Numbered from the stretch's first letter, positions 1-57,175 are shown. The stretch is DNA of 57,175 nucleotides from an uncultured Erysipelotrichaceae bacterium (GCA_902797265.1 CADBSF010000023.1:1-57175), one strand, 5' to 3'. Notes: generated by a model not told the origin, from the letters alone. Numbers and translations: made by a program.

Positions 1-39
1 TGATTCAACTGGATTTTCCCCTTTTCTTTCTTCTTCCAT
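1..39 (-). CDS. 5' end of a gene running off the left edge (partial, MEEERKGENPVES...)
   Basis: ATG at 37-39 (minus) with a GGAGGA RBS 7 nt upstream. Only 13 codons are visible. Confidence 0.3.
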   Translation of the reverse strand, partial: MEEERKGENPVES

Positions 40-57
40 TTTCTTTTCCTCCTTATT

Positions 58-1020
58 CTAATTAATCGCAATGGATTTTAGTCCATATTTACCATTGCTA
101 TCTTTTTTAAATATAAAAGTAGTAATTGGTAATTCATCTTTATGTTGTTCATAAATAACATCAAACTCAACGGATGAATTATTTGAAGAAACAACACTAT
201 AAATTGGTGTAGTTTCTCCTTTTCCTTCTTTATAATAATCAGTTACTGGTCCACAAGTACCTCCACATGGATTACCATATAAAACTTTTGTCTGAACTTG
301 AATGGTTCCTAATTTTTCATTCTTAATAGCTTTTATAAAATACGTATGAAATCTTGCATAACTTCTTCCATCATGACCATGAGTATCAGAATACTCATAT
401 TTAGATCCATTCAAAGTATAGAATACTCCATCTCCGTTAAAGCACATAATATTTTCATTCTTATAGGTAAAATCAGCTCCATATATTTTTTGAATTGCTT
501 CTCTTAATTCTTCTCTACTAAAACTTTTTGGATATTGTGGATAACCATTAGAATCCTTTTCCTCTAAAAAGTATAATCCACTTTGTAAAACATCTTGATT
601 AGTAAGACCTGTAACCTTTAATGGATAATCATCAGAATAAAACCGATTAAAATAAGAAACTACATAGTCATAATAATCTAATTGATTCATAACCTCTTGC
701 TCACTTATCTCAACAATAGTAGAAACAGATGTTTCGGTCTTTTCAATTTTATCACAATTATTAATTGCATTTTTATAATAATATAATCCTACAAAAAATC
801 CCATTCCAAAAAAATCTGCCATTAAAATAATAATTAAAATACTTACATAGATTGGATGAGTCTTTTGTTCTTTTTTTAATTCTTTTGCTTCTTGCAACTC
901 AACTTTCATTTTTTCTTCTTCTATTTTTTTCATAATTTGAGTCTGTTGCATATCTTTGATATCAGAAATATCAACATCTAGTGATTCAATTTTCTCTTCC
1001 CCTTTTTTTTCTTGTCCCAT
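58..1020 (-). CDS. hypothetical N-terminally membrane-anchored protein
   Basis: Track ORF 58..1041. GGAGGA RBS lies 6 nt before the internal ATG at 1020 (MGQEKKGEE...). It has a charged coiled N-terminus, one TM helix (IYVSILIIILMADFFGMGFFVGLYYY) and an extracytoplasmic domain with no recognised motif. Confidence 0.6.
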   Translation of the reverse strand: MGQEKKGEEKIESLDVDISDIKDMQQTQIMKKIEEEKMKVELQEAKELKKEQKTHPIYVSILIIILMADFFGMGFFVGLYYYKNAINNCDKIEKTETSVSTIVEISEQEVMNQLDYYDYVVSYFNRFYSDDYPLKVTGLTNQDVLQSGLYFLEEKDSNGYPQYPKSFSREELREAIQKIYGADFTYKNENIMCFNGDGVFYTLNGSKYEYSDTHGHDGRSYARFHTYFIKAIKNEKLGTIQVQTKVLYGNPCGGTCGPVTDYYKEGKGETTPIYSVVSSNNSSVEFDVIYEQHKDELPITTFIFKKDSNGKYGLKSIAIN

Positions 1021-1094
1021 AGCATATCCTCCATAATCCAATTATAACAAATAATCGACAAAAAATGTAAAATACCTGTTTTAAAAAATGTAAA

Positions 1095-2099
1095 CTATTG
1101 TTTTTGATGTAAAATAAACTGATAACTATCTTTTACCATATCTTCTATCCCTAGTTCTGCTTTCCAACCAAGTTCTTGATAAGCTTTTGTACTATCTGCA
1201 TAACAGCAGGCAATATCTCCACTTCTTCTTTCAACAATTTTATAAGGAATTGTAACATTATTTTCTTTTTCAAATGCATGAATAATATCTAATACACTAT
1301 ATCCAATTCCAGTACCTAAATTATAATAAGATATTCCTGTTAATTCATTAGACTTTTCAAGTGCCTTAATATGCCCTTTAGCTAAATCTACTACATGAAT
1401 ATAATCTCTTACTCCTGTACCATCATGAGTATCATAATCATTTCCAAATACGCTTAACATTTCTAATTCACCTGTTGCGACTCTAACAATATAAGGCATT
1501 AAATTATTAGGAATTCCATTTGGTATCTCTCCTAATAATCCAGATTTATGAGCTCCTATTGGATTAAAGTAACGTAATACAATTGCTTTAAAATCTTTAT
1601 TAGAAATACAAATGTCTTTTAATATTCTTTCATTCATATATTTACTCGTTCCATAAGGATTCGTAGTATTACCAACCTCAGATTCTTCCGTAATTGGTAA
1701 TTCATGAGGAGTTCCATATACGGTTGCAGAAGATGAAAAGATAATGGTATTACAGTTATTCTCTTGCATTACTTCACATAGATGTAGTGTCGATAATAAA
1801 TTATTTTCATAATAAAGAATTGGTTTTTGTACACTTTCTCCTACTGCTTTATATCCTGCAAAATGGATAACAGCATCAATTTCTTCTTCTCTAAATATCT
1901 TTCTTAATAAATCTTTATCACAAACATCTCCTTGATAAAACTTAAAATCTTTTCCTGTTATTTCTTTAACTCGATTACAAACATCAATACTGGAATTATA
2001 TAAATTATCAATTACAACTACTTCATAATTTCCATTTAATAATTCAACAACCGTATGACTTCCAATAAATCCTAATCCACCAGTAACTAATATTTTCAT
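1095..2099 (-). CDS. galE: UDP-glucose 4-epimerase
   Basis: Rossmann motif [16 protein letters not shown] and SDR catalytic YxxxK (YGTSKYMNE). Length is typical for GalE. GGAGGA RBS lies 4 nt before the ATG at 2099 (track ORF starts 4 codons earlier). Confidence 0.9.
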
Positions 2100-2100
2100 T

Positions 2101-2616
2101 TTATCCTCCATATACTTGATTATATACCTCTAAAGCATATAACATTTCTCTTCCTATATTTTCATCTATTTCTCCAGAAGAAATATTCCTCTTAAGGAAA
2201 TCTTCTAGTCCTAATAAATCAACATAATATAATTCAAAATCACTTTTTCTTTCTAATTCATCATATTTTGTAAGAGAAAAATTAGGAATTTCATCAGAAA
2301 GAATACGATAATAATAAATACTATTCTTTACTTTTCTTCCTGTATTAAAATAATCATGATCATAAGTAATAATATTCAAAAAAGGATCTTCTTCTATTTC
2401 TACTGTAATTCCTGCTTCTTCCTTTATTTCTCTTATTAAAGAAAGTTTTATATCCTCTCCTTCCTCAACATGTCCTCCTAAAAACTGATAAGTATGATTA
2501 TTATAAGCTAGTAATATTTTCCCAGTTTTTGTAATAACAAGTCCTTTTACTCGTATAACATTCATTTGAATATCATTATCAGTTAATTTTTCATCGTTAA
2601 TAATTATTGTTTGCAT
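2101..2616 (-). CDS. NUDIX hydrolase
   Basis: Nudix box [24 protein letters not shown] (GX5EX7REUXEEXGU). The ATG at 2616 follows the upstream stop codon by 2 nt; the track start at 2637 is a TTG. Confidence 0.8.
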
Positions 2617-2618
2617 AT

Positions 2619-3539
2619 TTATAAATACCTTTCCCAATATTCTGTAGTTGAAGGAGTAACTGTATTTAAAATATATTCAATTGTACGAGCAATTAAAGTT
2701 GCTTTTTTCCAAACAGTTTGTCCTTCTGTTAAACATTTAGCTTTTTCAATAGCCATCATATATTCAAAAGTAGAAGCTCTATCTTCTGTATCTTGCATTT
2801 GTGCATAATTATTTACAAAAGGAGAATTTTCTAAAAAAGTATTACTATAGGAAAGCGTTGAATCAACAATACCATACTGAAATCCATTTGGATTGAATGC
2901 ATTCCAAGTATTATAATTAGCTCCTTTTTTAAATAAATATCTTTCTATATAATGATAGGATTCATGATAAAAGGATTCTTCAAAAGAATGAGATACTGAA
3001 ATAGAAATTTTCGCATAACTATTATTAGAATCTGTAATTCCTGTAACATTAATATCAGAAAAATGATGAACTAATTGAATTGTTAAAGGTAATCCTCCAT
3101 CTCTTATTTCTTGAAATAATCCTTCTGGATAATTTTGTAAACATCCTTCTAACTGAATTAAAGAATCATGAATCATAGAATTATCCGTTAAAGAAATAAC
3201 ATCTATATCTTCTATTTTATAATAGTCAGTATCTTTCCCATATAATATTGTTATTCCATATTTATTTTTTATCTTTTTTTTTAGATTCTTATTTTCTTCT
3301 TCTGTATAAGAAGATGTTACTTTTTCTTCTAAAGAAGAATCATTTTCATTATTAGGTTTATCAATATGAATAGAGGAATCATTATTATTTACAGGAATCA
3401 CATCTTTTATCGGATCTAAAACTCTTTCATGAATATTAGATAGTTGTAAAATTATACCACAAAAAATAAAAGTAAGAGCAATAGACATTAATATACGGGC
3501 AAAATGATACATTTTAAGATTATTATTTTGCTTCTGCAT
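2619..3539 (-). CDS. membrane-anchored protein with HExxH motif (putative zinc metallopeptidase-like)
   Basis: N-terminal TM helix (ILMSIALTFIFCGIILQL) and an HESYH (HExxH) motif in the C-terminal domain (SFYHESYHYIERY). The family is not identified. Confidence 0.45.
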   Translation of the reverse strand: MQKQNNNLKMYHFARILMSIALTFIFCGIILQLSNIHERVLDPIKDVIPVNNNDSSIHIDKPNNENDSSLEEKVTSSYTEEENKNLKKKIKNKYGITILYGKDTDYYKIEDIDVISLTDNSMIHDSLIQLEGCLQNYPEGLFQEIRDGGLPLTIQLVHHFSDINVTGITDSNNSYAKISISVSHSFEESFYHESYHYIERYLFKKGANYNTWNAFNPNGFQYGIVDSTLSYSNTFLENSPFVNNYAQMQDTEDRASTFEYMMAIEKAKCLTEGQTVWKKATLIARTIEYILNTVTPSTTEYWERYL

Positions 3540-3584
3540 ATTAACATCTCCTCAATACTTTTACATTTCTTATTATTAATATAA

Positions 3585-4016
3585 TTATTGAAATAAATTT
3601 ATACTATCTATATCATTAGAATAGTCTAATATTTTTTTTGCATCTTGTTCATTAAATCCTTCTATTGTGAAGATATCATTATTTTCAGTAATGAAACGAA
3701 TGGTATATAGATTTTCTCTATTTGATGGAATCATATCTTTTGTTACCACTTTTGTTTTTTGTTGTATTAATGATACCATTGGTAATAAGAATTCCTTATA
3801 AAAATCATTATTCCAAGGATATTCCAAAGATTCAAACTCTTTTTTTTCTCCATTTAAGCCAATTAAATAAGATTGAATAGAAACAACAAGAGATTGAATG
3901 TTTAGATGAAAATGAATCGATACTTCTTTTGTAGATACTTGAAATAAATTAGCTATTTTTTGATATAAATCTTTATAATTCAACCGATTCACCTTCTTAT
4001 TTAACAACTGCTCCAC
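3585..4016 (-). CDS. hypothetical protein
   Basis: 143-aa ORF co-directional with its neighbours and overlapping the upstream gene by 20 nt. No motif recognised. Confidence 0.5.
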   Translation of the reverse strand: MEQLLNKKVNRLNYKDLYQKIANLFQVSTKEVSIHFHLNIQSLVVSIQSYLIGLNGEKKEFESLEYPWNNDFYKEFLLPMVSLIQQKTKVVTKDMIPSNRENLYTIRFITENNDIFTIEGFNEQDAKKILDYSNDIDSINLFQ

Positions 4017-5625
4017 TTGTTTGTAATTTTTTATTTAGGGAACTTATTTGTTCATAGATTTCTTGTGCTTCTGATATTTTTCCTTCTTTATAATAATTAT
4101 TAGCTTGTTGCATTAAAGTCTCTATCTGACTTTGTATACTTGCAAAATCTTCATTACCATTAATACTACTATCACTATTCAAAACTCCTGTATTCAATAA
4201 ATTATAAAATAAAACTGTTTGTACATCACGAGAACTTCTTAAATTGTTTCCTTGTTTTGTAGAAATTAAAATTGCTCTAGGATTATTAGTATCTGCTTTA
4301 CTAAAAACTGCTTTTTCTTCTTCTTCCTTTTCTAATAGATTAGCAAAACCACTTTCTTCTGTTGTTTCTACACTGTCTTCATTTGTAGATATTGGTACTT
4401 CTACATTAGTATTATCTTCTTGTGTTTCTTCTGATTGCTTTTCTTCTTCAGTAGTTTCTGGTGGTATTACTACTTCTTCTTTTTCTTCTTCAGCATATGA
4501 AGTTGGTAAAGAACTATTATTTTCTTTGGCTTCTTCGTTGTTTTCTTCTGGCTGTTTCTCTTCTTCTTTATTTTCAGGTGGTATTACTGCCTCTTCTTTT
4601 TTTTCTTCTTCTGATTCGTTTGATTCTTGAGGTGTTACTGGTGCAGGTTGTTCTGTAGTTGTGTTTTGAGCAAATCCTGGAATATTAATAGATTTTAGAT
4701 AATTTTCTATAATCTCTTCTTCACTTAGTTTTCCTGTAGAAGTTTCTTCTTCTGGCTCTTTAGAAATCTCGTTTTCTTCTTTAACTTCTTCGTTGTTTTC
4801 TTCTGGTTGTTTCTCTTCTTTATTTTCCTCACTAGAAATTTTTTTTTCTTCTTCTGTACTTTCCTCTTTTGGTTCTTCTTTCTTTTCTTCTTCTGAAGGT
4901 TCTCCGAATGGTAAGTCGATATCATTATCTTCTTCACTTACTTCTTTTTTTGTTACTTCTGGTGATTTTTCTTCTTTATTTTCTTCATTAGAAGTTTCTT
5001 TTTCTTCTTCTGTTACTTCTTTATTTGTTTCTTCTTTAGAATCATCCTTTTGAATATCTTCTATAGAATCATCTTCAGCTATATTTTCTTTTTTCTCTTC
5101 TTCTGAAGGTTCTCCGAATGGTAAGTCAATATCATCTTCTTCACTTACTTCTTCTTTTGTTACTTCTTTAGAATCATCCTTTTGAATATCTTCTTTAGAA
5201 TCATCTTCTACTTTATTTTCTTTTTTCTCTTCTTCTACAGCATTTTCTTCTTTTGATTCTTCTTCAGTGGTATTAACATCTGAATCTAAACTATTGAAAA
5301 CACTTTCATCAACAGGAATCATTTCATTCTCTTCGATAGAAGTTATCTCATCTTGTTGATTTAATTCTTTTGAATAGGAATCTAATTTCTTAATCGTTTC
5401 CATTAATTGATTTGTAGATGCAATTAGACTTTTTACAGACTCCCTTTGACTAGAACCAATAGACTCTAATCTTTCTTTTTCTTCTTTATCTTCTGTTTTA
5501 TCTATTTCATCACGAAGAGAAAGTAACTTAGAGTTTTCATTCGTTACAATATCAAATAAAGCTGCTTTTACATTTCTACTAGCAATCTCATATCTTTTAT
5601 TCTTAAATATATAATTTGAATTCAT
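3997..5625 (-). CDS. acidic Glu/Lys-rich internally repetitive protein
   Basis: 542-aa ORF with a structured N-terminus, a ~350-aa E/K/D/S low-complexity core with repeated blocks (DIDLPFGEPSEEEKKE x2, KEE(E)KQPEENNEE x2, VIPPE x2) and a helical C-terminus. Confidence 0.65.
   Translation of the reverse strand: MNSNYIFKNKRYEIASRNVKAALFDIVTNENSKLLSLRDEIDKTEDKEEKERLESIGSSQRESVKSLIASTNQLMETIKKLDSYSKELNQQDEITSIEENEMIPVDESVFNSLDSDVNTTEEESKEENAVEEEKKENKVEDDSKEDIQKDDSKEVTKEEVSEEDDIDLPFGEPSEEEKKENIAEDDSIEDIQKDDSKEETNKEVTEEEKETSNEENKEEKSPEVTKKEVSEEDNDIDLPFGEPSEEEKKEEPKEESTEEEKKISSEENKEEKQPEENNEEVKEENEISKEPEEETSTGKLSEEEIIENYLKSINIPGFAQNTTTEQPAPVTPQESNESEEEKKEEAVIPPENKEEEKQPEENNEEAKENNSSLPTSYAEEEKEEVVIPPETTEEEKQSEETQEDNTNVEVPISTNEDSVETTEESGFANLLEKEEEEKAVFSKADTNNPRAILISTKQGNNLRSSRDVQTVLFYNLLNTGVLNSDSSINGNEDFASIQSQIETLMQQANNYYKEGKISEAQEIYEQISSLNKKLQTSGAVVK
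4891..5130 (-). repeat. in-frame 210-bp direct repeat inside the E/K-rich gene
   Basis: ttctgaaggttctccgaatggtaagtc(g/a)atatcat occurs at 4891 and again at 5101 (period 210 nt = 70 aa). A second block, cttcttcgttgttttcttctgg, occurs near 4530 and 4786. Confidence 0.65.
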
Positions 5626-5642
5626 CCTTCACACCACCATTC

Positions 5643-5915
5643 TTACATATTTGCAATTTTCTTCATTAGTTTTTGTACTTTTGCCCATTCAAGATCGTCA
5701 ACTATTTCTTGAATTTGAATGACTTCACCTTTTTTTACAACCTTAGATACGTATATTACTTCATCATCAGAAACACCCGTTTTTTCTCCTTTAGAATAAA
5801 CAAGATAAGCATTTGTCTGATCATCGTCCATTAAAAAGGTAACTAGTTCCACTTCCATTGTAGAACCATCACTATTTTGAATCGTTATCATTTCTTTTGT
5901 ATTTTCCATATCCAT
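5643..5915 (-). CDS. DUF1292-family small acidic protein
   Basis: 90 aa. The pattern ITIQNSDGSTMEVELVTFL...YLVY...E..I..I.D..EW..V matches my memory of the DUF1292/UPF0473 family. Confidence 0.6.
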   Translation of the reverse strand: MDMENTKEMITIQNSDGSTMEVELVTFLMDDDQTNAYLVYSKGEKTGVSDDEVIYVSKVVKKGEVIQIQEIVDDLEWAKVQKLMKKIANM

Positions 5916-5947
5916 GCACCTCTTATTCTCTAATATATATTATACAT

Positions 5948-5975
5948 AAAAAAAGATAGGATGTAAACATCCTAT
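5948..5975 (-). terminator. rho-independent terminator after the Trx-CcdA-like gene
   Basis: Minus strand: ATAGGATG-TTTA-CATCCTAT hairpin (8-bp stem) followed by CTTTTTTT. Confidence 0.75.
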
Positions 5976-5985
5976 ACAATAAATT

Positions 5986-7209
5986 TTATTGAAATTGAAA
6001 CATTAACCATCCAGGTTTAAAAAGTAATAATAAACCAACAATAAGCATAATAATACCTCCAAGTAAATGAGAATACTTATTATACTTGGTAGAAATACCA
6101 GTTACTTTCATAGTAAACATAGCTATTAAGAAAACAATGATATCATCAATTAAAAAGAATATAATATACAGTAAAGTATAGAAAAACTTCATAGTATTTG
6201 ATACATTATTTAAAACAAGTAATTCACTAAATACTAATGGAAGCCCTGCTGAACATGCAAGTTCTACTAAATTAACACTAACAGCAAGTCCCATAACTCC
6301 TATTAAAGCTAGAACAAAACTTTTTTCACTAGTAAATTTTCTTATTTTTTGTAAAATATTTTTTCTTTTTTTATCATCAACTACTTCACAACCACTATCT
6401 CTACTTTTCAGAAAACTTCTTAGATTCCAAATTCCTCCAATTAAAGCAATAATCGCAATAATATTTCTAATCCAAATAATCGTTGTAATTTTAACTGCTA
6501 CTTGTATCCAAGATAACATAATCAACATATAAATGAGTGCTGAAGTAATTAAAAAAGCTAATCCTAAAGTCCACATTCTTTTTCGATTCTTCATACCTAG
6601 TAAAATACTAATTAAGAATAATAATACCCACATAGCGCAAGGATTAAATCCATCAATAAATCCGATAATAACAGATGCTGATACTAAAGATACATTTTGT
6701 AAATTAATTTTACCAAAAAAAGGAGTATCTACTGTTAAACCATTCTCTGTTTCTAATTCTGATTGATAAAATCCATTTTCTTGATTTAATTCTTCTTCTT
6801 TAAAAGTACCATTTTTAATTCTTTTTACTTGATCGATATAATCATGATTAGAATAATACTTAATTGCTCTTTCAATTTTACCACCCGTAGATTCTTTAAA
6901 TCCTGTAATTATAGTATCTCCTATAACAGTAGTAGGAACACCACTCGTATATTTTGAATAAGCATTTAATACTTTTTGTAATAAATCTGCATTATTAACG
7001 TTATACCATACTTCATACTTTACAATTTTTAAATTAGGATATTTGCCTTTAAAAGAAGAAATATAATCTAATTCTTCTTTACAATGAGGACATCCATCTC
7101 CATGAAAAATATACATCGTGATCTCATTCTTTTTTGCACTAACATCCTTTATCAAAAAAGGACAACATAAAAGAAGAAGAATTATGATTCTTTTTAACTT
7201 ATTACTCAT
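5986..7209 (-). CDS. signal-peptide thioredoxin-fold domain (CPHC) fused to a CcdA/DsbD-like thiol-disulfide membrane transporter
   Basis: Signal/anchor LLLLCCPFLIKDVSA, then a redox motif GDGCPHCKEE in a Grx/Trx-like domain. A polytopic membrane domain follows, with Cys-containing TM motifs FNPCAMW and ELACSAGLP as in CcdA/DsbD. Confidence 0.6.
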   Translation of the reverse strand: MSNKLKRIIILLLLCCPFLIKDVSAKKNEITMYIFHGDGCPHCKEELDYISSFKGKYPNLKIVKYEVWYNVNNADLLQKVLNAYSKYTSGVPTTVIGDTIITGFKESTGGKIERAIKYYSNHDYIDQVKRIKNGTFKEEELNQENGFYQSELETENGLTVDTPFFGKINLQNVSLVSASVIIGFIDGFNPCAMWVLLFLISILLGMKNRKRMWTLGLAFLITSALIYMLIMLSWIQVAVKITTIIWIRNIIAIIALIGGIWNLRSFLKSRDSGCEVVDDKKRKNILQKIRKFTSEKSFVLALIGVMGLAVSVNLVELACSAGLPLVFSELLVLNNVSNTMKFFYTLLYIIFFLIDDIIVFLIAMFTMKVTGISTKYNKYSHLLGGIIMLIVGLLLLFKPGWLMFQFQ

Positions 7210-7472
7210 TCTACTGCACCAACCTCTTTTAATTTATTCATTATATCTTGGTAAGAAAATTCTCCTACCATTCGAAATAGTTCTACATTATCTTTAAAAA
7301 AGATAAATACGGGTAAAACATCTCCTGGTGAATATTTCATTGCTTCTTCTTCATCCATGTCATAGTCATATTCGATGCATTCAATAGAAGTATTATCTTT
7401 TAATTGTTTCCAAACTTTATTCATCACAAGACATCCACTACACCAAATAGCTCCTATCTTAACAAGTTTCAT
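7206..7472 (-). CDS. thioredoxin-like protein
   Basis: 88 aa with a WCSGC (CxxC) active-site motif near the N-terminus. There is a 4-nt overlap with the downstream gene. Confidence 0.7.
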   Translation of the reverse strand: MKLVKIGAIWCSGCLVMNKVWKQLKDNTSIECIEYDYDMDEEEAMKYSPGDVLPVFIFFKDNVELFRMVGEFSYQDIMNKLKEVGAVE

Positions 7473-7475
7473 ATC

Positions 7476-8600
7476 TTACCTCCCAAAATCTAGTTGTTTT
7501 AAACATTCTTTAAAAGATTCTATAAAAGTATCAATCTCCTCTTTAGTAGTAAGATAGCTTAAACTAATTCTTAAACTACTACTAGCTCTATTTTTATCTT
7601 TTGTAACAGCATAAACAGCTTTTGAATAATCTCCAACAGAGCAAGCTGTTTGCGTGGATATAAATATATCTTTTTCTTCTAAAGCATGAAGCATTACTTC
7701 ACTTTTAATATTATTTAAACTAATATTAATTACATGATTAACACAACAAGAATTACTATTAATAGAAATATCTAATTCTTTTAATTGATTCAGTAAATAA
7801 TCGTGGATTTCCTTTACTTGCTCACATTTTGTATCAAAATCTTCATACATTAAACGTAAGGCTTTCGCAAAAGAAGCTATCAAAGGAGTTGCTGGAGTAC
7901 CACTTCTAAATATAGTAGTAGATTTTCCTCCATGAATTAAAGGATCAATTACTAATGATTCTTTTTTTATTAAAGCTCCTATTCCTTTCATTCCATAGAA
8001 TTTCTGACATGACATAGAAGCCATATCTAAGCAAGAAAGATTAATCTTCATCTTTCCAATACTTTGAGTTACATCACTATGAAAAATAGTTTTAGGATTC
8101 TTTTTTCTAATGACTTTACTGATTTTTTCCAAATCTTGACAAATTCCTACTTCACTATTTACGGAACAAATACTGACAAGAATCGTATCATCACGTATTA
8201 ATTCTTCTAAGTTTTTTAAATCTACTTGACCATTCTCATCTAGTTTTACAAAGCTTACATCAAATCCTTTACTAGATAAATAATTCAGAGGAGCAATAAT
8301 GGAAGAATGCTCCAACTCTGTTGTGATGATATGATGTCCTCTATTTTCATATCGAGAACATACTCCTTTTATCGCAAGATTATTTGCTTCACTAGCACCA
8401 CTCGTATAAATAACTTCACTGACTTTTACTCCTAAAATATCAGCAATTTGTTTCGTACTAGCATCTATTAATTGTTTTGCTTTTACTCCTAAAGAATGTA
8501 AGGAATTAGGATTTCCTATAAAATCTCTACAAACACTACTATAAGTATCAATTACTTCTTCCCTAACAGGTGTAGTAGCACTATAATCTAAATAAATCAT
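7476..8600 (-). CDS. cysteine desulfurase (NifS/IscS-like class V aminotransferase)
   Basis: Starts MIYLDYSATTP. PLP-lysine context SCQKFYGMKGIGAL and a C-terminal catalytic-loop Cys (STQTACSVG). 374 aa. Confidence 0.85.
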   Translation of the reverse strand: MIYLDYSATTPVREEVIDTYSSVCRDFIGNPNSLHSLGVKAKQLIDASTKQIADILGVKVSEVIYTSGASEANNLAIKGVCSRYENRGHHIITTELEHSSIIAPLNYLSSKGFDVSFVKLDENGQVDLKNLEELIRDDTILVSICSVNSEVGICQDLEKISKVIRKKNPKTIFHSDVTQSIGKMKINLSCLDMASMSCQKFYGMKGIGALIKKESLVIDPLIHGGKSTTIFRSGTPATPLIASFAKALRLMYEDFDTKCEQVKEIHDYLLNQLKELDISINSNSCCVNHVINISLNNIKSEVMLHALEEKDIFISTQTACSVGDYSKAVYAVTKDKNRASSSLRISLSYLTTKEEIDTFIESFKECLKQLDFGR

Positions 8601-8620
8601 TTAAAAACCTCCAGTCATTA

Positions 8621-8887
8621 TTACTTGTTTGTATTTTGATAATAATCTCTTTCACTAATACTTTTAGAAATCGATTCTAAGTCATCAGAATCAAGATCAC
8701 CATCCATTAATACTTCTTCTATTTCATATATAATTTCTTTTAAACTATTACAGTTTAAATAAGGTATTTGATATTTTTTTAAAACATCTATTTCATAATT
8801 AGTAAGCATCATTCCATGAATATCTTGAAAAGAATTCTTAGAAAAATCAATTTGACTTACTAATTCTTCTATATTATAATCTGTCAT
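8621..8887 (-). CDS. hypothetical small acidic protein
   Basis: 88-aa ORF with a 4-nt overlap with the upstream gene. No motif recognised. Confidence 0.45.
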   Translation of the reverse strand: MTDYNIEELVSQIDFSKNSFQDIHGMMLTNYEIDVLKKYQIPYLNCNSLKEIIYEIEEVLMDGDLDSDDLESISKSISERDYYQNTNK

Positions 8888-9408
8888 TTACACTGATATC
8901 CTCTCTGTCTTAATAATTTCATATATTCTCCATCTGTATAACTATCAGTAACTCCAAGAGTTAATACATTACTACTTTTGGTATTAGAATCAATTTTTAT
9001 TTCTAAAGGATTTTCTTCTGAAAATGTAATATTATCTAATAGTATCGTTTCTTTCTTTTTTACATGTATTTCAATAATAATCTTATCTTCACTAATGGTA
9101 TATTTTACATTTTTCCCTAAATATTCTAATGTTTTATCTAATGATTTTATAATATTATCGATATCTTCCTTCTTAGATTTTCCTGTTAAGGAAATTGTCT
9201 TGGTAACATCAATACTTTTAATTTTCTTTCCTTCTATTTTAGATATTACTTCTTCTGTAAAATAGATTCCCGAAGAATAACTCTTTGTTTTTTTACAAGT
9301 CACTTCTTTTTGTTTAATAGAACTAAAAAATGACACGATGATGATAATAAATAGAAATACTCCAATAATGGGTAACTTCATACTTCTTCTAGTATTCATG
9401 AACATCAC
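8884..9408 (-). CDS. hypothetical membrane-anchored protein
   Basis: 174 aa with an N-terminal TM helix (LPIIGVFLFIIIIVSFFSSI). No motif recognised. Confidence 0.5.
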   Translation of the reverse strand: MMFMNTRRSMKLPIIGVFLFIIIIVSFFSSIKQKEVTCKKTKSYSSGIYFTEEVISKIEGKKIKSIDVTKTISLTGKSKKEDIDNIIKSLDKTLEYLGKNVKYTISEDKIIIEIHVKKKETILLDNITFSEENPLEIKIDSNTKSSNVLTLGVTDSYTDGEYMKLLRQRGYQCK

Positions 9409-9468
9409 CTCTATTAAAAGTATACAATATTTTCAAAAAAAAACCAATAGTGTGAGAAAAAATCTGTC

Positions 9469-9495
9469 AAAAAAAGCATCTACATAAATAGATAC
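9469..9495 (-). terminator. rho-independent terminator after phosphoketolase
   Basis: Minus strand: GTATCTA-TTTATG-TAGATGC hairpin (one G-U pair) followed by TTTTTTT. Confidence 0.6.
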
Positions 9496-9504
9496 TCTTT
9501 ATCA

Positions 9505-11853
9505 TTATTCATCTTTTTTAAAACCTTTCCATTTCCAATTTTTAATAGAAGGCATATCTTCTCCATATTCATGAATATATTCTTTATGCTTTTCTAACAT
9601 TTCATCACACCATTTTCTTAATACTTCTCCAGATTTTTTATATCTTGGAATTTCTGTTAATACTTGTTTAATTAAATGGAAACGATCAATTTCATTTTGA
9701 ACACGAATATCAAAAGTAGTCGTAATAGTTCCTTCTTCTTTATATCCATGTACATGTAAATTACGATTATGTCTTTTATAAGTTAATTGATGAATTAAAG
9801 AAGGATAGCCATGAAAGTTAAAGATAATTGGTTTATCTTTTGTAAAAATATCATCATATTCAAAATCACTCATACCATGAGGATGAACATCAGGTGATTG
9901 TAATTTCATCAAATCAACAATATTAACAACTCTTATTTTTATTCCTTTTACACTTCTTCTTAAGATATCAACAGCAGCAAGTACTTCTAAGGTTGGAGTT
10001 TCTCCTGAACAAGCTAAAACAACATCTGGATTGCCTCCATCGTTACTAGCAAAATTCCATACTCCCAAACCTTTTCGACAATGAACTCTCGCTTGTGTCT
10101 TCGTAAGCCATTGTGGTCTAGGATGTTTGGAAGCAACAATAACATTAATATAATTTTTAGATTGAATACAATGATCAAAACAAGATAATAGACAGTTAGT
10201 ATCAGGTGGTAGATACATACGAACAACATCGGCTTTTTTTGTAACTAAATGATTTAAGAAGCCAGGATCTTGATGGGTATAGCCATTATGATCTTGTTGA
10301 AAAACATGCGATACTAATAAGAAATTTAAAGAGGCAATAGGAGCTCTCCACTCAATTTGATTACATACTTTTAACCATTTAGCATGCTGACTAGCCATAG
10401 AATCAATAATACGAATAAAAGCTTCATAACTATGGATAAAACCATGTCTTCCTGTTAATAAATAACCTTCTAATAAACCTTCACATACATGTTCTGATAA
10501 ATAACTATCCATGACTCTTCCATCTTTAGAAAGATATTCATCTCGCAATAAAGTTTTATAATTCCAAGTTCGATTTGTTTCTTCAAATACATGATGAAAT
10601 CGATTAGATAAAGCTTCATCTGGTCCAAAAATACGGAAATTTTTATGATTTCTATTTAGTTTAAATACATCACGAATATAATTTCCTAATTCCATTGTAT
10701 CAGAATCTATTACTGCACCTGGTTTTTTAATATCGATTGTATAATCTTCCCAGTTTGGAACTTTTAATTCTTTTAATAAGACTCCTCCATTGGCATAAGG
10801 ACTTGATCCCATACATTTACTAATAGGAGGACATAATACTTTTAATTCTTTTATTAATTTTCCTTTCTCATCAAAGAATTGAGAAATATCATAACTCTTT
10901 AACCATTTTTCTAAGAGTTTTAAATTTTCTGGATGTTCTCTTGAAATAGGAATAGGAACTTGATGAGAACGAAAACTTCCTTCCATCTCTAAGCCATTAA
11001 AAATTCTAGGTCCAGTCCATCCCTTAGGAGTAGTAAAAACAATCATAGGATAACGTCCTGTACCTAAATCTTTTATTCTACAAATATCTTTATAAACTCT
11101 ATCTAATGTTTTAGCCATTTCTTCATGAAGTTTGAAAGAATCATCTCCTTCAACAAAATAAGGTTTCCATCCACATCCAGTAAAAAACTTTTCTAATTCA
11201 TCTTGACTCATTCTTCCAAACACAGTAGGAGATGCTATTTTATAGCCATTACGATGTAAGATAGGTAAAACAACTCCATCACTTTTACGATTTAAAAATT
11301 TATTAATATGCCAACTTGTTGCGAGAGGTCCAGTTTCTGCTTCTCCATCTCCAACAACACAACAGGCAATTAAATCTTTATTATCTAATACTGCTCCTGC
11401 TGCATGTAAAATACTATATCCTAATTCTCCCCCTTCATGAATAGAACCTGGTGTTTCTGGTGCCACATGGGAAGAGATTCCTCCTGGAAAACTAAATTGT
11501 TTACATAATTTCTTTAAGCCTTCTAAATCTTCTGTTATTTCAGGATAAAATTTTGTATAAACTCCTTCTAAATAATTATTCGCAACCATGGCTTGTCCAC
11601 CGTGTCCTGGTCCAGATAAATAAATCATTTTCAAATCATTTTTACGAATCAAACGATTTAGATGCATATAAATAAAATTTTGTCCAGGAGCCGTTCCAAA
11701 ATGACCTACTACATTTGGTTTAATATCCTCTATTGTTAATTCTCTTCTTAGTAAGGGATTATCTAGTAAATATAATTGAGCAACACTTAAATAATTTAGT
11801 ACTCGAAAATATTCATCCATTAATAATACTTCTTCTTTACTTAATACTGACAT
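9505..11853 (-). CDS. xfp: xylulose-5-phosphate/fructose-6-phosphate phosphoketolase
   Basis: ~785 aa with hallmark blocks GHFGTAPGQNFIY, EGGELGYS and GDGEAETGPLATSWH (TPP enzyme). GGAGG RBS lies 5 nt before the ATG at 11853; the track start at 11865 is a GTG. Confidence 0.95.
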   Translation of the reverse strand: MSVLSKEEVLLMDEYFRVLNYLSVAQLYLLDNPLLRRELTIEDIKPNVVGHFGTAPGQNFIYMHLNRLIRKNDLKMIYLSGPGHGGQAMVANNYLEGVYTKFYPEITEDLEGLKKLCKQFSFPGGISSHVAPETPGSIHEGGELGYSILHAAGAVLDNKDLIACCVVGDGEAETGPLATSWHINKFLNRKSDGVVLPILHRNGYKIASPTVFGRMSQDELEKFFTGCGWKPYFVEGDDSFKLHEEMAKTLDRVYKDICRIKDLGTGRYPMIVFTTPKGWTGPRIFNGLEMEGSFRSHQVPIPISREHPENLKLLEKWLKSYDISQFFDEKGKLIKELKVLCPPISKCMGSSPYANGGVLLKELKVPNWEDYTIDIKKPGAVIDSDTMELGNYIRDVFKLNRNHKNFRIFGPDEALSNRFHHVFEETNRTWNYKTLLRDEYLSKDGRVMDSYLSEHVCEGLLEGYLLTGRHGFIHSYEAFIRIIDSMASQHAKWLKVCNQIEWRAPIASLNFLLVSHVFQQDHNGYTHQDPGFLNHLVTKKADVVRMYLPPDTNCLLSCFDHCIQSKNYINVIVASKHPRPQWLTKTQARVHCRKGLGVWNFASNDGGNPDVVLACSGETPTLEVLAAVDILRRSVKGIKIRVVNIVDLMKLQSPDVHPHGMSDFEYDDIFTKDKPIIFNFHGYPSLIHQLTYKRHNRNLHVHGYKEEGTITTTFDIRVQNEIDRFHLIKQVLTEIPRYKKSGEVLRKWCDEMLEKHKEYIHEYGEDMPSIKNWKWKGFKKDE

Positions 11854-11950
11854 AACTACCTCCACTATCTTATAACATTATACAATAGAATAAGGTGAAT
11901 AAAGAGAAATTCTAGTCATAGACAATACCTAGAGTGTAAAGCATCAAATA

Positions 11951-11990
11951 AAACAAAAAATAGATAGTTCTTTTCAAAAAACTATCTATT
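11951..11990 (-). terminator. rho-independent terminator after htpG
   Basis: Minus strand: AATAGATAGTT...AACTATCTATT 11-bp stem followed by TTTTTTGTTTTATTT. Confidence 0.75.
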
Positions 11991-11999
11991 ACTTCTTAT

Positions 12000-13883
12000 T
12001 TATTTCGATAAAACATCACAAATTAATTTACTAATTTCTGTAGGATTATCAATAGGAAGTCCAGCAATAATTCTAGCTTCACTATATAGAATTTTTGTAT
12101 AATTTTCAAATTCTGTTTTATCTTTCTTCTTATATAAAGTCATTAATTTCTTACTAATTGGATGTTTCTCATTAACCTCTAAAACCGTTTGTGCTTTAAT
12201 TCCCATATCATTAGGCATTGCATCAAATACTTTTTGCATTTCAATAGAAACATCTCCTTTTGTTGTCAAGCAAACAGGATGAGTTTTTAATTTATTACTA
12301 AATCTTACTTCACTTACTTCATCAAGTAATTTATTCATATCTTTTAATAAATCAGAATTATCTTCATTAACTTTTTTCACTTCTTCTTTTTCTTCTTCAC
12401 TATCTAAATCAAGTCCTCCATCACTAACATTCATAAATTTCTTTTTCTCATATTCTTGTAATGCGGTAATACAGAACTCATCTACATAGTCAGTTAAGAA
12501 TAAAATATCGTAATCTTTATCTTTTACTTGTTCTACTTGTGGAAGATTTTTAATCTTATCGATAGAAGATCCTGATGCATAGTAAATATTATCTTGTTTA
12601 TCACCCATCTCATCTACATATTCTTTTAAAGTAATTAATCTTTCATGTTTACTAGAATAGAACATTACTAAATCTTTTAATTTATCTTTATCCATTCCAT
12701 AGTTATTATAAACACCATATTTTAATTGAACTCCAAAAGTTTTAAAGAAAGAAACATAATTTTCTCTATCATCTTTTAACATAGTTTCTAATTCTTTACG
12801 AATTTTACTTTCTATATTTTTAGAAATAATCTTTAAACTTTGAGATTCTTGTAATAATTCTCTTGATATATTTAGACTTAAATCTTCACTATCAACAATT
12901 CCTTTTACAAAACTAAAATAGTCAGGAAGTAAATCTCCACATTTTTCCATAATCATTACACCATTAGAATATAAAGCTAATCCTTTTTCATATTCTTGTG
13001 TATAGAAATCATAAGGAGCATGAGAAGGAATAAATAATAATGATTTATAAGAAGTCATTCCTTCTACAGAAGAATGAATTACTTTTAATGGTTTATCATA
13101 ATCACTAAATTTATCCATATAGAAGTTATCATAATCTTCTTCTTTTAATTCACTCTTATTCTTTTTCCAAATAGGAATCATACTATTTAAGATTTCTATT
13201 TCTTTTCTATCTTCATATTCATGTTTTTCTTCATCTTTTAATTCATGATGAGTACATTCCATCTTAATAGGAAATCTAATATAATCAGAATATTTCTTTA
13301 CTAAATTCTTTAATTCATATTCTTCTAAGTATTTACAATAATCAAATTCTTCATCATCTTCTTTGATATGTAAAATGATATCAGTACCGATACTATCTTT
13401 CTTTGTCTCACTGATAGTATATCCGTCTACTCCTTCACTTTCCCATTGATAAGCTTTTTTACTATCAATACTCTTGGTAATAACAGTAATCTTATCACTT
13501 ACCATAAAGGAAGAATAAAATCCTACTCCAAATTGTCCAATAATATCAATTTTTTCATCTTTTGTCATATTCTCTTTAAAAGATAATGATCCACTCTTAG
13601 CAATAATTCCTAAATTACTTTCTAATTCTTCTTTTGTCATACCAATTCCATTATCGGAAATTGTTAATAGTCTTTTGTCTTTATCAAAAGATAAATTAAT
13701 TTCTAAATCTTCTTTTTCTACATTAATTTTATCATCTGTTAAGCTTCTATAATATAATTTATCTAATGCATCAGAACTATTACTAATCAACTCTCTTAAA
13801 AAGATATCTTTATTTGTATAAATAGAATTAATCATTAAATCTAATAGTCTTTTTGACTCAGATTGAAATTCTTTTTTCTCCAT
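12000..13883 (-). CDS. htpG: molecular chaperone HtpG (Hsp90)
   Basis: GHKL ATPase motifs ELISNSSDALDKL, DNGIGMT and GQFGVGFYS. 627 aa. Confidence 0.95.
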   Translation of the reverse strand: MEKKEFQSESKRLLDLMINSIYTNKDIFLRELISNSSDALDKLYYRSLTDDKINVEKEDLEINLSFDKDKRLLTISDNGIGMTKEELESNLGIIAKSGSLSFKENMTKDEKIDIIGQFGVGFYSSFMVSDKITVITKSIDSKKAYQWESEGVDGYTISETKKDSIGTDIILHIKEDDEEFDYCKYLEEYELKNLVKKYSDYIRFPIKMECTHHELKDEEKHEYEDRKEIEILNSMIPIWKKNKSELKEEDYDNFYMDKFSDYDKPLKVIHSSVEGMTSYKSLLFIPSHAPYDFYTQEYEKGLALYSNGVMIMEKCGDLLPDYFSFVKGIVDSEDLSLNISRELLQESQSLKIISKNIESKIRKELETMLKDDRENYVSFFKTFGVQLKYGVYNNYGMDKDKLKDLVMFYSSKHERLITLKEYVDEMGDKQDNIYYASGSSIDKIKNLPQVEQVKDKDYDILFLTDYVDEFCITALQEYEKKKFMNVSDGGLDLDSEEEKEEVKKVNEDNSDLLKDMNKLLDEVSEVRFSNKLKTHPVCLTTKGDVSIEMQKVFDAMPNDMGIKAQTVLEVNEKHPISKKLMTLYKKKDKTEFENYTKILYSEARIIAGLPIDNPTEISKLICDVLSK

Positions 13884-13918
13884 ATAATTATCACCTCAAT
13901 AATTATATACCACTTCTT

Positions 13919-13945
13919 TTAGCAATTGTCAAGGATGAGTGCTAA
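13919..13945 (-). promoter_or_regulatory. CIRCE (HrcA operator) inverted repeat upstream of htpG, overlapping a SigA-type promoter
   Basis: TTAGCAATT-N9-GAGTGCTAA versus the consensus TTAGCACTC-N9-GAGTGCTAA: right arm perfect, left arm 7/9, spacer exactly 9. It lies 36 nt upstream of the htpG ATG. On the minus strand TTGACA lies inside the spacer and TATATAAT is downstream. Confidence 0.75.
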
Positions 13946-13971
13946 AAAGAAAAAGAGATGACAAAATCTCT
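13944..13971 (-). terminator. probable terminator after the 335-aa gene
   Basis: Minus strand: AGAGAT-TTTGTC-ATCTCT hairpin followed by TTTTCTTTTT. Confidence 0.5.
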
Positions 13972-14977
13972 AATCTATTATTTTATTAATATACTCTTCT
14001 ACTTTTTCATCTATATATTTATCTTCTAGTACTTTTCTATATTTCTTTATAAAGTTCTTATCACTATTTTTAATATGAATAGAATGATTAAGAGAATCAT
14101 AAATAGATAATTCTTCTTTTCCCTCTTCATCAAATACTAAGAATTTATCTTCTTTGATCCCATAACAGAAATAATAAGCATCTTGATTACTTTGATCAAT
14201 ACAAATATGAATAAATTTCTTTTCTTTTCCTAGAAAAATATCTTGAAAAACAGAATATACTTCTTCTCCTAGAGGATTGATCTCTTCTGCATAAATATTT
14301 ACAATTTTTTTATCTTTATATTCTTCTATAATGATGATATGATTCTTAACAATAGCATAGTATCGATTTCCTACTTTTTCTAAATAAGAAACTTGATTTT
14401 TTTGATTAGAATCTTTTATTTCTTTTTTGAAAAACTTTTCTATAGATTCTTGATTCATTGTAGTATTTAATGATTTTTTTATATGAATCATTTCCTTATC
14501 AGAATAAAAATCTAATAACAATTTATGACATAATTCACTCACAATATTAGGAGAATGTTCAAATATAATAGTAATAATAGGAAATAAAAAGTAATATTTC
14601 TTATCAATTGCTTGTATAAAAGATAACGTAAGAATATCTTTCTTATTCCTCATAGAAATTTGAATCAAATGAGAATCCATATTTTCTATATTGTTAGTTG
14701 AATTCTTTATAAAATCAACATGATCTTCTATCAAATTTAGAATATAATCTACCGTGTCAGAAAAAATAAATTGATAACAGAAATAGTCTTCTAATTGACT
14801 CTTATTTTCAATAGTATCAATTGGAACAAATAATACTTTATATTTATTAATTTTTTCATGATATAAAATAGAAAAATAAAAATTAGTATCATCATAATTC
14901 TTTAAGTATAAATCAAAAAGTACTATTTCTTTTTTCTTTTTTAGAATACTCTTAATATCTAATAAAGTTATCATCAT
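13970..14977 (-). CDS. hypothetical protein
   Basis: 335-aa ORF with no TM segment and no motif recognised. Confidence 0.5.
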   Translation of the reverse strand: MMITLLDIKSILKKKKEIVLFDLYLKNYDDTNFYFSILYHEKINKYKVLFVPIDTIENKSQLEDYFCYQFIFSDTVDYILNLIEDHVDFIKNSTNNIENMDSHLIQISMRNKKDILTLSFIQAIDKKYYFLFPIITIIFEHSPNIVSELCHKLLLDFYSDKEMIHIKKSLNTTMNQESIEKFFKKEIKDSNQKNQVSYLEKVGNRYYAIVKNHIIIIEEYKDKKIVNIYAEEINPLGEEVYSVFQDIFLGKEKKFIHICIDQSNQDAYYFCYGIKEDKFLVFDEEGKEELSIYDSLNHSIHIKNSDKNFIKKYRKVLEDKYIDEKVEEYINKIID

Positions 14978-15092
14978 GCACCTCCATAATTATAAGAATC
15001 TTTCTACTTATATTTTACCATATTTTTAAGAAAAGTATTACAAAAAGAAAAAGACTTAAATCGTCTTTCTACTCTTTAATCCCATAAGGATA

Positions 15093-16505
15093 CTAACGAC
15101 TAATAACATCATTTTTTTTCACTCTTTTCTTTGCTTCAAAGAATATGTCATAATAATCCATTTCAAAATCTATTAATTTAGAAGCTACATTCTTTTGATA
15201 CCAATCTTCTAATTCTTGATATTCTTGATCACTAACATTGATATCACGAGAATCTCTTCTTTGTAATTCACTTAATACTTCTAAGATATAAATAGCTAAT
15301 TTAGGTGATATTTCTTTAAAATTAGATTGATTGATATCTACTATATTGCAAGCTGTATCATAATTTTTAGTAATAAAATCTAAAGTATGAATACCCGTAT
15401 GTTCCACATAATCTTGTTTCTTAGCTAATACTTCTTCTAAATGATTTTTTTCACTATGATAAATAGTTTCCTTATCATCAAAGAATGTTTCTAATTCCGT
15501 ATAAGAATCTAATTCTCTAATACTCTTAGATAATTCATCTTGACTATTCATCGAATAAACTCCAAATAATAGATTACTGAATCCTTGATCACATAAATCA
15601 TCATATATTCCAGCTACTCTTCTACCAATAATAAAACGATTACGTTTAATTTCTTCTATTCTTTGAAGTAATCCTAAATAATAATCTTTTTCATCTTGTA
15701 ATAATTCTAATTTTTTATTACAAGTTCCTCTTAAATCTTTTCTTCCCATTACAAATCTAATTTTTTCATCAATTCTTCTAATATTTTGATTAATATTTAA
15801 TTCACGTAGTCTTTTTAATTCTTCTACATATCTAGAAAGCATTTCTTTATAAGTATTAAATTTTATAAACTTATCACAATTTCTTAATACAGAATCTCTA
15901 TAGAATAAGATATCTTGACAATTCTGTATCATTCTACTAGATCTATCTTCATCTCTTACAAGATTTACTCCGTAAGACATAGAATCCATAAATTCTTTAT
16001 CTTGTAATATTTCATATGTTCTATGAATATTCTTATTATTTAATTCATAAGTATTTTTACCATGATTTCTTTTTTTAATAACTAAATCTTCTCCAAAGAA
16101 TTGTTTATTCTTTCCACAAACTTCATGAATAGAATCAATACAAGTTTTCATAACAGAAGAAACACCTTCTAAAGGAAGTGATTGTTCAATACAAAATTGG
16201 TAAATATTCTCTTTTAATTCTCTATATTTATTTAAAGAATTTTCTAATGTAGAGTGTTCCTCTTCATTATCATAAGAATATTCTCTAAGTTTTTTAGAAA
16301 TATCTTCAATCTCTTTATCAATATTAGAAACAAGAGTTTGAAATTGTTCATCTTCTTCCATTCTGTTTAAAATAATCTTATTATTAGTATCTAGGAAGAT
16401 AATCTTATCTAATTGTTTTAATAATTCATCTTCAGAAGAATTTACTTCTTTAATACTATTTAATTTTTCTAATAATTCTACATAATATGGATTATAATTT
16501 ATCAT
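15093..16505 (-). CDS. hypothetical protein (helical, cytoplasmic)
   Basis: Track ORF 15093..16544. A G-rich RBS (TGGGGGG) lies 8 nt before the internal ATG at 16505 (MINYNPYY...), and the earlier ATGs overlap the -10 element. No motif recognised. Confidence 0.5.
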   Translation of the reverse strand: MINYNPYYVELLEKLNSIKEVNSSEDELLKQLDKIIFLDTNNKIILNRMEEDEQFQTLVSNIDKEIEDISKKLREYSYDNEEEHSTLENSLNKYRELKENIYQFCIEQSLPLEGVSSVMKTCIDSIHEVCGKNKQFFGEDLVIKKRNHGKNTYELNNKNIHRTYEILQDKEFMDSMSYGVNLVRDEDRSSRMIQNCQDILFYRDSVLRNCDKFIKFNTYKEMLSRYVEELKRLRELNINQNIRRIDEKIRFVMGRKDLRGTCNKKLELLQDEKDYYLGLLQRIEEIKRNRFIIGRRVAGIYDDLCDQGFSNLLFGVYSMNSQDELSKSIRELDSYTELETFFDDKETIYHSEKNHLEEVLAKKQDYVEHTGIHTLDFITKNYDTACNIVDINQSNFKEISPKLAIYILEVLSELQRRDSRDINVSDQEYQELEDWYQKNVASKLIDFEMDYYDIFFEAKKRVKKNDVISR

Positions 16506-16532
16506 ACTACTAACCCCCCAATAAGTAGACAT

Positions 16533-16561
16533 ATTATAGCACAAAATGAAAAAAAAATCAA
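16533..16561 (-). promoter_or_regulatory. SigA-type promoter with extended -10 for the 15093..16505 gene
   Basis: Minus strand: TTGATT-17 nt-TATAAT, with TGC giving TGnTATAAT. Confidence 0.45.
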
Positions 16562-16623
16562 GTTTTCCCGTAATAGAAGGAAAATATCTAGTATAATGAT
16601 TCTATAAAAGGTAGGAAGAGAAT

Positions 16624-17220
16624 ATGGATTTTCAAATCAATCATATAAAATTTGATTATAATTCAATCGTAATTATTACATATTTTTTAGTATCCTTAGC
16701 TGCATGGTTATTCAATGTTCTAAGTCATGGAAAAACTAATAAATTGTTATTTTCTAGTTATCGAAGTTCTTTACTAAATCCACTCACTTATATTAGATTA
16801 TTTACTCATGCTATTGGTCATAAAGATATTGATCATTTAATTAGTAACTTTCTATATATTTTATTAATTGGCCCTATGATTGAAGAAAAATATGGAAGTA
16901 TGAATTTATTAATCATGTTATTAATAACTTCTCTTATAATTAGTTTATTTAATATGATATTTCATAATTATCAAATACTAGGAGCTAGTGGAAATGTTTA
17001 TATGTTAATTGTATTATCTTCTTTTTCAAATATTCAAGAAGGAAAGATTCCTCTTACTCTAGTATTAATATTTATCTTTTATATTGTAAGTGAAATAAGA
17101 AAAAGTAGATTAGAAAAGAATAGCAAAATATATCATGATGGGCATTTAATAGGAGCTTTATGTGGGTTAGCCTTTGGATTTTTATTCTTATACTACCCAA
17201 ATTGTTTTAAATTATGGTAA
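16624..17220 (+). CDS. rhomboid-family intramembrane serine protease
   Basis: Polytopic membrane protein with a GASGNVYML (GxSG) catalytic motif and a downstream His in a TM helix (HDGHLIGALCGLAFG). Confidence 0.75.
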   Translation: MDFQINHIKFDYNSIVIITYFLVSLAAWLFNVLSHGKTNKLLFSSYRSSLLNPLTYIRLFTHAIGHKDIDHLISNFLYILLIGPMIEEKYGSMNLLIMLLITSLIISLFNMIFHNYQILGASGNVYMLIVLSSFSNIQEGKIPLTLVLIFIFYIVSEIRKSRLEKNSKIYHDGHLIGALCGLAFGFLFLYYPNCFKLW

Positions 17221-17244
17221 AATAAAAGAGAAAGGAAGAGACAT

Positions 17245-18243
17245 ATGAAAAAAACAATTCTTACTGGTTTAAGACCAACAGGTAACTTACATTTAGGACA
17301 TTATTTTGGAGCTAGTAAAACCTGGTGTGAAATTCAAGATGACTATGATTTTTATCTTGAAATAGCAGATGTTCAAGCTCTAACAGATAATTTTAATAAT
17401 CCCGAAAAAGTAAGAAAAAATGTCTTTGAAATAACAAAAGACTTATTAGCAATTGGTATCGATCCCAATAAAGTTCATTTCTTTATTCAATCTCAAATAC
17501 CAGAAATTGCCGAGTTAACTGTATTTTATTCTAATTTAGTAACGGTATCTAGATTGGAAAGAAATCCTACTGTAAAAAATGAAATAGCCCAAAAAAAAGA
17601 ATTATTTGGTAATAATGGAGAATCCATTACTTATGGTTTTTTAGGATATCCTATCTCTCAGGCCGCTGATATTACTTGTTTTTCTGGAGAAGTTGTTCCT
17701 GTTGGAGATGATCAATTACCTCTTTTAGAACAATGTAGAGAGATTGTAAGAAAGTTTAATTCTATCTATGGAAATATATTAAAAGAACCTGAACAATTAC
17801 TTAGTAAGACTTCTAGAATTAAAGGTCTAGATGGAAATGAAAAAATGGGAAAAAGTCTAGGAAATGCTATTTATCTAATCGATGATGAAGAAACAATTAG
17901 AAAGAAAATAATGCAAGCAATTACTGATCCTAGTAAAATAAAAAAAGATGATCCAGCTAATCCTGATATTTGTATGGTTTATTACTATCATAAACTAGTC
18001 AATACAGAAGAAAATCAAGAAACGATTTGTAAAGAATGCAAAAAAGGAGCTAGAGGATGTGTTCAATGTAAAAAAGAATTGATAGAAGCTATGAATCAAT
18101 TCTTAAAACCTATTCAAGAAAAAAGAGAACAATATTCAGAGGAAGATATTAAAAATATCTTAGAAAAAGGAACAAAAGAAGCCCAAGAAAAAGCAAAAGA
18201 AACAATGAGTATGGTAAAAGAAGCTATGAAGATAAACTATTAG
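17245..18243 (+). CDS. trpS: tryptophan--tRNA ligase
   Basis: Class I motifs TGNLHLGHY (HIGH) and KMGKS (KMSKS). 332 aa with a TrpRS-like overall pattern. Confidence 0.95.
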   Translation: MKKTILTGLRPTGNLHLGHYFGASKTWCEIQDDYDFYLEIADVQALTDNFNNPEKVRKNVFEITKDLLAIGIDPNKVHFFIQSQIPEIAELTVFYSNLVTVSRLERNPTVKNEIAQKKELFGNNGESITYGFLGYPISQAADITCFSGEVVPVGDDQLPLLEQCREIVRKFNSIYGNILKEPEQLLSKTSRIKGLDGNEKMGKSLGNAIYLIDDEETIRKKIMQAITDPSKIKKDDPANPDICMVYYYHKLVNTEENQETICKECKKGARGCVQCKKELIEAMNQFLKPIQEKREQYSEEDIKNILEKGTKEAQEKAKETMSMVKEAMKINY

Positions 18244-18473
18244 TTTCTTTTTTTTATTAAATAACAATATAAGAATAAACCTATAAAAAAAGAAAAACAT
18301 TCATAATTCGTAAAAATAAATTCTAAGTATTCTAAAATACTATATCCAAAAGAAAATAAATTGAGATAAATAATAAGAAAAGTAAATCCAAATATCATAA
18401 GAAAGAAACTAAGAAAATAAAGAACTATTCTACTCATAATAAATACTATGATAATTCTTATCTTTTCATACAA
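18240..18473 (-). CDS. hypothetical small membrane protein
   Basis: 77-aa strongly hydrophobic ORF (2-3 TM helices) directly downstream of rmuC on the same strand. The coding status is uncertain in this AT-rich context. Confidence 0.35.
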   Translation of the reverse strand: MYEKIRIIIVFIMSRIVLYFLSFFLMIFGFTFLIIYLNLFSFGYSILEYLEFIFTNYECFSFFIGLFLYCYLIKKRN

Positions 18474-18497
18474 AAAAAGATCTAGTAAAAACTAAAT

Positions 18498-19574
18498 CTA
18501 TTCTTTTTCTTTTTTATTCTCAATTAAATTTCTATCTACTTGTGAAATACTATCAAATTTCTTAGAGATTTTATCTGTAGTAATTGTTACATTTTCAATG
18601 TCTTTATTAACCGTCTGAATACTACGAGCAAGTTTATCCCATCTTTCTTTATATCGTTCAAATTCTAAACCTAGTTTATTTAATTCTTCATGAATAATAG
18701 AAGTATATTTATCTCTTTCCATATTCTTAACAATCATTTGAACTATGGTTAAAGTAGACATTAAAGTAGTAGGACTAGTAATCCATACTCTTTTTTTATA
18801 TGCATATTCAATAATATCAGAATGATAAGCATTTACTTCAGCAAAAATAGCTTCTGCTGGTAAAAATAAGATTGCTTGATCGGTTGTTTCTCCTAAAATA
18901 ATATATTTATTATGAATAGCATCAATATGTCTTTTCATATCTTGCCGAAATAGTTTAAGAGCATTTTCTCTTGCCTCAGGACTTTTCTTTTTGTCAGTCA
19001 TTGCTTGATAATTTTCTAATGGAAATTTAGCATCAATACAAATGGTTCCTAAAGGCTCTGGAGCAAATAAACAACAATCTGCTATTACTCCAGTTGATAA
19101 GGTATGTTGCATCTGATAAATAGAATCATTTCCTTCTCCAAATACACTAACAAGTAATTGTTTCAAATTCACTTCTCCAAAGATACCTCTAGTCTTCTTA
19201 TCTGTAAGAATACTTTCTAAATTAACAATATCGGTAGATAAAGATTCTATTTTCTTTTGAGCTTCATCAATTTTCGATAATCTTTCAACAACATTAATAA
19301 AAGTTTTATTTGTTTTTTCAAAATTCTGATCTAATCTTTCATTCACTTTATCATTTACCGCTAATAATCTCTTTTCTACTTGTTCATTTAACTTAGTAAA
19401 ATCATCTGTTAATGAATGACTCAAATCATTTTTAAAATCTCCCATTTCTTTCATCATATCTACTTCTAATTTACTAATTCGATCCGTAATATGATTCTCA
19501 TTAATATTTTTCATTAAAGAAATAACACTAAGAATAATTAATATAACTAATAATAATATAATTACATATTCCAT
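18498..19574 (-). CDS. rmuC: DNA recombination protein RmuC
   Basis: N-terminal TM helix, a long coiled coil, and the conserved nuclease-like core GE.NL..LL...Q......D....P.....IDAKFPLENY. Confidence 0.85.
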   Translation of the reverse strand: MEYVIILLLVILIILSVISLMKNINENHITDRISKLEVDMMKEMGDFKNDLSHSLTDDFTKLNEQVEKRLLAVNDKVNERLDQNFEKTNKTFINVVERLSKIDEAQKKIESLSTDIVNLESILTDKKTRGIFGEVNLKQLLVSVFGEGNDSIYQMQHTLSTGVIADCCLFAPEPLGTICIDAKFPLENYQAMTDKKKSPEARENALKLFRQDMKRHIDAIHNKYIILGETTDQAILFLPAEAIFAEVNAYHSDIIEYAYKKRVWITSPTTLMSTLTIVQMIVKNMERDKYTSIIHEELNKLGLEFERYKERWDKLARSIQTVNKDIENVTITTDKISKKFDSISQVDRNLIENKKEKE

Positions 19575-19583
19575 ATAATTCTC

Positions 19584-20162
19584 CTATTCAATATCCATTT
19601 TTTTACTTACAATTTTACTTATCACATAAGCAACAATCAATCCCATACTAATAAAGATAATTGTTCTAATATCAGTATAGTTATTTAATAATTTTAATCC
19701 TACATATCCAAAGAAAAGTATCATAAATAACTTTCCTATTAATATTGATAGAATATATTTTTTTCTTGGCATTTTAGATACTCCAGATAAAATATTTACA
19801 AAAGAAGAAGGAGTAAATGGTAAAGTAATTAATAAGACAAACATAGGAAAAGGAATCTTTTGAAACTTTTCCACTTTACTTCTTATTTTAATAGCCATCT
19901 TTTTATGAAATATCTTTTCTAATACTTTATCCTCTAATTGATAGAAGATAGTATAACATAGAAATCCTCCTAAACAAGTAGCTAACCAAGAAATAAGAAC
20001 TCCTACAAAAAAACCAAAGGCATTTACGTTTAAAGCAACAAATACACTTAGGGGCAAGGCAGGAATAAAACATTCTAGGAAGACGATAAAAAATCCAGCA
20101 AATAATCCACCATTTAATATTAGATTTGTAAACGTATCAATAAGCATCTGAATCGTATTCAT
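19584..20162 (-). CDS. DedA/TVP38-TMEM64 family membrane protein
   Basis: 192-aa polytopic protein whose layout and motifs (FLECFIPALP, TLPFTPSSFVNILSG) are typical of SNARE-associated/DedA proteins. Confidence 0.7.
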   Translation of the reverse strand: MNTIQMLIDTFTNLILNGGLFAGFFIVFLECFIPALPLSVFVALNVNAFGFFVGVLISWLATCLGGFLCYTIFYQLEDKVLEKIFHKKMAIKIRSKVEKFQKIPFPMFVLLITLPFTPSSFVNILSGVSKMPRKKYILSILIGKLFMILFFGYVGLKLLNNYTDIRTIIFISMGLIVAYVISKIVSKKMDIE

Positions 20163-20195
20163 CTTACCACCTAAGTGTATTATAGTACAATTATT

Positions 20196-20468
20196 CTATA
20201 TTAACAAGTAATTATCATATCCTCCAACAATATTAACCGTATGAAAGCCTAATTGATTTAAATAATTGACACACATTTTACTTCTATTCCCATGATTACA
20301 ATATAGATAGTAAACTTCTTCTTTAGTTAAATATTTACTAGGATTTGATAATAGGATACTTTCTGGTATACAACTAGCTCCTCTTATATGTCCTTTCAAA
20401 TATTGAAATTCGCTTCTAATATCAATAATATGATCTTTATTTAATACTTCTTTGATTGAAATATTCAA
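20196..20468 (-). CDS. rhodanese-like domain protein
   Basis: 90 aa with an active-site loop CNHGNRS (C-X5-S/R) and IDIRS/GHIRGA blocks. Confidence 0.75.
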   Translation of the reverse strand: MNISIKEVLNKDHIIDIRSEFQYLKGHIRGASCIPESILLSNPSKYLTKEEVYYLYCNHGNRSKMCVNYLNQLGFHTVNIVGGYDNYLLI

Positions 20469-20494
20469 TCATATCCCCTCCCTAGTATTAAATG

Positions 20495-20526
20495 AAAAAA
20501 AAGAAATCTATTCTATAATAGATTCC
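20495..20526 (-). terminator. rho-independent terminator closing the 33-kb locus
   Basis: Minus strand: GGAATCTATT-ATAG-AATAGATTTC hairpin (one mismatch) followed by TTTTTTTT, 10 nt after the stop of the 415-aa gene. Confidence 0.7.
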
Positions 20527-20535
20527 CTATATTTT

Positions 20536-21783
20536 TTATTTAATGGTATAAGGTTCTTCTTCCGTACCTTTACCACTAGCATATTTAACACTAGATCCTA
20601 ATAAGATAACAGGTCGTACATAAGAGTAATTTCCACAACTATCAATACCAACAGAGCCTCCACCTATTACATAAAAGACACTATAAGAATTCTCTGTACT
20701 TGGTGTTGCTAACCACCAATCCGTTTTTGATACTAAGTAATTGTAATTCTTACATGATTTTGTTGTAGAAGATTTACAATTTGGATCAATACTGGCATAT
20801 AAATAATCTGATAAAGTTAGTAATCCTATTTTTTGATTTTTATATTTTGTTTTACATTCTACAGAATTATCTTTTGATTCATCAGTTTTGTCTCTTTTTC
20901 CAACACATAAATCCATTGCAACCATTCTTGCTTTATCATGAGTGGTTAAAATATCTTCATTATCTTTTTTATTAGGATTTGTATAAATCTTATCTAAATA
21001 CTCTCTTATTCTACTAGTATTGAATTCATTAATACCTGAGCTATAAGAACTATCATCATTATAACGATTATCCCATTCGACAGAATATTCTAAAGTATTA
21101 TCAAGAATTAACATCACTTGATTATTTGAATCAATCTTAACAATTCTCCATAAACTATTATCTAATTGTACGTAATTATTTAAAGTTTCTCCTCTAAAAG
21201 AATATCCTCCTTTATAGGAATATAATCCATATCCACTGGTTACAACAGGATTATCTTCTTGAATCTTTCGATATAGTTCAACAGTAACATAACTATCTCC
21301 ACAATTTAAATAAGGTAAATATAAATATTCTGTTCCACTTTTTTCTACTCTGACAGTACCAGAACATACAACGCCTTTTTTTGTATAATAAGATAAATCT
21401 TTCATCTTACCAGCAGCAACTAAATTACTAGAATCAATTTCTACGATATCTCCATCATTTACTGGTAAACTAGTTGGATAGTCTTTAAAATAACTCTTAG
21501 CAGCATTTTCCATAATCGTTTCTATTTTTTCATAAGAATAACTTTTTCCATTTAATAATGAGAATAAATAAAGAAGAAGAAATAATCCAAAAACTACTCC
21601 AATTATAATTCCCATAAAACGAAACATTCTTTTCTTAGCTTCTAATTCTAATTCTTTTTCACTCTTGTCGTCATCATCATTATTGTTATCATTGAAATCC
21701 ATTTCATCTTCATCTAGTATTTCATCATTGTCTTCATCTTTTTTCTTTGGTTTTTTTACCAAATTAAAATTCATCATCATCAT
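20536..21783 (-). CDS. membrane-anchored surface protein with C-terminal 'VRP...GKGTxExPY' module (paralog of 43638..45425 and 50002..51825)
   Basis: Acidic cytoplasmic N-terminus (DEDNDEILDEDEMDFNDNNNDDDD) and one TM helix. The ectodomain ends ...YVRPVILLGSSVKYASGKGTEEEPYTIK, matching the C-terminal ends of the two larger paralogs. Confidence 0.55.
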   Translation of the reverse strand: MMMMNFNLVKKPKKKDEDNDEILDEDEMDFNDNNNDDDDKSEKELELEAKKRMFRFMGIIIGVVFGLFLLLYLFSLLNGKSYSYEKIETIMENAAKSYFKDYPTSLPVNDGDIVEIDSSNLVAAGKMKDLSYYTKKGVVCSGTVRVEKSGTEYLYLPYLNCGDSYVTVELYRKIQEDNPVVTSGYGLYSYKGGYSFRGETLNNYVQLDNSLWRIVKIDSNNQVMLILDNTLEYSVEWDNRYNDDSSYSSGINEFNTSRIREYLDKIYTNPNKKDNEDILTTHDKARMVAMDLCVGKRDKTDESKDNSVECKTKYKNQKIGLLTLSDYLYASIDPNCKSSTTKSCKNYNYLVSKTDWWLATPSTENSYSVFYVIGGGSVGIDSCGNYSYVRPVILLGSSVKYASGKGTEEEPYTIK

Positions 21784-21788
21784 CCCTC

Positions 21789-24146
21789 CTAATTATCAAA
21801 AAAGTCATCAAAGAAATCATCATCATTTTCATCTTCTAAATCAATGGAAGTCTCTTGAGAAATCGTAGGTGTAGTAGTATCCTCTTCTAATGTATCAATT
21901 ACTTTTGGAATATTTGAAATAGAATCATCTTTTAATACATCATGAATACTGTTTGTAGTAGTAGGTGTTTCTTCCATAATAGGAGCCATAGAAAATTTTC
22001 TTTGTTCTTCTTCTCTCTTCTTTTGATCTTCTTGATTTCTTCTCTCTTCTGCTTCAATTTCTGCAATTTTAGCATCAATCTTTTTCACTAATTCATCTAC
22101 ATCAAAACCTAAATCATCCATATCATCTGTTTCTTTTGGAAGATAAGGTGCTTCTTTTTTTGGAGAATAATCTTCTATAGGAGAAAAATTAGATTGAGAT
22201 TCCATTTGTCTTTTAAAAGTTTCAAAATCTGGTATTTTAGGAAATTCTTGATTACTAGGATTTTTTCTTTCAACAGGAGTTCTCTTTAGAAAATCAGGAA
22301 TATCATCTTCATCCATATCTCTACTAATTGGTTTAATGCCAGGACTTAGATTAGGTCTAGGTCTATTTCTAGGAATTCCAATAGGAAGTGGTAATTCTTC
22401 TTTACTATCTTCATTACTGGCATTCATCATTTTTAATAATTCTTTTTTCTTTTCACTTTTTACAAATTCTTTAATATCAAAAGTATGTACTTCGTGTTTT
22501 GAACGTGTAGGATACTTAGCAGTCGGATATTTTTCTCCCCAATTTAATTTATAATTAGGAATTACTTTTGTTTTAAATGGTTGTTTTCTCATTCGTAAAA
22601 TAATGACTTCATATTGCTTCATTCTTTGTAAGTCAGATACAGTAACCAATGGTGTAGAAGCTGTCTTATCATCTTTTTTAGATTTTACTTCCCCACACAT
22701 TTTAGAGATTTCTTCTAATGCCTTTAATTCTGTTGTGATTAAGTAAACAATATTTCCACAGTTACCACGGATTGTTTCTGCATCTTCTTTTCCATAAACA
22801 GAATCTAACTGAGCAAAGTTTTGAATAATCATTGTAAAACGTATCTTTCTAGAACGAGCCGCTGTAATCATCGTAGTAACATCTTTTAAAGGAGGCATAT
22901 TAGCAAACTCATCCAATAGGAAGTTTGTTCTAATTGGAAGTTTTCCTCCATGTTTTTGTGCTGTAGAAATTAAAGTTTCATATATTTGCTTTAATAAAAT
23001 GGTTACTAAAGAATGATATGTTTTCTTTTCATCTTGAATGACAATAAATACAGCTGTTGGTTTTTCTCCAATACTTTCTAAATCAATATCTGAGTGACTT
23101 AACATTTCACTTAAATTATCACGTGAAGCAAATAATTTTACTTTTTGTTTAAATACAGATAAAATACTACCCTTAGTTTCTGCTGGAGCCATAATCGTAC
23201 TAGAAGCATTAATTGCAGCAGCACTAGAAGGATCTTTCATAGAGAAGTATTCTTTAATATAGGTAGATCCTGCAAATTTCTCTTCTCCTACTGTTGTCGC
23301 TAGAGAGATGGAATTGATATTGATTTCTTCCTCTTTGGCATCTTCAAATAATCCTAAAGCGACTCCTGAAAAGTAATCTGCAGATGTTTTTTCCCAGAAA
23401 GGATCTGCATTTTTATTTGAATCATCATACAAAATATTTAAAGCTAAGTCATCTAATAACTCAATTGCTTTGTCATGGTTACCTGCTTTATATAATTTAT
23501 AAGGCATACTCATTGGATTCCAAGCATTACCATTTTGTGGATCACGGAAATTAAGAATGAGAATTTGATATCCTCTTCTACGAAGCATTTCCGCATTTCC
23601 TTCATATATTTCACCCTTAGGGTCAGTAATAATCATAGATTCTCTAGCTTTTGCTAAACTATGAACCATAGGATGAATTATACCTTGGGTTTTTCCTGAA
23701 CCAGTTGCACCGATAATTAAAGAATGATATTCTCCATTATCAACCCACATTTCTTTCTCTTTTATGATTAAAGGGATTCCTGCTACTTTAGAATTCTTAG
23801 CTGTAATAGGAACACATTGAAGTTCTTCTTGAATTTCTTTTTCCTTTGCCCAACGTGAATAACCTTTATCTTTTTTAGCAGTAGTTAATCCAAACCCTTT
23901 TTCCCTATCAAAAATCATTGAACTAACACTAGCAAATAAACCTAATAAACATAAGAAATAAATAATGATTGTTGAAAAAATAAAATCAGGTCCAAAAGCT
24001 GGAAATGGATTTAATCCATATAATTGCCCTTCACTAGAAAAAGAATGAATATTCAAAACAGCAATCGCAACAATATATAATAAAACAATCGCAAATACAA
24101 TAAAGATTTTTAAATCATCTGCATCTGCGCGAAATTTAAATTTCAT
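21789..24146 (-). CDS. type IV secretion coupling protein (VirD4/TraG/TraD family ATPase) with long disordered acidic tail
   Basis: Two N-terminal TM helices, Walker A IIGATGSGKTQG and Walker B-type LLDEFANMPPL. The ~240-aa C-terminal P/E/D-rich tail ends DENDDDFFDDFFDN. Confidence 0.8.
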   Translation of the reverse strand: MKFKFRADADDLKIFIVFAIVLLYIVAIAVLNIHSFSSEGQLYGLNPFPAFGPDFIFSTIIIYFLCLLGLFASVSSMIFDREKGFGLTTAKKDKGYSRWAKEKEIQEELQCVPITAKNSKVAGIPLIIKEKEMWVDNGEYHSLIIGATGSGKTQGIIHPMVHSLAKARESMIITDPKGEIYEGNAEMLRRRGYQILILNFRDPQNGNAWNPMSMPYKLYKAGNHDKAIELLDDLALNILYDDSNKNADPFWEKTSADYFSGVALGLFEDAKEEEININSISLATTVGEEKFAGSTYIKEYFSMKDPSSAAAINASSTIMAPAETKGSILSVFKQKVKLFASRDNLSEMLSHSDIDLESIGEKPTAVFIVIQDEKKTYHSLVTILLKQIYETLISTAQKHGGKLPIRTNFLLDEFANMPPLKDVTTMITAARSRKIRFTMIIQNFAQLDSVYGKEDAETIRGNCGNIVYLITTELKALEEISKMCGEVKSKKDDKTASTPLVTVSDLQRMKQYEVIILRMRKQPFKTKVIPNYKLNWGEKYPTAKYPTRSKHEVHTFDIKEFVKSEKKKELLKMMNASNEDSKEELPLPIGIPRNRPRPNLSPGIKPISRDMDEDDIPDFLKRTPVERKNPSNQEFPKIPDFETFKRQMESQSNFSPIEDYSPKKEAPYLPKETDDMDDLGFDVDELVKKIDAKIAEIEAEERRNQEDQKKREEEQRKFSMAPIMEETPTTTNSIHDVLKDDSISNIPKVIDTLEEDTTTPTISQETSIDLEDENDDDFFDDFFDN

Positions 24147-24171
24147 ATGATTACTCCCTTTCTTCTTCTAT

Positions 24172-24200
24172 ATTATAACTTATCTTTTAAAAACTGTCAT
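24172..24200 (-). promoter_or_regulatory. SigA-type promoter upstream of the coupling-protein gene
   Basis: Minus strand: ATGACA-17 nt-TATAAT in the 57-nt gap. The -35 element lies 3 nt downstream of the stop codon of the previous gene. Confidence 0.45.
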
Positions 24201-24203
24201 TAT

Positions 24204-24986
24204 TTATTCATTAGAAACTAAAATTTTAAACTCATTATCATGGAACTGATATAATCTACGGATTGGAGTCATAACACTATATTTTCCACAATTAAAGATA
24301 AATTCATATTTAGAATCGTTTCCCAAATCAATAAATGCTGTAAAATATGGTTTACATCCATTATAATAATCTTTATCATCGATTTCTTCATAGATAGGAT
24401 ATATCTTTTTATTTTTAACCATAAAAACAAAAGTAAATGTCTTCTCTGAATCATGATCGGTATCAAAAGCATTGGTAACAGCATAAATATCTTCCAAAGT
24501 ATCATCATCATCCATATCAAGAGATATCACATAAGAAGAAGTAAAAGCACTATTTGTAGGAATATTATTTTCTTTTAATACTTCATTAACATATGTCATA
24601 TCAGATATTGTATTCATTGTAAAAGGAAAAATATCTAAGGTATAGTTTGCTTGATAAGCAAAGAAATTTCCTTCTACCATAATAGCATTTTTATCTTTGT
24701 CAAAAGCATACCATCTATCATCCCTCCATAGATAATAGGATCCTACTTTTTCATTATTAGAATAAATATGAAATTTTTTCCAATCATATTCTTTTAATTG
24801 TTCACTATCAGTAAGATTACTCCATTTTTTATTACGATAAACCCAAGTAGTATCATGATCAACTAATAATGTTATTTTTTTTCCTTCTTCTATCATATTT
24901 GGAATTCCTAATGTAAGTAATAATATTATAAAAAGAATTAATATACAAACAATTATTCCAATATATACTTTTTTATTATCATTCAT
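24204..24986 (-). CDS. hypothetical bitopic membrane protein (positional candidate for a VirB8/TcpC-like channel component)
   Basis: AAGGTGGG RBS lies 6 nt before the ATG at 24986 (MNDNKKVYIG...), one nt after the upstream stop. It has one TM helix and a ~220-aa ectodomain with no recognisable motif. Confidence 0.4.
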   Translation of the reverse strand: MNDNKKVYIGIIVCILILFIILLLTLGIPNMIEEGKKITLLVDHDTTWVYRNKKWSNLTDSEQLKEYDWKKFHIYSNNEKVGSYYLWRDDRWYAFDKDKNAIMVEGNFFAYQANYTLDIFPFTMNTISDMTYVNEVLKENNIPTNSAFTSSYVISLDMDDDDTLEDIYAVTNAFDTDHDSEKTFTFVFMVKNKKIYPIYEEIDDKDYYNGCKPYFTAFIDLGNDSKYEFIFNCGKYSVMTPIRRLYQFHDNEFKILVSNE

Positions 24987-24987
24987 A

Positions 24988-27438
24988 TTATCCCACCTTA
25001 AAATATACAATTTGTGTAACTTCTTCCCAGTTATATTGAGCAAACATATTTGTTGATTTACTTCCTGGATCCATCATGTTAACGGTAGTTCCAGAAACAG
25101 AATCCAAAGCAACCCAGTGTTGTCCAGTATATTCTTTTACTTTCACAATAGCATAATATCCTGGTGTTTCTGTCAATTGCTTTAATCGATTAAATTTTTC
25201 TTGTTTGGTTTGACCATTTAAAATATCTTTATCAACATAATGGAAAGTAGGCGCTATTTTAGAAACATTATAATAACTACTAAAAGCTCCTCCAGAATCA
25301 AATCCTCCTCGAGGATTTAGATATTCAACAAATGTTCCAGGATTAAAATTCGATACATTTGTTGGTACTCCACTCTTCGCAATTAATATTGCTATTGAGG
25401 TTGCTAAACAACCAATCTCACGAATCGTTCTACCACTATTTCCTAATACTACATTAACCCAAGGACCTTCATATTGTTTCCAATTCGCATACGCTCCTGT
25501 TGAAACTCCCCCACTAGAACTTGTTGTATCACATTTTTCTGAGGTTGTACAATTACTCTTATAAATATTACTAACTCCTGATGAATTATCTCCTTGATTA
25601 TATGCTTGTAATAAAATCGATTTATAATTTAAACCTTTATTAGCTAACGTCTGAAAAGTATTAGAAACTGACTTATAATTAGTAAATACCACATAACCTT
25701 GTTCATTGGTTAATACTTCTCCTTTTACTTCTTCAATGGCGCTTCTTAAGATTGAATCACTAGGAAGAGGGTCTTTACTCATAGATGTCAATTGATTTTT
25801 TCCACTACGTAGGACATTAGAATTATCTGTATAACATCCTTTCGAAGGATTACAGAATAAAGGATCTGAACTACAAGTAGATACCTCTAATATCCACTTA
25901 CCAGAAGTATCCTTATATAATTTATTATTTGTACTGGTAATAACATTTGGTTTTGCTAAAACATAACTTCTTAATGCAACAAATTGTGCTTTTAAAGCTT
26001 CTTTCGAATTAGTATCATCAAATTCCATATATCCAATTCCTAATAAATAATCTTCAAAAGGAATTAATTCTTCTCCTGATAAAACATTAGCACTAGAACA
26101 TTGATTTAATTGGACATACAAATTAGATATTTCTACTTTTTTTTCAATATTCCCTTTTCCTTTAGAAGTAAATCCTTTTATATTATAAGTACAAACTGTA
26201 CTTTTTGAACAATTATCTTCATCATTTACTTCTTTTCCTATTAAATCATAATAATTATTTACAGACTGAAATACTTCATCAGCAATTGCTTCTCTTCTTA
26301 AAACAGAGGTTTGTGGTAAATATTTTGGAATAATAGAAGCAATTAAATTCTTTCGAAATACATTTTTATCATACTCATATTCATTAAACATACCAGATAC
26401 AATTTCTTGTATAGCAGCAGAATCCATATCATCATAAGTAATCGTTGCTTTATTATTAACTAAAGCATTATAGGTACCAACAACAAGTTCTGGATCAAAT
26501 GGTTTTCCATTATTTGCATAATTCGTACTAATCTCATTTACACGATTTAAAAAGTTTTCTTGGTCTGTTGAAGTAAAATTATAATCAATTCCTCCTGTAA
26601 AATCAATGTTTCCAAAAAAAGAACCTATCCCTAGAAAATCATCAAAACTAGATAAAAATGATCCAACAAAACAAATTAAATAGAGAATAATTAATACCAT
26701 TAGAATAAAAGGGCTCAAAAACAATAGAATATTACGTAGTTTTTTTCCAATAACAGCACTTGTATCAACAGAAGAATCCTCATTATTCTCTTCGTTACTT
26801 TCTTCTCCTCGATTAAAGATACTCTTTCTTTTTTTTCGATTTAATATATTATCAGCTAAAGATTTTTCTGATTTTTTTTCCTCATCTGAAGAAGGAGAAC
26901 CATCCTGTTCTCCTTTATTATCATCTTTTTTATTTAAAATAGCTTGATCTTTTCGAAGTTTTTGTTGTTCATATTGATGCTTATTTCGCATCTCTTGCAT
27001 TCTTTGATCGTCGCTATCATTTCCTCCAACATTTTGATTTGGTCTTTGATAATTTGCTTTTCTTCTACTAAAACGTTTACCAAGCCCACTTTCACTTATT
27101 CTATTGGAAGCTTTTTGAACTTTATTTCCCCCTGGAACTACTTGATTTGCTTTGGTCATTGTTTTTCCAATGGCCTCAGTTGCCTTTCCACCAGTTACTT
27201 TATCAGCAGCTTTAACTCCTGTTCCAATGGCAGCAGCATAAGGATTGGCTGTTTTTGAGGCGACATCAGCAGCAGCACGAACATTATTTGTATTGTTACG
27301 ATTATTTCTCTCATTTTCTGCTTTCTTTCTGTCGGCAAAACTTTCGCTATGAGAATTACCATAATTAGTAGGATTATTACTACTATTAGTATTAGTATTG
27401 GTATTACCACCACTATTACCACTTGCACTTCCTGCCAC
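24988..27438 (-). CDS. T4SS-associated cell-wall hydrolase: cytoplasmic N/T/G-rich region, TM helix, SpoIID-like domain and C-terminal papain-fold (C39-like/CHAP-like) cysteine peptidase
   Basis: GTG start with a GGAGGTGA RBS. TM helix ILLFLSPFILMVLIILYLICFV, SpoIID-type block EALKAQFVALRSYVLA, and C-terminal Cys/His pair in IGCLATSIAILIAKSG ... TGQHWVALDS. Confidence 0.65.
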   Translation of the reverse strand: MAGSASGNSGGNTNTNTNSSNNPTNYGNSHSESFADRKKAENERNNRNNTNNVRAAADVASKTANPYAAAIGTGVKAADKVTGGKATEAIGKTMTKANQVVPGGNKVQKASNRISESGLGKRFSRRKANYQRPNQNVGGNDSDDQRMQEMRNKHQYEQQKLRKDQAILNKKDDNKGEQDGSPSSDEEKKSEKSLADNILNRKKRKSIFNRGEESNEENNEDSSVDTSAVIGKKLRNILLFLSPFILMVLIILYLICFVGSFLSSFDDFLGIGSFFGNIDFTGGIDYNFTSTDQENFLNRVNEISTNYANNGKPFDPELVVGTYNALVNNKATITYDDMDSAAIQEIVSGMFNEYEYDKNVFRKNLIASIIPKYLPQTSVLRREAIADEVFQSVNNYYDLIGKEVNDEDNCSKSTVCTYNIKGFTSKGKGNIEKKVEISNLYVQLNQCSSANVLSGEELIPFEDYLLGIGYMEFDDTNSKEALKAQFVALRSYVLAKPNVITSTNNKLYKDTSGKWILEVSTCSSDPLFCNPSKGCYTDNSNVLRSGKNQLTSMSKDPLPSDSILRSAIEEVKGEVLTNEQGYVVFTNYKSVSNTFQTLANKGLNYKSILLQAYNQGDNSSGVSNIYKSNCTTSEKCDTTSSSGGVSTGAYANWKQYEGPWVNVVLGNSGRTIREIGCLATSIAILIAKSGVPTNVSNFNPGTFVEYLNPRGGFDSGGAFSSYYNVSKIAPTFHYVDKDILNGQTKQEKFNRLKQLTETPGYYAIVKVKEYTGQHWVALDSVSGTTVNMMDPGSKSTNMFAQYNWEEVTQIVYFKVG

Positions 27439-27459
27439 TAATATTCACCTCCTATCTAA

Positions 27460-29250
27460 TTAGAATCCTCCTCCCATACCAAAGGAATCTAATTCTTCTT
27501 GTGTCACAGCAACATTGATTCTCATTCTTCTATCTCCACATACGAATAATGCTTCTCCTTGAGAATAATGTTTGATACTCTCTTTCTCACTCTCATTTAA
27601 ATCTATCAGTAAAGCTAAATCTTCAACAGCTTGTTTCTTAAGACCCATAACTAAATAATATGAAGAGTTATCAAAGATTGCTTTTCCTTCCGTTATAACT
27701 GCAGGGTCTGAAAAATCACTTGGCTGTTGTGTAATAATGATTGTACCTGTATTATACTTTCTTGCACGTCTTTGAACTTGAGCTAAGAAAGCAGCTCCTA
27801 ATGCATTATTATCTCCTAATAACACATGTGCTTCATCAACCATTAAAATTGTATTTACATTAAAGTCTAGGCATAGACCCCATGCATACTTTAATACATT
27901 AAAGAATAAAGCATTTTTAATAGTAGAATCACTATTCATTAATTCTTTTATATTAAATACCATAAAGTCACTACCTTTTTTAATCGTAGTATGACCATCA
28001 AAATAAAATCTTAATTCATTAACAATAGGACGTATTTTTAACTCTAATTTTTCAACAATCTCTCTTTCTTGAGTCATTTCTGTCATAGATAATAAACGAC
28101 CTTTTATTGTTGCATAAACATCTGAAAACGTTGGAAATTGATTTGATGTAAACTTAGAAAAATCTGTATTAAAATCAATTTCAAAACGTCTATAGGTATC
28201 TTGTACAATTTCAGAAAACATAGCAAGTACACTCTCTTCAATAGAAGGATCATAATACTTCATAAATGCTTTTAAAAATTGTAGAGTTCTAGTTAAAACC
28301 GTATATCCTAGTCCTTGTTTAATTTCTTCTTCATCTGCATCAATTACAATTTCTAGTGGATTAATCATTCCGAATTCTCCACCCTTAGCAATATCTACGG
28401 TATCGCCACCAAAAGCTTGTGTAATTTCTCTAAACTCATCCTCTGGATCAATAATAACAATCTGACAACCATTACGAATATGAGTTCTAAGCAACAATTT
28501 AGCAGCTGTTGACTTACCAGAACCAGAAGTACCTAAAATAATCATATTTGCATTATTTCTATTATTTTCTTTACGAATTTTATATAAAAATTGATTAAAT
28601 AAGATAACTCCTCCAGAAAAATCAACTCCTAATAAAGTAGATAATCCTGGATCTTTGATACTATCAAAGATAAATGGATACATTGCTGATATCGTAACAG
28701 ATGGAATAATGGTACCTATTCTTTGTTCAATATCTTGACTAGGGAAAATCGGTAAAATAGATTTTAAGGCTTTCTCTTGTTCAAAACGTAATGATACAGC
28801 ACGTAATTCCATTGCATCTAAATAGTTTTTAACATTTAATTTTTTTAATTCTAATTCTTCTTTTGTATCAGCAGTAATCATAATATGCAATTGAAAATCA
28901 AAATTTCTAGCTTGCGTTCCAGCAATCATAGAAGTAAAATATTCCAAACTCTCAGCATCTTGTCTAATTCTTTCTCTAACAGTTTGATCTTTTTCATTCT
29001 GATATTGTTCCTTCAATTCAGCTACTTGTTTATTTAACATCTTAACCATTTCTTGATAAGGAACAGGAATATGTTTCGCTACTACTTTTATTCCACTCAT
29101 ATTAGTAAGACTAGATAAATACCCAGGAGAAATATATTTTGGATAAGATACTACTGTTAGTATCGTAGCATATTTATCACTAATAAAGAAATCACTAGGT
29201 GAAAAGTGTAATCCTTTAGGAGCAAGTTGACTTCTTAATCCTGTACTCAT
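27460..29250 (-). CDS. VirB4-family T4SS ATPase, C-terminal part (ATPase domain)
   Basis: Walker A IILGTSGSGKSTAAK and Walker B ILMVDEAHVLL. 596 aa; full-length Gram-positive VirB4 proteins are ~800 aa. Its ATG overlaps the stop of the preceding ORF (ATGA). Confidence 0.85.
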   Translation of the reverse strand: MSTGLRSQLAPKGLHFSPSDFFISDKYATILTVVSYPKYISPGYLSSLTNMSGIKVVAKHIPVPYQEMVKMLNKQVAELKEQYQNEKDQTVRERIRQDAESLEYFTSMIAGTQARNFDFQLHIMITADTKEELELKKLNVKNYLDAMELRAVSLRFEQEKALKSILPIFPSQDIEQRIGTIIPSVTISAMYPFIFDSIKDPGLSTLLGVDFSGGVILFNQFLYKIRKENNRNNANMIILGTSGSGKSTAAKLLLRTHIRNGCQIVIIDPEDEFREITQAFGGDTVDIAKGGEFGMINPLEIVIDADEEEIKQGLGYTVLTRTLQFLKAFMKYYDPSIEESVLAMFSEIVQDTYRRFEIDFNTDFSKFTSNQFPTFSDVYATIKGRLLSMTEMTQEREIVEKLELKIRPIVNELRFYFDGHTTIKKGSDFMVFNIKELMNSDSTIKNALFFNVLKYAWGLCLDFNVNTILMVDEAHVLLGDNNALGAAFLAQVQRRARKYNTGTIIITQQPSDFSDPAVITEGKAIFDNSSYYLVMGLKKQAVEDLALLIDLNESEKESIKHYSQGEALFVCGDRRMRINVAVTQEELDSFGMGGGF

Positions 29251-29840
29251 ACTGGCATCACCGTCCCAAACTCTGTTGAAGTTCCTCCATTAAGGAAGTT
29301 CTCCATTAATAATCTTAAATCATCATTACTAACTAAAGATGCATTTAATCCACAAGAAGCTAATCCAGTAATCATTTGACGTACTCTTTTTTGTAATAAA
29401 TCAGTATCTTTTGATTTAAATAAGAAAAAGTATTCTGTATCAACTACATTATTTCTAATAAAAGCTTCTCCTTTATTAATGTCTTGTAATATCAACTTAC
29501 GAATAGCAGGAGATGATGTTTCATTAAGAAGTAATTGCATTTGAGACATATAAACAGAAATATCTACTGGTCTATCCGCAACGATTAACCAAAATTCATA
29601 ATCGATTGTATTATAAAAATTTCTTAAAGCTATTAAAACATTATTTTGATAATCAGGATCAAGAATAAAAATATTTCTAGGAGTAATTTTAACTCCTGTT
29701 ACTTTATTATTATCTCGAGTAACAATCATATTATTTTGAATAGATCGAATTGGTAACCAATCCTCTGTATATCCACTACTTTTTTTCGCCACTTCTACAA
29801 CACCATCCTTTCCATCTATAAGTTTGTCTATTAGTAACAA
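29247..29840 (-). CDS. VirB4-family ATPase, N-terminal part encoded as a separate ORF
   Basis: The block ...DWLPIRSIQNNMIVTRDNNKVTGVKITPRNIFILD resembles VirB4/PrgJ/TcpF N-termini. It ends in an ATGA overlap with the ATPase ORF. The track start is a TTG without an RBS; a GTG at 29792 is an alternative start. Confidence 0.6.
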   Translation of the reverse strand: MLLIDKLIDGKDGVVEVAKKSSGYTEDWLPIRSIQNNMIVTRDNNKVTGVKITPRNIFILDPDYQNNVLIALRNFYNTIDYEFWLIVADRPVDISVYMSQMQLLLNETSSPAIRKLILQDINKGEAFIRNNVVDTEYFFLFKSKDTDLLQKRVRQMITGLASCGLNASLVSNDDLRLLMENFLNGGTSTEFGTVMPV

Positions 29841-30087
29841 ATTGATAGATTTCTATTATTATAGTTAACATATTATGATAATAACCAGTAGGTACAACCA
29901 ACAATCCTGTTATTAGAGCTGGGGCAAGAACCAGGATTGTTACTAAAGTACTATCTAAAGGAACAATAGCAAGCAACAACACGGTAGTCAAAATTCCTAT
30001 GGCAAAGATAGTCAAATCCATTGGTCTAAATAATCCCAGTATTAGTCTACCTCTCTTCGTATTTGCAGGTATCAAATATTCATTCAC
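29776..30087 (-). CDS. PrgI/TcpE-like (VirB3-analog) small membrane protein
   Basis: 103 aa. N-terminal IPANTKRGRLILGLFRPMDL followed by two TM helices and a C-terminal YRWKGW, the pattern of PrgI-family proteins found upstream of VirB4. Confidence 0.65.
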   Translation of the reverse strand: MNEYLIPANTKRGRLILGLFRPMDLTIFAIGILTTVLLLAIVPLDSTLVTILVLAPALITGLLVVPTGYYHNMLTIIIEIYQFVTNRQTYRWKGWCCRSGEKK

Positions 30088-30107
30088 TAGTAATCAACCT
30101 CCTATTT

Positions 30108-32246
30108 TTATTTTTTGTTTTGCTTATTAGCAATACGCATTCTTTGTCTCATATCAGTTTCACGAGCTTGTTGAGCAGAATTTGCAACACCCATAGCTTT
30201 TCCAATACTAGAATATTCATCTGCAATTTGAGCACCGCTAATTTGATCGCCACTCGCTCCTTTAACTTTAATACCAGCATCATTAAGAGCTTTTACAACC
30301 CTAGCGTGATCTGGTGCAAGTTTTCCTGTGGTAACAACTTCGTTATAAGAAGGAGCTTTAATATCATTACCTGCTGCATCTCTGCCAACAACTCTCTGAC
30401 TTCCAGCTTGCCATACTTCCACTTGTTTATCAGCCATTTGATCCATAATAACTTGTCCAAATAGTGAAGCATCATACTTATGACCATTAATAGTATATTT
30501 TCCATCTTGATCGGCTCCTGCTTCTTTAGCTGCTCTTACTTGATCAAAAGTAATATTCCTTAATTGGGTTCCATCAGATAATGTAAAATCAAATTGTCCA
30601 CCATTTTTAATAGCTTCTGCTTTTACTGATTCTTTCCAATTTTTCAAAGTTGAAAATGCAGTTTTATTAGCATCTAAAGTTAGAGATTCTTTGTCTGCTA
30701 AACTACGACCTGTAAGCATTTGATAAGCAGAGTCTTTTAGTCTACCAAATTGAGTAGAATGGGCAGCACGTACAGCATTTCTTTGTTCTTGAGCTTGTCT
30801 TACGGCCTTAGCATCTCCACCTTTCTCCCATGCTGTTTTAGCTCCTACAAATCCACCACCTATAGCTCCAGATGCAACAGAACCTACACCAGTAATACCA
30901 CGAACTAATGCTCTTCCTATATTGCGAACATGTTCTCCTTCTTTAAAAGGCATATTTTCTTTATGTTCTTGACGCATAGCTCTCCAATTAGTAGCTGCAC
31001 TACCAGCAATACCACCAACAGCAGCACCAGCAGCTGTTATCTTGCCAAGTCCACCAAATAATTTGAAATCTCCTTCTTTTGCTCCAACAGCTTGACGTAA
31101 AAATTTAGGTGCTTCTTTCGCAAAATAGAATAATGCAATCCAAATAATAATTAATGATACAACACCAAGAATACCACTAGAAATATTGATTGATATTCCA
31201 TTAACAATCGTATCTTGAATAATAAATATTACGAAGAATACTATCGCTAATCGAATGAACAAATCTAAATAAGTAGAAGTTAATGTCTTAACCCATGCAT
31301 TAAAACTACTATCTTTTGATCCTTTCGGATCTAGATAACTAATCAATGGGATAGGAGCAATTAATCGTAACATAGCTAGTTTAATAGCCCTCATCGCAAC
31401 ATCAATTGTAAAACTAATCATAATAACAGCAAATACTACTCCAACAATTGCTGAAATCAATGGAACGTGAGCAAATACAAATGCTTTATTTCCTTTAATA
31501 CCTTTATAACTTGTTGTACATTCTTCATCTAACATAGAAATAATCGTTAAAGGATCTGTATCTAATTTAAAATAAGTATCTAAAATATTATTATCAATAC
31601 TCTTACAAATTCGATTACTATTATAGTATTGATCCGGATAACGACCCGAACCAGAACGTTCTTCTTCTGGAATTAAATTGATTCGATAAAAACCTTTTAA
31701 TACACTAGAAGAAAATACATTAGCGGCTGACTTTAATGATGATGATGAGGTATTCGATAAATAATTCTCTGAATTATCACTTGTACCTAAAATCAGTTTC
31801 CCGAGGGTATTATTATCAAGTATTCGATCCTGCAAAGAATACAAAGTACCAAATAAAATACCATTAGAACGAACTCGTTTTTCAAATTTACTATTACCAG
31901 AAACACCACTCAAAGGTACTAAAGTAGAAAACAATACAACGACTAATACGATACGACCAATAAACTTTGAACCAGTCCCTCCTGATTTTGCGAAGTCATC
32001 TGGATTTATAATTCCTTTAATAATAATCAAGGCAAGCTGAAACAGCATATAAACCCCAATAATTAATTGTACACGATTAAAAAAATTGTAAACTGTTTTA
32101 CTGGAAATAATATTAGAAGAAGCTACATTAAAAAATAATTGATAAGAAATTCCTAACAACCAATAAGCAGCTTTATCTAACAAACTAAAGAATGCACGAG
32201 AAGCCTTAGAAAGTATCCCCGGTTTACTTAAATCTGTTTCACCCAT
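30108..32246 (-). CDS. VirB6/TrbL-like polytopic channel protein with ~320-aa soluble C-terminal extension
   Basis: At least 6 TM helices, including the segment MRAIKLAMLRLIAPIPLISYL typical of Gram-positive VirB6 analogs. It then has an Ala/Gly-rich linker and a soluble domain (30108..~31079). Confidence 0.65.
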   Translation of the reverse strand: MGETDLSKPGILSKASRAFFSLLDKAAYWLLGISYQLFFNVASSNIISSKTVYNFFNRVQLIIGVYMLFQLALIIIKGIINPDDFAKSGGTGSKFIGRIVLVVVLFSTLVPLSGVSGNSKFEKRVRSNGILFGTLYSLQDRILDNNTLGKLILGTSDNSENYLSNTSSSSLKSAANVFSSSVLKGFYRINLIPEEERSGSGRYPDQYYNSNRICKSIDNNILDTYFKLDTDPLTIISMLDEECTTSYKGIKGNKAFVFAHVPLISAIVGVVFAVIMISFTIDVAMRAIKLAMLRLIAPIPLISYLDPKGSKDSSFNAWVKTLTSTYLDLFIRLAIVFFVIFIIQDTIVNGISINISSGILGVVSLIIIWIALFYFAKEAPKFLRQAVGAKEGDFKLFGGLGKITAAGAAVGGIAGSAATNWRAMRQEHKENMPFKEGEHVRNIGRALVRGITGVGSVASGAIGGGFVGAKTAWEKGGDAKAVRQAQEQRNAVRAAHSTQFGRLKDSAYQMLTGRSLADKESLTLDANKTAFSTLKNWKESVKAEAIKNGGQFDFTLSDGTQLRNITFDQVRAAKEAGADQDGKYTINGHKYDASLFGQVIMDQMADKQVEVWQAGSQRVVGRDAAGNDIKAPSYNEVVTTGKLAPDHARVVKALNDAGIKVKGASGDQISGAQIADEYSSIGKAMGVANSAQQARETDMRQRMRIANKQNKK

Positions 32247-32261
32247 AAATAATCACCTGCC

Positions 32262-32714
32262 TTATTTAATACCACATGTTGAACTAGTAATCTTAAAGAA
32301 TTCTAATATCCATTGAACTAAGAATGGAAGTAAAAGCAAAGAGATTGCTAAAAGAAGACGAATTCCTAGTTTTCTTTGTGCATCTTTCATTGCTTTTTCA
32401 TCACCTGAAAAAGATACTTTTAAAAAGTCAATACTACTTAATAATAATACCAAAACAGGGCCAAGAACTTTAACGATATCTAGGGCTTTTTGAATTAACC
32501 AGGCAACTGAATCTGGATCATTTGTACTTCCAAAAATAGAATTACAATCTTGAGGATTATCATAATCACTATCATTAAAATTAAATGAATCACCTGTATT
32601 TTCTAATTTCACTGCAATCGTTCTAGAATTCGTATCTATAGTCTTTGCATTGATTACTACTGGAGTAAAAAATATAAAAGACAACAAAAAGATAAGTAAT
32701 ACTTTATATTTCAT
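32262..32714 (-). CDS. VirB2/TrbC-like T4SS pilin-like protein (signal peptide + two TM helices)
   Basis: Likely start is MKYKVLLIFLLSFIFFTPVVINA (Sec signal) at 32714; the track ORF extends to 32846 and would overlap the upstream gene. C-terminal hairpin LVLLLSSIDFLKVSFSGDEKAMKDAQRKLGIRLLLAISLLLL. Confidence 0.55.
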   Translation of the reverse strand: MKYKVLLIFLLSFIFFTPVVINAKTIDTNSRTIAVKLENTGDSFNFNDSDYDNPQDCNSIFGSTNDPDSVAWLIQKALDIVKVLGPVLVLLLSSIDFLKVSFSGDEKAMKDAQRKLGIRLLLAISLLLLPFLVQWILEFFKITSSTCGIK

Positions 32715-32781
32715 ATTAACACCCATTATCATTATATCATAAGAAAAGAAAAATAAATAAAAAAAAATAGTAAATATCTTA

Positions 32782-33123
32782 CTATTTTTCACCAGCTTTT
32801 CTCCAACACTCTTGCCAACTTGTAGTATTTGTTGCATCCTCTTCATTTGTTCCAGTTGCGATAATATTCATAAGAACAGAAACGATAGTTGCAACGAAGA
32901 ATACTAATACAGCATAAATACATCTTTTGATTAATCTACTTTGTGCAGCCTTTACTTCTTTTTCATCACTAGAAATAACTGCTTTTCCTAAATCAATAGT
33001 TCCTAATAAAATTAAGATAATTGGAATACCTATCCAAATAATTGGAAATACACCATTTCTAATAATTTTAACTAATGGAAGTAATCCTCCACAAACATCA
33101 GCTAATATAAAAACGTCTCCCAT
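32782..33123 (-). CDS. VirB2/TrbC-like T4SS pilin-like small membrane protein
   Basis: 113 aa with an AAGGAG RBS. Its TM-loop-TM hairpin ILILLGTIDLGKAVISSDEKEVKAAQSRLIKRCIYAVLVFFV is paralogous to the loop of 32262..32714. Confidence 0.55.
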   Translation of the reverse strand: MGDVFILADVCGGLLPLVKIIRNGVFPIIWIGIPIILILLGTIDLGKAVISSDEKEVKAAQSRLIKRCIYAVLVFFVATIVSVLMNIIATGTNEEDATNTTSWQECWRKAGEK

Positions 33124-33145
33124 ATAAACACTCCTTTACACATTT

Positions 33146-33174
33146 ATTATAATCAATTATCATTTTTTTGTCAA
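33146..33174 (-). promoter_or_regulatory. perfect-consensus SigA promoter at the Tad/T4SS junction
   Basis: Minus strand: TTGACA-17 nt-TATAAT exactly, in the 53-nt gap between the TadZ-like stop (33177) and the first VirB2-like gene (33123). Confidence 0.6.
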
Positions 33175-33176
33175 TT

Positions 33177-34226
33177 CTAACGTCTAAATAGCCCAAATAT
33201 TTTAGAACCATTATTTGAATTATTTGAGTATATTACACCTAATTTTGATAAGAAATCATTAATAATAGAATTTCTCTTTCTCTCATCTAAAGAAGGCATA
33301 TTATAAAATACTCGAACACCTGATTCCTTTTCAAAATCAAGAACATCATTGTTTAATAAGCTACTCTTATTCAATACGACTTTCTTATGTCCTAATTTTG
33401 AAAAAACATCACTTTTTCTTCGAATCAACTTATTTAATTTTATAGAAGTTGGCTCAATCAAATAGATAACTTCATTGCAAAAAGAAGCATCTTTACAATC
33501 ATTTAAGTCAACTAATACAATATTTACTCCTTCGTGTTTTTTAACAGTAAATCTTAAATCTGCATCCTTAATAGATAATAAAGTTTTATCATTGAAATAA
33601 GAAAAATCATTTCTATTTAATTCAATTCCTAAAACATGTTCTCTACCATAAATAGATGCTAGCTCTTTTTTTAACATATATATTAATGTGGTTGCTCCTG
33701 CATGTTCCGTAATGTTACGGAAACCAATAATAGTCGCAACTTTTTCATTTTTTTCATTATTAATATTTCTATTAGGAACAGATGATATATTATTATTTTC
33801 TACACTATCATTAGAAGATATTACTTTCTCTTCTTTTAATTGATTAGCCATTTTCAATATATGTTCAACATCTTGTAATGTATTTGGTTTTTTTACTAGA
33901 TAGCGAATTCCATTCATATCAGTAGTAAAATTATAAATACCAATTGTAATCAATTGTCCTAAAAATTTTGGAGTACATAAATCAGAACCTTCTGGTAATA
34001 AAAAGATTATTTTTTCTGCATCTAGTCCACTACATAAACTTTCATATGTTTTTATATCAGTAGGATTCTTTAATGCAGAAACATCTAAAATCATTTTATT
34101 ATAAAAAAAGTTTCGAAACATCTCCACTATTTCCATAGCATCATATACACCAGTGATGCTTTTTATAATATCAATATCAAGATTTGCTAAATCATTTTGT
34201 TTTTTATTTGCAATAATAACATTCAT
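33177..34226 (-). CDS. TadZ/CpaE-like protein: receiver-like N-domain + MinD/ParA-fold domain with degenerate P-loop
   Basis: MinD/ParA-type layout (VATIIGFRNITEHAGATTL...; VNIVLVDLND; VIYLIEPT; KKVVLNKS). The deviant Walker A KGGxGK(T/S) is replaced by RNITEHAGATT. Confidence 0.5.
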   Translation of the reverse strand: MNVIIANKKQNDLANLDIDIIKSITGVYDAMEIVEMFRNFFYNKMILDVSALKNPTDIKTYESLCSGLDAEKIIFLLPEGSDLCTPKFLGQLITIGIYNFTTDMNGIRYLVKKPNTLQDVEHILKMANQLKEEKVISSNDSVENNNISSVPNRNINNEKNEKVATIIGFRNITEHAGATTLIYMLKKELASIYGREHVLGIELNRNDFSYFNDKTLLSIKDADLRFTVKKHEGVNIVLVDLNDCKDASFCNEVIYLIEPTSIKLNKLIRRKSDVFSKLGHKKVVLNKSSLLNNDVLDFEKESGVRVFYNMPSLDERKRNSIINDFLSKLGVIYSNNSNNGSKIFGLFRR

Positions 34227-34258
34227 CTAACCAACATCCTTTTTGTTTTATCATAATC

Positions 34259-34714
34259 TTACTTTGCTTCAAATACTGAAGTATCTCCTGAAATATTAAA
34301 TACTTGCATATCAATGGTATTACTAATAATAGGAATTTCAATATTTATTTTAGTAACAATATGATAATAAAATTTTTCTCCAGAATCATTATGAATACCT
34401 TCGGTTTTTCTTACTGTTTTTTTACAAGCACAATACAAAGTATCACTACCTAAATAAGAATGAGACATTCCCTCACATTTTGGACAATTAATTCTTCTAG
34501 AAGGTCTATATCCAATTGTTTGAGCATATTTTTTAATTTCAGCTTCACATTCACTATTACAAACACCATCATATTCTCTATAAACAGATATGATTTTATT
34601 TTTCATTCTAAATGCCTTTGTATAGTTAACATTAAATGCTAGATATCCCATGATTACTACAATAAAAACAACAATGATAACAACTACAACAGATCCACCA
34701 AGAGAATCTCTCAT
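34259..34714 (-). CDS. Cys-rich pseudopilin-like (TadE/TadF-analog) protein
   Basis: Short leader MRDSLG followed by hydrophobic GSVVVVIIVVFIVVIMGYLAF, with 6 Cys (VCNSEC, NCPKC, YCAC). Paralog of 34734..35201 (shared YTKAF(K/R)MKN and INIEIPII/INIPII blocks). Confidence 0.5.
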   Translation of the reverse strand: MRDSLGGSVVVVIIVVFIVVIMGYLAFNVNYTKAFRMKNKIISVYREYDGVCNSECEAEIKKYAQTIGYRPSRRINCPKCEGMSHSYLGSDTLYCACKKTVRKTEGIHNDSGEKFYYHIVTKINIEIPIISNTIDMQVFNISGDTSVFEAK

Positions 34715-34733
34715 AAAACACCCTCATTCCCTT

Positions 34734-35201
34734 TTATTTTATATATTTCGTATCACCTGTAACTTGAAAAAAAGGTAAACTTAAAATATTCTTTATTATT
34801 GGTATATTAATATCAACTTGTGTAATAATACGATATTTATCTCTCTTATATAGATTAGCAGTATCACATTCTTCTACACCACTATCAGTTTTTCTAAGTG
34901 GGCAAAAGCAAAATAATCCATCTGAGGCTAAAGAATAACCGTTTGGACAGCTTTTCATAACAGGAGAATAGCCGATGCTTTTAGCTTTTTCTAAAATGAT
35001 AGAAGAACAGGAAGAACTACTATTGCCTGATTTTGAAAAGCAATTTTCTCTTCCTTCAAAGTCTTCAATACTGGATAATACAAAATTTTTCATTTTAAAT
35101 GCCTTTGTATAGCTTACAGTAAAGCCTAACACTCCAGAAACAATTACTAAAAACAAAACAATAAAAACTAAATTTAGAATTCCACCAAAAGCATCCTGCA
35201 C
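34734..35201 (-). CDS. Cys-rich pseudopilin-like (TadE/TadF-analog) protein
   Basis: GTG start with a GAGGTGA RBS. Leader MQDAFG followed by GILNLVFIVLFLVIVSGVLGF, with 6 Cys. Confidence 0.5.
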   Translation of the reverse strand: MQDAFGGILNLVFIVLFLVIVSGVLGFTVSYTKAFKMKNFVLSSIEDFEGRENCFSKSGNSSSSCSSIILEKAKSIGYSPVMKSCPNGYSLASDGLFCFCPLRKTDSGVEECDTANLYKRDKYRIITQVDINIPIIKNILSLPFFQVTGDTKYIK

Positions 35202-35214
35202 AATTTATCACCTC

Positions 35215-35370
35215 TTATTTTCCACTATAACTAGAAATATTATCCCATTGAGTATTAATAGAATTTTTAATACTTGGCCACATAATCCAGAAAAATCCGA
35301 TTATTGCTCCAATAGCGATTAAAGTAATTACGGTTAAGTTTAATTCACCCGTAGCAGCTTTCATCAACAT
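35215..35370 (-). CDS. 51-aa Flp/type-IV-like pilin candidate (not in the ORF track)
   Basis: Minus strand GAAAGGATGGG-ATG TTG ATG AAA...: MLMKAATGELNLTVITLIAIGAIIGFFWIMWPSIKNSINTQWDNISSYSGK*. It has an AAGGA RBS and its own promoter, and sits between the tadC-like and pseudopilin-like genes, the usual position of a pilin gene. Confidence 0.6.
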   Translation of the reverse strand: MLMKAATGELNLTVITLIAIGAIIGFFWIMWPSIKNSINTQWDNISSYSGK

Positions 35371-35400
35371 CCCATCCTTTCTATCATAAATTACAAAACA

Positions 35401-35429
35401 ATTATATCAAAATAAAACTACAATAACAA
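35401..35429 (-). promoter_or_regulatory. SigA-type promoter with extended -10 upstream of the pilin-like ORF
   Basis: Minus strand: TTGTTA-17 nt-TATAAT preceded by TGA (TGnTATAAT), in the 81-nt gap after the tadC-like gene. Confidence 0.5.
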
Positions 35430-35451
35430 CACATTTTACAACTATTTTTAA

Positions 35452-36255
35452 CTAAAACATCATCATCATAGATATTAATATGACTAACATGACACCAATA
35501 CCAGTAACAACAAGCATTACCATAGTTTGGCTTTCCATATGTCCTAGTCTCTCTTTATATTTTGTTTCCCTTGCTTTATTTTGTAAGGAAGAAACAGTTT
35601 TAGAAAACATCATCAATCTTTCCTGTTTTCTTTCTTGTGAACCAATTCCTAAACGATATAGTAAACGCATCATTCTCATAGAATCTCTAACAGGATATGT
35701 GTTAGCAAATTCCATGTAAGGATCAACTGATGCATCACCTGAATTGATTCGATCAATCATTCTTCTAAGTCCTGGTTTGAATATATCAGGAGCATCTCCA
35801 ATTGATTTACCAATTGCAACAGGAACTGTATAATGTTGAATTAATATTTCCAAACTCTTTAAATAGTATGGCAACATAACGTCAATTTCATGTAAATGTT
35901 GTTTATAATATCCTTTTAACTGTGTATAAGGAATCTTAAAGATAACAACAGCTACAACAATTGATAATACTAAATTCAAAAAGAATTGAGAATTAATAAT
36001 ATCAGCTGAACTATTTCCAGAAATAGTAAGTACTAATACAATTAAAAATCCCATAGCAGCATAAGTCACTCTTTTTGAATATAATTGATCAATATCAACA
36101 TCTTCCCCATATCTAGCATACACTAAAAATTGATAATCATCTTCTTTTAGTGCTTCTAAATATTTTTGATTATCTGCAAAAAACTTATCTTTATCGATTG
36201 TATTATTATAGATAAGGATAAACATGATAATTGCACCAACAATTAATATTTCCAT
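35452..36255 (-). CDS. TadC-like platform protein (T2SS-F family)
   Basis: 267 aa. Its topology of N-terminal TM helix, helical cytoplasmic domain and C-terminal TM helix, its size, and its position after the tadB-like gene are typical of TadB/TadC pairs. It overlaps the upstream gene by 1 nt. Confidence 0.55.
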   Translation of the reverse strand: MEILIVGAIIMFILIYNNTIDKDKFFADNQKYLEALKEDDYQFLVYARYGEDVDIDQLYSKRVTYAAMGFLIVLVLTISGNSSADIINSQFFLNLVLSIVVAVVIFKIPYTQLKGYYKQHLHEIDVMLPYYLKSLEILIQHYTVPVAIGKSIGDAPDIFKPGLRRMIDRINSGDASVDPYMEFANTYPVRDSMRMMRLLYRLGIGSQERKQERLMMFSKTVSSLQNKARETKYKERLGHMESQTMVMLVVTGIGVMLVILISMMMMF

Positions 36256-37157
36256 TATTCAGCCCCCACATTCTCATTATAGTATTTTTCACCCTTCAAT
36301 AAGAAGTATGTATTTACAACTAATACAGCATGCATCAAGAACTGTACATACCATCTTTGTAATAAAACCAAATAAGTTTCCCTTCCTAGTAAGTACTGTA
36401 CCAGCATAACTAACAAGTAAAGGATAACACCAAATTGTAAGAACGATTTATGGAAAGAAGCTCTTTCAATTCTATCACGATAAACACTTTCAACTAGCAT
36501 ATCGATATCTAGTTGCATGTTTTCCAAAGAATCGGCAGAGTTTTGAGCACCTTCCTTAGTTATTTGTAAAAATAATTGATGCATATTTTTAACAATATAG
36601 TAAGGATATAATCTACTCATATACTCTAAGGCTTCATCAATAGTACCATTATCATAACTCATATTAATCATCTGACGTACATCAGATAATACAGGATCTT
36701 CCAAGATTCCAGAATTTGCAACACCTTCTAGTGATTTTACAAAAGATTGTGTCGTAGCAAATTCCATAATAACATTGGAAGTATATACTTGTATTTGTTC
36801 AAATAAAAATTCTGAATAAACTCTCTTACATCTTAAATAAGAAAGGTAAGGTACAAAAGCAACAGCAATTAATGCATAAATAATACTAATAATTAAATTA
36901 TAGAAATATAGATACGTTACAACAGCTGCGAAAGTTGCAAAAATAGTAACTTGAATTGCATATTGTCTTGGAGTATATTCTTGCCCCATTTCTTTTGCTT
37001 TTTCTCTTACGATTTTAAAAGAATAAGGAGAAAATCTATCATACATTCCTTGTACTTGATTTACTACATATTTTCCTACATTATCACCTTTATAATGTCT
37101 ATATAGATAAATACCAAGTACAAATATCGTAATTATAAATAATTCTTCTAGATACAT
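36255..37157 (-). CDS. TadB-like platform protein (T2SS-F family)
   Basis: 300 aa with an N-terminal TM helix, a TM pair, a helical cytoplasmic domain (GTIDEALEYMSRLYPYYIVKNMHQLFLQITKEGAQ) and C-terminal TM helices. It lies immediately downstream of the ATPase gene. Confidence 0.55.
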   Translation of the reverse strand: MYLEELFIITIFVLGIYLYRHYKGDNVGKYVVNQVQGMYDRFSPYSFKIVREKAKEMGQEYTPRQYAIQVTIFATFAAVVTYLYFYNLIISIIYALIAVAFVPYLSYLRCKRVYSEFLFEQIQVYTSNVIMEFATTQSFVKSLEGVANSGILEDPVLSDVRQMINMSYDNGTIDEALEYMSRLYPYYIVKNMHQLFLQITKEGAQNSADSLENMQLDIDMLVESVYRDRIERASFHKSFLQFGVILYLLVMLVQYLLGRETYLVLLQRWYVQFLMHAVLVVNTYFLLKGEKYYNENVGAE

Positions 37158-37172
37158 ATCATCTACTCCCTT

Positions 37173-38663
37173 CTACTCGCCTAACTTCATTGTAGCAGGA
37201 ATTCCAGTTGTATAATTTGCATTATTCATATCATTAGAAATATTTGGAGTTAAAGCTACTTGATTCGTAGGATATACAGGATTAGAAGGAAGATCTGGTA
37301 CAGGAGTAACAGGTTGATTATTTTCAACTGTACTACTAACTGCATTAACATCTGATACAGATGGAGTAAATCCATTTGTATTCTCTTCTCTTAGCATTTG
37401 ATTAACCATATTTGAAGTTGGATAAACACTCTCTTGAGAAGCAGTTTCTTCTGTTAAAACTTCACTTTGTACAGATTCAACTTGATTTGTATTATCTTCA
37501 CTAGTAACCACTTTATTAATAGTATTAGTCTCTTCTGTTGTTGTTATATTATCTTGACTAATCTCTTCGTAATTAGAATTATCTTTTCCACTACGAATTG
37601 GTAATTCATCAGGTAATCCACTAATAATATCAGAAACATTGATATTTTGATTTTCTATATATTCAATCAAATGATTACTTGGTTTACACATCATAGGTTT
37701 TCCAAACATTTTTTGATAAATAACACGAGAAATTGGAACATTATTATCATCAACATAAAATTCACATACTTCATCTAATTCACGATGGAATTTTCCATAT
37801 TCTTTTGAATAAAAAGCTTTAATATGAACTCCTAACTGGATATAACGATATATGGTAGTTAAGAATTGATGAACATCCAAATCTGTTTCCATTAAGGAAT
37901 ATAAACGATAAGGAATAGCAGATGCTTTATCCGCATGGATTGTTGATAAAATATTATGTCCAGAAGAAATCGAATTACGAACTGCAGAAACAGCTTCTGC
38001 AGAACGTACTTCTGATAGTAATATCCATTTAGGATTCTGTCTCATACAAGTTACTAATACGTCAGAATAACTAGCAACGTTATTTGTCTTCATTGAAACA
38101 ATATCTCTTTGTGGAAATATTTTATCCAAATGCAACTCTAGTGTATCTTCAATGGTTATGATTTTTTCATTAGTTTTGGTATGACTTGCTAAATACTTAA
38201 CAAACTCTGTTTTACCAGAACCAGTTTCTCCAGCAACCATTATGTTACAATGACCTTCAACGCATTTGATTAAAAAGTCATGAATGGTTGGTGTAAAATA
38301 ATCTTCTTGAATTAATTTATCTTTTTCAAGACGTATTTTAGCAGGAGTTTTACGAATAACTAGTGCAATTCCATTTGTTGCGATAGATTGATGAACAAAG
38401 TTCATACGTAACTCTGCAGATTCAGCATCCAAAAATGGTTTTGCATTATTAAATGTAGTACCCATAACATTAGAACACTGAAAAGCAAGTTTCTCAACGA
38501 ATTCAGGAGTAGCACCTTCTACTTCAACTCTTAAAGATCCTTGTGTAAGTGAACGAATCCAAATTTGTCCACCATTATCAAATGAAATATCTGTAATATC
38601 GTCGTTATCTAATAAAGAACGAAAAGGCCCAAAATCCAATTTATCAAAAATATTTTCGTTCAT
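37173..38663 (-). CDS. TadA/CpaF-type secretion ATPase (VirB11/T2SS-E superfamily) with low-complexity C-terminal tail
   Basis: Walker A MVAGETGSGKTEF, Walker B/Asp-box region WILLSEVRSAEA and His box STIHA. A ~140-aa S/T/N/V-rich tail (37173..~37601) lies beyond the ATPase core. Confidence 0.8.
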   Translation of the reverse strand: MNENIFDKLDFGPFRSLLDNDDITDISFDNGGQIWIRSLTQGSLRVEVEGATPEFVEKLAFQCSNVMGTTFNNAKPFLDAESAELRMNFVHQSIATNGIALVIRKTPAKIRLEKDKLIQEDYFTPTIHDFLIKCVEGHCNIMVAGETGSGKTEFVKYLASHTKTNEKIITIEDTLELHLDKIFPQRDIVSMKTNNVASYSDVLVTCMRQNPKWILLSEVRSAEAVSAVRNSISSGHNILSTIHADKASAIPYRLYSLMETDLDVHQFLTTIYRYIQLGVHIKAFYSKEYGKFHRELDEVCEFYVDDNNVPISRVIYQKMFGKPMMCKPSNHLIEYIENQNINVSDIISGLPDELPIRSGKDNSNYEEISQDNITTTEETNTINKVVTSEDNTNQVESVQSEVLTEETASQESVYPTSNMVNQMLREENTNGFTPSVSDVNAVSSTVENNQPVTPVPDLPSNPVYPTNQVALTPNISNDMNNANYTTGIPATMKLGE

Positions 38664-38701
38664 CTAGCTCACATCCCTTTTTATTCTTATTGTTCTTTTA
38701 A

Positions 38702-39508
38702 TTAACTTTCTGTCCAAACAGTATGTTGATTAATCCAATCTTTTAATTGTTCACTAGAAATCTCTTGATCAGCAGGTTCATCTTTTAAACTTTCATTAGT
38801 AGGAACTAATATTAAGTTTGTATCATAAGTTCTCATGAATTCTGCTTTTTTAAGAAGTACAAATGTTTCTTCAGGAACAGCAAACACTACCATAGCTGGA
38901 ACTCTTACTTCATCTAAGTTTTGGAATACAGGTTGTCCATTAGCATCTTTAACAGCTAATACTTCAATGTTAGAAATTAGTTTACCTAACATAATTTTGT
39001 CAGCATCAGCATCAAGTTTTTGATTATTATCAAGTTTATTAACTGCTTTTAAATAGATGTCAATATAGTTTCCTGGGTATACAGAGTTTCCATAAGTAGA
39101 AGCTGTACTAACGCTTAAGTTATATAGAACATATCCTTTTGGATAATCTAATATAATATTTGCTGGTAATTGTTCTTTTTCAACAACTGCTCTTTTATAG
39201 AATAAGCTTCCTTTTGGAATAACAGAATCAGCAGCAGAATATTTATCAACAATTTCCCCTATGTTTTGAATTACATCACCTTCAAGCATTGAAGGAGGTA
39301 CATTTCTTGTTGATATCATTGATTCTGTTATCTGAGTTCCTGGATTAATTTGTTCTGCAGCATAAGGTACAGAAACTGGATTAATTTGTGAGTTAATACG
39401 CATTGTGTAAGCAAAATATAATACTACAATTGCTGCGATAACCCCGACTACAGTAACTGTATTTTTATTTTGCATAAATTTTTTTAAACTAGTAGATAAA
39501 TTTCCCAT
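38702..39508 (-). CDS. CpaB/RcpC-like Flp pilus assembly protein (SAF domain)
   Basis: N-terminal TM helix, then a SAF-like block VSVPYAAEQINPGTQITESMISTRNVPPSMLEGDVI...ADSVIPKGSLF as in CpaB. 268 aa. Confidence 0.6.
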   Translation of the reverse strand: MGNLSTSLKKFMQNKNTVTVVGVIAAIVVLYFAYTMRINSQINPVSVPYAAEQINPGTQITESMISTRNVPPSMLEGDVIQNIGEIVDKYSAADSVIPKGSLFYKRAVVEKEQLPANIILDYPKGYVLYNLSVSTASTYGNSVYPGNYIDIYLKAVNKLDNNQKLDADADKIMLGKLISNIEVLAVKDANGQPVFQNLDEVRVPAMVVFAVPEETFVLLKKAEFMRTYDTNLILVPTNESLKDEPADQEISSEQLKDWINQHTVWTES

Positions 39509-39530
39509 TTTTATTCTTCTCCTTACTTAA

Positions 39531-40037
39531 TTAATTTTTATTTTGTAGCTCTATTAAAGACTTACATTGATCTAAAGTCATATTCTTTAAACCTTCCTCA
39601 ACTGGAAAATCACTATAAACATTAGATTCAACAATCATATCATAACTAGTTGAAATATTTCCTGAATCTTTAGATTCTTTTCCATCTTTATCCTTTACTT
39701 TTACAGAAAGAACAGTTTGAGAATCTACTTTAATACTTGCTTTTGGTGGAACTTCATTAATATCATAGAACTTAATATTATAATCTCTTGTTCCATCTAC
39801 ACTATTAGCAAATCGATAAACGAAGCTTTCAACAAATTTTTCTTTATCGATTCTAAGTAGACCACAGGTTCTTAAATATGTATTATCAATGGCATCAAGA
39901 GCAGCGGCATCCGCTGTCTCTTTTACCAAATAATAATCTAATTCTCCTCCAGTTGAATAATTAGTAAGTACATTAATCATTAGAAGAGCAATAACACTTA
40001 ACAAAATTATTCCTACTGCCAACATTCCTTTATTCAT
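39531..40037 (-). CDS. N-anchored ~170-aa protein with prepilin-like short leader (module copy B)
   Basis: Starts MNKG followed by MLAVGIILLSVIALLMINVL, then the conserved STGGELDYYLVKETADAAALDAID. By eye ~70-75% identical to 45773..46285. Confidence 0.55.
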   Translation of the reverse strand: MNKGMLAVGIILLSVIALLMINVLTNYSTGGELDYYLVKETADAAALDAIDNTYLRTCGLLRIDKEKFVESFVYRFANSVDGTRDYNIKFYDINEVPPKASIKVDSQTVLSVKVKDKDGKESKDSGNISTSYDMIVESNVYSDFPVEEGLKNMTLDQCKSLIELQNKN

Positions 40038-40055
40038 TGTTCATCACTCCTCCTC

Positions 40056-42794
40056 TTAATATTCTTCACATTGTGTAGCTCGATAGTTTCTAATGTTATT
40101 ACAATGTAATACACTAGGACTTGGTGCTGTTACATCTTTTAACTTATCTTTACCTCTTAATAATGGTGATTCATATACACCAATATTTTGAATTGTAAGT
40201 TCTCCATCAAATGTACCAAATTGTTTATTTTGTGTTCTTAGTTTTTTAATTTCTTCACGAGTAAGTGTTATCTCATAGTCTAGATATTCATTACTATAAA
40301 TACTATATCCTTTTTCCTCTACAAATGTTTTATAAGCAGATGGATTTGAAGTATATTCAGGGTCCTTCAATGTATTTGTAGCATAACTACTCCAGTTAAA
40401 TGGAACTGCTTCACTCTTAGAAGAGCCATCTTTACTTGGGAATAAATTCTCAAGACTTACAGAACGAACTTTATACTCTTTCTTTTTATCAGAATCATCA
40501 GAAATACTGATACATTTTTTATCACAATTTTCAACTTTATCAAGACCACCAAGAGCATAGAAACATGAAATATCAATATCCCATTCAAATAATCCGAATT
40601 TTCTTGTAGTTGCTTTGATGTTATATTTAACATTCTTTACATCTTCCTCAGTAAATGTTCCATAAGTAGTAGCATAATTACATGTATTAGTACAGTTCTT
40701 ACCATCTTCAATATAACTTGTAGTTTCTGAATTAGCAGCATAAGATGGATCATTTCCATGCATCTTAGCATAATAGTATAACCACCATTTTTCATTTACA
40801 TAAGGGAAATCATATGGTATACAGAATTTTTTATCTGTCTTAGTCCATGCTTTTCCAGTAATTTCTTTGAATGATATTTCACCAGTCTTAGCATTATGCC
40901 ATGTACCTGGGAAACTCCATTCAGATAAATACCATCTTTGATCAATACTTGTAGATGTAGTTCCTTCTGTTCCACTTGTAGTAGTTCCACTGAATGAAGA
41001 ACTTCCTACTGGGTTGTAGCAACCATCAGCATCTAATAATGTACTATCTTTTGTACTCTTAGTATTAACTCCTGAGTATGCCATTTCATCTTTACTTCTT
41101 GAGTAAGGGAAGTTAATCCATGTTTCTTCACTCTTACCTTTTTCTAAGTAAGATACTGAAATAGTAAATTCAGCAGTTGATGTATTACATTTAGCATAAG
41201 CTTCACATTGAGATTTTAATTTTAAGTAAGTTTTTGCATTTTCTTCTGCATCAACTTTATAGTCTTCTAAGTTAAGGTAAACATCACCTGTTCCACCTTT
41301 CCAAGAACATTTATCACTACATATATTTCTTATTGGAATACCATTTTCTATTTTTGTATAATCTTTTTTAGGAGGAATTCCCCATTTATGACCTTGATGC
41401 CATCTAGATAAGCCATCACCTGTCCAATAAATTTTACCTTTTTTACAAACATATTTTCCTTCACTATTAGGAACTTTAGTTGTATTCTTATTAGCAACTT
41501 TAGAAACCGTATAATCATCTGTACTATTTAATTTTTCAGCATAAGATAATTCTAAAGTAGATGTTTTAGTAGTTGTTTCACCATATACTTCTTGATAACA
41601 CTTATCACTACATTTATCAGAATACTTACCACCATCACATTCAGCAATACAACTATCGAAATCTTCACTTGGACCACCTTGTCTCATTGTTTCTGAACCA
41701 TGGTGTACACAAACTGGTGTAGGTGTTTCTAATATAGCGTCTTTTGGTTTTGGAACACCTGAATCACTAGAACAATTTACACGGCTAGTAACTTTAACTT
41801 TGTATTCAAAACATAAACCAGCTTTAGAAGCAACAGGAGCTCCATATTCTACTTCAACAACCTCTTCACATTTTATTTTACAAGAAACTGTTTCTGATTT
41901 AGCTTGACATCCATAATTATATACATATTTTCCTTCAATAGATGCAAGAGTTCCTTCACCATATAAATAATTTGTATTTACATAGTATTCACTATCATTT
42001 TCAGGAACACCAGTAACTAATTTATAAGGATCACATTTAAAAGAAGCAGTAGACACTCCTAATTTTGAAAATGTATTTCTTTCAGCAGTAAACGTATATG
42101 CTTTTTTACTACTTTCTGGTGCATTATTATATCTATTTTTCATATCACAGAACTTATATTCAAAAGATTCTGCAGCAAATTTTGATTGATAAGAATTACA
42201 ATCAATTCCAGGTGTACCAACACTGTCAGGTAAATTAGCAGCAGTAAGCACTTCTTGTGATGGTTTATAAAAATTACTTATAGAAATCCAAACCAACATG
42301 GAAGAACCTGCTCCACAATTTTTTGTTAATTGTGGATCCGTAAATAATGGTTGTAAAATTACCTTAATTGACTCATATTCTTCTGAAAAAGTATTAAAAA
42401 TTATTTCATTTTTCGAACTTAATGTTAAATTGGAATTACGTATTTTAGAAGCAAAATCAGGAATATCAACTTCAACTAAATCCACATCTCTAATGCCATG
42501 AACAGCCACTACTTTAAATTTTACTTCATCCTTTATTTTTCCATTCGTCTTAAAAGCATTAGCAATCATATTACTATTTAATTGCATTCTAATATAATCT
42601 GGGTTTAAATCCTTATTATAAGCAAAAGAAATACCATATCTTGATTGAAAGTCTGTAGTACTAAAACTAGTACATTTATCACTTCCATCACCGGCTACTT
42701 CTGCATTTCTATCATCTGCAAAAACATTGACATATGAAAAAGCTAAAAATAAAATTAAAACCCCTATTATTCTTTTATAATGAATCTTCTTCAT
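40056..42794 (-). CDS. large secreted cysteine-rich protein, unknown family (module copy B)
   Basis: AAGGGAG RBS lies 9 nt before the ATG at 42794. Signal peptide MKKIHYKRIIGVLILFLAFSYVNVFA; ~29 Cys by manual count; no C-terminal sorting signal. Paralog of 46303..49200. Confidence 0.65.
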   Translation of the reverse strand: MKKIHYKRIIGVLILFLAFSYVNVFADDRNAEVAGDGSDKCTSFSTTDFQSRYGISFAYNKDLNPDYIRMQLNSNMIANAFKTNGKIKDEVKFKVVAVHGIRDVDLVEVDIPDFASKIRNSNLTLSSKNEIIFNTFSEEYESIKVILQPLFTDPQLTKNCGAGSSMLVWISISNFYKPSQEVLTAANLPDSVGTPGIDCNSYQSKFAAESFEYKFCDMKNRYNNAPESSKKAYTFTAERNTFSKLGVSTASFKCDPYKLVTGVPENDSEYYVNTNYLYGEGTLASIEGKYVYNYGCQAKSETVSCKIKCEEVVEVEYGAPVASKAGLCFEYKVKVTSRVNCSSDSGVPKPKDAILETPTPVCVHHGSETMRQGGPSEDFDSCIAECDGGKYSDKCSDKCYQEVYGETTTKTSTLELSYAEKLNSTDDYTVSKVANKNTTKVPNSEGKYVCKKGKIYWTGDGLSRWHQGHKWGIPPKKDYTKIENGIPIRNICSDKCSWKGGTGDVYLNLEDYKVDAEENAKTYLKLKSQCEAYAKCNTSTAEFTISVSYLEKGKSEETWINFPYSRSKDEMAYSGVNTKSTKDSTLLDADGCYNPVGSSSFSGTTTSGTEGTTSTSIDQRWYLSEWSFPGTWHNAKTGEISFKEITGKAWTKTDKKFCIPYDFPYVNEKWWLYYYAKMHGNDPSYAANSETTSYIEDGKNCTNTCNYATTYGTFTEEDVKNVKYNIKATTRKFGLFEWDIDISCFYALGGLDKVENCDKKCISISDDSDKKKEYKVRSVSLENLFPSKDGSSKSEAVPFNWSSYATNTLKDPEYTSNPSAYKTFVEEKGYSIYSNEYLDYEITLTREEIKKLRTQNKQFGTFDGELTIQNIGVYESPLLRGKDKLKDVTAPSPSVLHCNNIRNYRATQCEEY

Positions 42795-43614
42795 TATTGT
42801 CATCTCCCTTCAATTTTTTTTCAATTTTTGAATATTTTTTTGTAGTAGTAACTTTATAATCTGTTATTTCTTCATTATCTCTTAATAATCTACCATTTAC
42901 AATAACTTGATAATAAGGACTAGTTCCAAAAAATCTAGTACATGTATAAATAGATATTAAAGAATCTTTTTCATTAACGTCGACATCATATTGATATAGA
43001 CTTTCCTTTCGAAGCAAACTAATTTGCTCTTTCATTTCTTCTTCATCATAATCATCGCCAGCTGGAAAAGAGGTAACATCAGCATTTTTTATAAAATCAA
43101 CTGCAAAGATTTTATACACATAATCTTTTCCATCAATTGTAAATTGAATATATTTGTTTTCCTTTGCAAAATCATAATAAACATAAGCCATTAATTCTTC
43201 CAATCTTTTAAATTTTTCAGAATGAATCTTAGGAGTAGAAGATAAATTGAAAATATTATGACCCATTAAATTTATCATATTATGAAAATTAGGATCAAAA
43301 TTTTCTGACCAAACATAGCTTTCTAATTCTACTGGAAAATCAAAAGAACGATTAGTACTATAAAGAACAGGATAATCAATATTAGTGCCTTCCATTCTCA
43401 GCCATCCTATTACTCTATAAGATGAATCACTGGTAATAACAGTTTCTTCAATATTTTTCGTTCGTGATTCAACAGTAAACAATTCTTTGGTTTTCTTCGA
43501 CTGCTTATTAATACTTCCAAGCGAAGAAACAATTCCAATTATCATAATGAATAAAAGAAATACACCTATTAGAGAATAAAAATATTTACTTTTTTTATTC
43601 TTTCTTTTCATCAT
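42775..43614 (-). CDS. class B sortase-like cysteine transpeptidase (module copy B)
   Basis: N-terminal TM helix plus blocks that align with S. aureus SrtB: VIGWLRMEGTNIDYPVLY, MGHNI (His) and LISIYTCT (TLxTC-type Cys). An Arg lies in NGRLL. AAGGAG RBS precedes the ATG at 43614. Confidence 0.65.
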   Translation of the reverse strand: MMKRKNKKSKYFYSLIGVFLLFIMIIGIVSSLGSINKQSKKTKELFTVESRTKNIEETVITSDSSYRVIGWLRMEGTNIDYPVLYSTNRSFDFPVELESYVWSENFDPNFHNMINLMGHNIFNLSSTPKIHSEKFKRLEELMAYVYYDFAKENKYIQFTIDGKDYVYKIFAVDFIKNADVTSFPAGDDYDEEEMKEQISLLRKESLYQYDVDVNEKDSLISIYTCTRFFGTSPYYQVIVNGRLLRDNEEITDYKVTTTKKYSKIEKKLKGDDNNEEDSL

Positions 43615-43637
43615 CAAAACTCCTTTATAATCATGTT

Positions 43638-45425
43638 CTATTTAATTTTATAGGGTTCTTGAATTGTTCCTTTGCCAGAAACAATAGTTGCATTTTCTTT
43701 GATATAGCCAACAACACGAATTCCTAATTCAAATCCACTTCCAATCTTTTCATTGATAGGAACTCCGATGTTATACACAGCTGCTATTCTCTTACTATTC
43801 TTACTAGAATTTAGATACCAATAAGAACCGTTTTGTTTAGATTGTGCAGAAAATAAATCATACATATTTGGAGCAGATAATATAGCATTATACTCTTTTG
43901 TCTCAACTTCCTTTCCGTATAAAAATCTATCTTTATAAATCGGTACTTGAATTTTATGATTGACAAAATAGTGTGTATCAATAGACTCGCTTACTTTATT
44001 ATTAATAAAATAACCAACATTATTTTTTTCTTTAACATTATAAATGTAATTACTTCTATTCGTATCAACAATATAAGTTATTTCTTCAGAAGAATTTGTA
44101 ACAACATCTGTATTGATAACTTTTGTTGTTCCATCTTTTAATGATTCAATAATTCTAAATAAATCTCCTCCAATATCTATGTATTCACCAGAATACCTAT
44201 CATGAACATAATCACCTGGTTTTGCTTTCTTATTATCAGATAATACATAAGGATTGTCTTCTGAACCATCACCATCAATAATTAATGAATTTTTCATCAA
44301 AGTTAACATTGGTCTTACTCCATAAGTTTCATCTACGCTATAAGGTATATAAGAATAATTTGCATATTCATTAACAAATGCATCTCTTGTTACATAAGCA
44401 TTCTTAGAATCTTTTTTATCAGCTACCCAAGACATCGTTCTAGTTTTCATAAAATTGCTATCTGTAGAAGCTGCTTCATTTACTTCAACAACAGAAGGAA
44501 TATAAACTTTTCGTTTCTTTGTGTAAGAACTACAATCTGTAGTACCTACAGCATTTTCATCTAAAGTCATATCACAATACTTGCTATCGACAACTAATTT
44601 CTTACTCTCATCTGTTAAGTGATCATAGAAATATTTTAGCCAAGAATCTAATCCTGAATAATTCACATTACTAATATCTTCATCCGCAACTATTTTGATA
44701 TTATCATTTTCATCAATTCCATAGATACGGAAAAGCATATTTGAAAAAGTAACATAATTATTATAAGGATTACCTGAATAATTTTTTTCAGTAGATAAAT
44801 CTTTCTTTACAGTACTATACAAATCTTGAACAACATTAACCGTTCTAGTAGAAACTCCTTTGTTACTCAAACCATCAAACGCTGAATAAGTAAGAGTGTA
44901 AGTTCCTGTCACTTGAGTATTTACTTCTCCTTTAACAGTAACATCGGATTTATCCATTTTGCCATCTTTGTTGTCAACAACACTGTTAACTCCTGGATCC
45001 ATAAATGATTCTCCTAAGCTAAGAGTAATTTCCTTTTCTCCATTCAATTTGATTACAGGTCCTGTATGATCAACCATTGATTTTAATAATCCACATTCTA
45101 AATAAACATAATATTTGTATTCTCCATTTACTCTTTTTACTTTAACCCAACTATTATCAAGTGAGCATGTAGTTTTAGTATAAGGAATTAACACATCTTC
45201 CTCAATAAAAGATTTGTGATATAAAGTCTTCAAAGTAACTGCCTTAACTCTCTCACCAGTAGGCAATTCACTAGTATATAGTTCAAAATATCTTTCTGCT
45301 GCTTTTCTTAGTTTATTTTCATTTTCTCTAAAAATAATAGTAGGCCATATGATTAAAAACCAAATAAATACAACGACAAGAAATATTGTTACTAATAACT
45401 TCCAACTATTCTTTTTATTCTTCAT
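43638..45425 (-). CDS. N-anchored surface protein: Ig-like (DUF5011-type) domain + two 'GVRP / GxG(T/S)xExPY' modules (module copy B)
   Basis: TM helix LLVTIFLVVVFIWFLIIW. Ig-like block GPVIKLNGEKEITLSLGESFMDPGVNSVVDNKDGKMD...VTGTYTLTYSAFDGLSN...RTVNVV. Module motifs YGVRPMLTL...GDGSEDNPYVL and GIRVVGYI...GKGTIQEPYKIK. Confidence 0.6.
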   Translation of the reverse strand: MKNKKNSWKLLVTIFLVVVFIWFLIIWPTIIFRENENKLRKAAERYFELYTSELPTGERVKAVTLKTLYHKSFIEEDVLIPYTKTTCSLDNSWVKVKRVNGEYKYYVYLECGLLKSMVDHTGPVIKLNGEKEITLSLGESFMDPGVNSVVDNKDGKMDKSDVTVKGEVNTQVTGTYTLTYSAFDGLSNKGVSTRTVNVVQDLYSTVKKDLSTEKNYSGNPYNNYVTFSNMLFRIYGIDENDNIKIVADEDISNVNYSGLDSWLKYFYDHLTDESKKLVVDSKYCDMTLDENAVGTTDCSSYTKKRKVYIPSVVEVNEAASTDSNFMKTRTMSWVADKKDSKNAYVTRDAFVNEYANYSYIPYSVDETYGVRPMLTLMKNSLIIDGDGSEDNPYVLSDNKKAKPGDYVHDRYSGEYIDIGGDLFRIIESLKDGTTKVINTDVVTNSSEEITYIVDTNRSNYIYNVKEKNNVGYFINNKVSESIDTHYFVNHKIQVPIYKDRFLYGKEVETKEYNAILSAPNMYDLFSAQSKQNGSYWYLNSSKNSKRIAAVYNIGVPINEKIGSGFELGIRVVGYIKENATIVSGKGTIQEPYKIK

Positions 45426-45467
45426 ATTTTTCTCCCTTATAAAAACACTAAAACTATTCTATTACTT

Positions 45468-45495
45468 ATTGTATCATATTCATGATAAATGTCAA
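45468..45495 (-). promoter_or_regulatory. near-consensus SigA promoter for module copy B and downstream genes
   Basis: Minus strand: TTGACA-16 nt-TACAAT, with TGA giving an extended -10. It lies ~42 nt upstream of the ATG at 45425, which has an AAGGGAG RBS. Confidence 0.55.
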
Positions 45496-45657
45496 CACAT
45501 CGAACCCAATAACTTTGCTTTTTGACACGTAATAGATGAAAAAAGTATCTTTATAATGAGAAATCGGTAAATAGTCAAAAAATTATATTATTTTAATGAA
45601 AAACCTATTCTAAAAAAGTAAAACATAATGAATATCTTTCTTAGAAAACTATTGCAT

Positions 45658-45677
45658 ACCGAATCCCCTCTTTCGGT
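45658..45677 (-). other. small hairpin with SD-like loop in the inter-module spacer
   Basis: Minus strand ACCGAA-AGAGGGGA-TTCGGT followed directly by ATG CAA TAG. It lies just downstream of a TGATATAAT extended -10 element (45683..45691). Confidence 0.35.
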
Positions 45678-45682
45678 GACTT

Positions 45683-45691
45683 ATTATATCA
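45683..45691 (-). promoter_or_regulatory. extended -10 element (TGATATAAT) without a good -35
   Basis: Read on the minus strand in the 347-nt spacer. The best -35 candidate is TTGTTT at 18 nt. Confidence 0.3.
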
Positions 45692-45772
45692 TTATTCTTG
45701 CAAAAAAACAAGATTTTTTTACAAGAACAAAATGAATGAAAAAAAATGCCTTAAAAAGACACTTTTTTCAAA

Positions 45773-46285
45773 TCAATTTCTAAGTTCTTGTAGAGCTTTA
45801 CATCTATCAGATGTTTGATTATGTAAACCCTCTTCTACTGGAAAATCATTATATACAGTAGTTTCTACTACTAAATCATAATTAGTACTGATTTTAGCAG
45901 ATTGATTATCTCCATAATCATTATTACCGTTTCCTTTTCCTCCAGAATTAACAGCAAGTACCGTATTTGAGTCTACTTTAATACTAACTCTTGGAGGAAC
46001 TTCATTAATATCATAAAAACTAATATCATAATCTCTTGTAGCATCTACACTATTCGCAAAACGATAAACAAAACTCTCTATAAATTTTTCTTTATCCATT
46101 CGAAGTAATCCACAATCTCTTAGATAAGCTTGATCAATAGCTTCTAAAGCAGCGGCATCTGCTGTTTCTTTTACTAAATAATAATCTAGTTCTCCACCTG
46201 TTGAGAAATTGGTAAGAACATTAAGCATTAGAAGAGCAACAATACCCAACAAAATGATTCCTACCGTTAACATTGCTTTATTCAT
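45773..46285 (-). CDS. N-anchored ~170-aa protein with prepilin-like short leader (module copy A)
   Basis: Starts MNKA followed by MLTVGIILLGIVALLMLNVL, then STGGELDYYLVKETADAAALEAID. GGAGGAG RBS. Paralog of 39531..40037. Confidence 0.55.
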   Translation of the reverse strand: MNKAMLTVGIILLGIVALLMLNVLTNFSTGGELDYYLVKETADAAALEAIDQAYLRDCGLLRMDKEKFIESFVYRFANSVDATRDYDISFYDINEVPPRVSIKVDSNTVLAVNSGGKGNGNNDYGDNQSAKISTNYDLVVETTVYNDFPVEEGLHNQTSDRCKALQELRN

Positions 46286-46302
46286 ATATTATTACTCCTC
46301 CT

Positions 46303-49200
46303 TTAAAATTTCTCACATTCACCGCTACTACGGTTTTTAATATTATTACATTTTAATGCTGCAGAACTTGGATAAATTGATCCGTTATTAGCTAAAATAC
46401 CACCTGTTGCAAATAAGGAACTTCGATAAATATTAACATGATCATTATCTATGATGTTACCATTATATTGACCAATAGAATTACCACTATTTCGAATTTG
46501 ACGAATTGTATTTCGATCAAGTTTGATTTTATAATCCAAGTATTTGTCAGAATAAATATTATAATTGTTCTCCTCTACCCATTTTCTATAAGCAACAGCA
46601 TTTGATATATAACTACTATCCTTCGTACTAGTAGAAAAACTACTCCAGTTAAATGGTACAGGGCTATGAATCTCGTCTGATTTACTAGTTCCTTCCTTAT
46701 CAGGGAACATATTATTTAAGTCTACAGAACGAACTTTATATGTTGGAATATCAGGAATTGTACATTTTTCTTCCTCTATTGAACAAGATGGTAATTTACT
46801 ATAAAGAGAATAGAAACAAGAGATATCTACATTCCAACCAAAATGTCCAAAGTTTCTACTAGTAGCTTTAATATTGTATTTAAGTTCACTTACATCCGTA
46901 GAAGAGAATTCTTCAACTTTATAATTATTACATTTATCACAACTAGAACTATTAACTTTATTGGTAGAATTAGCTGCATAGTTAGAATCATTACCATATA
47001 ACTTCGTATAGTAATATAACCACCATTTTTGATTTACATCCTGAGCATCTCTTGGAACATAGAATTTATGTTTTCTAAATCCCCATGCCTTTCCCGTACT
47101 ATTTGGATTACTATAAGCAAGTTCACCAGTTTTTCCATTTATCCAAGTACCAGGGAATCCCCATTCAGCATGGTACCAATTCGTATCATTATCTACGTTG
47201 TAGCAACCAGCACAACTAATAATAGAGGTATCTTTCCAATTATCAGCTGTAGTAGTACTTCCATTTGCTGGATTATCACATTTTTGTGGATTTTTAAATT
47301 TCAAAACATCAGAAGTTCTAGTATATGGGAAATTAACTGTAAATTCTTGATTAGATTTAGAAGCTAGATAATTAGTGCTAATATTAAAGTAAGCTTCTTC
47401 TGTTTTACAAGTATTAGAATTTCCACATAATCCAAGTGCTCTAACATACGTTTCGTAATTAGCTTTCATATCATTTGCGGTGTCAATAGGATTTATATAA
47501 ATTTTAGAGTCATCCATTGTTTCTCCAGTACATCCATCCCAATGACAGGCAACAGTACAGTCACACTCTGAAGCAATACCAGCCGCTTTTCCAGTATTCT
47601 TAACACATTTTAACTCAGAACGAACATTTCCTTTCATTACATAATATCTTCCAAGTCCAGGACAATACTGGTTTCCAAAATTCCAAACAACATAAACACC
47701 ACTGGCATCTGTATAACGACTATAAGATCCAACCCCATCTGTACTTGCAGGACACCATTTTGTAATTCTACATTTGGTTCCCGCTTTAGAAGTAACTTTA
47801 TTATCACAAGATTCTTTATTATTCTTAACTTTTTCTAAATAATCATCATAAAAACTATTGGCAAGTGATTTAGAAATTTCACTCTTTGTTCCATATACTT
47901 CATTATAACAAGATAAAGAACACTTTTGAGTATACTTTCCACCATCACAATTTTTGATACATTGATCAAATTCTTCATTAGGACCTGCAGTCTCAATCTC
48001 AGCACCCTTAGAATGAACACAAATTGGCGCAGGAGTACAAACTGTTTTATACCTTACTTCAATCTCAGGCTCTTTAATTGGACTAGTAGAATAACAATTA
48101 ACTCTACTGGTCATTTTAACTTTATACTCGAAGCCAAATCCAGCTTTAATTCCAACTGGAGGACCATATTCAACAGTAACAGTCTCAACACATGTTTTAT
48201 TGCATTGTAAGGTAACTGTCTCAGCAGCCGGCCCACCATTATTATGATAATGAAAAGTATAAACTAAAGGTACCCCATTATCATAAATTGGTCCCGTTGT
48301 AGATGATGTCCCTACCATATAACTTTTATTAACATAATAATCAGAAACATCATCTGGTTTTGAAAAATTATAAGGATCACATTTAAATGTCTTTAAATCC
48401 ATCGTTTGTCCTTCAGTTAAATTATACCTATTTTCTGCTGGAGTAGCATTATAAGCATTACAAAATTCATATTCAAAAGAACCAGGTGTATGAGATACTC
48501 CACAATTTATTTGACTAGATTGATTCTTTTTCTTAATTTCTTCTGCTTGTGCTTTTAGAGAATTAATTGCTCCTTTAATTCCTTCCGTTTCAGTATCCCA
48601 TGTAGTAGTCCAAAAATTTCCATCATCTACAAGAGGTTCAAAAGATTCTGCACCAAGAAATACACGTTCATTTGGATTACTTGCACTTCTTAATACAATA
48701 TTATAAGTCGCAATGTCATAACCTCTATTAAACATTATAAATACTTCATCATTTTCAATAGGATCATTATTACTCTTTTTCCTAACTCTATCAGCTGCTA
48801 ACATTTTAATCCAATGTTCTTTTGAAGCATCATTACTAGCCTGAATAATACATCTATCCTGATAATAATTATTATTTTGTGTCCTACAAAGCCAACGATT
48901 GACATCTATTCCTTCGAATTCATAAGCTAGTTTTGCTGAAGTATCCGTTGATTTAGAAACAACTACAACTAATCTTTCAACCACTACCCTTTTCTTAGTA
49001 GTAATTTTAATCCCCATATTTCTTGGAATTGGTTCAGCTTTCGCTTCTAAAGCAGGGACTATGGTATTTTTTAATTCCTCAACATACCCAGGATCAACCC
49101 GTCTCGTATAAGCATTTACAGAAAAAGGAATCATTAGAAAGAAAAGAAAAATTACTATAACCCCTATCTTTTTTAAATTAAATGTTTTCATCATTTTCAT
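46303..49200 (-). CDS. large secreted cysteine-rich protein, unknown family (module copy A)
   Basis: Signal peptide ...IGVIVIFLFFLMIPFSVNA (start may be the ATG at 49194). Shares blocks with 40056..42794: FKCDPY, VEYG.PV..KAG..FEYKVK.TSRVNC, CDGGKY..KCS..CY.EVYG, FPGTW.N.KTGE, KWWLYYY, YNIKAT.R.FG.F.W..DISCFY, YKVRSV.L.N.FP.K.G.SKS, PFNWSS. Confidence 0.65.
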   Translation of the reverse strand: MKMMKTFNLKKIGVIVIFLFFLMIPFSVNAYTRRVDPGYVEELKNTIVPALEAKAEPIPRNMGIKITTKKRVVVERLVVVVSKSTDTSAKLAYEFEGIDVNRWLCRTQNNNYYQDRCIIQASNDASKEHWIKMLAADRVRKKSNNDPIENDEVFIMFNRGYDIATYNIVLRSASNPNERVFLGAESFEPLVDDGNFWTTTWDTETEGIKGAINSLKAQAEEIKKKNQSSQINCGVSHTPGSFEYEFCNAYNATPAENRYNLTEGQTMDLKTFKCDPYNFSKPDDVSDYYVNKSYMVGTSSTTGPIYDNGVPLVYTFHYHNNGGPAAETVTLQCNKTCVETVTVEYGPPVGIKAGFGFEYKVKMTSRVNCYSTSPIKEPEIEVRYKTVCTPAPICVHSKGAEIETAGPNEEFDQCIKNCDGGKYTQKCSLSCYNEVYGTKSEISKSLANSFYDDYLEKVKNNKESCDNKVTSKAGTKCRITKWCPASTDGVGSYSRYTDASGVYVVWNFGNQYCPGLGRYYVMKGNVRSELKCVKNTGKAAGIASECDCTVACHWDGCTGETMDDSKIYINPIDTANDMKANYETYVRALGLCGNSNTCKTEEAYFNISTNYLASKSNQEFTVNFPYTRTSDVLKFKNPQKCDNPANGSTTTADNWKDTSIISCAGCYNVDNDTNWYHAEWGFPGTWINGKTGELAYSNPNSTGKAWGFRKHKFYVPRDAQDVNQKWWLYYYTKLYGNDSNYAANSTNKVNSSSCDKCNNYKVEEFSSTDVSELKYNIKATSRNFGHFGWNVDISCFYSLYSKLPSCSIEEEKCTIPDIPTYKVRSVDLNNMFPDKEGTSKSDEIHSPVPFNWSSFSTSTKDSSYISNAVAYRKWVEENNYNIYSDKYLDYKIKLDRNTIRQIRNSGNSIGQYNGNIIDNDHVNIYRSSLFATGGILANNGSIYPSSAALKCNNIKNRSSGECEKF

Positions 49201-49999
49201 TATCTCCTTTCAAAATAGATAATATTTTATCATAATTACTATTCATAGATACACTATAGCGACTATTTTTTTCCCCTTTTCTAAGTAACCTACCTGTAAC
49301 ATAGAAACTATAATTATCCTCTGCTCCAAAGAAACGTGTACAGGTAAATAAGGTTACATACTTATCCTTTTCATTATAGGAAGTTCTATAATCAAATATA
49401 GAATTCTTCTTCCAAAAGATTATATTCTTTTTTATCTCTTTTTTTGATAGATTACCTTTTCCAACAAAATCATGATATTGATCTTTTTCCATAAAACCAA
49501 CAGATATAATTTTATATAGGTAATCATGATCATTAAATGTTATTTGAATGTATTCATTCTCTTTAGCAAAATCATAATACACAAAACTCATCAACTCTTC
49601 AAATCGATAAAACAGGACAGATCTTAATAATGGTTCACTAGATAAATTAAATATATTATGTCCAGAAATATTAAACTGATTATAGAGTTTAGCTTTCTCA
49701 TGCAAAATCCACACATAATTTTCTTCTGTTGCTGGATAACCATAGTTAGTAATATCTTTTGAAAAAACAATGGGAATATCAAGACTAGTTCCTTGAACTC
49801 TAAGCCAACCAACAGTATCTAAGGAAAGAGTTGAATCAACTTTAACAGAATGAACCTTCTCCACTCTACTAAGAACTTCATAATAATCTTTCCTTTTACT
49901 AAAAAATGGGCTTACAGCAAACAAGAATATTAAAATACAAACTATAACAATATAGAAAAACTTCAAGTCAATTCTTTTTAATAACAACCTAAACCACAC
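49178..49999 (-). CDS. class B sortase-like cysteine transpeptidase (module copy A)
   Basis: TM helix, then TVGWLRVQGTSLDIPIVF, SGHNI, VTLFTCT and TGRLL. The start codon is uncertain (GTG at 49999 or TTG at 49987). Confidence 0.6.
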   Translation of the reverse strand: MWFRLLLKRIDLKFFYIVIVCILIFLFAVSPFFSKRKDYYEVLSRVEKVHSVKVDSTLSLDTVGWLRVQGTSLDIPIVFSKDITNYGYPATEENYVWILHEKAKLYNQFNISGHNIFNLSSEPLLRSVLFYRFEELMSFVYYDFAKENEYIQITFNDHDYLYKIISVGFMEKDQYHDFVGKGNLSKKEIKKNIIFWKKNSIFDYRTSYNEKDKYVTLFTCTRFFGAEDNYSFYVTGRLLRKGEKNSRYSVSMNSNYDKILSILKGDNENDENI

Positions 50000-50001
50000 C
50001 T

Positions 50002-51825
50002 TTATTTACTTAATTTATATGGTTTTTCCAGTGTCCCCTTTCCACTAGAAATAATCACATTATTTTTTAAATAACCAACTACTCTAATACCAGCATCAAT
50101 ATAAGTTGGAACTTCACCATTATATACTACACCAATATCAGTAATATATCCAGTAATTTTTTTAGTTTTTGAAGAATTTAGTAACCAATAAGACCCTCCA
50201 TTATATTTTCTTTGTGGTTGGGCACTAAACAATTCATACATTTCAGGAGCTGATAATAAAACTTTATATTTCTTTTTTTCAACCTCTTCACCATATATAA
50301 TTTTATTTTTATAAATTGGCACTTCAATTTCATGATTTACAAATAAAGAGGTATCAATATAATCAGCTGATTTATTATTAATAAAATGAGCAACACTATT
50401 TTTATCTTTAGGATTATATTCCATTTTTTCACTACCATCATTAACAGTAGTTGTAAATGGACTTCTAGGATTACCAATAGTTGTAACCGATACAACTTTT
50501 GTAGTACCATCACTTAATAAATCTACAATTCTATAAATAGTTCCTTTAATCACTACATACTCACCAATAAATCGATCATGAATTAAAGAAGAATTACTTG
50601 CTTTAGGAGTATCACCTAAATCATATGGATTTTCTACTGTTCCATCTCCACTACTAATTAACAAATCTCCCTTAATCGCAAACATTGGTCTTACTCCATA
50701 ATTATCTGTTTTAGAATAAGGAACATAAATTAATCCATCATACTCTCCCCAATTAACATCACGAACAGCATAAGCATTTTCATCATTTTGGGATGTCGCT
50801 GTCCAAGAAATAGTAGGAGTTTCCATAAAACAAACATCAATAGTTCCTTCTTCTTCATCAACATCTTCTGCCTTATTAATATCAACAACAGAAGGAATAG
50901 TAATTTTCTTCTTACTAGAATAACTACTACAATCTACTAATTCAAAGTAAGGATTTTCTAAAGATGACATATTACAATATTTTTTCTCTACAATATTCTT
51001 TTTAGTAAAATCATTTAACTTACTATAATAATATTCTAACCATTTATCTACTTTAGTATAATTTACATTAGCAATATCTTCATCAGACACTAAAATAATA
51101 TTTTTATCATTATCATATCCATATATTCTAAATAACATATTAGATAATTTAATAAAATTGTTTTGAGGATTTCCCTGATAATTAGTCTTATCTCCTAAAT
51201 CTTTCTTAATGGTATGATATAACTCATGTACAACAGTAACTTTCCTAGTAACTGTATTTTTATTACTCATTTTATCAAATGCTGTATAAGTAATTTGATA
51301 AGTACCTAATTTATTTACATCAACATTTCCTTTAATTACAACATCTTTTATATCTAATTTTCCATCAACACTATCTTTTACACTTTTAACACCAAGTTCT
51401 TTATATTCTTCACCAACATTAATAGTAATCTCATCATCACCATTTAATTTGATAGTAGGTCCAGTATGATCAATATTAGATTTTAAAAGACCACATTCTA
51501 AGTATACATAATACTTATAATCATTATCAACTCTTTTTACCTTTACCCAACTATTTTCTGTAGAACAAGTAGTATTTGTATAAGGTATCTTAATATCTTT
51601 ATCAATAAAAGATTTATGATATAACTCTTTTAAAGTAACAGTCTTTACTCTTTCTCCAGTAGGTAGTTCATTATGAAATACTTCAAAATATCTTTTAGCA
51701 GCTTTTTCTAATCTTTTTTCTCCATTAGAAAATTGAAGCATAGGACTAACTACAATAAAATAGACAATTCCCATTACGATTACAAGGAATATAATTAATT
51801 TTATCTTTTTACTCAATTTCTTCAT
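50002..51825 (-). CDS. N-anchored surface protein: Ig-like (DUF5011-type) domain + two 'GVRP / GxG(T/S)xExPY' modules (module copy A)
   Basis: GAGGAG RBS lies 8 nt before the ATG at 51825. Ig-like block GPTIKLNGDDEITINVGEEYKELGVKSVKDSVDGKLD...LGTYQITYTAFDKMSN...RKVTVV. Module motifs YGVRPMFAI...GDGTVENPYDL and GIRVVGYL...GKGTLEKPYKLSK. Confidence 0.6.
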   Translation of the reverse strand: MKKLSKKIKLIIFLVIVMGIVYFIVVSPMLQFSNGEKRLEKAAKRYFEVFHNELPTGERVKTVTLKELYHKSFIDKDIKIPYTNTTCSTENSWVKVKRVDNDYKYYVYLECGLLKSNIDHTGPTIKLNGDDEITINVGEEYKELGVKSVKDSVDGKLDIKDVVIKGNVDVNKLGTYQITYTAFDKMSNKNTVTRKVTVVHELYHTIKKDLGDKTNYQGNPQNNFIKLSNMLFRIYGYDNDKNIILVSDEDIANVNYTKVDKWLEYYYSKLNDFTKKNIVEKKYCNMSSLENPYFELVDCSSYSSKKKITIPSVVDINKAEDVDEEEGTIDVCFMETPTISWTATSQNDENAYAVRDVNWGEYDGLIYVPYSKTDNYGVRPMFAIKGDLLISSGDGTVENPYDLGDTPKASNSSLIHDRFIGEYVVIKGTIYRIVDLLSDGTTKVVSVTTIGNPRSPFTTTVNDGSEKMEYNPKDKNSVAHFINNKSADYIDTSLFVNHEIEVPIYKNKIIYGEEVEKKKYKVLLSAPEMYELFSAQPQRKYNGGSYWLLNSSKTKKITGYITDIGVVYNGEVPTYIDAGIRVVGYLKNNVIISSGKGTLEKPYKLSK

Positions 51826-53386
51826 CAGTTCCACTCCTCATTATTTGATAAACATATTTTTTCGTACGTAATATATATTCAATATTTATTTCTTGGGCAC
51901 TTTCCATCTCATCTGGTACAAGAGTATAAATATATTTTCCTAAAGCAGTTTTAACAAAAGGATATTTAAACTCTACTTCTTCTTCATTACCTTGACTATC
52001 TATATATTTAATTTTAGCATACTCTTTTGAAATATTAAACATCTTCTTACCTTCTAATTCATCAGAAGAGAAAGGTATTGTTAAAATTCGATAACCATCT
52101 GGAGCAACATAACTAATTTTTTCTACATAACAATTTGTTGTATTACAAGTACGATAACTATATAGAACACCAGTTGAAATATCATATTCTTCAAAAGCTA
52201 CATGTTCTTCCAAATCTTTTATCTGGAAAACCATTTCCTCTCCTTCTTTTATCGTTCCCATATCTTCTATCTTACTGATATCTTTCACTTTTAATTTGAA
52301 TTTTCTTAAATATCCATTATTCTCTTGAAAATAGAAATCAAAGCTATTCTTAGATAAAGAGGCACTTACTTTATAAATAATTATAAAGTTTAAAGTCTCA
52401 TCTCTTTTTATCTCTTTCACATCTTCTAAAGTGTTTCCTAAATCTTGAAAATCTTTTGCATAAGTGTTTCTTGTAGTCGTATAATCATGACTACCACTTT
52501 TTATATGAAACTTCTCCATCTTTAATGTTCTAGGTGCAGCATGATTGGTAATCGAAATATTTGCTATTACAAACTTACTTTTTGGTGTTACAACTTCTCC
52601 TGCATAATTCTTATCTGTCCAATAAACATCATTTACTTTCATTGTATATCCTTCAAAAGAATAATTTTGTCCTTGACGATATACCTTATTCGTTACAAAG
52701 AAAAATATAAAAGAACGATAAGCAATAATAACAATTAAAAGAATTGCAACTGCTCTGCAGATTAGAGTATGCTCCTCATAAAAATATTTAAAATTACGGA
52801 TTGATCTTTTCCAAAAACGACGAAGACTATTTTTATCAAAATCAACACTTACTTCAATTTCTTCTCGATCTTCTTCACTTAATTCAAGAAATTCCTTATC
52901 TGTATTAAAATTGAATTTCTTAATATCAAGTCCAAAGACACGCATTACAAATACCCCAATAGCAGGAAGTTGTAAAATAGAAAATATTAATAATAAATCC
53001 TTTGACATACGTAAATCTGTTGTTTCCATATCAAAAGATAATCCATATTTACGGAAGAAACCACGTATCATATTAAGTATAAATAATACAGCTAAATATT
53101 CTGCTAAAGGAATTAAATATACTTTCCAAGGCTTCTTTTTATATAGTAAAAGAATAATAATCGCAACTGTACCAACTAGAATTAAAAAGATAGAAATCAT
53201 TAATAACGAAGTAATATGATGACTAATTGGATCTTTATAAGAATAATTAGAAGTTCTCATAAAAGCATTTACAAATCTACTAATATCTATTAACATATAT
53301 CCAACATATAAACTAAGTACTAGTAGGAAGATATGTATTTTCTTAAAATTCTTAATCAAAAAAGCATATGGTTTTCTAATTATCAT
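51809..53386 (-). CDS. polytopic membrane protein with extracytoplasmic beta-rich C-terminal domain (first gene of the locus)
   Basis: AAGGAG RBS and ~5 TM helices. The C-terminal domain has a DUF4352-like block (KSKFVIANISITNHAAPRTLKMEKFHIKSG); this domain call is tentative. Confidence 0.5.
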   Translation of the reverse strand: MIIRKPYAFLIKNFKKIHIFLLVLSLYVGYMLIDISRFVNAFMRTSNYSYKDPISHHITSLLMISIFLILVGTVAIIILLLYKKKPWKVYLIPLAEYLAVLFILNMIRGFFRKYGLSFDMETTDLRMSKDLLLIFSILQLPAIGVFVMRVFGLDIKKFNFNTDKEFLELSEEDREEIEVSVDFDKNSLRRFWKRSIRNFKYFYEEHTLICRAVAILLIVIIAYRSFIFFFVTNKVYRQGQNYSFEGYTMKVNDVYWTDKNYAGEVVTPKSKFVIANISITNHAAPRTLKMEKFHIKSGSHDYTTTRNTYAKDFQDLGNTLEDVKEIKRDETLNFIIIYKVSASLSKNSFDFYFQENNGYLRKFKLKVKDISKIEDMGTIKEGEEMVFQIKDLEEHVAFEEYDISTGVLYSYRTCNTTNCYVEKISYVAPDGYRILTIPFSSDELEGKKMFNISKEYAKIKYIDSQGNEEEVEFKYPFVKTALGKYIYTLVPDEMESAQEINIEYILRTKKYVYQIMRSGTDEEIE

Positions 53387-53502
53387 TCTAACAACTCCTT
53401 ATCATTCTATTTCAGTATACATCATTTCAAAAAAAAAGAAAAGGTTCTTTTCTTTTTTTAAAAAAAATATTAATTTTCTAAATAAATAAGCAATTATTTT
53501 AC

Positions 53503-53531
53503 AAAAAAAAGTGAAATTTTACATTTCACTT
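53503..53531 (-). terminator. rho-independent terminator of greA (upstream boundary of the locus)
   Basis: Minus strand: AAGTGAAAT-GTAAA-ATTTCACTT hairpin starting 5 nt after the greA stop codon, followed by TTTTTTTT. A second weak hairpin, AGAAAAG-AAC-CTTTTCT plus a T-run, lies at 53429..53453. Confidence 0.8.
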
Positions 53532-53536
53532 TGACA

Positions 53537-54007
53537 CTACTTAATTTGTATAATTTCTACTTGATAACTTCCATTAGGACTTTCTACTGTCACAACATCT
53601 CCCACTTTATGATTAAATAAAGCTTGTGCAATTGGACTTTCATTAGAAATCTTGCTTTCGAATGGATCTGCTTCTTGACTACCTACTATTTTATACTCAT
53701 CTTCTTCGTCATCATCAACATATTTAATAGAAACGGTATTACCAATACTTACTGTATCTGTATTAACATCTTCAATAATAGAGACATTTTCAAGCATTTT
53801 TTCTAATTGTTTAATTCTTCCTTCTATTTGAGCTTGTTCATTTCTAGCAGCATCATATTCTGCATTTTCAGATAAATCTCCTAATGATCTAGCTTCTTTA
53901 ATTGCTTGTATATTTTCTGGACGTCTAACATTTATTAAATCATCTAACTCTTTTTTTAATTCATCTAAACCTTCTTGAGTTAAATAAACCGTGTTTTTAT
54001 TTCCCAT
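53537..54007 (-). CDS. greA: transcription elongation factor GreA
   Basis: MGNKNTVYLTQEGLDELKKELDDL..., coiled-coil N-domain (SENAEYDAARNEQAQIEGRI) and C-terminal FKBP-like domain. 156 aa from the ATG at 54007, with a GAGGTG RBS 6 nt upstream (track ORF is 26 codons longer). Confidence 0.9.
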   Translation of the reverse strand: MGNKNTVYLTQEGLDELKKELDDLINVRRPENIQAIKEARSLGDLSENAEYDAARNEQAQIEGRIKQLEKMLENVSIIEDVNTDTVSIGNTVSIKYVDDDEEDEYKIVGSQEADPFESKISNESPIAQALFNHKVGDVVTVESPNGSYQVEIIQIK

Positions 54008-54081
54008 TTTCATCACCTCATAATAATATGTATAGTCATTCGACTCAACTTGCAAAAGTATATCACATTTTTTCAATTTTT

Positions 54082-54741
54082 TCAAGTTCTATTTCTTACA
54101 TTCTTCTTTTTATATGTAAATTGAAAACACTCTTCTTTTTGTATATTATCTACAATTATTTCCAAATCTTCCTTTTTATATTGATCTATATTTATCATAG
54201 AAAAAGGATCTTGGTCCGTTTTAATCATATGTTTAATAGAAGGTCTTATTCCACTTAAAGAATTAGGATAATTTGAAATACTATCTAATTCTCTTCTATG
54301 ATGATTACGAAAATCTATTTTTTCCAATTCTTCACATTTCTTGGAATCTCTCACAGCTTTTACAATAGAAGGAAAAGTCCCAAGTAAAGTAATTGCCCCT
54401 GCTCCGCAAAACACAACAAGAGGAGGTTCTTTTTCAATAATATCTTTAATCTTAGGAAGATTACAAAGAAGACGTGCAGCAGTTACAACTCCAATTGCAT
54501 TAACTCCTGTTTTAACAATACTTTTAACTGATTTTTTTTCAAAATCTTTATAATGAAGAAGTGCATCCTTAGCTTGTTTTTCTAAAATATACTTTACCTT
54601 TCGATAATTCTCAGATGTTCCTTCTACTCCGCGAAAAACACTTCCATCTGCAAAATAAACATCAAAAGTATGATCAAGATTCGATTGAACATTTAAAATG
54701 TATTTACTTTTTTCATCTTTATCCAAAGAATAATCTTTCAT
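54082..54741 (-). CDS. hypothetical protein
   Basis: 219-aa ORF with two moderately hydrophobic central segments. No motif recognised. Confidence 0.45.
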   Translation of the reverse strand: MKDYSLDKDEKSKYILNVQSNLDHTFDVYFADGSVFRGVEGTSENYRKVKYILEKQAKDALLHYKDFEKKSVKSIVKTGVNAIGVVTAARLLCNLPKIKDIIEKEPPLVVFCGAGAITLLGTFPSIVKAVRDSKKCEELEKIDFRNHHRRELDSISNYPNSLSGIRPSIKHMIKTDQDPFSMINIDQYKKEDLEIIVDNIQKEECFQFTYKKKNVRNRT

Positions 54742-54779
54742 AGAGTCCCCTCCTTTTTCATAAAGTAGCGCCTATTATA

Positions 54780-55928
54780 TCACTTTTCATTGCTTTTTAC
54801 AAGCTTTTTAGCATGATTTATTTCTCTTAAAAACATCTCATCTGTCATTCCTGCTATAAAGTCTATGACCATTCTTTTTGAATTAGTACTAGAAAGATAT
54901 TGATCATTTTGATAATTTAAAAAGATTTGGTAAATTATACTATCTGTATTCTGATTTTCAATATCTTCTAGGTATCTTTGATAAATCCTTCTCATACCAT
55001 CTTCATATTTTTGATAAGATTCTTTACTAATACTATATTGATAAATATGTTCATAATTAAATTTCTTTAATAGAAATAAAGCATGATATACTTTATCACT
55101 CATTTTAATATAAGGTTTATCCATACTATTCTCAATAATATCTAAAATAATCGTATTCACAATATCTCTATTATTAGAACCTAATACCTCAATGATTTCT
55201 TGAGGAATTTCTTCTCTTTTTATTTTTCCAATCATAATAGCATCTTCAATATCTCTTCCAATATATCCAATGATATCACTAATTCTAACAACACATCCTT
55301 CTAATGTCATAGGATGATTTTTATTTGATTTTTTTATATCATGATAAGCTTCTTCATATTCTCTTAAGAATTCGTCTTTATCTTTTTCTACCGGTTCATA
55401 ACAAGAAGATAACATTTCTCCATTATGACACATAATTCCATCTAATACTTGAATACAAAGATTTAATCCTTTTCCATTTTTTTCAATAATCATTAAATCC
55501 CTTACACTTTCAATATTATGAGCAAAATATTCTCCTAATTCTTCTAAAGAGATTTTATTTAACATAGCTTCTCCTGTATGTCCTAAAGGAGTATGTCCAA
55601 TATCATGACCTAAAGCAATTGCTTCAATTAAATCTTCATTTAAAGAAAGAGCTCTTCCAATTGTTCTTGCTATTTTACTAACTAATTGGACATGAGTAAT
55701 TCTCTTACTAATATGATCATTATTACTTCTAGTAAAAACTTGTGTCTTATCTAAATATCTTGTATAACTTAATGAATGAATAATTCGATCAATATCATGA
55801 AAATAATTAGGTCTAATATCATCATTTTCTTCTTGTAAACGTACAGCATCTTTATCATAACAAGCATAAGTAGATAAATATTTTTCATTATTTAAAAAAT
55901 TATATTTTGCTTTCTCTAATGGATTCAT
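54780..55928 (-). CDS. HD-domain dNTP triphosphohydrolase-like protein (dGTPase family)
   Basis: HD motif block RITHVQLVSKIAR...ALGHDIGHTPLGHTGE. The ATG at 55928 is preferred; the track start at 55937 is a TTG. Confidence 0.8.
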   Translation of the reverse strand: MNPLEKAKYNFLNNEKYLSTYACYDKDAVRLQEENDDIRPNYFHDIDRIIHSLSYTRYLDKTQVFTRSNNDHISKRITHVQLVSKIARTIGRALSLNEDLIEAIALGHDIGHTPLGHTGEAMLNKISLEELGEYFAHNIESVRDLMIIEKNGKGLNLCIQVLDGIMCHNGEMLSSCYEPVEKDKDEFLREYEEAYHDIKKSNKNHPMTLEGCVVRISDIIGYIGRDIEDAIMIGKIKREEIPQEIIEVLGSNNRDIVNTIILDIIENSMDKPYIKMSDKVYHALFLLKKFNYEHIYQYSISKESYQKYEDGMRRIYQRYLEDIENQNTDSIIYQIFLNYQNDQYLSSTNSKRMVIDFIAGMTDEMFLREINHAKKLVKSNEK

Positions 55929-57111
55929 TCGTATCAACCTTTCTCATCATAGAATATTCCCCTAATTCAATATCCGTATTACATTCGATAAAATAGATGT
56001 CATCAGGATGTCTTGCTACTTCAACTGGATTCTTATCTTTATCATATAATTTTTCTACTAAAAATACATAATGATCTCCTAATGGATTAAATACTTCTAC
56101 ATAATCTCCTACTTCAAAATAATTTCTTTCATAAAATTGAATTAGATGATTCTCTTTATCATAGGAAATCACTTGTCCTAAATAATCTTGATTAGATACT
56201 TCACTTCTACCAGTATAATACTGATCCGTATCATCTGCTTCTTTTAATAAATAATGAGTAGAGGTTTCTCGATTCGCAACTCGATCTAATCGATATTCAA
56301 GAATTCTCATCTTATCTTCTGTCATACTTCCTTCATAATAAGAATCAATAATTTCTCGATAAGCTCCAATAACGGTTGCTAGATAATAAAGAGATCTCAT
56401 TCTACCTTCCACTTTTAAACTCTTAACACCTGCTTCAATTAATAAAGAAATATATTTGGATAAGTTATTATCTTTTAAAGCCATCGTAAAATCTTCTTTT
56501 TCTAAAGGATTGAAAAAAGAAAATCTACATACTTGACTACATCCTCCACGATTAGCATCTCTATTCGTTACATAATTTGATAAGGCACATCTTCCACTAT
56601 AACAAGTACACATTGCTCCATGAATGAATACTTCTATATCAATCTTACACTTTTCAATAATTTCTTTCATTTCTTTTAAAGATACTTCACGAGCAAGTAC
56701 TACTCGATCAATTCCTTCTTCTTTAAAGAATTCTATTGCTTTATAATTACTAGTAGAATTTTGAGTAGAAAGATGTACTTCTATCTGATAATTCTTCTTA
56801 ATATAAGAAATAATAAAAGGATCACTTACAATAAAAGCATCAATTCCAGCATCTACTACTTGATCAATATATTCTTCTACTCCATCCATATCTTCATTGT
56901 GGAAAACAATATTTAAAGTAAGATAAACTTTTTTCCCCAAGTTATGTGCAAAATTACAACCTTCTCGTATCTCTTCTAAAGTAAAGTTAGTAGCATTCGC
57001 TCTTAATCCATATTTTTCTCCTCCAATATAGACAGCATCTGCTCCATATAATAATGTTACTTTTAATCTTTCTAAGTCTCCTGCTGGAGACAATAATTCT
57101 ATTTTATCCAT
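55900..57111 (-). CDS. peptidase U32 family protein
   Basis: Starts MDKIELLSPAGDLERLKVTLLYGADAVYIGG and has the U32 signature region EVFIHGAMCTCYSGRCALSNY. 403 aa. Confidence 0.85.
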   Translation of the reverse strand: MDKIELLSPAGDLERLKVTLLYGADAVYIGGEKYGLRANATNFTLEEIREGCNFAHNLGKKVYLTLNIVFHNEDMDGVEEYIDQVVDAGIDAFIVSDPFIISYIKKNYQIEVHLSTQNSTSNYKAIEFFKEEGIDRVVLAREVSLKEMKEIIEKCKIDIEVFIHGAMCTCYSGRCALSNYVTNRDANRGGCSQVCRFSFFNPLEKEDFTMALKDNNLSKYISLLIEAGVKSLKVEGRMRSLYYLATVIGAYREIIDSYYEGSMTEDKMRILEYRLDRVANRETSTHYLLKEADDTDQYYTGRSEVSNQDYLGQVISYDKENHLIQFYERNYFEVGDYVEVFNPLGDHYVFLVEKLYDKDKNPVEVARHPDDIYFIECNTDIELGEYSMMRKVDTNESIRESKI

Positions 57112-57175
57112 TTTTCTTCACCCTATAAATTGTCTTCTTAAAAAAGAAATTCGTATAATTACCAAGAACTTTCCA
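57107..57175 (-). CDS. 3' end of an upstream gene entering from the right edge (partial)
   Basis: A minus-strand frame is open from the window edge (...WKVLGNYTNFFFKKTIYRVKKNG*), with its stop overlapping the U32 start (ATGGATAA). Only 22 codons are visible. Confidence 0.3.

Follow-up and report, generated by a model that had tools for sequence, protein, structure and literature searches.

The defining features of sortases are a His-Cys-Arg triad and substrates that carry a sorting motif followed by a TM segment and a basic tail, and the sortases studied are severely impaired by loss of the catalytic Arg. On the C. perfringens plasmid pCW3, srtD and cnaC lie near a Tcp-like T4SS and encode a canonical class D enzyme and an LPxTG-type adhesin. 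Dedicated sortases are also found in pilus cassettes (class C enzymes, and the class B enzymes Spy0129 of S. pyogenes, 3PSQ, and SrtB of the S. pneumoniae type II pilus, 4Y4Q), together with large adhesin-like and smaller filament-associated proteins. In those pili it is the sortase that builds the fibre; the class B pilus enzymes accept unusual motifs, and the substrates of pilus sortases keep the motif, the TM, the basic tail and the pilin-motif lysines. Other class B sortases, such as those of S. aureus, B. anthracis, L. monocytogenes, C. difficile (5GYJ/4UX7) and C. perfringens (5B23), belong to haem uptake or wall protein contexts. It has been described that the catalytic Arg of SrtB forms a hydrogen bond with the P1 Thr of the substrate, and that the residue after the Cys, Glu224, is in contact with the substrate (PMC5118464). 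A published survey scores srtA/B as present in RF39 (PMC10868615). At the level of gene context, predicted and uncharacterised DUF5411/CpaF/PilC-like secretion operons have been reported in Roseburia, Ruminococcus and Eubacterium (Miller et al. 2022, PMC9523054).

The locus described here lies in the window, a stretch of 57,175 nucleotides of DNA from an uncultured Erysipelotrichaceae bacterium. Its two sortase genes are fixed members of a four-gene cassette formed by an Ig-domain membrane protein, the sortase, a Cys-rich secreted protein of ~900-1000 aa (BIG) and a DUF5411 protein. The features of both cassettes are the following:

39531..40037 (-), cassette 1 DUF5411 protein, 168 aa
39930-39956 (-), STGGELDYY of the cassette 1 DUF5411 protein, in a long N-terminal helix with the TM (model)
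40056..42803 (-), cassette 1 BIG, large Cys-rich secreted protein, 915 aa, Sec-type signal peptide
40086-40103 (-), conserved C-terminal CNN motif of cassette 1 BIG, followed by a 12-aa tail
41622-41639 (-), CDGGKY in the core of cassette 1 BIG
42775..43617 (-), sortase-like copy 1, 280 aa from TTG, annotated start probably 43611, one N-terminal TM
43638..45425 (-), cassette 1 Ig-domain protein, 595 aa, N-terminal TM
45249-45269 (-), ELPTGER in the conserved Cys-pair domain of the cassette 1 Ig protein
45468..45495 (-), promoter-like site TTGACA-16-TACAAT with TG, consensus match only
45773..46285 (-), cassette 2 DUF5411 protein, 170 aa, 72% identical to the cassette 1 copy
46303..49200 (-), cassette 2 BIG, large Cys-rich secreted protein, 965 aa
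46333-46350 (-), CNN motif of cassette 2 BIG
47932-47949 (-), CDGGKY of cassette 2 BIG
49178..49999 (-), sortase-like copy 2, 273 aa, GTG start
50002..51834 (-), cassette 2 Ig-domain protein, 610 aa, 52% identical to that of cassette 1
51809..53386 (-), 525-aa polytopic membrane protein with a weak DUF4352-like ectodomain

Both sortase ORFs exist on the minus strand, as the initial annotation had proposed. Its span for copy 2 (49178-49999) stands as given, but the one for copy 1 (42775-43614) began at a Met located between the TTG (43617) and an ATG (43611); the identical database protein P0001 has 278 aa, which places the start at ATG 43611. The genes of each cassette are tightly packed: the Ig stop lies 20 nt upstream of the sortase start in cassette 1 and 2 nt upstream in cassette 2, and the BIG start overlaps the sortase by 29 nt (at the stop of copy 1) and 23 nt, respectively. 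The site at 45468..45495 is the best promoter-like site on the minus strand and falls upstream of cassette 1, where the only intergenic gap of notable length lies. Divergence of the window paralogues has run in parallel, with identities of 39% for the sortases, 36% for BIG and 52% for the Ig proteins. Regarding the partners, the cassette 1 Ig protein also contains a Bact_surface_Ig-like domain and DUF6273-like domains that each end in GxGTxxxPY, and cassette 1 BIG has a hypervariable N-terminal region of ~210 aa followed by a conserved core. The DUF5411 protein is modelled as a long N-terminal helix, comprising the TM and STGGELDYY, followed by a beta-sheet, a pilin-shaped arrangement; its fold search gave no PDB match at E<=0.001, so that the term pilin-like refers to this helix-plus-sheet topology only. 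No match was obtained for the N-terminal domain of the Ig protein in the PDB, nor for the cassette proteins in PHROGs.

The assignment of these enzymes as sortase-B-like, already made in the initial annotation, is far above chance and is upheld by Pfam, NCBIfam and PDB sequence matches and by AF2 (AlphaFold) and Foldseek. The SrtB-like blocks on which it was based were found in both copies (GWLRMEGTNIDYPV / GWLRVQGTSLDIPI, GHNIF in both, and YTCT / FTCT). Copy 1 matches the Pfam Sortase family PF04203 with 36.1 bits (gathering cut-off 26.6), and copy 2, which is 39% identical to it, scores 21.6 bits, under that cut-off. A profile of the cassette-sortase family matches C. difficile SrtB at 1.5e-17. 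The AF2 model has a pLDDT of 89.1, and Foldseek retrieves with it 124 PDB matches at E<=0.001, of which ranks 1-19 are class B sortases only and the best 50 of the 124 are all sortases. The copies score 44.6 and 34.4 bits against the class B equivalog TIGR03064, whose curated cut-off is 153.75, and Arg-bearing outgroup relatives fall under it as well (103-137 bits). Judged from sequence and model, both ORFs are real but very divergent class-B-type sortases with a sortase fold. Since their K/R-rich N-terminus is followed by only one TM, the catalytic domain is, by analogy with every known sortase, located outside the cell.

The positions that correspond to the active site are the following:

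42883-42897 (-), NGRLL of copy 1, with R243
42898-42915 (-), YYQVIV of copy 1, with Q237 at the canonical Arg position
42925-42945 (-), TCTRFFG of copy 1, with C226 and R228
43249-43263 (-), GHNIF of copy 1, with catalytic residue H120
49283-49297 (-), TGRLL of copy 2, with R237
within 49178..49999 (-), S231 of copy 2, the canonical Arg position
49325-49345 (-), TCTRFFG of copy 2, with C220 and R222
49649-49663 (-), GHNIF of copy 2, with H114

H120, C226 and R228 are each kept in 102/102 homologues of the family alignment, whose mean identity is about 50%, and conservation across the family is highest in the loops GHNIFNLS and TCTRFxG. In the wider cassette family R228 varies, with Asn at this position in locus L088 and Lys in locus L106. 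In the alignment, the catalytic Cys209 of C. difficile SrtB is the counterpart of C226; HMMER gap-shifted the His loop, so that the His equivalence was assigned by eye from the common GHN (YGHNM in C. difficile, GHNIF here). As reference for the catalytic Arg, R217 of C. difficile SrtB was used, as defined by the R217A entry 6kyd and by PMC5118464. At this column copy 1 has Q237 and copy 2 has S231, and the 102 homologues have E (44), D (34), N (9), Q (4), S (4), K (3), Y (2) and L (1), with Arg in 0. Glu or Asp is present in 78/102 (76%), and the absence of the catalytic Arg pointed out in the initial annotation is confirmed. Outgroup sortases retain the canonical Arg (TCTRAYG..QRFVVMARLLR); given that these more distant relatives, in another context, keep it, sequence comparison indicates that its loss is derived. 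The Arg of NGRLL/TGRLL (R243 in copy 1, R237 in copy 2) was considered as a displaced catalytic residue and discarded, as it sits at the far end of beta8 and is equivalent to the non-catalytic HGRL of C. difficile SrtB.

Class B sortases are the best sequence and structure matches of the cassette enzymes, with which they share the same fold with extra helices, the single N-terminal membrane anchor, the GHN-type His loop and the TC Cys strand and, in the case of C. difficile SrtB, the GRL at the end of beta8. Unlike them, the cassette enzymes lack the catalytic Arg at the start of beta8, where Glu or Asp mostly appears, lie far under the equivalog cut-off, and add the invariant TCTRFxG, an extra C-terminal strand, a helix and an acidic tail (KGDDNNEEDSL in copy 1). 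Their context also differs from haem uptake and wall proteins, as the cassettes belong to a Tad-like pilus and T4SS cluster that adjoins greA:

20536..33123 (-), Gram-positive-type T4SS genes adjoining the Tad core
20536-21783 (-), DUF6273 paralogue of the Ig protein (415 aa, not sortase-linked)
21789-24146 (-), VirD4 coupling protein
24988-27438 (-), SpoIID-domain wall hydrolase
27460-29250 (-), VirB4-like ATPase
29776-30087 (-), weak TcpE-like match
30108-32246 (-), TrbL/VirB6-like protein
32782-33123 (-), weak T4SS_pilin match
33177..39508 (-), Tad-like pilus core
33177-34226 (-), 349-aa protein at the TadZ position
34734-35201 and 34259-34714 (-), two pilin-like proteins with MxDxxGG leaders
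35215-35370 (-), Flp-like pilin 'MKAATGELNLTVITLIAI...', conserved, 49-51 aa
36255-37157 and 35452-36255 (-), two polytopic platform-like proteins
37173-38663 (-), T2SSE ATPase
38702-39508 (-), CpaB/RcpC-like protein

The Tad ATPase (TadA/CpaF) and CpaB/RcpC were found by PF00437 (9.7e-28) and PF16976 (29.1 bits against a cut-off of 28.8), and TIGR03177 reached 45.3 in the same test, under its cut-off of 71. None of the TadB/TadC platform, Flp pilin, TadE/F and TadZ proteins has a Pfam match, and the platform, pilin, pseudopilin and TadZ labels come from size, hydrophobic N-termini, short G-ended leaders and position only. No relaxase or integrase was seen in the T4SS gene region (20536..33123). 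The sortase near a Tcp-like T4SS with an adhesin recalls srtD and cnaC of pCW3, from which the present locus differs in being chromosomal, in lacking a relaxase and in encoding an enzyme without the Arg. As in pilus cassettes, a dedicated sortase accompanies a large adhesin-like and smaller filament-associated proteins; here, in contrast, the filament machinery is of the type IV (Tad-like) kind and no partner has a motif, TM and basic-tail signal. With the operons of Roseburia, Ruminococcus and Eubacterium, compared by description, the locus has in common the DUF5411 protein, the CpaF-type ATPase and a membrane platform protein; the passage on DUF5411 in that paper (PMC9523054) mentions no sortase, Ig protein, BIG or T4SS. 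Literature searches yielded no description of this enzyme-locus combination.

The sortase clade comprises hundreds of gut-metagenome sequences and is represented in 76 species-level genomes of uncultured RF39-like Bacilli. The order U32-HD-GreA-525-Ig-SRT-BIG-DUF5411-CpaB-TadA-B-C-... is kept in essentially all 76 genome loci and in ~20 metagenome loci, the 525-aa protein heads the cassette region in 69/76 loci, and BIG directly follows the sortase in every locus that reaches beyond the sortase stop. The window and loci L002, L012, L048, L056 and L059 contain duplicated copies of the entire cassette, and a satellite cassette is found in L084, far from any Tad gene. The fixed order, the co-duplication, the translational coupling with BIG and the parallel divergence of the window paralogues were counted in favour of a dedicated role. 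Searches of plasmid and phage collections gave matches of just 23-31%, to ordinary plasmid srtB genes and unannotated phage records, and the cassette is accordingly not on known mobile elements. The Tad-like/T4SS cluster appears to be a core, non-mobile feature of uncultured RF39-like gut bacteria. The dN/dS values of 12 sortase orthologue pairs (0.05-0.22) indicate that the sortase genes are functional and under purifying selection. The closest Arg-bearing relatives occur in unrelated contexts, mostly on short contigs, with no Tad or DUF5411 link.

A scan of ~1,500 ORFs of at least 80 aa in the window and the 76 loci, directed at C-terminal TM or hydrophobic stretches with a K/R tail, found no motif, TM and basic-tail signal adjoining these sortases, including the NPxT[NG] and (S/P)PxTG types of class B substrates. 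In the window only three proteins (TadB-like, a 194-aa protein and DedA) combine a hydrophobic C-terminus with a K/R tail, all without a sorting motif, in agreement with the earlier remark that the locus holds no canonical substrate. Real signal-like tails appear only in unrelated flanks, on Cna-B-like proteins with IPNTLS (L017) or VPNTY (L064) plus TM and basic tail, the latter with its own small generic sortase directly downstream. The LPTG of the Ig protein was rejected as a signal: its Pro is invariant and its T and G vary (LPVGER, LPKNDGD, LPTEAGR, LPTEKYQ), its site falls within the conserved Cys-pair domain, and LPVNDGD stands in its place in the 415-aa paralogue, which has no link to a sortase. 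With no classical signal in the locus, a non-canonical target is the natural inference, and this part of the original proposal holds, but the candidates named in it, STGGELDYY and the prepilin leaders, find no support.

The most plausible target, on speculative grounds, may be the C-terminus of BIG, which is otherwise variable and keeps G-(C/V)-N-N. The NN is found in 69/76 proteins, before a tail of 1-38 aa, in 14/15 further metagenome BIGs, and in short sortase-linked versions (...LINNEGSS... in L082; ...GGINNE at the very end in L086), and is missing from the protein at the BIG position of the sortase-less L087. BIG has no membrane anchor to keep its C-terminus near the membrane-bound sortase, and G-x-N-N might be no more than the terminus of a folded domain or of a disulfide loop. 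In a mirror-tree comparison of 32 loci, given without a significance test, residual co-variation with the sortase was 0.38 for the Ig protein, 0.37 for the 525-aa protein and 0.12 for BIG; these higher residuals for the other two partners, the fact that R228 is not universal and the severe impairment of studied sortases that lose the Arg were counted against the main reading, that of functional enzymes acting on a cassette partner.

Different explanations may account for these observations. We give about an even chance to the one in which the enzymes are functional, non-canonical descendants of class B sortases, outward-facing Cys-His enzymes dedicated to the cassette and acting on a cassette partner. 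Alternatively, catalysis may have disappeared with the Arg, leaving the sortase fold to support BIG or the Ig protein, in a structural, docking or chaperone role, while the surface apparatus is being assembled. The replacement of the canonical Arg, mainly by acidic residues, a locus where a sorting signal is nowhere seen and TIGR03064 scores (44.6 and 34.4) far under 153.75 are all consistent with such a pseudo-enzyme, which we nevertheless regard as rather unlikely: the His and Cys are invariant in a family of ~50% mean identity, the two catalytic loops are its best-conserved parts, and dead enzymes usually lose the nucleophile. It is quite unlikely that these are ordinary housekeeping class B sortases whose classical-signal substrates are encoded elsewhere in the genome, as the gene keeps a constant place in the cassette and duplicates along with it, the enzyme has lost the Arg by which the P1 Thr of such signals is read, and the closest Arg-bearing relatives occur in unrelated contexts. 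In its favour, the signal search in this genome covered 57 kb, the survey mentioned above counts srtA/B in RF39, and the L017 and L064 flanks carry the Cna-B-like proteins, although that of L064 has a sortase of its own.

The initial annotation had also suggested that the sortase matures the pilin-like proteins, at their G-ended leaders or between STGG and ELDYY of DUF5411, as a substitute for a missing prepilin peptidase. The peptidase is indeed missing from the window: no Peptidase_A24 was detected in the 40 Pfam-scanned proteins, which include every polytopic membrane protein, and there is no TadV. Moreover, short G-ended leaders are common to the Flp-like pilin, the 151/155-aa proteins and DUF5411, two of which also share T-G-(x)-E-L. 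It is not uncommon for tadV to be missing from monoderm tad loci, and in Bifidobacterium breve it is encoded elsewhere. The sortase protein has one TM and a sortase fold and is not a polytopic aspartyl protease with two catalytic Asp, as Peptidase_A24/TadV are; its catalytic domain lies, by analogy, outside the cell, whereas class III leaders are processed from the cytoplasmic side. Its gene travels and duplicates with the adhesin cassette and not with the pilin genes, as in the satellite L084, L087 has the same pilin set, including 'MKEAAGEANLTV...', without a sortase, and L086 carries both a sortase and a Peptidase_A24 gene ~12 kb upstream of it. As for STGGELDYY, the model predicts an unbroken N-terminal helix (residues 3-48) that contains it, its Thr is replaced by S, N, R, M and E, and other sortase-bearing lineages read YTSEKEADYY or YTSESEADYY, without Gly, so the motif does not track the enzyme and was rejected as a sortase target; the MNKG leader of DUF5411 is likewise unconserved in those lineages. 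Maturation of the pilin-like proteins by the sortase is hence very improbable.

According to the dedicated, functional reading, the enzyme would be a single-pass membrane protein with its Cys-His catalytic domain facing outward, and the four-gene surface module would plug into the chromosomally fixed Tad-like pilus and T4SS of RF39-like gut Bacilli. The Arg that in SrtB hydrogen-bonds the P1 Thr is lost here, mostly in favour of Glu or Asp, and a thioacyl intermediate would still be formed on a signal without the usual P1 Thr. The sortase would then act, by cleavage or transfer, on one of its fellow cassette proteins, with BIG, its G-(C/V)-N-N and a disposable tail of 1-38 residues as the likeliest target and the Ig-domain protein as a second candidate; by such a transfer, BIG would become attached to the wall or the filament. 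In its most specific form, a sortase-fold enzyme that is a core part of the Tad-like/T4SS machine, with a rebuilt active site (Glu/Asp for Arg, and an Arg two residues after the Cys), would cut the G-(C/V)-N-N tail of the anchor-less BIG and ligate BIG covalently to the filament or wall, a proposal that we consider distinctly unlikely. If true, sortase chemistry and type IV filaments would be linked for the first time, and a new class of sorting signal would be defined.

These findings bring to light a whole sortase clade that lacks the triad Arg and a recognised classical signal and yet is under purifying selection and tied to one apparatus. They also constitute a warning for annotation, since a call of 'srtB present' in such genomes does not equate to classical wall-anchored proteins. 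If the enzymes are active, they would widen sortase recognition and imply a mechanism without the Arg, and covalent surface chemistry would be tied to the Tad-like pilus and T4SS cluster of common uncultured gut bacteria with reduced genomes.

The window, with a G+C content of about 28% and nearly all of its genes on the minus strand, does contain both of the ORFs that the initial annotation had described as sortase-B-like enzymes:

42775-43617, minus strand: sortase copy 1, 280 aa counted from TTG
49178-49999, minus strand: sortase copy 2, 273 aa

Since the database protein P0001, identical to copy 1, has 278 aa, the start of copy 1 is probably the ATG at 43611. The two copies share 39% identity and a common architecture, consisting of a Lys/Arg-rich N-terminus, a single hydrophobic helix and a domain of ~210 residues. 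Several lines of evidence bear out the proposed class B affiliation. Copy 1 matches Pfam Sortase with 36.1 bits and copy 2 with 21.6 bits, the latter beneath the cut-off of 26.6, and the sole NCBIfam match is the class B sortase model TIGR03064, at 44.6 and 34.4 bits for a cut-off of 153.75. All significant matches in a sequence search of the PDB are class B sortases, and a profile built from 102 homologues matches Clostridioides difficile SrtB at 1.5e-17. The AlphaFold2 model computed on the same alignment (mean pLDDT 89.1) retrieves class B sortases at Foldseek ranks 1-19, with classes A, C and D appearing only after them.

At the active site (residues numbered as in copy 1), H120, C226 and R228 are invariant among the 102 aligned sequences and R243 is kept in 100 of them. 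The catalytic Arg of C. difficile SrtB was taken to be R217, from the R217A mutant entry 6kyd and from its description as a residue at the start of beta8 that hydrogen-bonds the substrate P1 Thr (PMC5118464). In the alignment this position holds Q237 in copy 1 and S231 in copy 2, and no Arg occupies the column in any of the 102 family sequences, which read Glu (44), Asp (34), Asn (9), Gln (4), Ser (4), Lys (3), Tyr (2) or Leu (1); the absence of the canonical Arg, suspected from the beginning, is thereby confirmed. An Arg anywhere at residues 232-239 is found in only 14/102 members. The Arg of the nearby NGRLL segment cannot replace the lost residue, because it lies at the opposite end of beta8 (model strand 236-244) and equals the non-catalytic HGRL of C. 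difficile SrtB. R228, two residues past the catalytic Cys, is probably an active-site residue, by analogy with the neighbouring Glu224 of S. aureus SrtB, which touches the substrate (PMC5118464); it is Asn in the related locus L088 and Lys in L106, and hence not universal. The sortase genes are not decaying: their dN/dS values over 12 orthologue pairs (0.05-0.22) are similar to those of the Ig-domain protein encoded beside them (0.09-0.22) and above those of a TadB-like gene (0.03-0.06). Two further conserved elements are a nearly invariant 'ESR' (residues 50-52; R52 in 101/102), ~20 residues ahead of the catalytic domain and within a confidently modelled helix, and an acidic 'KGDDxNE' tail at the C-terminus (residues 270-280).

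The loss of the Arg is derived, since the second-tier relatives recovered by an exhaustive profile search (E 1e-25 to 1e-35, usually 300-500 aa) read 'LSTCTRAYG..NQRFVVMARLLRxGE' and thus possess both the canonical Arg and the Arg after the Cys. With the SrtB model these relatives reach 103-137 bits, and they lie in gene contexts unrelated to the cassette. Intermediate lineages already belonging to the cassette have an Arg moved into the beta7/beta8 loop ('GNRSDIIFVV').

Scanning one genome per species yielded 76 loci with the sortase, all of them from uncultured gut or rumen 'Bacilli/Mollicutes/Erysipelotrichaceae' MAGs, including Mycoplasma sp. CAG:877 and Candidatus Faecimonas, which we take to be RF39-like organisms. 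Gene order is near-invariant: two U32 peptidase genes, an HD-domain gene, greA and a gene for a 525-aa polytopic protein are followed by the Ig-domain membrane protein, the sortase, a Cys-rich secreted protein of ~900-1000 aa (BIG) and a DUF5411 protein, then by a CpaB-like protein, a T2SSE ATPase, two platform-like proteins, a 49-51-aa pilin and one or two pilin-like proteins, and finally by a 349-aa protein and a protein with a weak T4SS-pilin match. This pilus cluster is continued by a Gram-positive-type T4SS in the window and in the related locus L085, where the T4SS genes encode a TrbL/VirB6-like protein, a weak TcpE-like match, a VirB4-like ATPase, a SpoIID-domain wall hydrolase and a VirD4 coupling protein:

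Window, 20536-39508: Tad-like pilus set joined directly to T4SS
L085, 10519-20501: the same arrangement
Window, 35215-35370, minus strand: short pilin ORF 'MKAATGELNLTVITLIAIGAIIGFFW...', 49-51 aa, flanked by the platform gene and the genes for pilin-like proteins

The short ORF has no Pfam match and is easily overlooked by gene callers; most of the ~57 loci reaching that far encode it with 60-88% identity, and it is likely the major pilin. A 415-aa paralogue of the Ig protein (20536-21783, minus strand) is encoded, without an adjoining sortase, where the run of T4SS genes ends; it shares the Cys-pair domain at the N-terminus, carries a DUF6273 domain and ends with GKGTEEEPYTIK. No relaxase or integrase is visible in the pilus/T4SS cluster of the window or L085, and nothing similar to the cassette was found in plasmid and phage collections. 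The cluster occupies a fixed chromosomal site beside greA in dozens of RF39-like genomes, and this constant position beside housekeeping genes argues for a core chromosomal apparatus rather than a mobile element.

The Ig-sortase-BIG-DUF5411 genes form a module that is present as two tandem copies in the window and in five other genomes, and that also occurs alone amid unrelated genes:

L084 (a related locus), 4480-10489: lone complete Ig-sortase-BIG-DUF5411 cassette, flanked by a TetR gene on one side and ABC transporter genes on the other, remote from pilus genes

This stand-alone copy suggests that the cassettes behave as exchangeable modules. BIG lies directly 3' of the sortase wherever the DNA reaches beyond it, its start overlapping the sortase stop by 29 nt and 23 nt in the window, and the Ig gene is usually directly upstream (exceptions are L048, L050 and L054). 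The window paralogues share 72% identity for DUF5411, 52% for Ig, 39% for the sortase and 36% for BIG, with the N-terminal ~210-240 residues of the two BIG proteins being unrelated. Evolution of the module is much faster than that of the pilus motor, as expected for exposed, specificity-bearing parts.

Concerning the substrate, no sorting motif followed by a TM helix and a basic tail was detected in any window protein, in agreement with the initial annotation, nor in the cassette proteins of all loci. The 'LPTG' of the Ig protein is unconserved beyond the core clade and sits within a folded, disulfide-containing domain. The general proposal of a non-canonical target is reasonable; neither of the specific targets put forward with it is supported. 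STGGELDYY of the DUF5411 proteins has a variable Thr, lies inside a single predicted helix (residues 3-48, pLDDT 72) and is missing in other sortase-bearing lineages, whose DUF5411 reads 'YTSESEADYY' or 'YTSEKEADYY'. Processing of the G-ended leaders of the pilins, as a stand-in for the prepilin peptidase, clashes with the outward-facing topology inferred for the sortase and with two related loci:

L086, 1354-3836: T2SSF (573 aa) and Peptidase_A24 prepilin peptidase (253 aa)
L087, 4972-20402: sortase-less pilus/T4SS cluster of a related lineage

In L086 the pair lies upstream of both the first DUF5411 gene, by ~6 kb, and a cassette sortase (230 aa, 15799-16491), within ~12 kb, so that peptidase and sortase coexist in one locus. 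L087 has the same pilus/T4SS cluster and the same pilin 'MKEAAGEANLTV...' and lacks sortase and Ig genes; their place is taken by a 211-aa protein that has a signal peptide and C-terminal TM and belongs to the family of the L086 216/217-aa proteins.

The only terminal feature that tracks the sortase is the C-terminus of BIG, a protein without a membrane anchor. G-(C/V)-N-N occurs in 69/76 BIG proteins within an otherwise variable tail, most of the remainder retaining G-x-N, and recurs in 14/15 further metagenomic BIGs. Only 1-38 residues follow it ('…LKCNNIKNRSSGECEKF', '…PGVNNEGEG'), and some proteins finish '...PGVNNE'. Short BIG versions of distant sortase-bearing lineages read '...LINNEGSS...' (L082) or '...GGINNE' at the very end (L086), and in the sortase-less L087 the different 905-aa protein found in place of BIG has neither the CDGGKY core nor the motif. 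A motif with a disposable tail would resemble a transpeptidase signal, and Glu or Asp in place of the Thr-reading Arg would fit another P1 residue such as Asn. The motif may instead merely close a domain or disulfide loop. In a simple mirror-tree comparison of 32 loci, scored without significance testing, the sortase is tied more closely to Ig (0.38) and to the 525-aa protein (0.37) than to BIG (0.12). The BIG G-(C/V)-N-N motif stands as one concrete candidate signal for the sortase.

Other surface and membrane genes were observed in these loci. Two related genomes, L064 (3230-5921) and L017 (612-2522), encode Cna-B-like surface proteins whose C-termini carry VPNTY or IPNTLS, a TM and a basic tail, followed directly in L064 by a 185-aa generic sortase with 'TLITCSQKNKSKQLIYIGY', without Arg, at the expected catalytic Arg site. 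The window also encodes a 407-aa thioredoxin fold fused to a multi-pass membrane domain (5986-7472, minus strand; CPHC motif), adjoined by a small thioredoxin (88 aa, CSGC); the two may work together in disulfide handling, which would matter for the numerous conserved Cys that BIG has in an anaerobe. A 542-aa protein (3997-5625, minus strand) consists mostly of repeated acidic Glu/Lys/Ser-rich segments ('EEKKENxxEDDSKEDIQKDDSKE...'). Among the few plus-strand genes is one for a rhomboid-family intramembrane protease (16624-17220), for which no link to the sortase locus was found.

In working mode, the window enzymes would most closely resemble the dedicated, cassette-encoded sortases of Gram-positive pili. 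The machinery they are partnered with is a type IV filament system. On three points that define class B they fall short, namely the TIGR03064 cut-off, the catalytic Arg and the cognate signal. An association of DUF5411 with CpaF and PilC-like proteins has been noticed computationally in Clostridia, in a passage that does not mention a sortase (PMC9523054), and a literature search found no description of the present combination of enzyme and locus. A survey of RF39 scores srtA/B as present (PMC10868615), and we suspect that such calls partly reflect the Arg-less family. These enzymes make up an Arg-less sortase clade that derives from class B and forms part of a conserved Tad-like/T4SS adhesin cassette in uncultured gut Bacilli, in whose reduced genomes a core, non-mobile T4SS and pilus could have a role in DNA uptake or cell-cell contact.
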